Positions 1 to 24,000 of a stretch of DNA of 24,000 nt are shown here, piece by piece. This stretch comes from Planctomycetaceae bacterium. Lineage in GTDB: Bacteria > Planctomycetota > Phycisphaerae > UBA1845 > UTPLA1. The position numbers and the translations under genes were made by a program. Positions within the stretch are counted from its first letter, which is position 1. Each line of letters starts with the position of its first letter. The stretch covers positions 3,938,249-3,962,248 of the forward strand of contig CP030884.1 in the NCBI GenBank assembly GCA_006969385.1, read 5' to 3'. Below the pieces are notes generated by a model. The model ran no database searches. It worked only from the letters and a program-made list of their open reading frames with translations, and had not been told where the DNA came from.

Positions 1-685
1 TGGCATAGATCCGATTGTTGGTGGTATAGACCAAGCTCAGCGCGTTGCGCAAACCCGGTGCCCATACGCTGACATCGCGACCGCCCAGTTGATCGACAAT
101 ATTGCCGAAGACCTGGTCCATATTGAGATTGCCGGTGGCAGGATCGATGTAGGTAACGGCACCGTCGAAGTCGGGTCGCCACACTTCGGCTTTCAGAATT
201 GCCGCCGATAGCGGTGATTCGGGTACGTCGCCGATGTTGCAATTGGGCACGCCGGCGTTGGTGTTACCACCGCTGCAAATCAGCAGGTTGCCGAAGTTAT
301 CAACCGTCATGCCGTTAACGCTGTGATCGTGATTGGAGACCGGAAGGCCGGTGATAAGCGGTTCGGCCACATTGAAGTTGGGGCCGGTGAGTACCGAGAC
401 TTGCCCCGAGTACGGCGAGAAGCCTTCGAAACATGCGCCGCCGTTGGCGAATAGTTCGCCGTGGGCGACGTAAAGCTTGACGGTACCGGGCGCATCGAAC
501 GGGCTAGTGGTGATGCCGAGGATGCCCTTGTTGGACAGGGTCGTTAGCGTGTTGATCACTTGGGTATTCGTAACGTTGTAATTGTCGTCGAACGTGTAGG
601 CTTCGATCTTGCCGTTGATGTTGGCGACGTAGAGACGACCGTCGGCACCCCATGTAAGGGCCGTGGGTTTGGCGATCGCGGCGGC
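1..685 (-). other. Beta-propeller region (SGL / soluble quinoprotein sugar-dehydrogenase-like), aa 1795 to window edge; truncated
   Basis: KPTALTWGADGRLYVANINGKIEAYTF, ...GILGITTSPF...KLYVAHGE, ...SNHDHSVNGMTVDNFGNLLICSGGNTNAG. The blade-like periodicity is recalled from the GSDH/SGL family. Tentative. Confidence 0.4.
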
Positions 686-3600
686 GTCGGCGAGCGCGAA
701 GATTGTCGGTACGGGACCGGAGGTGGTGTACAAAAATTGCTTGACGTTGCTGACGCCGTTGGGTGTTTCAACGGTGAAGTCGATGATGCCGTCGCCCGGT
801 GGCGAAATGAAGTCGATGCGGCTGGGCGTGATCGTGAGGTCGGCGCCGGTGATATCCTGCGCGCCCCAATGCACGACGACTTGATCGGCGGGGAAGAAGC
901 CGAGGCCTGTTAGCGTGATGAGATTGCCGCCGGCATCAATGCCTTCGTCGGGGGCCGTGTTGATGATCGGTCGCAGGCCGGTTTGATCGTGGCTCAGCGC
1001 GGCAATCGAAATATCGATGATGGCACCGCCGCCGAGTTGCCATGCGAGCGCCAACGGTGCATCGGCGATGTCGTTGACGGCAAAGCGCGCTTCGAGCGTG
1101 TGGGCGCCGGTCGTCAGGTTGATCGGACCGCTGACGAGATTGCCGTCCACCCACAGGCGCGATTCGGTACCGCCGCCGCTATAGAAGGTGTAGTTACCCG
1201 CCTGTGTAACGTTAACGGTGGTATTGATGCGGGCAAGCACGTTGCCGGTGTAAGGCGAGTTACCCAGCGTAGCGTTGTCATCGTTGATGTAAAGCGTGCT
1301 GACCACTTCGCCAAAGTTTGCGGTAGCGGGCGGATTGTCGATCAGCGTTTGCGGATTGCCGCTGTAATAGCGCACCAGCGCACCGGGCACGGCGTCGGGG
1401 CCAACGACGCGGAAGGTTTCTTCCAACGCGAGCTGTTCCGGTGGAATGTTGTCATCGTAGATGGTCAGCCGCACCGTGTGTTCGCCGACAGGGAAGGTGT
1501 GCGTCGTATCCATCGTGGTCGCGAATATCTGACCGTTCTGAGTCCACTCGAACGCTTCCAATTCATGACCGAGTTCGTGGGTATGCGAATCGCGACCCAG
1601 CAGCGTCACGGGTTCGCTACCGTTCTGGTCGTAGTCGACGGTGACCGGATCGACATCGATGACGACGTGCAGGAACGGATGGCCGGTTTCTTCACCGCCG
1701 ATTCCGCTGAGCGACACGTGTTGCGGCGGGAAGTTGCCTCGAAATTCGACGTCAACGTTGTTGGCGATGGGCGTATTCGGTGCGAACAGCAAGCTGCCTT
1801 GCAGGTTAGCGCCGGGAGCCAAGTCGATATCGACGGGATGAATGACATCGCCAGCCGCGCCGGTTAAATCGAGGCCGGGCAGGCTGAGCGTGAAATCTTC
1901 GCCGCCGCCGTCGTTCACTTGAAACGCAATCGACGAGATGTTGATCGGTTCGCTGCCGTCGTTGGTGAGCGTGAGCGTTTGAACGAAGCCGGCTTGCCCC
2001 AGCGGCACGTGGCCCCAGGATACAAACGTCGGATCGAGCGTTAGTTCGCCCGCGCTGAGTTGCACGACTTCGATCGCCGAAATTTTCGGGTTCTGCGCGA
2101 CCTTCGCCAGTGCGATGACGATATCGCCGTCGAGCACTTGCAAGTCATATGTTTGAACCGTCGCGGTGCGGAAGCCCGCGACGGCGGCGATATCAAAGTT
2201 ATCGAGTACGAGGTTTCCATTCACGAACACATCGAAGACGCGCACGCCGGGGTTTTGCGCGCCGGACCAAATCTCGGCGAAGTGCATCCGCACGCGATAC
2301 GTGCCCGGATCGACCGGAAGCGTGAACACGAGGTTTTGCGTACTGCTTTCGATGAAGCGCTCGGATTGATAGAGCGTGTCGTTTTCGGTATTAGCAATGG
2401 CGGCGGTGCTGGTGAACGATCCGCCGCTATTGTAGAAGCCGGCATCGGACGACCAAAAGTTGCCGTCGCCATCGGTGTAATCCGGGCCGCCGGCGTTTAG
2501 GCGATAAATGACGAATTCGTCGTTGCTGCCGGTGTCTTCGATCAACGTGACGGTGACGCTGTCGGTTGCTGCGGGGCCGGGAATCGGTTGATGGCTGGTA
2601 TCGGCAAAGAACACCGTCACGGTGTAAGTGCCGGGAGGCAGCGGGCCGAGCGTGGTCGAACCGTTGAGGTTCATGCTCATCGTGGGCGCTTCGTCGTCGA
2701 GTTGGATATGTACGTGATTGACGGTGCTTAAATCACCCGTCGATGCCCACGACACGTCGATCGTGTCGCCAACGATCGTGCTGTTGTTGGCGGGGGTGGT
2801 GATGGTGATCGTCGGCGGCGTGGTAACCACTTCTTCGGTTGTAAACGACACGCTGTCGGTTGCTTCGGGATTGGTAAGCTCGCCATCGCCGCTATCCACG
2901 AGCGTTACCGTAAGCGTGTGATTGCCGGGCGCGACGTTATTGAAGGTGAGCGAACCCGTTAGATTGAGGCTCATCTGCATCGGTTCGTCATCGAGCTGCA
3001 CGTGCACATGGTCGACGCTGCTGAGGTCGCCGCTGGTCTGCCATTGTGCGATAAAGCTGGTGCCCATCAGTGTTGCGCCGTTGTTCGGCGCGAGAATGTT
3101 AACCGTCGGTGGCAAGGGTGCGGCGTCGCCGAGGATTTCGATGCCGGAGACTTTGGGGTTTTCAAAGTTATGAATGAACTCAATGTTGAGCGTGCCGTCG
3201 GTGACCGTCGTTTCAAACTCGTGCACATCGGCCGTGAGCGGGCCGACTTCCGCGACGATGTCGTAATCAGTAAGCACGGTGGCACCTTCGATGGCCACAT
3301 TCATCACGCGCCGCGCGGGTTGCGTCCAATACGTTTCGGCAAAGTGCAAACGCACGGTATAGCTGCCTGCTGCGACCGGGAACTCGAACATCATCTCAGG
3401 AGCCGACGATGAATCCCAACGGCAGGAACGATACAAGGGGTCGTTGTCGGTGCCGGCGATCTCGGTGCCGCTATTAACGACTGAGCTATTGCCGATGTTG
3501 TAATAACCGGCGTCGGATTCCCAGGTATTGCCAAGGTTGTCGGTGTAGGTGGGGCCGCCAACGTTGATGCGATACAAGGCATCGTCACTGCCGGGCTGCG

Positions 3601-6067
3601 GCACGAGCGTGACCGTGACGACCTTCGTCGCTTCCGGGTTGAGCAGCGGGGCTTGGCCGACATCCACCAATGAAACGGTGATCGTGTAAGTGCCCGGCAA
3701 GAGGGGCAACGCGACCATGCCGTTGAGCGGCAGCAGCGTTTGTGGGTTTTCTTCGTCGAGTTGTACGTGTACGTGCGCTGCGTCGGTGAGGTCGCCCGAG
3801 CTGTTCCACGAGACCATGATTTCGTCGCCGGTGATGGTGGCACCGTTGAATGGCGAAGTAAGCGTGAGCGTCGGCGGTTCGATCGGATTGCCGGTCGACG
3901 TGAAGCCGACGCTGTCATATGCCTCAACATTGGGCAGATTTTGATGGTTGGCATCAACGATGTTGATCTCAAAGGTATGCGAGCCGGGGGCCACGCCGGT
4001 GAACGTAAAGCTGCCGGTCAGGTCGGGCCGCATGATGATGCCGCCGTTATCGAGCCGCAGGTGCACGTGGTTGGCGTCGGTCAGATCGCCCGTGGTTTGC
4101 CATTGCACGGTGATGGCGTTGCCGTTGATCGATTCGCCTTCAGTTGGTGAGGTGATGTTGATTGTGGGCGGATCGGGCGTGTTGTCGACGGTAATGAATC
4201 CAACGGTATCAAACGCTTCGGCGTTGGGCAGGTCTTGATGATTGGCATCGACGAGATTGACTTCAATCGTATGCGCACCGGCCGCAACACCGCTAAAAGT
4301 GTACGAACCGCTGAGTGTGGGTCGCATGATGATGCCGCCGTTGTCGAGGCGCAAGTGAACGTGATTGGCGTTTACCAAATTGCCGGATGATTGCCACTGC
4401 ACGGTGACTTCGTCGACGTCGATCGATGCGCCTTCAGTCGGCGCGAGGATCGTGACGGTCGCCGGAAGGGGCGGTGCAGCGTCGGTCGTGAAGGTGACGA
4501 CCGCAGACGCTTCGGGGTTGGGCAGGTTTTGATGAACCGCATCGACGAGGTTTACCTGCAATGTGTGTGCACCAGCAGCGAGATCGGTGAACGTATAGCT
4601 GCTGTCGAGATTCATCTGCATCACAACGGGCCGATCATCGAGTTGCAGATGCACGTGGTTGACCTGCGACAAGTCGCCGGTGGATACCCATTGAACGGTG
4701 ACGGCCGAATCGGAGATGACCTGACCTTCGGTCGGGCTGATCACGTCGATGGTCGGCGGCGTCGGTTGCACCGGGGTATCGCTCAGGATTTCGATGGCCG
4801 AAACCTTTGGGTTCTCGAAGTCGTGCAGAAACTCGACATTCAACACGCCGTCGGACACGGTTGTTTCAAACTCGCGAATATCCGCGGTGAATGCGCCGAC
4901 TTCCGCAACAAGGTCGAGGCCGCTGATGACATTGGTGCCTTCGATGGCGACGCCAAAAACGCGGCGATTCGGCTGCGTCCAGTAGATCTCGGCAAAGTGC
5001 AGGCGCACGGTGTACTCGCCGTTGGTGACCGGGAACGAATACACCATTTCGCTGCCGGACGCCGAATCCCACCGACCGGTCTGGTAAATCGTATCGATTT
5101 CGGTGTTGGCAATTTGCGTAGCCGCGTGAACCTGCTCTTTTTTGCCGGTGTTGTAGAAGCCCATGTCGGACATCCACAAGTGGCCGTTCTGATCGACATA
5201 GTTCGGGCCGCCGGCATTGACGCGATAGTAAGCGGTGACCGGCGCGTTGAGTGCGATCTGCGTGATGCAGGTTACGCTGCAACCGTTGTTGTCGGTGACG
5301 TCAACGCTATAGAAGCCGTCTTGATCGATCGTGACGCTGTTGTTGGTTTCACCGCTGTGCGGCCAGAAGTAAGACTCGTAACCGGGCGTGGCAGTCAGTA
5401 GCACATCGGTCTGCTGATAGGTGGGTGCGATCACAAGGGAGGGCGGCAGGGCCGAGTTGGTATCGATCGTGATTTGATCGGCACCTCCAAAACCATCGCT
5501 GACGGTCACGATGAATTGATCGACTGGCTCGTCGACGTCGGCGGCTTGATAACAAAGCGTGACTTGCCCGCCGACGCTTCCGTTTACGAAACTTGCCGTG
5601 CCGAATTCGGGTGGCGTGGCGATCGACCAAATCAGATTCTCGGTATCACCCAGATTCGGGTCGACGGCTTCGAGTTGAATCGCGTTGCGCGCGCTGGGGC
5701 ACGTATCGCAGAAAACATTGTTGAGTAGCGCAATATCGCCCGTCGTGATCTGCGGGGCGAAGTTACACGGGGTGCCCATGAGAATGCCGACGAAGCCGGG
5801 GATGTCGTCGACCGTGATGAGATCGTCGGCGGCGCACGGATCGCCGGGCGAACCGATATCGGCGGCGTCGAGTTCGTCCGCCGTCGGTGTTTGCGGATTC
5901 ACAATCAGCTCGATGAAGCTCGGGATATCCGCGCCGTTGGTTTCGCCGTCACCGTTGGTATCGCCCGGTTCGAATGCGCCACACGAGGCGGCGCACATCA
6001 GGACGAGCGCGCAGCACAAGCGCGCGGTGGTCGACCACGTATTGATTAAATGATCTCTAAGCGGCAT
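1..6067 (-). CDS. Giant secreted/lipoprotein-type multidomain glycan-binding protein, 5' end complete, 3' end beyond window (>=2022 aa)
   Basis: Absent from the ORF track because no stop lies in the window. Hand reverse-complement translation from ATG 6067..6065 gives 2022 sense codons plus 1 nt down to position 1. Frame is coordinates 1 mod 3; spot checks: Val973 = 3151..3149, Gln1336 = 2062..2060. N-terminus MPLRDHLINTWSTTARLCCALVLMCAASCGAFEPGDTNGDGETNGADIPSFIELIV. The last residues read are ...RNALSLVYTTNNRIYA. Coherent domain grammar throughout (see sub-features). Every other minus-strand ORF listed in this span is in a different frame. Confidence 0.85.
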   Translation of the reverse strand, partial: MPLRDHLINTWSTTARLCCALVLMCAASCGAFEPGDTNGDGETNGADIPSFIELIVNPQTPTADELDAADIGSPGDPCAADDLITVDDIPGFVGILMGTPCNFAPQITTGDIALLNNVFCDTCPSARNAIQLEAVDPNLGDTENLIWSIATPPEFGTASFVNGSVGGQVTLCYQAADVDEPVDQFIVTVSDGFGGADQITIDTNSALPPSLVIAPTYQQTDVLLTATPGYESYFWPHSGETNNSVTIDQDGFYSVDVTDNNGCSVTCITQIALNAPVTAYYRVNAGGPNYVDQNGHLWMSDMGFYNTGKKEQVHAATQIANTEIDTIYQTGRWDSASGSEMVYSFPVTNGEYTVRLHFAEIYWTQPNRRVFGVAIEGTNVISGLDLVAEVGAFTADIREFETTVSDGVLNVEFLHDFENPKVSAIEILSDTPVQPTPPTIDVISPTEGQVISDSAVTVQWVSTGDLSQVNHVHLQLDDRPVVMQMNLDSSYTFTDLAAGAHTLQVNLVDAVHQNLPNPEASAVVTFTTDAAPPLPATVTILAPTEGASIDVDEVTVQWQSSGNLVNANHVHLRLDNGGIIMRPTLSGSYTFSGVAAGAHTIEVNLVDANHQDLPNAEAFDTVGFITVDNTPDPPTINITSPTEGESINGNAITVQWQTTGDLTDANHVHLRLDNGGIIMRPDLTGSFTFTGVAPGSHTFEINIVDANHQNLPNVEAYDSVGFTSTGNPIEPPTLTLTSPFNGATITGDEIMVSWNSSGDLTDAAHVHVQLDEENPQTLLPLNGMVALPLLPGTYTITVSLVDVGQAPLLNPEATKVVTVTLVPQPGSDDALYRINVGGPTYTDNLGNTWESDAGYYNIGNSSVVNSGTEIAGTDNDPLYRSCRWDSSSAPEMMFEFPVAAGSYTVRLHFAETYWTQPARRVMNVAIEGATVLTDYDIVAEVGPLTADVHEFETTVTDGTLNIEFIHNFENPKVSGIEILGDAAPLPPTVNILAPNNGATLMGTSFIAQWQTSGDLSSVDHVHVQLDDEPMQMSLNLTGSLTFNNVAPGNHTLTVTLVDSGDGELTNPEATDSVSFTTEEVVTTPPTITITTPANNSTIVGDTIDVSWASTGDLSTVNHVHIQLDDEAPTMSMNLNGSTTLGPLPPGTYTVTVFFADTSHQPIPGPAATDSVTVTLIEDTGSNDEFVIYRLNAGGPDYTDGDGNFWSSDAGFYNSGGSFTSTAAIANTENDTLYQSERFIESSTQNLVFTLPVDPGTYRVRMHFAEIWSGAQNPGVRVFDVFVNGNLVLDNFDIAAVAGFRTATVQTYDLQVLDGDIVIALAKVAQNPKISAIEVVQLSAGELTLDPTFVSWGHVPLGQAGFVQTLTLTNDGSEPINISSIAFQVNDGGGEDFTLSLPGLDLTGAAGDVIHPVDIDLAPGANLQGSLLFAPNTPIANNVDVEFRGNFPPQHVSLSGIGGEETGHPFLHVVIDVDPVTVDYDQNGSEPVTLLGRDSHTHELGHELEAFEWTQNGQIFATTMDTTHTFPVGEHTVRLTIYDDNIPPEQLALEETFRVVGPDAVPGALVRYYSGNPQTLIDNPPATANFGEVVSTLYINDDNATLGNSPYTGNVLARINTTVNVTQAGNYTFYSGGGTESRLWVDGNLVSGPINLTTGAHTLEARFAVNDIADAPLALAWQLGGGAIIDISIAALSHDQTGLRPIINTAPDEGIDAGGNLITLTGLGFFPADQVVVHWGAQDITGADLTITPSRIDFISPPGDGIIDFTVETPNGVSNVKQFLYTTSGPVPTIFALADAAAIAKPTALTWGADGRLYVANINGKIEAYTFDDNYNVTNTQVINTLTTLSNKGILGITTSPFDAPGTVKLYVAHGELFANGGACFEGFSPYSGQVSVLTGPNFNVAEPLITGLPVSNHDHSVNGMTVDNFGNLLICSGGNTNAGVPNCNIGDVPESPLSAAILKAEVWRPDFDGAVTYIDPATGNLNMDQVFGNIVDQLGGRDVSVWAPGLRNALSLVYTTNNRIYA
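722..973 (-). other. IPT/TIG-like domain, aa 1699-1782
   Basis: PIINTAPDEGIDAGGNLITLTGLGFFPADQVVVHWGAQDI...RIDFISPPGDGIIDFTVETPNGVSN. Pattern P.I..[IV].P..G...GG..[IV]T[IL.]G.GF. Confidence 0.5.
1013..1387 (-). other. PA14-like carbohydrate-binding domain, aa 1561-1685
   Basis: GALVRYYSGNPQTL...ARINTTVNVTQAGNYTFYSGGGTESRLWVDGNLV...GAHTLEARF. Typical PA14 pattern: G[LW]...Y+ ... G.Y.F....DD...L.[IV]DG..V. Confidence 0.55.
1403..1666 (-). other. PKD-like domain, aa 1468-1555
   Basis: LEAFEWTQNGQIFATTMDTTHTFPVGEHTVRLTIYDDN resembles the PKD pattern W.......G....H.[FY]...G.Y.V.L.V.D. Confidence 0.4.
1697..2047 (-). other. Ig-like beta-sandwich (choice-of-anchor-D / ASH-like), aa 1341-1457
   Basis: LTLDPTFVSWGHVPLGQAGFVQTLTLTNDGSEPINISSIAF...DLAPGANLQGSLLFAP...VSLSGIG. 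Pattern L.P..[LV].[FW]G.V..G......L.L.N.G...L.I. Confidence 0.4.
2060..2518 (-). other. Malectin-like carbohydrate-binding domain 3 (aa 1184-1336), more diverged
   Basis: IYRLNAGGPDYTDGDGNFWSSDAGFYNSGG...LYQSERF...YRVRMHFAEIWSGAQNPGVRVFDVFVNGNLVLDNFDI...NPKISAIEVV. Confidence 0.7.
2543..3112 (-). repeat. Two further tandem 98-aa His-x-His repeats, R5-R6 (aa 986-1175)
   Basis: PPTVNILAPNNGATL...GDLSSVDHVHVQLDD and PPTITITTPANNSTI...GDLSTVNHVHIQLDD. HVH at aa 1020-1022 and 1118-1120, the same 98-aa register as R1-R4. Confidence 0.8.
3128..3583 (-). other. Malectin-like carbohydrate-binding domain 2 (aa 829-980)
   Basis: LYRINVGGPTYTDNLGNTWESDAGYYNIG...LYRSCRWDS...YTVRLHFAETYWTQPARRVMNVAIEG...DGTLNIEF...NPKVSGIEIL. 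Confidence 0.75.
3602..4759 (-). repeat. Four tandem 98-aa (294-nt) His-x-His Ig-like repeats, R1-R4 (aa 437-822), DUF4399-like
   Basis: Repeat starts PPT at aa 437 and 633 (R1, R3), PAT at 535 (R2), PPT at 731 (R4). Invariant HVH at aa 471-473, 569-571, 667-669 and 765-767. R2 and R3 share ANHVHLRLDNGGIIMRP. The identical 20-mer cgcatgatgatgccgccgtt occurs at 4029..4048 and 4323..4342, exactly 294 nt apart. Confidence 0.85.
4778..5236 (-). other. Malectin-like carbohydrate-binding domain 1 (aa 278-430)
   Basis: YYRVNAGGPNYVDQNGHLWMSDMGFYNTG...IYQTGRWDS...YTVRLHFAEIYWTQPNRRVFGVAIEG...DGVLNVEF...NPKVSAIEIL. This is the remembered malectin signature. Confidence 0.75.
5774..5965 (-). other. Dockerin-like / EF-hand calcium-loop pair (aa 35-98)
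   Basis: GDTNGDGETNGADIPSFIELIV matches the dockerin repeat pattern D.N.DG..N..D(I)..F. A second, degenerate copy is ADIGSPGDPCAADDLITVDDIPGFVGILMG. Confidence 0.5.
5981..6067 (-). other. Signal peptide with possible lipobox (AAS|C29) of the giant protein
   Basis: Basic n-region (R4, R16), hydrophobic LCCALVLMCAA, then S-C-G. Only a loose match to the L-[AS]-[GA]-C lipobox. Confidence 0.5.
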
Positions 6068-6228
6068 TCGTTCCCCGTCACGAAAAGGCCACAAGTCTGC
6101 GCGGATTGTCCCCCACAAACCGCACCGATTATACTCAGCCGAAATTGCGATTAGAAGCCTCATTATCGGTTGGGCGGGGTATTTCGTTGCTTATCGCCCG
6201 TTCGCCGAATCCGCCAGCGGGAGGTCTT

Positions 6229-8439
6229 ATGTTTCCGAATTCGAAGCCAAGCCGGTTGCCTTGTTTAATGCCGATCGGTCGCCGATTTATTGCGTTTTTT
6301 GCGGTCTTGGTGCCGATGGCCGTTTTCGGCTGTGGCGATGGCGCGTCCTCATTTCCGAATCTGATCGGGGACGTGGTGATTGAAGGCCGCGTCCGAGATA
6401 GCAGCGGCTTCGGGATTCCGGGCGTAATTGTGGCGGCCAGCGGCGTGCGCGAGGCCGGCGTGACGGACCCGGCGGGTCGTTATCAATTGGCGGTTCCGGG
6501 CGGTTGGTCGGGGACGATTCGGCCGCAAAAACAAGATTTTGTGTTTTCGCCAACGGAAAAACTGATGGATGCCGCAGGGCAAGATGGCGTCGATTTCGTA
6601 GCAACGATGCGCTCGACGCCCACGACATACAATGGCCATCAAGTCGATTTATGCGGCGACCCGAATTCGAGTGAAAGCGCCGCTACGTCTGAGTTGATTA
6701 TCGAAGCGCCGCCGGTCGTGCGTATTTCCAACGGTGGCTCGTCGGCGCAGGTGCGCTTGGATGGTTCGGGAAGCCGCTTGCCCGATGGCAGTCGCATCGA
6801 ATGGCGCAATGGCGGCGTGCCGATTGCGTTTGATTTGACGGCAACCGTCGATTTGCCAGTGGGCCGTCATGATGTGGAGTTGGTGTCGATTCAGCCGAAC
6901 GGCACGGAGCGCTCGCGGTCGGTAATTATCAACGTGATTACGGAAGGGCCGCAGACGATTTACGTCGATGCGGATCATCCGTCGGCAAACGATGGTAATA
7001 CGGGCACGGCCGACACACCGCTGGCCACGATACAAGCGGGCGTGGATAAGGCGCGAGCGGGTGATGTCGTCGTGGTGCGCTCGGGAACATATTACCGAAA
7101 TCATCCGTCGGTGAATCGACCGGTGGTGCTGATGGAGAATCGACACGGTACGGCGGAGCAGCCGATCACGATCACCGCCGATACGGGCGCGATGCCGCGC
7201 GTGACGGGCATGCGACCGGGGGCGGAACGCGGTAATACGGGCTGGCGCATCGTCGATTCGTCGTGGATTGTGATCAACGGTTTTCGGTTTGAGAACTTGA
7301 ACGGTGTCGGGTTGGATATCGAAGCGAGTTCACCGGGGGCGACGCATCATATCGACGTGTTGGAATGCAGTGCCGAGCGCTGCAGCCAAGGACCGAACAC
7401 ATTTGTCGGTGCGCTGCGCGCCGTGGGGCCGGTGCGGAACGTCTCGTTCAAGAACTGTATGATCTCCAATAGCAGTAGCGGCATCGTGTTGCGCGAAGCG
7501 CCGGTGCAAACGCGCGAAACGGCAGCCGTGCCGCCCAAGGCGGGCAACAACGCGCCGGGTGCGCCGGGCGGGCGGTACAGCAGCGACTTGGCCGAGTCGG
7601 CCTGGGCCGATTGGTGCGGGTGGGATCAGATCGCGCCGAAACATTGTGTTATCGAGAATTGTCTGAGCTTTAACAACCGCCAAGTGCCCGAACATAGCGA
7701 TGGCTTCGGCACGCGCTACGCGACGCACTGCATCATCAAAGACAACATCGCTTTCGGTAATGCCGACGACAACTTCGACCTGCTGGGCGGCACGCACTTA
7801 ACGGTGACAGGTAATATTGCGTTTAACGGCAATCCGGAAAACACGGAGGCGGGCGACGGCAATGGGATAAAGGTCGGTGTGCGCGGCGGCTTGGATTGTT
7901 TGGTCGCATTTAACATTTCGTTCGACAACCGCCGCATGGGGTTGGACATGGGCGATACCGAGCGCGGGCGCGTGTTTCATAACACGATCGTAAATAATGG
8001 TGCCGGCCATCCGAACGGATTCGGCATGTGGTTCGAGGGCGGGCGCTCAAGTGCGGGCCATCAGGTGATGTTTAACATCTTGCAGGGCAACGGGCTAAAC
8101 ACGTCGCGCGGTGATTACGGCGCGGCGCGGCACGTGAGCTTCGCGGCCAGCGATTACAACAGCATGAGCGATAGCCACAGCCATAACTTCGCCGGTCCGA
8201 GCGGTAGCCACGATCGCGTGGGGGACAATGTTGAATTTGTCGCCGGGGATGCCGCGGTAAGCCCCGTCTTTGTTGAGGGGATGTCGATTGCACAACGCAT
8301 CAATCTGGTGCGGCAGCAAGTGCGCAACAAATTTATGCTCGCGCCGGGCAGCCCCTTACGCGGATCGGCGACGGTGGTTGGTGGCGTGAATGACGGCGTG
8401 ACGAGGCCGGGGGGAAATTGGGGCGCGGTGCAGGAGTAA
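6229..8439 (+). CDS. Right-handed parallel beta-helix repeat lipoprotein (pectate-lyase fold) with N-terminal carboxypeptidase-regulatory-like and PKD/Ig-like domains
   Basis: The track gives a TTG start at 6106. I prefer ATG 6229, which is preceded by GGGAGG (6219..6224); ATG 6268 is an alternative. Signal plus lipobox: MFPNSKPSRLPCLMPIGRRFIAFFAVLVPMAVFG|C. CarboxypepD_reg-like: IEGRVRDSSGFGIPGVIVAASGVREAGVTDPAGRYQLAVPGG. Beta-helix cap: IYVDADHPSANDGNTGTADTPLATIQAGVDKARAGDVVVVRSGTYY. PbH1-type turns: NIAFGNADDNFDL, GNIAFNGNPEN, NISFDNRRMGLDM, HNTIVNNG. Confidence 0.85.
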   Translation: MFPNSKPSRLPCLMPIGRRFIAFFAVLVPMAVFGCGDGASSFPNLIGDVVIEGRVRDSSGFGIPGVIVAASGVREAGVTDPAGRYQLAVPGGWSGTIRPQKQDFVFSPTEKLMDAAGQDGVDFVATMRSTPTTYNGHQVDLCGDPNSSESAATSELIIEAPPVVRISNGGSSAQVRLDGSGSRLPDGSRIEWRNGGVPIAFDLTATVDLPVGRHDVELVSIQPNGTERSRSVIINVITEGPQTIYVDADHPSANDGNTGTADTPLATIQAGVDKARAGDVVVVRSGTYYRNHPSVNRPVVLMENRHGTAEQPITITADTGAMPRVTGMRPGAERGNTGWRIVDSSWIVINGFRFENLNGVGLDIEASSPGATHHIDVLECSAERCSQGPNTFVGALRAVGPVRNVSFKNCMISNSSSGIVLREAPVQTRETAAVPPKAGNNAPGAPGGRYSSDLAESAWADWCGWDQIAPKHCVIENCLSFNNRQVPEHSDGFGTRYATHCIIKDNIAFGNADDNFDLLGGTHLTVTGNIAFNGNPENTEAGDGNGIKVGVRGGLDCLVAFNISFDNRRMGLDMGDTERGRVFHNTIVNNGAGHPNGFGMWFEGGRSSAGHQVMFNILQGNGLNTSRGDYGAARHVSFAASDYNSMSDSHSHNFAGPSGSHDRVGDNVEFVAGDAAVSPVFVEGMSIAQRINLVRQQVRNKFMLAPGSPLRGSATVVGGVNDGVTRPGGNWGAVQE

Positions 8440-8643
8440 TACCGATTCCACTTTCATATTGCGCCGCATCGGAATGGGGCTCAAAGGAACGCCGTGAGTC
8501 ATTTGCGTCTCAGCGGAATGCAGTCTTCCCTGCCTAAAGCGCGGTTTGAAACTGGAATCCGTATAATCTACATTTTTTGGGGTGCGCTCGAATCTCATTC
8601 CCTTCGTCCCGCTGGGACGCGATAACTTCAATTGTCATGAACA

Positions 8644-8663
8644 CCCAGCAGTGAACTGCTGGG
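8644..8663. other. Perfect 8-bp stem / 4-nt loop hairpin (cccagcag-tgaa-ctgctggg) in the convergent spacer; function unknown
   Basis: Read directly: 8644..8651 pairs with 8656..8663. No adjacent U/T tract on either strand, so it is not a canonical intrinsic terminator. Confidence 0.4.
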
Positions 8664-8982
8664 CTATTGTCGATGCTTCCCTACCGGGATGCGAAGATTT
8701 TTCTTTCGGTACGCCGCGATCATTCTTTCGTTCACGTCAATCCAATGCTTAAAGCAATGGGTGGGGAGCGATGATGGACGCCGGCTGGGGGGACGGCGCG
8801 GACGCCCATGCATCGCATCCCCATCATTAAAAAGGAGAAGCGTTGCGGCGCCACCCGCGCAACGATCATCGAATTGCTAGCCGACAGTTGCCTGGGTACA
8901 TATCCGCCGTCTGTTTCGGAGCGCGTTGGAGGCGCACGCGCCGAACACTTGCCGCCTTGGGCCGCGGCACGACGGACCGACG

Positions 8983-9615
8983 TCAATCCGCAAAGGCATG
9001 GGCAGATTCGTTGCCCTGCAGATCCGCCCATTGCACTGCGATGAGGATGACCGAGAAGGCCAACACCCCCGCAGGTAGGGCGAAGTCGTAACTCGTGGTG
9101 AGCGAACTGATAGCTGCACCGACGCCGTTGGTCGGGTGGGCCGCAAGAATCGCTAAGGCAGCCGTAATGAGACAGCCGCCGTGAAGGCCGGTGACGAGCA
9201 CCGTCGTCTGACGGTACATCGTGAGGCCGAGTGCCATGCATAGGCCGGCACCGCAAATCGCGCTACCGATGCGTATCTCGAGCACCGGCGTGAGATCGAC
9301 CACCACGATCAACGTCGCGAGAAAGCCGATGACGCCGAAAAAGCCGAGCGCTGCGCGTTTCTCGAAGAGCCACGCACAAATCGGTAGCACCAATAACACG
9401 GAAATGCTTAAGACGATCGGTGGAATGGGTAAGGCATCGCGAAAGGCGCTGTCATGCGACGCGAACGCCAAAAGGCCCGCCAGTACGATCGTGTCGAGCA
9501 AGATCAGCAAGCGCACGATGCGCCAGCCGAAGAAGCCATACACGCAACCGGCCAGCGCGAGTAAAACCGCAAACCCGGTACCCAGATGGGCAAAATATTG
9601 AGTGATGTATTGCAC
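8983..9615 (-). CDS. Uncharacterised polytopic inner-membrane protein (about 6-7 TM), last gene of the dcw-strand run
   Basis: 210-aa ORF with a GTG start at 9615..9613, preceded by GAGAGGAAG. Hydrophobic segments: GTGFAVLLALAGCVYGFFGW, LLILLDTIVLAGLLAFA, IVLSISVLLVLPICAWLF, LGFFGVIGFLATLIVVV, GSAICGAGLCMALGLTMY, VLVTGLHGGCLITAALAILAA, LPAGVLAFSVILIAVQW. No family identified with confidence; the topology loosely recalls DUF4203/TMEM198-like proteins. Confidence 0.7.
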   Translation of the reverse strand: MQYITQYFAHLGTGFAVLLALAGCVYGFFGWRIVRLLILLDTIVLAGLLAFASHDSAFRDALPIPPIVLSISVLLVLPICAWLFEKRAALGFFGVIGFLATLIVVVDLTPVLEIRIGSAICGAGLCMALGLTMYRQTTVLVTGLHGGCLITAALAILAAHPTNGVGAAISSLTTSYDFALPAGVLAFSVILIAVQWADLQGNESAHAFAD

Positions 9616-9691
9616 GGGTCTTCCTCTCGTTGCGCCGCCAGATGCAAGCGAGGTTCACCATGCCTCCTAATCCTTACACGTTGAATAAAAC

Positions 9692-10552
9692 TTACGATCC
9701 AGAATCGTCGCCGTCCGAGGAAGGCAGGATTTTTTTCGGGAAACGCGCTTCCTTGGCCTGCCATATCAGACCCACGATCCAAAGCCCGAGAACAACGTAA
9801 GCGGGGACGTGCGGTTGGGCGAAGATCGCATCGCGCATATCGGGCCATTTGCAGCAAATCAGGGTGCAGCCCGCCAGCACGGATAGGTTGGCCCCGAGAA
9901 AGCCGAGCCAAAGGATGGCAAACGTTTGCAGCGCCCAATAGGCAAGCGCCGCGCCGAGGACAGCGGCGGAGATGGGCAGTATCCACGCGAAGAAATCGAA
10001 ATCGCGCACCGTCGCGGCGATGTTCTCACCGATACGCGACAGTTGCGTGCGCCAATCGGGGTTCTGATTGTTTTGCTGTTGTTCCGGCGTGGGCAATTGA
10101 ATGCGTGCCTTCTCAACGTCGACGGGCCCGTTCATTTGCTCGGGCTGCGGCAGGTACGAGCTGAGATCGCCGCGACCGAGCTGCAGCGTTAGACCGATTG
10201 CAAATAGTACGACGACCGAGCCGGTGGCGAGCCAGAGTTTGTATGTTTTGTAAGCCAGTGCCGTAGAGGCGATGGACGTTATGGCAATCGTGATTGGGCC
10301 GGGCAGGCCGAACGCGTTAGACAGGTAATACCCGACGTAGCCGCCGAACAGCAGCGCGAAGGCCATTACGATTTGGCGCTCGAACTTACCACCGCGAAAG
10401 ACGAGACCGATTCCGAGACCGACCGCGAAGAGGGCACCGACGATCACTTCAGGCGTGGCCGCGATGGGCGGCACGCAGTGCTCCATCAGTTGGCGGAACG
10501 CCTCGATCCAACGTTCGCTTGCGTTTTCGGTGGTCGTTTGTGCGAGCAACAT
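9692..10552 (-). CDS. Uncharacterised polytopic inner-membrane protein (about 7 TM) with a central Gln/Asn/Pro-rich loop; sits immediately after ftsQ-like
   Basis: 286-aa ORF, ATG at 10552, weak RBS. TM candidates: VIVGALFAVGLGIGLVF, IVMAFALLFGGYVGYYL, ITIAITSIASTALAY, LWLATGSVVVLFAIGLTL, FFAWILPISAAVLGAALAYWAL, FAILWLGFLGANLSVLAGCTLICC, AYVVLGLWIVGLIWQA. Soluble loop at aa 126-186 (9995..10177): ...LPQPEQMNGPVDVEKARIQLPTPEQQQNNQNPDW... Confidence 0.7.
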   Translation of the reverse strand: MLLAQTTTENASERWIEAFRQLMEHCVPPIAATPEVIVGALFAVGLGIGLVFRGGKFERQIVMAFALLFGGYVGYYLSNAFGLPGPITIAITSIASTALAYKTYKLWLATGSVVVLFAIGLTLQLGRGDLSSYLPQPEQMNGPVDVEKARIQLPTPEQQQNNQNPDWRTQLSRIGENIAATVRDFDFFAWILPISAAVLGAALAYWALQTFAILWLGFLGANLSVLAGCTLICCKWPDMRDAIFAQPHVPAYVVLGLWIVGLIWQAKEARFPKKILPSSDGDDSGS

Positions 10553-10685
10553 TCCATTGATCCAATCGTGGGGCCGACGCCGGCCCCGCGTGGGAGATTA
10601 TATGGTAAACGCAGGAGATGGCTGCGGCTCTCGCCGTGGATATTGCCTTGACGACCGAATGTCGGCGGCGACGCAGTTACCCGGA

Positions 10686-11660
10686 TTAGTGCGTGCCCGC
10701 CGCATAATTGGGGCCGGCCGTCTGGATCGAATCGCTGAACGAGCGGATATCGACGAACGGGCGATTGATGTCGATGCGACCGTAATGGTCGTAAAGCCGC
10801 CGCAAGAGGGCGAGTTTTTGCCCGGCCGAGTTCTCGACCCCCATCTCTTCATGCGGCGCACGGCCCCACCAAATGCGCGAACCGGGGCGGTCCGTTGCGA
10901 TGACCAGATGCGGCTGTGTCTGCGTGATGCGACCCTGATAATTCTCCACGTTGATGCTGGCGACCTGATCGCGATAAGGCTGGCGCAGCAACATGCGGGT
11001 GAGTTCGAGCCCGGTTTGCAAATCTTCGCCGGGCCAGTAATGGCCCACGACGGGCTCGGGGGCCTCAACGCCGCGAATGAGAATGCCCACGGGCGGCGAC
11101 CATTGACTGACGCGATATTGCCCCGGCAGACGGATGCCTTCGTCATCGACGCGATAGAAGTACTCGCCCCAACTCACGAATGCGCGCGGATAGCGGAACG
11201 TGCAGTTGACGCTGATGCGGCCGTTGGGGCGCACGATGACGCGATTGACCTTCTTGATCCAAGCGATCTCATCGACCGAGCGCGGACCGGTTTGGCTGAG
11301 CGTGCTCGCGATGCGCTGGGCCAGCGAATCGTCTAGCACGCGGTCGTTGGCCGTAAGCGCGATAGCACTTTCGAGGCCGCGAAAGACCGAGTCGTAGGAA
11401 TCGGCCTGCAAAAAGGGCGGCACGTCCTCCCAATCAATCCAGAGTTCCACCCGCTCGAAATGCGTTAGACGATGAACGTGGCTGCGCAGACTGTAAAGCC
11501 CCCATATGCAACCGGCACCGACGGCGCTGACGAGCAACGCCACCAGCGCCGCCCGCCGAACGGGGCGATAGTCTTCCGATGCCAGTCGCGCGACAATCTC
11601 AAACGCGGCGGGCGGGTCGGACGCCTTCTTCTTGTTTCGTTTCTTTTTAGCCGCCGGCAA
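10686..11660 (-). CDS. ftsQ: FtsQ-like bitopic cell-division protein (polybasic N-terminus, one TM, POTRA-like plus FtsQ-type periplasmic domain)
   Basis: 324 aa, TTG start at 11660 preceded by GGGAGGAAG 8 nt upstream. MPAAKKKRNKKK, then TM AALVALLVSAVGAGCIWGLY. The segment IAWIKKVNRVIVRPNGRISVNCTFRYPRAFVSWGEYFYRVDDEGIRL fits the POTRA/FtsQ pattern (PW[IV]..a.V.R..P..l.[IV]...R.P.A.......vD..G). Lies directly after ddl, as in dcw clusters. Sequence is divergent, hence moderate confidence. Confidence 0.6.
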   Translation of the reverse strand: MPAAKKKRNKKKASDPPAAFEIVARLASEDYRPVRRAALVALLVSAVGAGCIWGLYSLRSHVHRLTHFERVELWIDWEDVPPFLQADSYDSVFRGLESAIALTANDRVLDDSLAQRIASTLSQTGPRSVDEIAWIKKVNRVIVRPNGRISVNCTFRYPRAFVSWGEYFYRVDDEGIRLPGQYRVSQWSPPVGILIRGVEAPEPVVGHYWPGEDLQTGLELTRMLLRQPYRDQVASINVENYQGRITQTQPHLVIATDRPGSRIWWGRAPHEEMGVENSAGQKLALLRRLYDHYGRIDINRPFVDIRSFSDSIQTAGPNYAAGTH

Positions 11661-11706
11661 CGGTCGGACTTCCTCCCAGGCGATTGGCTGTTATTGCTGC
11701 GCGACG

Positions 11707-12693
11707 TTACTGGCCTTTGAGCGCGGCAAAGCGCCGGTCGATGGCCATGTTGACGATGCGCAGGCATAAATCCGCCATCTCGATGCCGGCATGGGCTGCG
11801 GCCTTGGGAAGCAGCGAATGGGACGTCAGGCCGGGAATCACGTTGATTTCCAGCAGGCGTGCATCGCCGATTTGATCGTCCACACGCCAATCGACGCGGG
11901 AAAAATCGCGACAGCCGAGCAATTTGTGCGCCGCCAAGCTCCAATCGACGATGCGGCGCTGCAGGTCATCGGGCAGATCGATGTCGAATCCGTACTCTGT
12001 ATCTTCATCGACATATTTGGCCTCATAATCGTAGAAGTCCCGCTTGGTGCGGATTTCGATCATGGGAAGCGCCGTTTCGCCGAGGATGGAGACCGTGATT
12101 TCCTTGCCGGGCACGAACTGCTCGATCAGGCATTGGTCGTATTTTTCGAGTGTGAGTTCGAGAGCGGGCCGCAACTGAGTGACGTCGCGGACAATGTGAC
12201 AATAGAGGCTGCTGCCCTCAGCAACGGGTTTGACGACGACGGGCAGATTCCAGGCAGCCATCGCTTCGCGGATGTTGCCTTTGGTGACGACGGCGTAGCG
12301 GGCCGTGGGGATGCCGGCCTCCAGGAATTTGGCTTTGGCGGCGGCTTTGTTCATGGCGAGTGCGCAACAGTCAGGCCCCGAGCCAGTGTAGGCGAGACCG
12401 CGCTGGTGGAGAATGCGCTGAACCTGCCCGTCTTCGCCGAACGTACCGTGCAAAGCGATGAAGACGCAGTCGACATCGCGGGCAAGGGCACCGAGATCGT
12501 CCGGCGCGATGTCATCGACGGCGACGTCATGGCCGCGACTGAGCAGGGCGTCAGCGACGGCACGGCCGCTATTCAGGCTGACGTCGCGTTCGCCACCGGG
12601 CCCGCCGGCAAGAACGGTGATCGTGAGTTTGTCGGTAGCGCGCCGCGACCGAATCGAGGGTTGGGCGGCGTTGGTATTGGTGTGGGCGTCCAT
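11707..12693 (-). CDS. ddl: D-alanine--D-alanine ligase
   Basis: 328 aa. ITVLAGGPGGERDVSLNSG; FIALHGTFGEDGQVQRILHQRGLAYTGSG; PVVVKPVAEGSSL; LLEINVIPGLTSHSLLPKAAAHAGI. ATG 12693 with GAGGAAG 9 nt upstream. Confidence 0.9.
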   Translation of the reverse strand: MDAHTNTNAAQPSIRSRRATDKLTITVLAGGPGGERDVSLNSGRAVADALLSRGHDVAVDDIAPDDLGALARDVDCVFIALHGTFGEDGQVQRILHQRGLAYTGSGPDCCALAMNKAAAKAKFLEAGIPTARYAVVTKGNIREAMAAWNLPVVVKPVAEGSSLYCHIVRDVTQLRPALELTLEKYDQCLIEQFVPGKEITVSILGETALPMIEIRTKRDFYDYEAKYVDEDTEYGFDIDLPDDLQRRIVDWSLAAHKLLGCRDFSRVDWRVDDQIGDARLLEINVIPGLTSHSLLPKAAAHAGIEMADLCLRIVNMAIDRRFAALKGQ

Positions 12694-12738
12694 GCTATGC
12701 AGCTTCCTCGCGCCTCCGAGCGCGGTGGCGTATGGCGG

Positions 12739-13638
12739 TTACCAAATCTTGACTTCGGGCTCGAGTTCGACACCAGAGCTTTCAAATACGCGCGTGCGAA
12801 TCGTTTGGATCAATTCGCGCACGTCGCGCGCCGATCCACCACGATCGGCCATGGCGAAGTTGGCGTGTTGCTCGCTGACGAAAGCACTACCGATGCGAAA
12901 ACCCTTGAGGCCCGCGCGGTCGATGATGCGCCCGGCCGAGTCACCTTCGGGATTGCGAAAGATGCAACCGGCACTGTGGCCCGACATGGCGGGTTGGGTT
13001 TGCTGTTTGTAATCCCAAATCTCGCGGTAGCGTTGCTTGAGCGCGTCGGAGTCGGTCGGCGCAAGCTCGAATCGAACGCCGACAACAAACCGTTCGCCGA
13101 TGTCGCTTTGGCGATAGGCAAACCCCATGCGGTCGTGTTCGATCGTTTCGATGTCGCCGTTACTGTTCATCAGTTCGACGCTGCGCACGGCCATGGCGAT
13201 GTCGCCATACTTTCCGCCGCAGTTCATCGCGATGCCGCCGCCGACGGTGCCGGGGATGCCGGCGAGTTGTTCGAGACCGGCCATGCCGGCGCGCACGGCG
13301 GCGCGGGTGAGTTCGGTCATATCGACGCCGCCACCGGCATATCCGGCGTCGATGTCGAAAGAAGCAAAGTCCCCTTGGTCGAGGCGCAACACGACACCGC
13401 GCACACCTTCGTCGGGTACGAGCAGATTGGCACCGAGGCCGAAGATGCGCAGTGGCATGTCGGCGGCGCGGGCCGCGCGAATGACGGCCCGGAGTTCGTC
13501 GACGTTGCGGGGACGAATGAGATACTCCGCCGGGCCGCCGAGGCGAAACCACGTGAGCGGCGCCAGCGGCACATCGCGCGCGACGATCTCAGGCGGCAAG
13601 TCGGTGAAGCAGGTCATCGGTAACTTTCCACACATCAC
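12739..13638 (-). CDS. murB: UDP-N-acetylenolpyruvoylglucosamine reductase
   Basis: 299 aa. FRLGGPAEYLIRP; LRIFGLGANLLVPDEGVRGVVLRL; GIPGTVGGGIAMNCGGKYG; GCIFRNPEGDSAGRIIDRAGLKGFRIGSAFVSEQHANF. The start is either ATG 13638 or ATG 13617 (MTCFTDLPP...). Both overlap the murC 3' end. Confidence 0.9.
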   Translation of the reverse strand: MMCGKLPMTCFTDLPPEIVARDVPLAPLTWFRLGGPAEYLIRPRNVDELRAVIRAARAADMPLRIFGLGANLLVPDEGVRGVVLRLDQGDFASFDIDAGYAGGGVDMTELTRAAVRAGMAGLEQLAGIPGTVGGGIAMNCGGKYGDIAMAVRSVELMNSNGDIETIEHDRMGFAYRQSDIGERFVVGVRFELAPTDSDALKQRYREIWDYKQQTQPAMSGHSAGCIFRNPEGDSAGRIIDRAGLKGFRIGSAFVSEQHANFAMADRGGSARDVRELIQTIRTRVFESSGVELEPEVKIW

Positions 13639-15070
13639 CAGCCCCCATGGTAAGGATCACATCCTCGGGTTGGGCGTGCGTTTTCAGATAAGCGGCGATT
13701 TCGGGCAACGTCGGAATGTAATCGGCGTTGCCGCCGTGGGCATGGACGCGGTCGACCAAGTCCTGAGCGCAGACGGCGTCGCGCATGGTTTCGGAATCGC
13801 GCACGAAGTAAATCTCGGGGATCAGCAAGCGATCGGCGAGGCCGAAGCTCTTGGCGAAGTCATTCAACAGAAAACGCGTGCGCGAATGCTGGTGCGGTTG
13901 AAACACCACCCACAGGCGCCGACCGACGTAGCGTTCTTTGACGGCTTTGAGCGTGGCTTGAATTTCGGTGGGGTGATGACCGTAGTCATCGAGCAGCGTG
14001 ATGCCGCGCACTTCGCCGACGTGCGTCATGCGACGCTTGGCACCTTCAAACGTGTTGAGAGCGGCGGCGATCTGCTGCGTTTCGACGCCGGCGCGGTGTG
14101 CCAGGGCCGTTGCCACCAACGCGTTGGCGGCTTGATGGCGACCGATTAAGCCGCCGAGTTGGGCGCGGAACAAATGCTCCCCATTGAAGATCACATCGAA
14201 TTCGTAGTTGCCATTCTTATGGATCGGGTCGGCGGCTTGCCAGATAACGCCTTTACCGAAACCGAACGTTTGCACTTTGCAGCGCACCTCCGAAATGACT
14301 TCGGCAACGTGGCGGTCTTCACCGTTGGCGATCAGCAGGCCGTCTTCGGGAACGAGCGAAGCGAAACCGCGAAAGGCTTCGATGATGCCGTTGATGCTGT
14401 CGAAGCAGTCGAGATGGTCTTCTTCGATATTGAGAATCGCCGCGTGCTTGGGCGAGAGATTCAAGAAGGAATGATCGAACTCGCAAGCTTCGACGACCAT
14501 GTCGGGGCCGTTACCCACGCCCGAGCCGCCGCCTAGCTGCGGCACGTGCGCGCCGACCACGAACGTTGGATCGTGACCGGCCTGGCGCAGGATGTATGAA
14601 AGTAGTGCGGTCGTGGTGCTCTTACCGTGCGTGCCCGCTATGGCATACGACGTGCGGTAGCGCATCACCTGGCCGAGCATTTGCGAATACTTGATGCAGG
14701 GGATGGTGCGGCGGCGCGCTTCAACGAGTTCGGGGTTCTCAGGTTTGATCGCGGCCGAGTACACCACGAGGTCGCAATCGGAAGCGATGTTCATCGGTGC
14801 TTGGCCGATGCGAACCGTCGCGCCCATTTCTTCGAGCGGGGTTTGACCGTTGAACTCGCGCAGGTCGGAACCGCTGACGATCGCACCGCTGCGAATCAAT
14901 ACGCCGCCGAGACTGGACATGCCGCAGCCGCCGATGCCGATGAGGTGGATGCGTTTGGCAGCGAAGGGGCTGGACCAATGTTCCTGATGGCGACGACCGT
15001 TTTGCCGGGCGAATAGCTTGGAGATGCCATTGGATTTTTGTTGGGAATCGCTCGGAATGGATGTCGACAT
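13589..15070 (-). CDS. murC: UDP-N-acetylmuramate--L-alanine ligase
   Basis: 493 aa. IHLIGIGGCGMSSLGGVL; IAGTHGKSTTTALLSYIL; EACEFDHSFL; LDDYGHHPTEI. ATG 15070 preceded by GGAGG 10 nt upstream. About 20 aa longer at the N-terminus than I recall for E. coli MurC. Confidence 0.92.
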   Translation of the reverse strand: MSTSIPSDSQQKSNGISKLFARQNGRRHQEHWSSPFAAKRIHLIGIGGCGMSSLGGVLIRSGAIVSGSDLREFNGQTPLEEMGATVRIGQAPMNIASDCDLVVYSAAIKPENPELVEARRRTIPCIKYSQMLGQVMRYRTSYAIAGTHGKSTTTALLSYILRQAGHDPTFVVGAHVPQLGGGSGVGNGPDMVVEACEFDHSFLNLSPKHAAILNIEEDHLDCFDSINGIIEAFRGFASLVPEDGLLIANGEDRHVAEVISEVRCKVQTFGFGKGVIWQAADPIHKNGNYEFDVIFNGEHLFRAQLGGLIGRHQAANALVATALAHRAGVETQQIAAALNTFEGAKRRMTHVGEVRGITLLDDYGHHPTEIQATLKAVKERYVGRRLWVVFQPHQHSRTRFLLNDFAKSFGLADRLLIPEIYFVRDSETMRDAVCAQDLVDRVHAHGGNADYIPTLPEIAAYLKTHAQPEDVILTMGAGDVWKVTDDLLHRLAA

Positions 15071-15249
15071 GCGGGAGCCACCTCCGTGTGGGGCAAGATG
15101 CTAATTGAGCGGTTGGCTTCGTCCGTAGCGTGCCGAGGGCGACGCGAATTCCGCTCGATTTTGCAGGAAACCATCCTATGCGGTTACGAACCGCACGGGC
15201 AAGGGGTTCAGTGGCGCAGGAATTGCGTGAGCCCTCTGTTAGACGTCGT

Positions 15250-15314
15250 AATTCACAAGTGCCGCCTGCATCGAATATCGGGAAGGCGTGCGCATGCGCT
15301 TGAACCTGTGAATT
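15250..15314. promoter_or_regulatory. Candidate operator: the same 8-mer as an inverted pair, AATTCACA-N49-TGTGAATT, between murG and murC
   Basis: aattcaca at 15250..15257 and tgtgaatt at 15307..15314. The perfect palindrome gcgcatgcgc lies between them at 15290..15299. Confidence 0.45.
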
Positions 15315-15337
15315 GTTCGCGGCCAAACCGCGCGATG

Positions 15338-16477
15338 TTAGTCGAGTTCGTCATCATCCTCGCCATCGGCCATGGCGATCAGGCGCGTGGCGATGAGGTG
15401 GGCGGCGTCGTGGCGACCGGCGGCGCCGGCAATGTCGGCCATGCGTTCGCGGCGATGTTCGGAAGTGATCAGGCTTTCCAATTCGCGTTGCAGTTTCTTG
15501 GCGTTCTTGCGCGCGTCGTTTACGTCTTCGACAACGATCGCCCCATTTTGCTCGCTCAGGATGCGGGCGTTATCGAATTGATGCTTGGCGCGGTCGTGCG
15601 GATACGGCATCAGGATCGATGCACGACCGACGGCAGTGATTTCGGCGAGTGTTGAGGCACCGGCGCGCGAAATGATGATGTCGGCCGCGCCGATGCATTG
15701 GGCCATCTTTTCGGTGAAGGCGAGCACTTTGGCGTCGACGCGCTCCTCGGCGTAACGCTTCTTGCAAACTTCCAAATCGTTATCGCCGGTCAGATGCAAC
15801 AACTGCCAGCCGCGCTGGCTGCGCCAGAACTCGCACAACTCCAAGACTGCCATGTTGATAGACCACGCACCTTGCGAGGCGCCGGTGACCAGCACGGTTT
15901 TCTTACGCGGGTCGAGCCCCATGGCGCGCACGGCCTTAGCGCGGTCGATGTTGGCGAACTCGGGACGTACGGGGCAACCGGTGCAACTGATTTTGCGCGA
16001 GCGACCGATTAGATCGATCGTGTCATACCATTGCACGAAGATGCGATCGACTTTGGGTGCGAGGTATTGATTGGCGCGGCCCGGCGTGGCGTCGGGGTTA
16101 AAGAGCGCTGTGGGAATTTTCAAATCGCTACCGGCAACGATGGCCGGGCCCGCGGCGTAGCCACCGAGGCCGAGGATCATGGCGGGCGGTCGATTTTTAA
16201 ATGACGCTTTGGCTTTGGCGATGCTTTTGCGCCAAGCGGCGAAAAAGCCGATGGCTTTGAGCGGGTTGGTGCTGAACGGTTTGACGTCTTGTTCGACGAG
16301 CGAATAACCGCGCGGCTCGGTGAGGCGTTTGTCGATGGGGCGCGGCGTGCCGTAAACGAAGATTTCGAACTCGGGGCGTTTGCGCAACAATTCGTCGGCG
16401 ACGACCAGGCCGGGATAGAGATGACCTCCGGTACCGCCGCCGGCAAGGACGAACAATGGACGTTCAGAATCGCTCAC
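15338..16477 (-). CDS. murG: Undecaprenyldiphospho-muramoylpentapeptide beta-N-acetylglucosaminyltransferase
   Basis: 379 aa, GTG start at 16477..16475 with GGAGGAG upstream. FVLAGGGTGGHLYPGLVVADEL; LGLGGYAAGPAIVAG; VLVTGASQGAWSIN; IISRAGASTLAEITAVGRASILMPYP...HQFDNA. Confidence 0.92.
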   Translation of the reverse strand: MSDSERPLFVLAGGGTGGHLYPGLVVADELLRKRPEFEIFVYGTPRPIDKRLTEPRGYSLVEQDVKPFSTNPLKAIGFFAAWRKSIAKAKASFKNRPPAMILGLGGYAAGPAIVAGSDLKIPTALFNPDATPGRANQYLAPKVDRIFVQWYDTIDLIGRSRKISCTGCPVRPEFANIDRAKAVRAMGLDPRKKTVLVTGASQGAWSINMAVLELCEFWRSQRGWQLLHLTGDNDLEVCKKRYAEERVDAKVLAFTEKMAQCIGAADIIISRAGASTLAEITAVGRASILMPYPHDRAKHQFDNARILSEQNGAIVVEDVNDARKNAKKLQRELESLITSEHRRERMADIAGAAGRHDAAHLIATRLIAMADGEDDDELD

Positions 16478-16624
16478 AGGGATATTCGCTCCTCCACCCG
16501 GTAGGTTGTTGCCCGCAATTGCCGCACCGCCAAAAGGATGTTAGCGGATGAGGCCGGGGGCTTCAAAGCAGGCGTGTTGTAGGAGTGTTGCCGTGTTAGA
16601 CGCCGTGATGGATGGAGAAGTTGC

Positions 16625-17845
16625 CTAGGTTGCCGGAGCGATGATGGGTGGTGCCGGGTTGCTTTCGCCGTTCGGCGCAGATGGTTCATTTACAGGGTAG
16701 CTTGACGGATGGGCGCGGGCGACGTTGGCCAACATGCCGACGAGCACGCTGAAGAAGATGACGCCGGTACCGCCGGCTGAAATGAGTGGCAGGCTGATGC
16801 CTTTCGTCGGAACCGAGACGGTGACGACGGCGATATTGATGGCGGCTTGCAGGCCGATGGTGAGCGTTGCGCCAAGGGCAAACAAACGACCGAACGCGTC
16901 CGGGGCGTTTTGCGCCGCGAGGCGACCTTGCCACACCACGACGGCAAAAAGCCCGATGACACCGAGACCACCGACGATGCCGAGTTCTTCGCAGATAACG
17001 GCGAAGATGAAGTCGGTGCGCGCTTCGGGGAGGTGGCCATATTTTTGCACGCCCGCGCCGAGGCCGCAGCCCCACCAGTCACCCGATGCGATGCTCATCA
17101 GCGATTGCAAGGGTTGGTAGCCGGCACCTTGCGGGTCGGCTTCGGGATCGAGAAAGGCGGTGAGCCGTTTCATGCGGTGGGATCGATCGTAGATGAGATA
17201 GATAAAGCCGGCGATGGCGGGCATGCTCACAAGGCCCAAGTGCCAAAGCCTTGCACCGGCCGCGATCAACATGCCAAAGCCAACGGCACCCAGCAACACG
17301 GCGGTGCCGAAGTCCTCGATACCGACGAGGCCGACGAATATCCCGATGAGCAGGCACATCGGTAGGAAACCGAACCAGAACTTACGCACGCGTGCGCCCA
17401 GAGCCCCACAGATGGCAGCCAGCAACATGACCAAACTGAGCTTCGCAATTTCTGACGGTTGAAATCCGAGGCCGATGCTCGATGGCCCGACGGGCAGCCA
17501 GCGGCGGGCACCGTTGCGCACTTCGCCGAACTGCGGCATCAACACCATGACGAGCAACGCGATTGACGCGAGGCCGAGGAACAAGGCCGGCTGGATGACG
17601 CTGCGACGGCGTAGGTTCCAGCTTTGATACGGGCAAAGCGAGACCATCAACATGGTGATGAGCGCGACGAATGAAAACAGGGCTTGGCGCAGCGGCGGGC
17701 TTTTAAGAAAGCCGTTAGCGAAGGGGCCTTCGGTAAGGCTTTCGGTCGCGGAGAAGACCATCACGACGCCCAGCGCCAGCAATGCGGCAGCGGTGATGAG
17801 TATGGCGGAGCTTTGCGCCGAAGGTTGGCTGTGTAAGCGAATCAA
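16625..17845 (-). CDS. ftsW: SEDS-family peptidoglycan glycosyltransferase FtsW
   Basis: 406 aa, TTG start at 17845..17843. About 10 TM. DFIFAVICEELGIVGG; PTKGISLPLISAGGTGVIF. Lies in the dcw cluster between mraY and murG. Confidence 0.88.
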   Translation of the reverse strand: MIRLHSQPSAQSSAILITAAALLALGVVMVFSATESLTEGPFANGFLKSPPLRQALFSFVALITMLMVSLCPYQSWNLRRRSVIQPALFLGLASIALLVMVLMPQFGEVRNGARRWLPVGPSSIGLGFQPSEIAKLSLVMLLAAICGALGARVRKFWFGFLPMCLLIGIFVGLVGIEDFGTAVLLGAVGFGMLIAAGARLWHLGLVSMPAIAGFIYLIYDRSHRMKRLTAFLDPEADPQGAGYQPLQSLMSIASGDWWGCGLGAGVQKYGHLPEARTDFIFAVICEELGIVGGLGVIGLFAVVVWQGRLAAQNAPDAFGRLFALGATLTIGLQAAINIAVVTVSVPTKGISLPLISAGGTGVIFFSVLVGMLANVARAHPSSYPVNEPSAPNGESNPAPPIIAPAT

Positions 17846-17898
17846 ACGAGTCCCCTATGTGCAAATCTTGCTGCTACTTTGGATATCGGCGGCACGGC

Positions 17899-19035
17899 TC
17901 ATCGAAGTTTGGTGATGGCCAAAGCGATGACGGCAAAAACCGCGCCCAAGAGCCAAAAGCGCGTGACGACCTGCGTTTCCTTCCAGCCTTTCACGTGAAA
18001 ATGGTGATGGATCGGCGCGATCAGAAACAATCGTTTGCCCTTAGTCGCTTTGAAGTAGCTCACCTGCAGAATGACGGACATGGCTTCGATCACGAAGACA
18101 CCGCCGACGATCAGCAGCATGAGTTCTTGGCGCAAGACGATGGCGACGTAGCCGATCAATCCGCCAAGCGGTAACGAACCCGTATCGCCCATGAAAACCT
18201 GCGCCGGGGCGGCGTTATACCACAGGAATCCCAACACGGAACCGAGCATCGCCCCGCATAAGACAGCCAACTCGCCGGACTGGGGGATGTGCGAGTATTG
18301 CAAATATTCGGCCACGCGCAAGTCGCCAACAGCGAACGACAGCAGCATGAAAACGAAGCAGCACATGGCCACGCAGCCGGAGGCGAGACCGTCCATACCG
18401 TCGGTAAGGTTGACGGCGTTAGATGTGCCCGTCACGACGAAGATCGTAGCGATGATGAACAGCCACCAAGGCAGTAGGAACGGATCTTCGAGATTGCCCT
18501 TGATGAACGGGATGGAAAAGATGCGGTAATACTCGATCCCGGGTCCTTCGATGTTGCGGTCGCCGTGGTAAAGAATGAAAAAGCCGAGCACGACGCCAAG
18601 GCCGATTTGGAAGAGGATTTTTTGATAGAACTTGAGGCCGTCGCGCGAGTTGTCCTTGCCTTTGAGCAGCAGCTTGTAACGGTCGTCAATAAAGCCCAGC
18701 GCGCCGAGCCAGACCATGCAGAAACCGGCGAGGTGGATGTAGAAAACGGTGAGATCGGCGAGCAGCAAGACACCCGTGGCAACGCCGCCGAGAATCAGCA
18801 GGCCGCCCATGGTGGGCACGTTTGCTTTGTGGGCCGTGAGTTCGTTGAGCGCCTTGTGCTCGAAGTCGGGAATATCGCCGCATTTCTTCTTCACCAAGGC
18901 GCGAATCGTTAGCGGGCCCAGCAACAGCACGAATAAAAACGAAAGCAGAATCGCGATGGTCGCGCGAAAGAGCGGGTTTTGATACCCGTAGTGCAAATCC
19001 GATTCGTTGAGATATTCGAGCAGGTGAAAAAGCAA
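17899..19035 (-). CDS. mraY: Phospho-N-acetylmuramoyl-pentapeptide transferase
   Basis: 378 aa, TTG start at 19035..19033 with AAGGAAG 6 nt upstream. KANVPTMGGL; GFIDDRYKL; TSNAVNLTDGMDGLA; VFMGDTGSLPLGG; APIHHHF. Confidence 0.93.
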   Translation of the reverse strand: MLFHLLEYLNESDLHYGYQNPLFRATIAILLSFLFVLLLGPLTIRALVKKKCGDIPDFEHKALNELTAHKANVPTMGGLLILGGVATGVLLLADLTVFYIHLAGFCMVWLGALGFIDDRYKLLLKGKDNSRDGLKFYQKILFQIGLGVVLGFFILYHGDRNIEGPGIEYYRIFSIPFIKGNLEDPFLLPWWLFIIATIFVVTGTSNAVNLTDGMDGLASGCVAMCCFVFMLLSFAVGDLRVAEYLQYSHIPQSGELAVLCGAMLGSVLGFLWYNAAPAQVFMGDTGSLPLGGLIGYVAIVLRQELMLLIVGGVFVIEAMSVILQVSYFKATKGKRLFLIAPIHHHFHVKGWKETQVVTRFWLLGAVFAVIALAITKLR

Positions 19036-19099
19036 TGCGAGCTTCCTTGGTTGGCACGTGTTGCCGCAACCGACGGTCCCCTTTGTGGTGATATCGGCG

Positions 19100-20497
19100 T
19101 TAGGTGACGGTCGCCATGTGTTCGCGATCCCAGGCTTCGATGGTTGGTATTAACTTCTCCAACGCAACGCCGCGCGATGCCTTTAGCAACACGCGATCGC
19201 CGCGCTGCAACAGTTGCGGGAGTTTTTGCTGCAAGATCTCGACTGTCGGAAAGCTGTAGATGCGTTTGCGCGTGCCGGCGGTGCGCACGGCGCCATCGGC
19301 GGTATGGCGCGCGAACGCGCCGACGGTAATGATGACGGCAGCCGACGACCGACCGGCCGCTTCGCCGACGGCCTCGTGACAGCGGCCGGCGGCGGTGCCG
19401 AGTTCGCGCATGTCGCCCAAGATGAACACCTTGCGGCCGAACGTGCTATCCTGATCGATGGCTTCAAAGGCAACTCGCATGCTGCCGGGGTTGGCGTTGT
19501 AGGCATCGTTGATTACGCAGATCGATTCGAACTCGACGCGGTTGAGCCGCATCGGTGGAGGGCTGGCTTTCTCCAACGCGCGGGCCATCGTGTCGTGTTC
19601 GAGGCGGAAGGCCGTGCCGATGGTGATGGCGGCCAAGGCATTGTGCACGTTGTGCTGCCCCATCAGCGGGACGCGATAGCGAAAGCGATCATTGATCACG
19701 AAAGATTGATGATCTTCGTGATGTTCGAGTTGGCTGATGCGCAACGGCGCGTCGGGGCCCATGCCGTACTGAATCGCGCGACAACCCGGCGGCAAGCGAC
19801 GCGGCGCGAACGGCGCGGCTTGTTCGCTTAGCACGACGGTCGCACGACCGGTAAGGTTGGGGAGGAACGAGAATTCTTCTGCGGCGACGCCTTCGAGGCT
19901 ACCGAAGCCTTCGAGATGTTCCTCTGCGATCGAGGTCACGATGGCGTAATCGGGGCAGGCGATGCGCGAGAGGGCGGCTACTTCGCCGGGCGCGTTGGTG
20001 CCGATTTCTGTGATCACGTATTGATCGGTCGGGGCGGCGGCGAGCAAGGTTAATGAGACACCGATGGCGTTATTGAAACTCTTCTCGGCGGCCGTGCCTT
20101 TCAAACGCGCTTTCAATACGGCGTGTACCAGGTCTTTGGTCGTGGTTTTGCCGTTGCTGCCCAAGACGGCAATGACCTGTGCGGCCAACGAGCGCCGGTA
20201 CCAGGCTGCCAATTTGCCCAGTGCCGCCAACGCATCGTTGACGAGCAGCACGCGGCCATCCCTGTGTTGCGATGCGATGTCGTTGCGATCCACGACGACG
20301 GCGGCTGCGCCTTTTTCCAAGGCGGTTTCGACAAAATTGTGGCCGTCAAAGTTGGGGCCGCGTATGGCGAAGAACAGCGCACCGGGCATTAGCGTGCGCG
20401 TGTCGGTGGAGACCGATTTGGCGCGGGCATCGCTGGCCGGGCCGGCGGGCTTGGCTCGCAGGATATCGCAAATTTCCAACAAACCGACGGGACGCAT
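19100..20497 (-). CDS. murF: UDP-N-acetylmuramoyl-tripeptide--D-alanyl-D-alanine ligase
   Basis: 465 aa. VLGSNGKTTTKDL P-loop; TEIGTNAPGEVAALSRIACPDYAIVTSIAEEHLEGFGS; NDAYNANPGSM. ATG 20497 begins 1 nt after the murE TAA (20499..20501), with GGAG 5 nt upstream. Confidence 0.9.
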   Translation of the reverse strand: MRPVGLLEICDILRAKPAGPASDARAKSVSTDTRTLMPGALFFAIRGPNFDGHNFVETALEKGAAAVVVDRNDIASQHRDGRVLLVNDALAALGKLAAWYRRSLAAQVIAVLGSNGKTTTKDLVHAVLKARLKGTAAEKSFNNAIGVSLTLLAAAPTDQYVITEIGTNAPGEVAALSRIACPDYAIVTSIAEEHLEGFGSLEGVAAEEFSFLPNLTGRATVVLSEQAAPFAPRRLPPGCRAIQYGMGPDAPLRISQLEHHEDHQSFVINDRFRYRVPLMGQHNVHNALAAITIGTAFRLEHDTMARALEKASPPPMRLNRVEFESICVINDAYNANPGSMRVAFEAIDQDSTFGRKVFILGDMRELGTAAGRCHEAVGEAAGRSSAAVIITVGAFARHTADGAVRTAGTRKRIYSFPTVEILQQKLPQLLQRGDRVLLKASRGVALEKLIPTIEAWDREHMATVT

Positions 20498-20498
20498 G

Positions 20499-22031
20499 TT
20501 ATCTCCGGCTCAGCGCCGCGCGGGCGACTTCGGTATCGTCAAAATGAATCTTCTCGCGACCGATGATCTGGTAGTCTTCGTGTCCCTTACCGGCGATGAC
20601 CAACGCATCGTGCGGTCGGAGTTGTTCGATGGCGTGGTGAATGGCGGCGGCGCGGTCGGGTTCGGTCGAGCCGCGGGAGCGATCGTCGGCGGATAGACCG
20701 GCTTCGATATCGCGCAGGATGGCGAGCGGATCTTCGGTGCGCGGGTTATCGCTGGTAATCACGTAGCGGTCGGCCAACTCAGCAACGACGCGCGCCATCT
20801 TGGAGCGTTTTCCGCGATCGCGATCACCACCGCAGCCGAAGACGCACCAGAGTTTGCCGTCGGTCAGCGGGCGCAACGATGACAGCACGTTTCGCAATGC
20901 GTCGTCGGTATGGGCGTAATCGACGAAGACAAACGGGCCGTCGTCGCCGTGCGAGTCGACGCGTTGCAAGCGACCCGGAACGTGTGCGAGTCGTTGAAGG
21001 CCCGCCTTGATGGCCGCGATGTCGATACCCAGTTCGTGCGCGGCGGTGATAGCGGCCAGGGCATTGCTGACGTTGTGCGGACCGGCAAGTTGCAAGTCAA
21101 ACTCGCCCTGCAAGCGCTCGCCGGTGATGGTGAATTGTGAACCGCTTAGATCGGCGCGAGTGATTTCGGCTTGCACGTCGGCGGGTTGATGGAGGCCGAA
21201 GCGCACCACGCGAGCTTTGGTCGTTTGCGCCATTGCGTTCGCGTGTGGATCGTCGGCATTCACGATGGCGACGGCTTCGGGTTTGAGCAGCTCAAACAAC
21301 CGCCGTTTGGCGATGAGGTAATTCTCCATCGTGCCGTGATAATCGAGATGATCCTGCGTGAGGTTACTGAAGATCGCCACTGCAAAGCCGATACCGTCCA
21401 CGCGATGTTGATCGAGGCTGTGCGACGAAACTTCCAGCACGGCATGGCGCGCGCCGGCGGCGTGGGCGGTCATCAGGTGTTGCACAATTTGCACCGCATC
21501 GGGCGTGGTGAGCGGCGCGGGTAAACGCTGTGCGACGAGGTCGTAATGAATCGTGCCGAGCAGCGCGCACGGCTGGGCCGCACTGCGAATGATGCTTTGC
21601 AGCATGAAGGCGATCGTGCTCTTACCGTTGGTGCCCGTGATGCCGGCGATTTTGTATCCGGCAGCGACGGCTTCGGGCAGGCCATACAGCGTGGCCGCCA
21701 TGCGGGAGGCCGTGGCGCGGGCGTCGGTTACGCTGACGGTGGTCGTGGTCGAATCCGCGATGGCCGTTGGCTGCTCGCTGATGATGGCGACGGCACCGCG
21801 GCGGGTGGCGTCGTTGATGAAGGCCGTGCCGTCCGCTTCGGTGCCGCGAATGGCGATAAACGTCGAGCCGGGACTGGCACGGCGAGAATCTATACAAATG
21901 TCGTGAATGAGCCGATCTTCGCCGGTGATGGGCGTGCCGGCGCCGAGGCAGCGGCCGACGAGTTCGCTTAATGGCATCGAGCGCGGTGGCCGCGCATGCT
22001 CGATTCCGTTCTCGCATGCTTCCGTTGTCAT
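20499..22031 (-). CDS. murE: UDP-N-acetylmuramoyl-L-alanyl-D-glutamate--2,6-diaminopimelate ligase
   Basis: 510 aa. GITGTNGKSTIAFML; LEVSSHSLDQHRVDG; FSNLTQDHLDYHG; VDYAHTDDAL; GCGGDRDRGKRSKMA; DNPR motif at aa 428-431 (20739..20750). Alternative start is Met19 (21977). Confidence 0.92.
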   Translation of the reverse strand: MTTEACENGIEHARPPRSMPLSELVGRCLGAGTPITGEDRLIHDICIDSRRASPGSTFIAIRGTEADGTAFINDATRRGAVAIISEQPTAIADSTTTTVSVTDARATASRMAATLYGLPEAVAAGYKIAGITGTNGKSTIAFMLQSIIRSAAQPCALLGTIHYDLVAQRLPAPLTTPDAVQIVQHLMTAHAAGARHAVLEVSSHSLDQHRVDGIGFAVAIFSNLTQDHLDYHGTMENYLIAKRRLFELLKPEAVAIVNADDPHANAMAQTTKARVVRFGLHQPADVQAEITRADLSGSQFTITGERLQGEFDLQLAGPHNVSNALAAITAAHELGIDIAAIKAGLQRLAHVPGRLQRVDSHGDDGPFVFVDYAHTDDALRNVLSSLRPLTDGKLWCVFGCGGDRDRGKRSKMARVVAELADRYVITSDNPRTEDPLAILRDIEAGLSADDRSRGSTEPDRAAAIHHAIEQLRPHDALVIAGKGHEDYQIIGREKIHFDDTEVARAALSRR

Positions 22032-22139
22032 AGAATTTGCATCTTATGTTGGCGAGTGTCTTGGCGAAATGCCGGCGACCAACATTACTATCCCCCGAGA
22101 GCGAATGGGTTCGTTGAATCTTGCAGTAATTGAACCGCA

Positions 22140-22210
22140 ATCTGTGAATATGTGTTTTACGCTGTGAGTTATGCCGGGTAATTCACAGATCGCGCCGCGC
22201 CTTGTGAATT
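22140..22210. promoter_or_regulatory. Candidate operator / structured element: three copies of (A/T)ATTCACA in alternating orientation between ftsI and murE
   Basis: Read directly: atctgtgaat at 22140..22149 and attcacagat at 22181..22190 form a perfect 10-bp inverted repeat with a 31-nt spacer. aattcaca at 22180..22187 and tgtgaatt at 22203..22210 form a perfect 8-bp inverted repeat with a 15-nt GC-rich spacer. Confidence 0.45.
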
Positions 22211-22220
22211 TCGCACGCCA

Positions 22221-23978
22221 TCAATCGAACACTTCTTCGGACATCACGGTATGTTCGATGCGGCTTCCATCCCGATCGGGCGGTATGCCGAGGTACGTGA
22301 CGGCACGTTTCACGATGTTGTAAACGACCGGGGCGGCGACTTGACCGCCGTAATAACCGATCGACGCATCGGGGCGACGCACGGCGACGTATACAACGAG
22401 CTGCGGATCGGCGGCGGGCACGCCGGCGACGAACGAACTGACGTAGGCGCGATCTTCATAACCGCGACCGTCGCTGCGGGCGATTTGGGCGGTACCGGTC
22501 TTGCCGAAGACCTGATGGGTGGTGGGGGCCTGATCGGCGCGCGAGGAGCGATTGACGACCTCGACGAGGATGTGCCGCATCTTAGCGAGCGTGTCTTGCG
22601 AAAGGATTGGTTCGTCGGATTGGGCCGGGGCCATGTCGCGCAAGACGCGACCATTGGCATCGACGATGCCGCGAATGACGTAAGGTGTAACCAACTTGCC
22701 GCCATTGCAAAAGACGGCGAACGCGCGGACGAGTTGCAGCGGCGTGACGGCGATTTCCTGCCCCATGGGAAGGCTCGTCGTTGTAAAATCGTTCCAACGC
22801 ACCAAGGGCCGCAGCAGACCATCGCTTTCACCGATGAGGCCGACGTCGGTCGCGCCGCCAAATCCGAAGCGGCGAATGTATTCATTCAAGCGCCGATGAC
22901 CGAGACGAATGCCCAGCTTGCCCATACCGATGTTGCTGGACTTGATCAGGATTTCTTCAAACGTCAGAAACTCATACGGATGGTGGTCGCGCAGCGTGCG
23001 GCGGCCTTCCGTCCATTCGCCGCCCTCACAGTCGAACATTTCACCTATGCGGGTTTCGTTTTCTTCGAGCGCGGCAGCGGCGACGAAGGGTTTAAACGTG
23101 CTGCCCGGTTCGTAGGGATCGGTGATCGCGCGATTGCGATAGCGCTCGGCGGGATAATCGCGGTAGTGATTCGGATCGAAGCCGGGATGATTGGCCATTG
23201 CCAGAATCATGCCGGTTTGCGGATGCATCACGATGGCGATGCCGCTCTCGGCGTCGAAGCGATTGACACCATCGGCCAATTCGCGTTCGACGAACGCTTG
23301 CATTTCGGCGTCGATGGTAAGGGAGACGTGATAGCCATCGCGCGCCGGACGGTAACCATCTTCGGCAAGCCAAAATGCTTGGCGCTTGCTATCACGAACA
23401 ATCGTCTTGGAACCGTTTTCGCCTGCGAGCCAATGTTCGCACTGATGTTCGATACCGCTTACACCGGCACCATCCATCGAGACGAAGCCGACCAACGAGC
23501 CGGCCAACGGCCCCATCGGATAGGTGCGGTAAGGTTCGGTAAAGATGCCGAGGCCGTAGATATCGGCAGCGCGGATTTCGCGTGCCTCTTCCTCGGTGAT
23601 GCCGCGCTTGATGACGAAGAAGCGGCGGTCGCCGGCGGCCATCAAATCGGGAATGATCTCTTCGGCATTGAGGTCAAGGATGTTCGCGAGGATGAGGGCG
23701 GCTTCTTGCTTGTCTTTGAGAATCTTAGGGTCGGCAAAAACGCTGCGGCGCAGGGTGGTGGCGGCGATGATGCGACCGCGATGATCGACGATCAGACCGC
23801 GACGGGCTTTGATCGGAATATCGGCGCTGGTTTGCTTGTGCACGCGGGCGGCAAGGCGCGGACCGTGTACGGCGTTGATAAAAATGAGGCGACCGCACAA
23901 TACTGCTAGGACCAGCAGCAACAGGCCAAGCAGCCAGCGGGCGCGGATTGAAGTGGCGCGATCCTGCGCGGAATCCAT
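22221..23978 (-). CDS. ftsI: Class B penicillin-binding protein / peptidoglycan D,D-transpeptidase FtsI
   Basis: 585 aa. N-terminal anchor WLLGLLLLVLAVLCG. SxxK (GSTFKPF), SxN (KSSNIG), KTG (GKTGTA). ATG 23978 with AAGGAGG (23988..23994) 9 nt upstream. Confidence 0.85.
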   Translation of the reverse strand: MDSAQDRATSIRARWLLGLLLLVLAVLCGRLIFINAVHGPRLAARVHKQTSADIPIKARRGLIVDHRGRIIAATTLRRSVFADPKILKDKQEAALILANILDLNAEEIIPDLMAAGDRRFFVIKRGITEEEAREIRAADIYGLGIFTEPYRTYPMGPLAGSLVGFVSMDGAGVSGIEHQCEHWLAGENGSKTIVRDSKRQAFWLAEDGYRPARDGYHVSLTIDAEMQAFVERELADGVNRFDAESGIAIVMHPQTGMILAMANHPGFDPNHYRDYPAERYRNRAITDPYEPGSTFKPFVAAAALEENETRIGEMFDCEGGEWTEGRRTLRDHHPYEFLTFEEILIKSSNIGMGKLGIRLGHRRLNEYIRRFGFGGATDVGLIGESDGLLRPLVRWNDFTTTSLPMGQEIAVTPLQLVRAFAVFCNGGKLVTPYVIRGIVDANGRVLRDMAPAQSDEPILSQDTLAKMRHILVEVVNRSSRADQAPTTHQVFGKTGTAQIARSDGRGYEDRAYVSSFVAGVPAADPQLVVYVAVRRPDASIGYYGGQVAAPVVYNIVKRAVTYLGIPPDRDGSRIEHTVMSEEVFD

Positions 23979-24000
23979 CGTCCTTATCCTCCTTGATAAG

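Follow-up and report, generated by a model that had tools for sequence, protein, structure and literature searches.

About a quarter of the DNA analyzed here (a stretch of 24,000 nucleotides, referred to as the window) is occupied by one real gene that a simple list of open reading frames (ORFs) does not contain. The gene lies on the minus strand and runs off the left edge of the window; its product carries three malectin domains, six Ig-like Big_7 repeats, and a six-bladed β-propeller of the type found in soluble sugar dehydrogenases (GSDH type), and a gene for a β-helix lipoprotein lies head to head with it. We consider it probable that the product is an exported, surface-held, multivalent glycan binder with a GSDH-type propeller and that it is paired with the β-helix lipoprotein. 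According to this model, an N-terminal signal peptide would export the protein, and a lipidated Cys29 or a dockerin-like module would probably retain it at the surface. The three malectin (CBM57-type) domains and a PA14 domain, spaced by the six Ig-like Big_7 repeats, could then bind polysaccharide multivalently. The C-terminal cassette, which is conserved across phyla and is predicted to run in the order choice-of-anchor-D-like domain, PKD-like domain, PA14, TIG, six-bladed GSDH-type propeller, TIG, and two β-sandwiches, might bring the propeller pocket (His and Arg-Asn) onto the bound glycan, where it would either oxidize sugar units or reducing ends or only bind. The giant gene would work as a pair with the divergent gene for the Pel9A-like β-helix lipoprotein, a conserved promoter and leader region being common to both. 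Planctomycetota is a phylum known for glycan degradation. The best leads are the catalytic-type residues of the propeller, the strict pairing with a divergent β-helix gene in Phycisphaerae, and a leader conserved far above synonymous sites; together, these three would define a small polysaccharide-processing unit that can be tested.

Coding status and extent of the giant gene

Translation of the minus strand from the ATG at 6067 to base 2 gave 2,022 codons with zero stops, as claimed in an earlier, sequence-only reading of this DNA, which had followed the frame for at least 2,022 codons to the edge; the residues that it gave as spot checks were also confirmed (Val at residue 973 and Gln at residue 1336). 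The remaining five frames of 1..6067 contained 18 to 138 stops each. GC content at the three codon positions of the frame was 0.59, 0.44, and 0.73, i.e., GC3 was 0.73 compared to 0.44 for GC2. The omission of the gene from the ORF list had been attributed to its position at the edge, and this is what we found: the ORF lister drops ORFs that run off an end. As had also been stated, the minus-strand ORFs that it does list here (≥100 aa) are in other frames, starting at 3972, 5217, and 5282 (0, 0, and 2 modulo 3), while 6067 is 1 modulo 3. The “invisibility” of the giant gene is a rule of the lister and not a matter of biology.

A homology search identified P0001, a protein of 2,573 aa that is 92% identical across the whole query. 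Its locus (L001) aligned with the window frame codon for codon and without a gap, at 91.9% amino acid identity and 88.5% nucleotide identity. The 700 nucleotide differences between L001 and the window were distributed over codon positions 1, 2, and 3 as 119, 53, and 528, and the changed codons comprised 483 synonymous and 163 nonsynonymous cases. This pattern, the synonymous excess, and the disruption of the plus-strand ORFs in the ortholog (see below) indicate that the minus frame is under purifying selection and is a real gene. Based on the absence of a stop and the ungapped alignment with P0001, we annotate 2..6067 (minus strand) as the first 2,022 of ~2,573 codons. The window would thus hold the 5′ four-fifths of the gene, with the stop predicted ~1.65 kb past the left edge. 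The full length and the missing part were taken from this 92% identical ortholog; accordingly, the leftward extension that had been proposed comes from P0001, which runs 551 residues past the window edge (the rest of the propeller, a TIG domain, and a 311-aa tail), and not from the window's own contig, for which exact-match look-ups with two alternative starts of the neighboring gene gave no hit.

Domain architecture and relatives

All features of the giant protein are encoded on the minus strand. The Pfam search returned strong matches, and the claim that the product carries malectin domains was strongly supported, with three copies detected (PF11721; E value of 7.7e-84, 280 bits versus a cutoff of 23). 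Malectin domain 1 (residues 277 to 431; 4775..5239) matched Xenopus malectin (2k46) with an E value of 5e-15 over 151 residues, domain 2 (residues 827 to 982; 3122..3589) was 59% identical to domain 1, and domain 3 (residues 1184 to 1338; 2054..2518), the most divergent copy, also matched Malectin_like (1.5e-18). The stretches YQT(E/G)R(Y/W) and FAE(V/I)Y(F/W) aligned with solved malectin, for which the ligand-contacting residues come from the malectin NMR work. Animal malectin of the endoplasmic reticulum (ER) (2k46 and 2jwp) and plant malectin-like receptor kinases show clear homology to each of the three domains. In contrast to the ER protein, the domains of the giant protein are bacterial, triplicated, and, by prediction, extracellular, and the Glc2-N-glycan ligand of ER malectin would not be expected for them.

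Four tandem Big_7/DUF4399 Ig-like repeats of ~95 aa each follow malectin domain 1 (residues 435 to 820; 3608..4765), and two further repeats follow domain 2 (residues 984 to 1174; 2546..3118). Pfam Big_7 matched these six stretches in total (E value of 2.8e-36). Every repeat has an HVH-x-LD motif, and pairwise identities ranged from 35 to 66%; Tandem Repeats Finder detected no tandem repeats in the DNA of 1..6100, the nucleotide sequences of the repeats having drifted too far apart. The six Big_7/DUF4399 repeats, the choice-of-anchor-D-like domain, and, most importantly, the β-propeller had been overlooked in the sequence-only reading.

Malectin domain 3 is followed by a candidate Cep192_D4/choice-of-anchor-D-type β-sandwich (residues 1342 to 1458; 1694..2044), which scored 27.4 bits, below the Pfam cutoff of 35.5, and is conserved in 20 of 120 homologs. 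Next is a divergent PKD-like domain of 86 residues (1463 to 1548; 1424..1681). A PKD domain had been claimed for this protein. The window copy had no Pfam match (PKD_4 matched 3 of 18 homologous segments), but the profile of the domain did match the PKD domains of collagenase ColH, with E values of 0.003 to 0.03. The homolog alignment showed invariant L-H and S-H-T-H motifs, S-H-T-H-E-x-G taking the place of the usual S-x-D-x-D-G. An HELGH sequence in this domain resembles the HEXXH motif of zinc proteases, but we rejected this reading because its E and final H are not constant in the homologs and it lies in a β-sandwich. The PA14 domain (residues 1549 to 1690, with a Pfam core at 1586 to 1645; 998..1423), also claimed previously, exceeded the PF07691 cutoff of 24, scoring 25.4 bits when the whole protein was searched and 27.7 bits when the segment was searched alone, with only the central 60 residues aligned. 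The IPT/TIG claim was borderline in the window, where PF01833 gave 20.8 bits versus a cutoff of 20.9 (residues 1709 to 1780 of an IPT/TIG-like domain at 1691 to 1780; 728..997); PF01833 is precomputed for orthologs, and a second, clear TIG domain is present in the missing part, as represented by the ortholog (E value of 2.9e-9, 37.2 bits). The module of ~311 aa at the C terminus of the ortholog recurs in 40 of the 120 homologs listed, sometimes in two or three copies per protein, and has neither a Pfam family nor a PDB sequence match. It was modeled as two β-sandwiches (pLDDT, 91.9), for which Foldseek returned generic Ig/FN3-type matches only (TM about 0.2).

The closest genome record, Phycisphaerae metagenome-assembled genome (MAG) Co_bin.211, is 94% identical and ends at residue 1711. 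The repeat layout is Mal-B4-Mal-B2-Mal in the window and P0001, Mal-B3-Mal-B2-Mal in P0002, and Mal-B3-Mal or Mal-B2-Mal in others. The count is three malectins and six Big_7 repeats for the window protein and the relatives nearly identical to it, compared with two malectins and two or three repeats in others. The window gene is the most expanded form among its relatives. Proteins P0003 and P0010 from Phycisphaerae MAGs and P0016 from Tichowtungia aerotolerans (49 to 58% identity) have the same cassette from malectin to the C-terminal module, namely, malectin, choice-of-anchor-D-like domain, PKD-like domain, PA14, TIG, GSDH-type propeller, TIG, and the ~310-aa module, and Phycisphaerae members such as P0003 and P0010 also share the dockerin-like N terminus and the β-helix neighbor. 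The architecture occurs in Planctomycetota, Verrucomicrobiota, Cyanobacteria, Bacteroidota, and other groups, under NCBI names such as “malectin domain-containing carbohydrate-binding protein” and “IPT/TIG domain-containing protein.” No study of this architecture came to light in literature searches on malectin with PQQ or Phycisphaerae and on CBM57 in Planctomycetes. The giant protein thus appears to be an unusually large member of a widespread, uncharacterized family of malectin-plus-propeller surface proteins.

A propeller with the fold of PQQ sugar dehydrogenases

At the left edge, the window encodes the first ~60% (residues 1790 to 2022; 2..700) of a six-bladed β-propeller of ~385 residues, assigned to the GSDH type from Pfam matches of the ortholog, an AF2 model, Foldseek, and hhalign. 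The complete propeller of P0001 matched GSDH (PF07995) with 41.5 bits versus a cutoff of 25; the part within the window alone scored 14.2 bits, and each half alone was below threshold. GSDH was matched by 20 of the 23 members of the propeller family. Searching PDB with the single propeller sequence gave nothing useful, and a profile was needed: the 23-sequence profile found soluble quinoprotein glucose dehydrogenase (sGDH) with an E value of 6e-9. The AF2 model of the ortholog propeller (pLDDT, 85.9; pTM, 0.89) had its best Foldseek matches in 3a9g, 7cdy, sGDH, 2ism, and 2g8s (Asd), with E values of 1e-11 to 2e-14. Further matches included 3das, AA12 enzymes, NHL propellers, and HHIP, a nonenzymatic animal binder whose propeller belongs to the same superfamily by fold but scored below the bacterial dehydrogenases.

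Comparison with sGDH (1c9u) using hhalign gave a probability of 97%; the sGDH sequence used was checked and is identical to 1c9u_A. Asp143-His144 of sGDH aligned with Asp1914-His1915 of the giant protein (nt 328..323), Arg228-Asn229 aligned with Arg2007-Asn2008 (nt 49..44), and the QGPN sequence aligned with NGPN of the propeller. Both (N/Q)GPN and YGxPN are in register with the active site of sGDH. In the propeller alignment, His146, Arg238, Asn239, and Asn256 were invariant in all 23 sequences, down to 30% identity. In sGDH, His144 is catalytic, and the quinone oxygens of PQQ are in contact with the Arg-Asn pair (PMC6881789). The same six-bladed fold is found in the soluble PQQ sugar dehydrogenases (Acinetobacter calcoaceticus sGDH 1c9u, Escherichia coli Asd 2g8s, and the Pyrobaculum enzyme 3a9g) and in fungal AA12, and the features shared with sGDH-type enzymes include the Asp-His general base, the Arg-Asn pair, and the GPN and YGxPN motifs. 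Unlike these enzymes, to which it is 15 to 18% identical, the propeller forms part of a ~2,570-aa protein, and no cytochrome or other electron-transfer domain was found in the giant protein. Equivalents of sGDH Lys377, Arg406, and Arg408, the basic residues that bind the PQQ carboxylates, were not found; these positions, which lie beyond the window, fell on Asn, Asp, and an invariant Leu in the only alignment obtained for the last blades, which has low confidence (hhalign probability of 4.5%). The propeller has kept the catalytic His of sGDH along with its Arg-Asn pair, whereas the C-terminal residues that bind the cofactor are not demonstrably kept. It could make the giant protein an enzyme and not only a binder.

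These observations bear directly on an alternative explanation in which the giant protein is purely an adhesin or glycan-capture device, the propeller being noncatalytic and lectin-like or protein binding, as in HHIP, and the molecule serving only to tether cells or substrates. Formally, the abundance of Ig-like spacers and carbohydrate-binding modules (CBMs), which is typical of adhesins, the presence of HHIP and NHL propellers among the fold matches, the lack of a redox partner domain within the protein, and the C-terminal PQQ-binding residues, which are not detectably conserved, could all be accounted for in this way. However, a propeller that only binds would not readily explain why the His, the Arg-Asn pair, and both Asn-containing motifs align with the sGDH active site or why the four residues are invariant across such divergent sequences, and the best fold matches are all enzymes. 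We regard a purely adhesive function as possible but rather unlikely, and we favor the model of a multivalent glycan binder equipped with a GSDH-type propeller.

Within the favored model, a more specific proposal can be made. We suggest tentatively, and regard as doubtful at present, that the protein is a surface-tethered polysaccharide oxidoreductase in which PQQ or another cofactor, held in a remodeled pocket, oxidizes glycan captured by the malectin domains, together with the β-helix partner. The fungal AA12 enzyme CcPDH resembles the giant protein in that its propeller, too, is fused to carbohydrate-binding modules. Propellers of this type formed 1,876 clusters (50% identity) at E values of ≤1e-30 among 1.84 billion representatives, nearly all within proteins of 1,000 to 6,000 aa, and no characterized member was found among these ~1,900 clusters. 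If the proposal is correct, this divergent propeller would stand for ~1,900 uncharacterized clusters that occur almost only in giant, CBM-rich proteins, and it would be to bacteria what the CBM-linked AA12 enzymes are to fungi, adding a new auxiliary activity of the CAZy type.

N terminus and possible surface attachment

Comparison of the N termini of 13 homologs pointed to a signal peptide at residues 1 to 29 (5981..6067), ending in ...LMCAASC. A cell-surface, lipid-anchored glycan-binding protein had been proposed for this gene. The product does look secreted and glycan binding, judged as a putative assignment from its sequence, and the lipid anchor is the part that is less clear. Cys29, with which the signal peptide ends, is kept in all Phycisphaerae orthologs (AASC in the window and PASC or PTSC in others), but neither the window protein nor any of its ten closest orthologs fits the PROSITE lipobox pattern (PS51257); the distant homologs P0013 and P0014 and the product of the neighboring gene do fit it. 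Lipidation is plausible, and Cys29 may be the site by way of a noncanonical lipobox. At the other end of the protein, the tail of the ortholog finishes in ...VVVELN without a hydrophobic anchor, and NCBIfam detected no sorting signal of the PEP-CTERM, T9SS, or LPXTG types on it.

A dockerin-like calcium-loop module (residues 33 to 105; 5753..5971) may provide an alternative route of attachment. Its first loop is canonical (DTNGDGETNGAD), and its second is atypical, with a conserved Cys pair. Dockerin-type loops had been claimed, and this holds better for the family than for the window copy, which scored 16 to 17 bits with Dockerin_1 (PF00404) against a cutoff of 22.9; nevertheless, 10 of 10 orthologs matched at E values of ≤1 (the best being 4.8e-5), and the profile of the module found the solved dockerin 2ccl_B with an E value of 4e-4 across both repeats. 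Such a module raises the question of whether the giant protein is a cellulosome-like subunit, held through its N-terminal dockerin by a cohesin scaffold instead of a lipid anchor, with the β-helix neighbor in the same complex. The presence of the module in every one of the ten orthologs, the resemblance of its profile to solved type I dockerins, and a cohesin domain in the distant homolog P0072 are consistent with this idea. The subthreshold Pfam score and the atypical second repeat argue against it, as does the neighbor, which has its own lipobox and is without a dockerin, and we consider a cellulosome-like arrangement improbable.

Between the dockerin-like module and malectin domain 1 lie two small β-rich segments (5243..5665), both conserved in Phycisphaerae orthologs only. 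Residues 135 to 202 resemble a Big_9-type Ig domain (20.6 bits, below the cutoff), and residues 205 to 275 had no family match in Pfam. NCBIfam gave no match in the N-terminal 280 aa. The giant protein is very acidic (pI of 4.05; 240 Asp plus Glu versus 54 Lys plus Arg).

Start codon and conserved leader

The frame remains open upstream of 6067 as far as an in-frame ATG at 6163, and the ortholog P0002 is called from the position equivalent to it. We considered ATG 6163 as the start, as called in P0002 and, by analogy, in P0005, because six of the eight differences from L081 upstream of 6067 would be synonymous if this region were coding. It was rejected on the basis of a 1-nt indel in L083, which lies between the TATAAT sequence and the start codon, and the invariance of TATAAT itself. 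Since this indel marks the stretch from 6067 to 6163 as noncoding and ATG 6163 sits upstream of the conserved −10 box, ATG 6067 is the best candidate for the start, and the region upstream of it would be a conserved promoter and leader.

This leader (6068..6172, minus strand) is hyperconserved. It consists of a CCGATAA box, a perfect TATAAT, and ~60 nt able to fold into a hairpin around GGGGGA. Over the 105 nt that precede ATG 6067, we counted one or two differences from L001 and L002 and eight from L081, whereas third codon positions differed by 27 to 28% (L001 and L002) and by 27 to 44% across the same comparisons when L081 was included; the excess of conservation was significant even against the overall rate of the coding sequence (P ≤ 3e-4). 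CCGATAA, GCT, G-GTATAATCG, and GGGGGA with its complementary flanking arms were invariant across seven loci. The leader had no Rfam match, and its predicted fold was not significantly more stable than those of shuffled sequences (z, −1.7).

The divergent partner gene and its surroundings

The product of the partner gene (6268..8439, plus strand) is a lipoprotein of 723 aa. Its lipobox (AVFGC) is canonical, and it combines a CarboxypepD_reg domain with a right-handed β-helix of the Pel9A-like type (Beta_helix, 30.6 bits); no PDB sequence relative was found for it. The partner is located head to head with the giant gene in 8 of 8 Phycisphaerae loci (window, L001, L002, L080, L081, L082, L083, and L084); in other phyla, the regions flanking the homologs lack the β-helix gene. 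Beyond the pair, the window consists of a minus-strand cell wall and division cluster (a penicillin-binding protein transpeptidase, two Mur ligases, mraY, ftsW, murG, murC, murB, and ddl), followed by three proteins without a Pfam match. In the window, L001, and L081, the pair comes directly after murG-murC-murB-ddl, which might suggest that the giant protein is a structural protein of the cell envelope or division apparatus. However, in L080, L082, L083, and L084 the pair is flanked by DUF1801 and cysNC-type genes and has no dcw genes in its vicinity, so adjacency to dcw is lineage specific, and this synteny makes an envelope or division role highly improbable. The conserved feature is the pairing of the giant and β-helix genes and not their proximity to the dcw cluster. 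In L001, the next gene after the giant gene is corA.

Plus-strand ORFs opposite the giant gene

The five plus-strand ORFs that had been named as shadows of the giant gene (983..1867, 2060..2500, 3002..3412, 3740..4150, and 4391..5401) are indeed present. V, R, A, G, and D are the most frequent residues in them, a composition expected of the antisense of a GC3-rich gene. The two longest, 983..1867 and 4391..5401, each acquire three additional stops in L001, which bears out that these ORFs are shadows. To the opposite reading, that the giant frame is a pseudogene or open by chance, with the real genes being those on the plus strand, we attach virtually no credence: its one point is that such ORFs, of up to 336 aa, exist, and it is refuted by the strong domain matches, by purifying selection in the minus frame, by the stops gained in the two longest plus-strand ORFs, and by a run of 2,022 stop-free codons where the longest open stretch in 2,000 shuffles of the sequence of 1..6067 had a mean of 150 codons and a maximum of 429. 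The plus-strand ORFs in this region should be discarded.

A conserved leader between two divergently transcribed genes

The giant surface-protein gene (window 2 to 6067, minus strand) is preceded by a 105-nt leader (6068 to 6172, minus strand) that is conserved far above the synonymous sites of the gene itself, with only 1 to 2 differences relative to loci whose coding sequences are 88% identical. Even orthologs with 56% protein identity retain the elements CCGATAA and GTATAATCG together with a hairpin centered on GGGGGA, and the hairpin stem carries one compensatory change (G-C to C-G). An Rfam search with positions 6068 to 6172 returned no match. Transcribed divergently from the giant gene is a gene encoding a Pel9A-like beta-helix lipoprotein (6268 to 8439, plus strand). 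The pairing of these two genes is retained in all eight Phycisphaerae loci examined and persists even at loci whose other neighbors all differ. The leader may be a regulatory element common to the divergent gene pair.

The listed ORF at 6106 to 8439 (plus strand) begins too early, and the signal peptide of the lipoprotein starts at the Met codon at 6268. For two orthologs of the giant protein, P0002 (L081, 10001 to 10096) and P0005 (L082, 3001 to 3066), public calls use upstream in-frame start codons, which add N-terminal extensions of 22 to 32 aa; the sequence comparison suggests that these are annotation artifacts overlying the conserved leader.

Domain architecture of the giant protein

Across the malectin domains and Ig repeats (2546 to 5239), the window protein has three and six copies, respectively, and P0002 has three and five; among P0002 to P0010, the more distant orthologs have two and three or two and two. 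Because these numbers differ between orthologs, they point to modular expansion in which a malectin-plus-repeats unit was duplicated. The motif H-V-H-x-x-L-D occurs in each of the six Big_7/DUF4399 repeats (2546 to 4765, minus strand). Invariant L-H and S-H-T-H motifs, the latter at 1577 to 1588, characterize the PKD-like domain (1424 to 1681, minus strand). All of these motifs may be metal sites. The window copy of SHTH continues into HELGH, which resembles the zincin HEXXH motif, but this extension is not conserved.

The ortholog at locus L001 ends in a conserved module of ~311 aa comprising two beta-sandwiches (L001 16787 to 17719, outside the window), which belongs to no Pfam family and has no relative in the PDB. 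The module is present again in 40 of 120 homologs, with up to three copies per protein (P0084).

Cell wall and division cluster and strand composition

A cell wall and division cluster (8983 to 23978, minus strand) encodes a PBP transpeptidase, two Mur ligases, mraY, ftsW, murG, murC, murB, and ddl; it has only three Mur-ligase genes, compared to the classical four. A 324-aa protein without a Pfam match follows ddl at the place expected for ftsQ, and beyond it lie two membrane proteins (286 and 210 aa) without an assigned family; neither ftsA nor ftsZ was found after these three proteins in the window.

Nearly all real genes of the window are on the minus strand. GC skew of the plus strand is positive in every 1-kb window (0.01 to 0.17; positions 1 to 24000), and the cumulative skew climbs steadily over the same interval. 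At third codon positions of the giant gene, C accounts for 50% and G for 23%.

Follow-up and report, generated by a model that had tools for sequence, protein, structure and literature searches.

On balance, we favor a reading in which the six 98-residue repeats of a giant planctomycete protein are stalk modules, each with a predicted tri-histidine site for a transition metal, in a secreted surface lectin. The gene lies at one edge of the window, by which we mean the whole 24,000-nucleotide stretch that was analyzed (contig CP030884.1, positions 3,938,249 to 3,962,248). In the model that we propose, a secreted and probably lipid-anchored surface protein of ~2600 residues, from a Phycisphaerae-type planctomycete, would carry three malectin (CBM57-type) glycan-binding domains spaced by runs of Ig/Fn3-like modules of 98 residues, and PA14, TIG and then a GSDH-like six-bladed-propeller region would follow this array. 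Within each module, the two histidines of an H-V-H motif (H35 and H37, numbered within the repeat) and a later histidine (H76) would converge at the N-terminal pole and hold one transition-metal ion. Like semi-independent beads, the modules would make up a stalk that determines how far apart the lectin domains stand and how far they reach, and the number of modules would shift through duplication or loss of units and of blocks, giving 2 to 6 copies in the genus. Although the array is real, it represents a variation on domain families that are already catalogued and not a new kind of system.

Six repeats are interleaved with three malectin domains

The sole long reading frame across positions 2060-5236 lies on the minus strand. 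It occupies 2..6163 of the window and is open at its 3′ end, as the gene runs past the left window edge; the full ORF spans contig positions 3936594-3944411. Translation from the ATG at 6163 yields 2605 residues, and translation from the second methionine (M33, ATG at 6067) yields 2573. The ATG at 6067 is the more likely start, since an orthologue (P0003, 93% identical) has 2573 residues. Residues are numbered here from the ATG at 6163; an earlier reading of the array, made from the sequence only, counted from M33, and its residue numbers are therefore lower by 32.

The Malectin family (PF11721) matched three stretches of the protein with 279.9 bits, above the cut-off, and solved malectin (2jwp) was matched at E 7e-15, indicating homology to animal malectin. 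Thus, the three malectin domains claimed by the sequence-only reading were borne out, and the order that it gave, Mal-R4-Mal-R2-Mal, is present on the minus strand of the gene (Table 1). The flanking regions gave weaker matches. Near the N terminus, a Pfam scan of the giant protein returned Dockerin_1 below threshold (E 0.023). The C-terminal propeller region scored 24.1 and 19.5 bits against GSDH (PF07995; cut-off 25) in two scans and had no sequence match in the PDB; orthologues of the giant protein carry precomputed PF07995 matches.

Table 1. Features of the giant gene within the window (residues numbered from the ATG at 6163)
Feature	Residues	Window positions	Strand	HVH (residue; codons)	Basis or remarks
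Giant gene, window part		2..6067	-		ORF; 2573-residue orthologue P0003
Putative signal peptide with lipobox-like AASC, then dockerin-like loop pair (N-terminal)		5981..6067	-		Suggested by translation
Malectin domain 1 (Mal1)	310-468	4760..5236	-		Pfam Malectin; PDB malectin 2jwp
R1	469-566	4466-4759	-	503; 4649-4657	H35, H37 and H76 complete; H65 also present
R2	567-664	4172-4465	-	601; 4355-4363	His triad complete
R3	665-762	3878-4171	-	699; 4061-4069	His triad complete; copy used for modeling
R4	763-860	3584-3877	-	797; 3767-3775	HVH kept; Gln at 76; G.YT for G.HT; one-residue deletion
Malectin domain 2 (Mal2)	861-1017	3113..3583	-		Pfam Malectin; paralogue of Mal1
R5	1018-1115	2819-3112	-	1052; 3002-3010	HVH and H65 kept; Asp at 76
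R6	1116-1213	2525-2818	-	1150; 2708-2716	HVH and H76 kept; G.YT for G.HT; best single repeat for DUF4399 (26.1 bits)
Malectin domain 3 (Mal3)	1214-1370	2054..2524	-		Pfam Malectin; orthologue of the C-terminal malectin of two-malectin relatives
PA14-like stretch	1618-1677	1133..1312	-		Followed by IPT/TIG domains and a GSDH-like beta-propeller beyond the window edge

The repeats form two blocks (R1-R4 and R5-R6), and each is exactly 294 nt long, with 98 residues between successive HVH motifs within a block. Both the register and the universality of HVH had been claimed from the letters, and both hold in all six copies. The repeats could be seen at the protein level and, in DNA, only through a repeat search that recovered a 294-spaced family around HVH (family D1). 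BLASTP E-values between copies ranged from 1e-18 for R1/R4 (the most divergent pair tested) to 7e-50 for R2/R3, a likeness far beyond chance, and 17 alignment columns are identical in all six. Tandem Repeats Finder did not detect a 294-nt array, since DNA identity between copies is only 37-70%. We also confirmed that R2 and R3 have in common the 17-mer ANHVHLRLDNGGIIMRP and an identical 20-nt run (4029-4048 in R3 and 4323-4342 in R2). The later histidines had been described as lost in R4, R5 and R6; R4 indeed lacks both, R5 lacks the histidine of the D..H motif and R6 has tyrosine in G.HT.

The repeats fall between Big_7 and DUF4399

To which family do the repeats belong? DUF4399 had been suggested, and Pfam gave a divided answer. 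Each repeat scored 28.1-35.4 bits against Big_7 (PF17957), above the curated cut-off of 24.1, and the whole protein scored 124.8 bits in six stretches. For DUF4399 (PF14347), the scores summed to 59.1 bits over the protein, with single repeats at 26.1 bits or less (cut-off 28) and the match in single repeats confined to the model's C-terminal third. When the repeats were aligned by hhalign with a bona fide DUF4399 domain (94.9 bits), the probability was 88.8%; H35 and H37 sat on the first and third histidines of its MGHHHI, and the late histidine sat on its ADAAH. Thus, the suggestion holds to the extent that these are related Ig-like units, but the family that each repeat passes is Big_7. A DUF4399 profile search of the genome gave 22.9 bits for the repeat protein, below the cut-off; no match above it was found in the source genome, and a search of 200 other genomes from the phylum found only one.

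Other collections gave a similar picture. Among 71 homologous domains, 57 matched Big_7, 19 matched DUF4399 and 8 matched DUF6130, and clusters of the same three families made up the ESM Atlas leads, all of which scored <0.9. No NCBIfam model covers the repeat.

The repeats belong to a distinct subclass, marked by its histidine triad, that sits between the two families. DUF4399 has a GHHH core motif, seen here in one bona fide member. The repeats resemble this family in length (~90 residues) and in motif order, with a P..G start, an H-x-H strand followed by [LI].[LI]D, then 'pG.[HY]' and 'aD..H'. They differ from it in having valine for the middle histidine, which is absent from all six repeats, where the motif reads [ND]-H-V-H, and in a shorter loop from the HxH strand to the next strand. 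With Big_7, whose members include the CbhA X1/Fn3-like modules (3pdd, 3pe9) and CelAly B1 (9kvu), they have in common the fold (TM about 0.71) and the G.HT motif. However, the Big_7 model stops at repeat position ~69-70 and does not reach H76; in typical members, H/Y-Y/F-E stands where the repeats have H-V-H and H76 is present in 3%, and solved members lack the triad. In the literature, we found DUF4399 mentioned only in passing, nothing on a His-triad subclass of Big_7 and nothing on malectin in planctomycetes. The subclass matters since DUF4399 and much of Big_7 carry no assigned function.

Three histidines are conserved together and are predicted to form one site

The late histidine (H76, the 'aD..H' position) is present in R1, R2, R3 and R6, which have the full triad, and is replaced in R5 (His-His-Asp) and R4 (His-His-Gln). 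Outside the orthologue group, H76 occurs in 94% of domains of the HxH class, compared with 3% of other Big_7-like domains. As the class is defined by H35 and H37, the invariance of these two within it is circular. The histidine of G.HT (H65) occurs in 92% of the HxH class and 79% of other Big_7-like domains, and thus is generic. In two orthologous copies (P0008_r1 and P0013_r1), both on long branches, H35, H37 and H76 are lost together. R4 and R5 keep HVH without H76, and HVH may therefore serve a function for which the third histidine is dispensable.

We predicted the structure of R3 with AlphaFold2, using the 71 homologous domains, and obtained an eight-strand Ig/Fn3-like sandwich (pLDDT 95.2, pTM 0.85). 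The best PDB matches found by Foldseek were CelAly B1 (9kvu) and CbhA X1 modules (3pe9, 3pdg), at TM about 0.71, all of which are Ig/Fn3-like modules of carbohydrate-active enzymes. PDB sequence searches with repeat profiles returned weak generic Ig matches and no solved structure with the histidine motif. In the model, strand C contributes H35 and H37, and the F-G loop contributes H76, to what is predicted to be a single meeting point at the module's N-terminal pole. When a metal ion was docked to R3, one ion touched residues 35, 37, 47, 72 and 76 in each of three runs. Scores were 0.93-0.95 for Zn, Ni and Fe(II) and 0.41 for Ca, although the tool gives no verdict for ions. R4, which has the same pocket with glutamine for histidine, scored 0.86 and an unrelated protein scored 0.85; therefore, the scores carry no weight, and we used only the contact geometry.

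The sequence-only reading had looked to a structure prediction for a histidine-lined site and had suggested metal as one possible ligand. The R3 model with its docked ion brings H35, H37 and H76 together, and this geometry, with the co-conservation and joint loss of the triad, makes metal binding plausible. Of the two further histidines in that reading, the D..H histidine is H76 and goes with HxH, while the G.HT histidine is generic and, in the model, lies outside the site.

The arrangement recalls known metal centers. The copper site of Cu,Zn-superoxide dismutase combines a His-Val-His on one strand with a histidine from a neighboring strand, and the zinc site of carbonic anhydrase II combines His94-x-His96 with His119. 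The modeled repeat site would resemble both in holding one ion with a His-x-His, on a beta strand of a Greek-key sandwich, and one further histidine. We considered a relationship to superoxide dismutase, which the H-V-H motif might imply, and rejected it: Pfam gave no match to Sod_Cu or carbonic anhydrase at E up to 1, and no superoxide dismutase was among the best 50 Foldseek matches. We keep the likeness as a geometric analogy.

Could the modules instead be plain spacers, ordinary Ig-like linkers whose histidines serve fold stability or pH-dependent behavior and bind no ligand? Several observations fit. Among solved structures, the nearest folds belong to linker or X-type Ig modules from glycoside hydrolases, modules for which no ligand is known, and copy number varies freely (see below). 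The loss of H76 is tolerated in R4 and R5, and that of H65 in R4 and R6. A tandem model of R2-R3, which equally fits the stalk of the favored reading, resembles beads on a string, in that pLDDT was 95.6 but pTM only 0.62; the domains are confident, but their mutual orientation is not fixed. However, a pure spacer would not need a solvent-side histidine trio that co-occurs so consistently and is lost jointly, nor would it need to retain the triad in those DUF4399 proteins where there is no lectin to be spaced. We therefore consider this explanation unlikely, although it ranks next after a stalk of metal-binding modules. The array itself offers a ready-made mutant series for a test of metal binding, as it provides four full-triad copies, a His-His-Asp copy and a His-His-Gln copy, to which the triad-less orthologous copies can be added.

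The HxH subclass keeps company with propellers more than with malectin

Large secreted bacterial proteins in which malectin (CBM57-type) domains are mixed with Ig, PKD, Kelch or GSDH domains are common. Unlike in most of these, malectin is interleaved here with tri-His modules, an arrangement limited to a small orthologue group and scattered other proteins. A malectin domain is present in only 2 of the 25 representative proteins with the HxH subclass.

It is improbable, and more so than plain spacers, that the histidine cluster makes the modules CBM-like co-receptors that act with malectin on anionic sugars (uronic or sulfated polysaccharides, for example). In favor, every protein in which the modules occur also has domains of lectin type (malectin, Laminin_G_3 or PA14), and the fold neighbors of the modules belong to carbohydrate-active enzymes. 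Nevertheless, a three-histidine site at the domain pole, lacking the aromatic platform usual in CBMs, would be an unusual sugar site; Pfam scans matched neither the repeats nor the homologous domains to any CBM family, and the triad is also found in free-standing DUF4399 lipoproteins. One bona fide DUF4399 gene (in genome G157) adjoins type II secretion genes and unassigned ORFs. No metal genes lie beside it, which speaks against a metal site if anything, although this one neighborhood is uninformative; a PDB sequence search found no solved relative of its protein.

More of the HxH-class proteins contain propellers. A GSDH-like propeller is present in 11 of the 25 and a galactose-oxidase/Kelch-type propeller in 6, or 17 of 25 in total, compared with 0 of 125 proteins whose Big_7-like domains are of other classes; these counts ignore shared ancestry and come from the best-scoring matches of a ranked list. 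Two more HxH-class proteins contain MopE copper motifs. The only two proteins of the source genome with the HxH module are both among its 8 GSDH-like loci.

These associations allow a further reading, which we hold a shade more doubtful than the sugar site, in which the tri-His module is a copper (type-2-like) domain for redox or metal delivery to the sugar-oxidoreductase propeller of the same protein. Stated more generally, and as no better than a long shot, the HxH...H Ig module could be a mononuclear copper domain, undescribed so far, that links Big_7 with DUF4399 and acts as redox relay or metal store/donor for secreted propellers of PQQ- or copper-dependent sugar oxidoreductases. In keeping with copper, the modeled ion touches Met 47, and 23 of the 34 orthologue-group domains have methionine at this position. 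PQQ propellers with accessory domains for electron transfer have been described: AA12 PQQ-dependent pyranose dehydrogenase carries an accessory haem b cytochrome and CBM domains (PMC6881789, PMC5960967). The giant protein would resemble AA12 enzymes in that a secreted GSDH-type six-bladed propeller is joined both to a carbohydrate-binding module and to an accessory domain that binds a cofactor, but this last would be a predicted tri-His Ig module instead of a haem b cytochrome. Apart from the limits of the co-occurrence counts, the GSDH match of the giant protein itself is sub-threshold, and it is hard to see how six copies at such a distance from the propeller would form a relay. If correct, the copper reading would assign a first function to DUF4399-type domains and add a bacterial equivalent of the cytochrome domains found in AA12 and cellobiose dehydrogenases.

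For the favored reading, stalk modules with a tri-His site, the link to propellers has a broader implication. If the module holds metal, it would point to a metal-dependent accessory role when planctomycetes and other environmental bacteria oxidize polysaccharides outside the cell.

The array grew by block duplication

Relatives have a single N-terminal malectin, to which both Mal1 and Mal2 are paralogous; accordingly, the array arose through duplication of one block of malectin plus repeats. The "strict alternation" of repeats and lectins noted earlier is present as an order, but it is the product of this one duplication, and the subclass as a whole is not tied to malectin. The proposal that R2 and R3 reflect recent duplication or ongoing recombination is not supported, and their duplication is not recent. 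DNA identity between the two is only 70%, falling to 56% for third codon positions, and in a tree of the repeats R3 joins its orthologue in a 79%-identical protein before it joins R2.

The expectation that copy number varies among relatives proved correct. If the modules hold no metal, the array would still be a well-documented case of stalk-length variation through module duplication in a surface lectin. Repeat number in five species of the genus is 6, 6, 3, 2 and 2, and architectures among orthologues (with M for malectin) include M-R4-M-R2-M, M-R3-M-R2-M, M-R3-M and M-R2-M.

An array of three malectin domains and six repeats

All six 98-aa repeats (R1-R6) and three malectin domains (Mal1-Mal3) lie within a single, very long minus-strand frame that is open at the left edge of the window. 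The genome is one contig of 5.48 Mb, in which the full frame has 2605 codons. ATG 6067 is likelier to be the start than ATG 6163, because a 93%-identical orthologue, P0003, has 2573 aa, the length counted from that second Met. Residues are numbered here from ATG 6163, giving values 32 higher than those of the sequence-only reading, which counted from ATG 6067. A pair of dockerin/EF-hand-like loops directly follows the signal peptide, with a weak Pfam Dockerin_1 match (E 0.023). Apart from one TIG domain, Pfam gave no match in the last ~370 residues (aa ~2240-2605), which may be a C-terminal domain or anchor. The divergently transcribed neighbor encodes 736 aa, combining a CarboxypepD_reg-like N-terminal domain with a right-handed beta-helix (Beta_helix, 30.4 bits). 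It may act together with the lectin protein as a polysaccharide lyase or hydrolase.

The array and its 294-nt register, first described by eye, are real. HVH occurs at aa 503, 601, 699, 797, 1052, and 1150, each repeat spans exactly 294 nt, and BLASTP joins R1 to R4 (E 1e-18) and R2 to R3 (E 7e-50). Protein identity among the repeats is 38-63%, with 17 invariant columns. We also recovered the 17-mer and the identical 20-nt run shared by R2 and R3, and the repeat alignment reproduced the reported absence of the later His positions from some copies.

Coordinates of the array and associated loci (window positions unless a contig is named)
Feature	Coordinates	Strand	Size
Giant frame, part in window	2-6163	-	
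Giant frame, full	G000:C1:3936594-3944411	-	2605 codons
C-terminal stretch, left of window	G000:C1:3936594-3938248	-	~370 residues
Dockerin/EF-hand-like loop pair	5774-6067	-	
Mal1	4760-5236	-	
R1	4466-4759	-	294 nt
R2	4172-4465	-	294 nt
R3	3878-4171	-	294 nt
R4	3584-3877	-	294 nt
Mal2	3113-3583	-	
R5	2819-3112	-	294 nt
R6	2525-2818	-	294 nt
Mal3	2054-2524	-	
Beta-helix neighbor	6229-8439	+	736 aa
Second module protein (L010), outside window	G000:C1:5092086-5096429		~1380-1450 aa
DUF4399 lipoprotein locus (L012), other planctomycete	G157:C1:6362600-6379000		

Duplication history

Orthologues have the architectures M-R4-M-R2-M (giant protein and P0003), M-R3-M-R2-M (P0004, 79% identity), M-R3-M (P0005-P0008), and M-R2-M (P0011-P0014); the presence of malectin in all of them reflects a malectin-seeded search. 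As the sequence-only reading had anticipated, copy number differs among related genomes: the main gene has 6, 6, 3, 2, and 2 repeats in five species of the genus, and a second protein adds one copy per genome. The repeat tree splits into an "internal" type (R1-R3) and a "last-before-malectin" type, which holds R4-R6 together with the relatives' final repeat. In the malectin tree, Mal1 and Mal2 are paralogues of the relatives' N-terminal malectin, with Mal3 orthologous to the C-terminal one. Together, these groupings indicate that the alternation derives from one duplication of a malectin-plus-repeat block. The proposed recent duplication of R2 and R3 was not borne out, as their DNA is 70% identical overall and 56% at third positions, and R3 joins the second repeat of P0004 before either joins R2. 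Nor, save for the one 20-nt run, was there any sign of conversion between R2 and R3 to suggest ongoing recombination.

Family membership

Pfam assigned 279.9 bits to the three malectin domains and recognized Big_7 in six stretches; a PDB sequence search matched Mal1 to a solved malectin (E 7e-15). Each repeat singly passes Big_7 (28.1-35.4 bits, cut-off 24.1). DUF4399, the family suggested in the sequence-only reading, reaches at most 26.1 bits per repeat against a cut-off of 28, over only the last third of the model, and its matches sum to 59.1 bits over the giant protein. No NCBIfam model matched the repeat, and PDB sequence searches gave only weak, generic Ig matches, the top being CbhA X1/Fn3-like modules (3pdd, E 7e-4). 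A DUF4399 domain of another planctomycete (94.9 bits) has the same motif order as the repeats, and hhalign aligned it to 71 domains with H-x-H at positions 35/37 (the HxH class) at 88.8% probability, pairing H35 and H37 with the first and third His of the DUF4399 HHH and H76 with its "AD..H". Pfam matches among the 71 are to Big_7 (57), DUF4399 (19), and DUF6130 (8), and the repeat profile recovered, with the triad intact, the multi-repeat DUF4399 protein P0260 (143 bits). From the His pairing, the mixed matches, and P0260, we infer that the repeats belong to a subclass bridging Big_7 and DUF4399. The array consists of modules of known families within a malectin protein, and the earlier interpretation is supported in part: the DUF4399 lead stands as a relationship, but single repeats fall short of strict membership, and the recent R2/R3 duplication finds no support.

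The DUF4399 domain comes from a two-domain lipoprotein encoded directly downstream of, and on the same strand as, secretin, GspE-like, and GspF-like genes. Pfam gave no match for the four ORFs beyond it, and this neighborhood, the one DUF4399 neighborhood read, contains no metal genes.

A histidine triad marks the class

Searching 1.84 billion cluster representatives with a six-repeat profile yielded 4294 proteins at E <= 0.001; residue counts rest on 1018 re-aligned domains from 270 proteins. Most of these Big_7-like domains have H/Y-Y/F-E in place of H-V-H, and H-x-H occurs in only 98, from 50 proteins. Outside the orthologue group, His is at position 76, the D..HQ site of the sequence-only reading, in 94% of HxH domains versus 3% of other Big_7-like domains. 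As the class was selected by H35 and H37, their invariance within it is circular; the association with H76 is not. The "G.HT" His (H65), present in 92% of HxH domains and 79% of the others, is generic to Big_7-like domains. In the orthologue group, the first repeats of P0008 (aa 452-549) and P0013 (aa 418-514) have RVE and QVR where HVH is expected, lack all three of H35, H37, and H76, and lie on long branches; they are natural "dead" module copies. Set beside the H76 association, a reading of the repeats in general as ligand-free spacers is unlikely.

Most profile matches belong to another large Big_7-like class (P0123, P0019, P0151, P0183, and others) with a "D..SGIDH[YF]E", Trp45, Asp73 signature and tandem copies up to 20 or more per protein.

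Predicted structure and metal geometry

AlphaFold2 modeled R3 from a 71-row alignment as eight strands (pLDDT 95.2, pTM 0.85). HVH begins strand 35-40, G.HT begins strand 63-72, and H76 is in the loop after the latter. Judging from the order of strands, strand C would start at the pole of the domain where strand F ends, with H65 at the opposite pole. In complex predictions of R3 with Zn, the ion touched H35, H37, M47, V72, and H76 identically in three runs. Scores for R3 were 0.95 (Zn), 0.93 (Ni), 0.93 (Fe(II)), and 0.41 (Ca), and an unrelated protein with Zn scored 0.22. Since R4 scored 0.86 versus 0.85 for an unrelated protein, and the predictor gives no verdict for ions, we did not use these scores as evidence and took the contact geometry alone. 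In these models, the three His can converge on a single point, with Gln taking the third place in R4. In a tandem R2-R3 model (pLDDT 95.6, pTM 0.62), each module is predicted confidently, but the model does not fix how the two are oriented to each other, as in a segmented stalk.

On balance, we favor a model of the repeats as Ig-type stalk modules, semi-independent and each with a predicted tri-His transition-metal site. Such modules would keep Mal1, Mal2, and Mal3 apart on a secreted protein of the cell surface, their number being tuned through duplication and loss. That the His cluster is an anionic-glycan site seems improbable. Foldseek against the PDB returned the C-terminal domain of sulfite oxidase and Ig/Fn3-like modules from carbohydrate-active enzymes (TM ~0.7), with a comparable His site in none of the matched entries.

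Companion domains and a second module protein

Companion domains were counted among the 150 representatives at the top of the score-ranked list, as raw numbers that ignore kinship. HxH-class domains occur in 25, only 2 of which have a malectin domain. Of the 25, 11 carry a six-bladed sugar-dehydrogenase-type (GSDH-like) propeller, 6 a galactose-oxidase/Kelch-type propeller, and two more MopE copper motifs, while 8 of the 25 carry Laminin_G_3; neither propeller type occurs in the 125 listed proteins with only other Big_7-like domains. The giant protein itself has a sub-threshold GSDH-like C-terminal propeller (24.1 and 19.5 bits). PQQ propellers with accessory cofactor domains offer a precedent (PMC6881789, PMC5960967) for the least probable reading, in which the repeats are copper redox or delivery modules for an oxidoreductase-like propeller. 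The value of the array, whose repeats we prefer to view as metal-binding stalk modules, lies in its defined triad, natural variant series, and propeller link, all directly testable.

Only two proteins in this genome have an HxH module, both among its 8 GSDH-like loci. The second, L010, has a single HxH-class module (locus aa ~1028-1120), a clear GSDH propeller (97 bits), PKD, and a C-terminal dockerin-like domain; the other four genomes of the genus each have a copy, as does one further genus in the family. Its dockerin-like element, which lies in the cut-off region at 22.2 bits against 22.9, is of the same kind as that behind the giant protein's signal peptide.

Follow-up and report, generated by a model that had tools for sequence, protein, structure and literature searches.

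Background

In the canonical dcw cluster, ddl and ftsQ are followed directly, on the same strand and at the end of the cluster, by ftsA and ftsZ, which encode an actin-fold peripheral membrane ATPase and a tubulin-like GTPase, both cytoplasmic. Membrane-embedded divisome accessories are also encoded in or beside dcw clusters; these include the FtsQ partners FtsL and FtsB, as well as YlmG/YGGT, whose gene follows ftsZ in Gram-positives and cyanobacteria. FtsL, FtsB and YlmG are without enzymatic domains, and it was a conserved position beside ftsQ or ftsZ that first pointed to their role in division. A further family of relevance here is PF13886 (TM7S3/TM198-like, formerly DUF4203), which comprises eukaryotic TMEM198 and TM7SF3 together with many uncharacterised bacterial proteins.

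Loss of ftsZ and ftsB is reported for all planctomycetes, and loss of ftsA for most of them, Phycisphaerae included (PMC12673574, PMC12283558). FtsZ-less division in planctomycetes is recognised as an unsolved problem (PMC5147048, PMC12673574), for which the Phycisphaerae are an informative case because they divide by binary fission and have kept nearly all of the peptidoglycan and divisome genes.

Gene order at the end of the dcw cluster

The window, that is, the whole stretch of 24,000 nucleotides analysed here, carries on its minus strand the dcw run ftsI-murE-murF-mraY-ftsW-murG-murC-murB-ddl, followed by a gene for an FtsQ-like protein and by two membrane protein genes, here called A and B (ORF map and Pfam). 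The features are as follows.

22221-23978, minus strand: ftsI (ORF map, Pfam match)
20499-22031, minus strand: murE (ORF map, Pfam match)
19100-20497, minus strand: murF (ORF map, Pfam match)
17899-19035, minus strand: mraY (ORF map, Pfam match)
16625-17845, minus strand: ftsW (ORF map, Pfam match)
15338-16477, minus strand: murG (ORF map, Pfam match)
13589-15070, minus strand: murC (ORF map, Pfam match)
12739-13638, minus strand: murB (ORF map, Pfam match)
11707-12693, minus strand: ddl (ORF map, Pfam match)
11707..23978, minus strand: the upstream co-directional dcw block, ddl to ftsI (Pfam and ORF map)
10686-11660, minus strand: FtsQ-like, 324 aa (ORF, bitopic architecture, ftsQ position)
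9692-10552, minus strand: gene A, 286 aa, ATG start (ORF, homologues, AF2 model, dN/dS, synteny)
9995..10177, minus strand: A-specific loop, residues 126-186 (family alignment, hhalign insertion)
9731..9760, minus strand: juxtamembrane tail of A, residues 265-274 (family alignment, C-tail charge)
8983-9615, minus strand: gene B, 210 aa, GTG start (ORF, homologues, AF2 model, paralogy, dN/dS)
6106-8439, plus strand: right-handed beta-helix protein, 777 aa, convergent (Pfam Beta_helix and CarboxypepD_reg)
1-6190, minus strand: giant malectin ORF (ORF map, Pfam)

The first-pass annotation had placed two polytopic membrane genes in the ftsA-ftsZ slot at the end of the cluster, and the ORF map and Pfam matches bear this out: A and B occupy the same position as the canonical pair, as co-directional genes after ddl and the FtsQ-like gene, which are themselves spaced by 46 nt. 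The strand run stops where that annotation had ended it, at a convergent gene on the plus strand; this beta-helix gene is separated from B by a 543-nt gap, lies outside the A/B module, and is the same neighbour in loci L001 and L068. No murD was found between mraY and ftsW in the window, and related loci have the same dcw gene order.

A six-frame regular-expression search of the window returned no match to the FtsZ signature GGGTG[ST]G, and no actin-fold (SHS2/FtsA) ORF was found after the FtsQ-like gene in the window. The sequence beyond that gene is filled by A, B, the 543-nt gap, the beta-helix gene and the giant malectin ORF, so that the window has no space for ftsA; with the window fully tiled by other genes, the earlier report that it contains neither an FtsZ signature nor an FtsA ORF also stands. 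A promoter and terminator scan of positions 8300-11800 gave nothing exceeding the shuffled expectation, and neither Rfam nor tRNA scans of the window returned a match.

The identity of the gene at 10686-11660 as a divergent FtsQ-like gene is faintly supported by sequence. The window protein has no Pfam match, POTRA_1 and FtsQ_DivIB_C included, and a profile search of its family against PDB sequences found none; FtsQ_DivIB_C was matched weakly by two of the 17 family members (E 0.016), and POTRA_1, also weakly, by one remote member (E 0.21). The gene does have both the bitopic architecture and the position directly after ddl that are expected of ftsQ, its product consisting of a Lys-rich basic N-terminal tail, a single TM helix (roughly residues 36-58) and, on the far side of the membrane, a domain of some 260 aa. 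An FtsQ-like gene also follows ddl in 18 genome loci and at least 21 metagenome loci, and distant loci retain members of the family (E 1e-48 to 1e-66).

Properties of the two membrane proteins

A and B are real genes under purifying selection. Measured against an orthologous locus (93-94% identical), A has a dN/dS of 0.026 and B one of 0.10, and full-length homologues numbered 43 for A and 14-35 for B; the A family extends to 175 representatives at E<=1e-3, nearly all of them 265-295 aa long. Hydropathy and AF2 models (pLDDT 76.7 and pTM 0.62 for A, pLDDT 64.6 for B) both give about seven TM helices for each protein, in agreement with the original description of proteins of 286 aa (about 7 TM) and 210 aa (about 6-7 TM), and the motif strings listed in that description were all recovered in the A and B sequences. 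The alternating loop charge common to both families, a positive-inside pattern, suggests an N-out/C-in topology, with cytoplasmic loops of 7-9 residues and a tail of about 20 residues.

Gene A carries, in addition to a 33-aa N-terminal helix, the extra loop that had been described at 9995-10177. This loop of about 60 aa corresponds to residues 126-186, lies between TM4 and TM5 in a low-confidence part of the AF2 model, and is an insertion relative to B in hhalign alignments. Its Gln/Asn/Pro-rich composition might suggest a mere low-complexity linker, a reading that we rejected given the invariant positions inside it: G126, D129, L130, L134, P135, L153 and Q159 are conserved in the family alignment, with the consensus QLGRGDLxRYLP ... 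LPSxExQ. Positive-inside analysis places the loop on the outer side of the membrane, and it is thus probably periplasmic. The tail that follows TM7, QAKEARFPKK (residues 265-274), is nearly invariant, with Q265, A266, E268, A269, R270 and P272 as its invariant or near-invariant positions; family-wide, the C-tail carries a net charge of +3.2, and this strongly basic segment is predicted to be cytoplasmic. Within the membrane helices of the broad A family, glycines (G47, G54, G70, G74, G200 and G220) are the only conserved residues.

B lacks the long loop of A. Its family alignment shows an invariant GWRIxR turn after TM1, TGxHGG in TM6 and a C-terminal ILIAVQWAD, and in the close B clade the polar TM residues D41, T142 and H145 are invariant; these polar residues are lost in remote B-like proteins.

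Relationship of A and B to each other and to PF13886

The proposal that the two proteins look related holds at the level of broadened profiles, but the relationship is invisible to direct comparison: BLASTP detected no similarity between A and B (E 4.5), and hhalign of the close families gave no signal (probability 1.7%). With the 138-member broad A family, however, the B family aligned full-length and collinearly (87.9%, E 3.2e-6; reversed controls E 0.1-0.15, best of 10 block shuffles E 1e-3), and a joint B-like profile matched the A families at 98.5% (E 3.8e-15) and 92.2% (E 5.7e-7), against 3.7% for the reversed control. Because the paralogy is visible only with broadened profiles, these reversed and block-shuffled controls were run before it was accepted. 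The joint-profile alignment pairs exactly the segments that the first-pass annotation had matched by eye, with the A loop as an insertion. Furthermore, the A-family HMM scored B-position proteins at 19-48 bits; its matches to the B clade of the window were weak (<=8 bits) yet collinear, with lower controls (-5 to -25 bits). Together these comparisons indicate that A and B are, as judged from profile similarity, anciently duplicated distant paralogues.

The suggested affinity to DUF4203/TMEM198 was likewise supported at the superfamily level, through transitive profiles, but not by a direct match of the window proteins, neither of which matched any Pfam family at E<=1, PF13886 included, or any NCBIfam model. 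The PF13886 gathering score of 29.2 bits is not reached by A or B of the window and is passed only by the remote B-position protein L039_B (32.6 bits), with L033_B, another B-position protein from a related locus, at 25.1 bits. The same two proteins are matched by the window-B HMM at 27 and 23 bits and by the A-family HMM at 47.6 and 36.9 bits. Eighteen of the 138 A-family members match PF13886 below threshold (best E 1.3e-4), collinearly in the two members for which coordinates were obtained, whereas the next most frequent family was matched by five. These results point to membership of both A and B in the PF13886 superfamily, whose proteins they resemble in having about seven TM helices in roughly 200 residues, and from which A differs by its conserved 60-aa loop between TM4 and TM5 and its 33-aa N-terminal helix.

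In the literature searched, we found no mention of DUF4203/PF13886 and no description, for this family, of a tandem pair or of linkage to ddl and an FtsQ-like gene. The pair offers a first hint, from genomic context, at what the bacterial TM7S3/TM198-like (DUF4203) branch does.

Conservation of the linkage to the FtsQ-like gene

All 30 genome matches are planctomycete MAGs, except one contig that is probably mis-binned. Among the 26 of these loci that are informative for upstream context, ddl and the FtsQ-like gene lie upstream of A in 18, and in metagenome loci retrieved independently A lies downstream of the FtsQ-like gene in 16 of 21. B follows A in 18 of the 30 genome loci and is missing 3' of A in about a third of loci; it is absent from at least eight loci whose sequence extends 3.8 kb or further past A. 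In this lineage A is usually the distal dcw gene and lies immediately 3' of a divergent FtsQ-like gene, with B as its usual successor. The conservation beside ftsQ/ddl is strong and reaches across deep divergence, but it is not obligatory, the A/FtsQ-like linkage being absent in eight of the 26 loci approached via A and in five of the 21 approached via the FtsQ-like gene. The neighbours of A in the unlinked loci include ABC transporters and DNA polymerase III alpha-like genes.

The depth of the association was gauged with Ddl and MurC identities. In six sampled remote loci (L031, L033, L034, L036, L037 and L067), where identity is down to about 20% in A and 47-57% in Ddl, the FtsQ-like gene is still followed by an A-like gene, and in all but L036 by a B-like gene as well; the gene after B and the remaining neighbourhood vary across the remote loci while the FtsQ-like/A adjacency stays. 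We conclude that A is a divergent inner-membrane member of the TM7S3/TM198-like (PF13886) superfamily and a conserved gene directly 3' of the FtsQ-like gene, and that A and B are very probably paralogous genes of this superfamily that are syntenic with it.

Since dcw gene order is unusually inert, a gene landing at the cluster end could persist passively, and the pair might consist of housekeeping membrane proteins of unrelated function, derived from a tandem-duplicated PF13886-type gene that landed after ftsQ upon loss of ftsA-ftsZ and was kept by this inertia. Such hitchhiking would be consistent with the loci in which the linkage is absent, with the apparent dispensability of B in many lineages, with remote relatives that occur in unrelated contexts away from dcw genes (L035 and L065), and with the lack of any bacterial function for PF13886 in the literature searched. 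We nevertheless consider it rather unlikely, as the FtsQ-like/A adjacency has outlasted the divergence described above while its surroundings changed, two loci (L007/L043 and L029) preserve the order FtsQ-like/A past an insertion of 2.5-2.8 kb, and selection on A is very strong. If A and B were passive passengers, they would still document the remodelling of the dcw cluster after loss of ftsA-ftsZ.

Possible function

Gene order is the sole link of A and B to division, and on this basis they are candidate accessory division or cell-wall factors. Searches with Pfam, NCBIfam, PDB sequences and Foldseek-PDB revealed no homology to enzymes or cytoskeletal proteins; profile searches of both families against PDB sequences gave no match, and the best Foldseek-PDB hits of the A and B models had E values of 2.2 and 1.3, with TM-scores <=0.3. 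The 7-TM A and B differ from FtsL and FtsB, which are bitopic and coiled-coil, and from YlmG with its 2-4 TM helices, and no sequence relationship to these three was detected with Pfam or NCBIfam.

A direct replacement of FtsA/FtsZ, with organisation or constriction of the division site carried out by the pair itself, would be suggested by the cluster position and by the reported absence of both proteins from the lineage (PMC12673574), and by these only. On architecture it is very unlikely: unlike FtsA and FtsZ, A and B are embedded in the membrane by seven helices and lack both a soluble domain and the FtsZ signature, they contain no nucleotide-binding or polymerising domain, and their short cytoplasmic loops and tail are all that they expose to the cytoplasm. 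B is, moreover, missing in many relatives, and the 7-TM domain that the family resembles, present in eukaryotes and bacteria, has no cytoskeletal role.

A transporter or channel serving peptidoglycan synthesis, for example in lipid-carrier recycling or precursor flipping, would explain the place of the pair among mur genes. Both proteins are polytopic with glycine-rich helices and sit in a cluster of peptidoglycan-precursor genes, the close B clade has its invariant D41, T142 and H145, and eukaryotic TM7SF3 is reported to be implicated in H+/organic-cation antiport (PMC9413594). This function is nonetheless improbable. Homology to an unrelated transporter family, which would have argued against a division role, was looked for by Pfam, NCBIfam, PDB profiles and Foldseek-PDB and was found by none of them, the MFS/ThrE matches among the 138 A relatives being sporadic, single and sub-threshold. 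Across the broad family glycines, and no charged or polar residues, are conserved in the membrane, the polar residues of B are not retained in its remote relatives, and the 7-TM single-domain design appears to lack the inverted repeats typical of carriers.

The conservation of glycines only in the helices, together with the lack of family or structure matches, leads us to prefer a scaffold over an enzyme or a transporter. We tentatively propose, from gene order only, that A and B might form a lineage-specific membrane scaffold with the FtsQ-like protein, FtsW and FtsI. As a non-enzymatic scaffold or adaptor of the peptidoglycan-synthesis and division machinery, the pair would sit in the inner membrane beside the bitopic FtsQ-like protein and FtsW-FtsI, where A could make contacts on the outer side through its conserved periplasmic loop and N-terminal helix, and on the cytoplasmic side through its invariant basic tail, QAKEARxPKK. 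A scaffold of this kind could aid the assembly or regulation of FtsQ/FtsW/FtsI in a lineage reported to lack FtsZ, FtsA and FtsB; it does not take the place of FtsZ as a cytoskeletal element. The pair beside the FtsQ-like gene thereby offers concrete, short and testable candidates for FtsZ-less division in Phycisphaerae.

The reported loss of FtsB in all planctomycetes (PMC12673574) leaves the FtsQ-like protein without its canonical partner. A more specific and considerably more speculative version of the scaffold, which we regard as unlikely, is that the FtsQ-like protein, A and B constitute a lineage-specific inner-membrane divisome subcomplex that stands in for the lost FtsB and FtsA in membrane organisation or activation, so that FtsW-FtsI is recruited or licensed to make septal peptidoglycan. 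If true, this subcomplex would belong to the core of the FtsZ-independent binary fission of Phycisphaerae.

Several observations speak against the proposed scaffold: the loci that lack the linkage or lack B, the faint sequence support for the FtsQ identity of the neighbouring gene, the failure of both window proteins to match PF13886 directly, and the situation in P. limnophila. Among planctomycetes, essentiality data are available only for that species, in which the dcw genes are non-essential (PMC10632474). Its ddl is flanked by Plim_0008 and Plim_0007, a sigma factor and a ferredoxin, with no A/B-type pair (TraDIS supplement). An arrangement identical to that of the window is present in the 5.94-Mb contig JGI12316J15310_10000008 (JGI 3300001596).

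Gene layout at the end of the dcw cluster

The genes ftsI, murE, murF, mraY, ftsW, murG, murC, murB, ddl, FtsQ-like, A and B form an unbroken co-directional run on the minus strand, in which ftsI, ftsW, murG, murB and ddl were confirmed by Pfam and the other genes were assigned through ORF size and homology to related loci. The features discussed here are:

22221-23978, minus: ftsI (Pfam Transpeptidase and PBP_dimer)
11707-12693, minus: ddl (Pfam)
10686-11660, minus: FtsQ-like, a 324-aa bitopic protein at the ftsQ position
9692-10552, minus: A, 286 aa
8983-9615, minus: B, 210 aa, GTG start
6106-8439, plus: convergent beta-helix gene, which terminates the run
1-6190, minus: giant open frame, malectin/Big_7/PA14 protein

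The first-pass annotation had placed A and B in the ftsA-ftsZ slot of this cluster. Its coordinates and motif strings were all correct, as was the position given for the loop (9995-10177, corresponding to A residues 126-186), and the lack of an FtsZ-type glycine signature that it reported was borne out in every frame of the window, where there is also no room for an ftsA gene. The gene at the ftsQ position is named FtsQ-like because its architecture and position are consistent with FtsQ; sequence support is faint, consisting of FtsQ_DivIB_C matches at E 0.016 in two of 17 family members and a POTRA_1 match at E 0.21 in one, and the family had no match in the PDB.

The usual site of murD, between mraY and ftsW, holds a gap of 53 nt (17845-17899), and the gene must be located elsewhere; the same adjacency without murD was seen in seven related loci (L003, L004, L006, L024, L027, L031 and L068). 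The 543-nt convergent stretch separating B from the beta-helix gene (8440-8982) was empty in Rfam and tRNA scans, and terminator-like sites there did not exceed chance expectation; its counterpart in L068 is approximately 940 nt long with a called 146-aa gene lacking a Pfam match. The giant frame encodes more than 2060 aa and extends past the left end of the window, with three malectin, five Big_7 Ig, one malectin-like and one PA14 domain and a dockerin/EF-hand-like DxNGDG motif close to its N-terminus. The product, whose L068 orthologue has at least 2507 aa, is probably a huge carbohydrate-binding protein that is secreted or sits on the cell surface.

Conservation and family membership of A and B

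A and B are real genes. A has 43 full-length homologues (39-94% identity), of which the named ones all carry Phycisphaerae or Phycisphaerales labels, and B has 14 by single sequence and 35 by profile. Comparison with a locus encoding A and B proteins of 93-94% identity gave a dN/dS of 0.026 (A) and 0.10 (B). Both family alignments contain many invariant positions, some of them within the Gln/Asn/Pro-rich loop of A (consensus QLGRGDLxRYLP ... LPSxExQ), and the C-terminal QAKEARxPKK motif of A is almost invariant.

The suggestion that A and B look related failed in direct comparison, by BLASTP (E 4.5) and by hhalign of the close families (no signal, 1.7%), and was upheld once the profiles were broadened. 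At E<=1e-3, an exhaustive A-family profile search returned 175 cluster representatives, almost all of which were 265-295 aa long and matched end to end, and 138 of these were aligned as a broad A profile. Aligned to this profile, the B family reached a probability of 87.9% and an E of 3.2e-6 across 183 columns (B 17-208 / A 40-279), the loop of A appearing as an insertion; reversed profiles gave E 0.1-0.15, and the best of ten block-shuffled profiles gave E 1e-3. The A-family HMM directly matched the B-position proteins of loci carrying distant A relatives (remote loci) at 19-48 bits, and alignment of a joint B-like profile to the A families gave probabilities of 98.5% (E 3.8e-15) and 92.2% (E 5.7e-7), with 3.7% for the reversed control. 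These controlled matches indicate that A and B are ancient tandem paralogues. The B clade of the window is a fast-diverged branch, with plain scores of at most 8 bits against the A-family HMM, yet collinear and exceeding controls.

The window proteins themselves matched nothing in Pfam or NCBIfam, and the DUF4203/TMEM198-like affinity proposed from the first reading was recovered through their relatives. Sub-threshold matches to PF13886 (TM7S3/TM198-like, previously DUF4203) occurred in 18 of 138 A relatives (best E 1.3e-4), compared with five for the runner-up family; in two relatives with coordinates inspected, the N- and C-terminal halves corresponded to positions 5-97 and 102-199 of the model, respectively. 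Remote loci supplied seven B-position proteins, four of which also matched PF13886, L039_B exceeding the gathering score of 29.2 with 32.6 bits and L033_B lying near it (25.1 bits). Exactly these two proteins were matched by the window-B family HMM, and both were matched by the A-family HMM as well. Within this known domain of unknown function, the A/B family forms a divergent branch.

Linkage to the FtsQ-like gene

A scan of the genome collection from the A side gave 30 loci, all from planctomycete MAGs except one 3.6-kb contig, and 26 of the 30 had sufficient upstream sequence. B followed A in 18 of the 30 and was missing in at least eight loci with at least 3.8 kb of sequence downstream of A. 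An independent scan of metagenomes from the FtsQ-like side gave 25 loci, 21 of them informative. In these two sets, ddl and FtsQ-like lay upstream of A in 18/26 loci (two with a 2.5-2.8 kb insertion between) and A downstream of FtsQ-like in 16/21, with unrelated neighbours in 8/26 and 5/21. The layout on a 5.94-Mb contig of a close relative was identical to that of the window.

The remote loci, in which A is approximately 20% identical, were arranged as follows:

L031: mraY-ftsW-murG-murC-murB-ddl-FtsQ-like-A-like-B-like
L033, L034, L037, L067: FtsQ-like, then A-like, then B-like
L036: FtsQ-like, then A-like, without a B-like gene
L035, L065: away from dcw genes

Their Ddl proteins are 47-57% identical to those of the close group, versus 59-68% inside it, and their FtsQ-like proteins matched the window's FtsQ-like family at E 1e-48 to 1e-66. 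Together, the two-sided scans and the remote loci show that the FtsQ-like/A linkage is strong, ancient and bidirectional, and not obligatory. The unlinked loci would suit passive hitchhiking of A and B in the dcw cluster, but an FtsQ-like/A adjacency kept at such low A identity makes this explanation somewhat doubtful. In the literature searched, we found no mention of DUF4203 or PF13886 and no description of the genes after ftsQ in Phycisphaerae; FtsQ-like-A-B is a conserved terminal dcw module that appears to be undescribed so far.

An AP_endonuc_2 gene (xylose-isomerase-like TIM barrel) is the constant next gene in the remote lineages, after the pair in L031 (9654-10445), L033 (7786-8580) and L034 (6389-7186) and directly after A in L036 (1313-1714), and is missing from the lineage of the window. 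Insertions of 2.5-2.8 kb with small opposite-strand ORFs separate FtsQ-like and A in L007 (2400-5200), L043 (6940-9740) and L029 (7560-9860), the first two sharing the same insert, and the gene order is retained in all three. The exceptional 3.6-kb contig (L010, NZ_BTVP01000082.1) was binned as 'Parvibaculum sp.', an alphaproteobacterium; its neighbouring ABC-2-type permease showed two differences from that of planctomycete locus L011 in the first 70 residues compared, and a binning error is more probable here than a genuine occurrence beyond Planctomycetota.

Predicted topology and putative role

In the AlphaFold2 models built from the family alignments, A (pLDDT 76.7, pTM 0.62) has an N-terminal helix at residues 2-26, and a loop of low confidence (128-186) separates its four following TM helices (34-127) from three others (187-269). 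The model of B (pLDDT 64.6) has seven helices and lacks the long loop. Counts of K+R versus D+E per loop over each family revealed the same alternation in A and B, the TM1-2, TM3-4 and TM5-6 loops being net positive and the others neutral or acidic. By the positive-inside rule, both proteins would be N-out/C-in, which would place the 60-aa loop and N-terminal helix of A in the periplasm and its basic tail in the cytoplasm.

Conservation in the membrane helices across the broad A family is confined to glycines (G47, G54, G70, G74, G200, G220), a pattern suggestive of closely packed helices and not of catalysis or ion coupling. Neither A nor B has a soluble domain, and their cytoplasmic loops span 7-9 residues, which argues against an FtsZ- or FtsA-like role and renders direct replacement of these proteins highly improbable. 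The same architecture weakly favors transport of a precursor or small molecule, but the glycine-only pattern points away from ion coupling, and we consider a transporter unlikely. The most economical hypothesis would be a membrane scaffold cooperating with FtsQ-like, FtsW and FtsI, with specificity most likely carried by the conserved periplasmic loop, N-terminal helix and invariant basic cytoplasmic tail of A. Gene order and architecture tentatively suggest an accessory role of A and B in the envelope or division.

The close B clade also has invariant polar residues within predicted TM helices (D41, T142, H145, Q195-D198), comprising an Asp in TM2, TGxHGG in TM6 and ILIAVQWAD ending TM7. These are not retained in the remote B-like proteins and could mark a clade-specific functional site.
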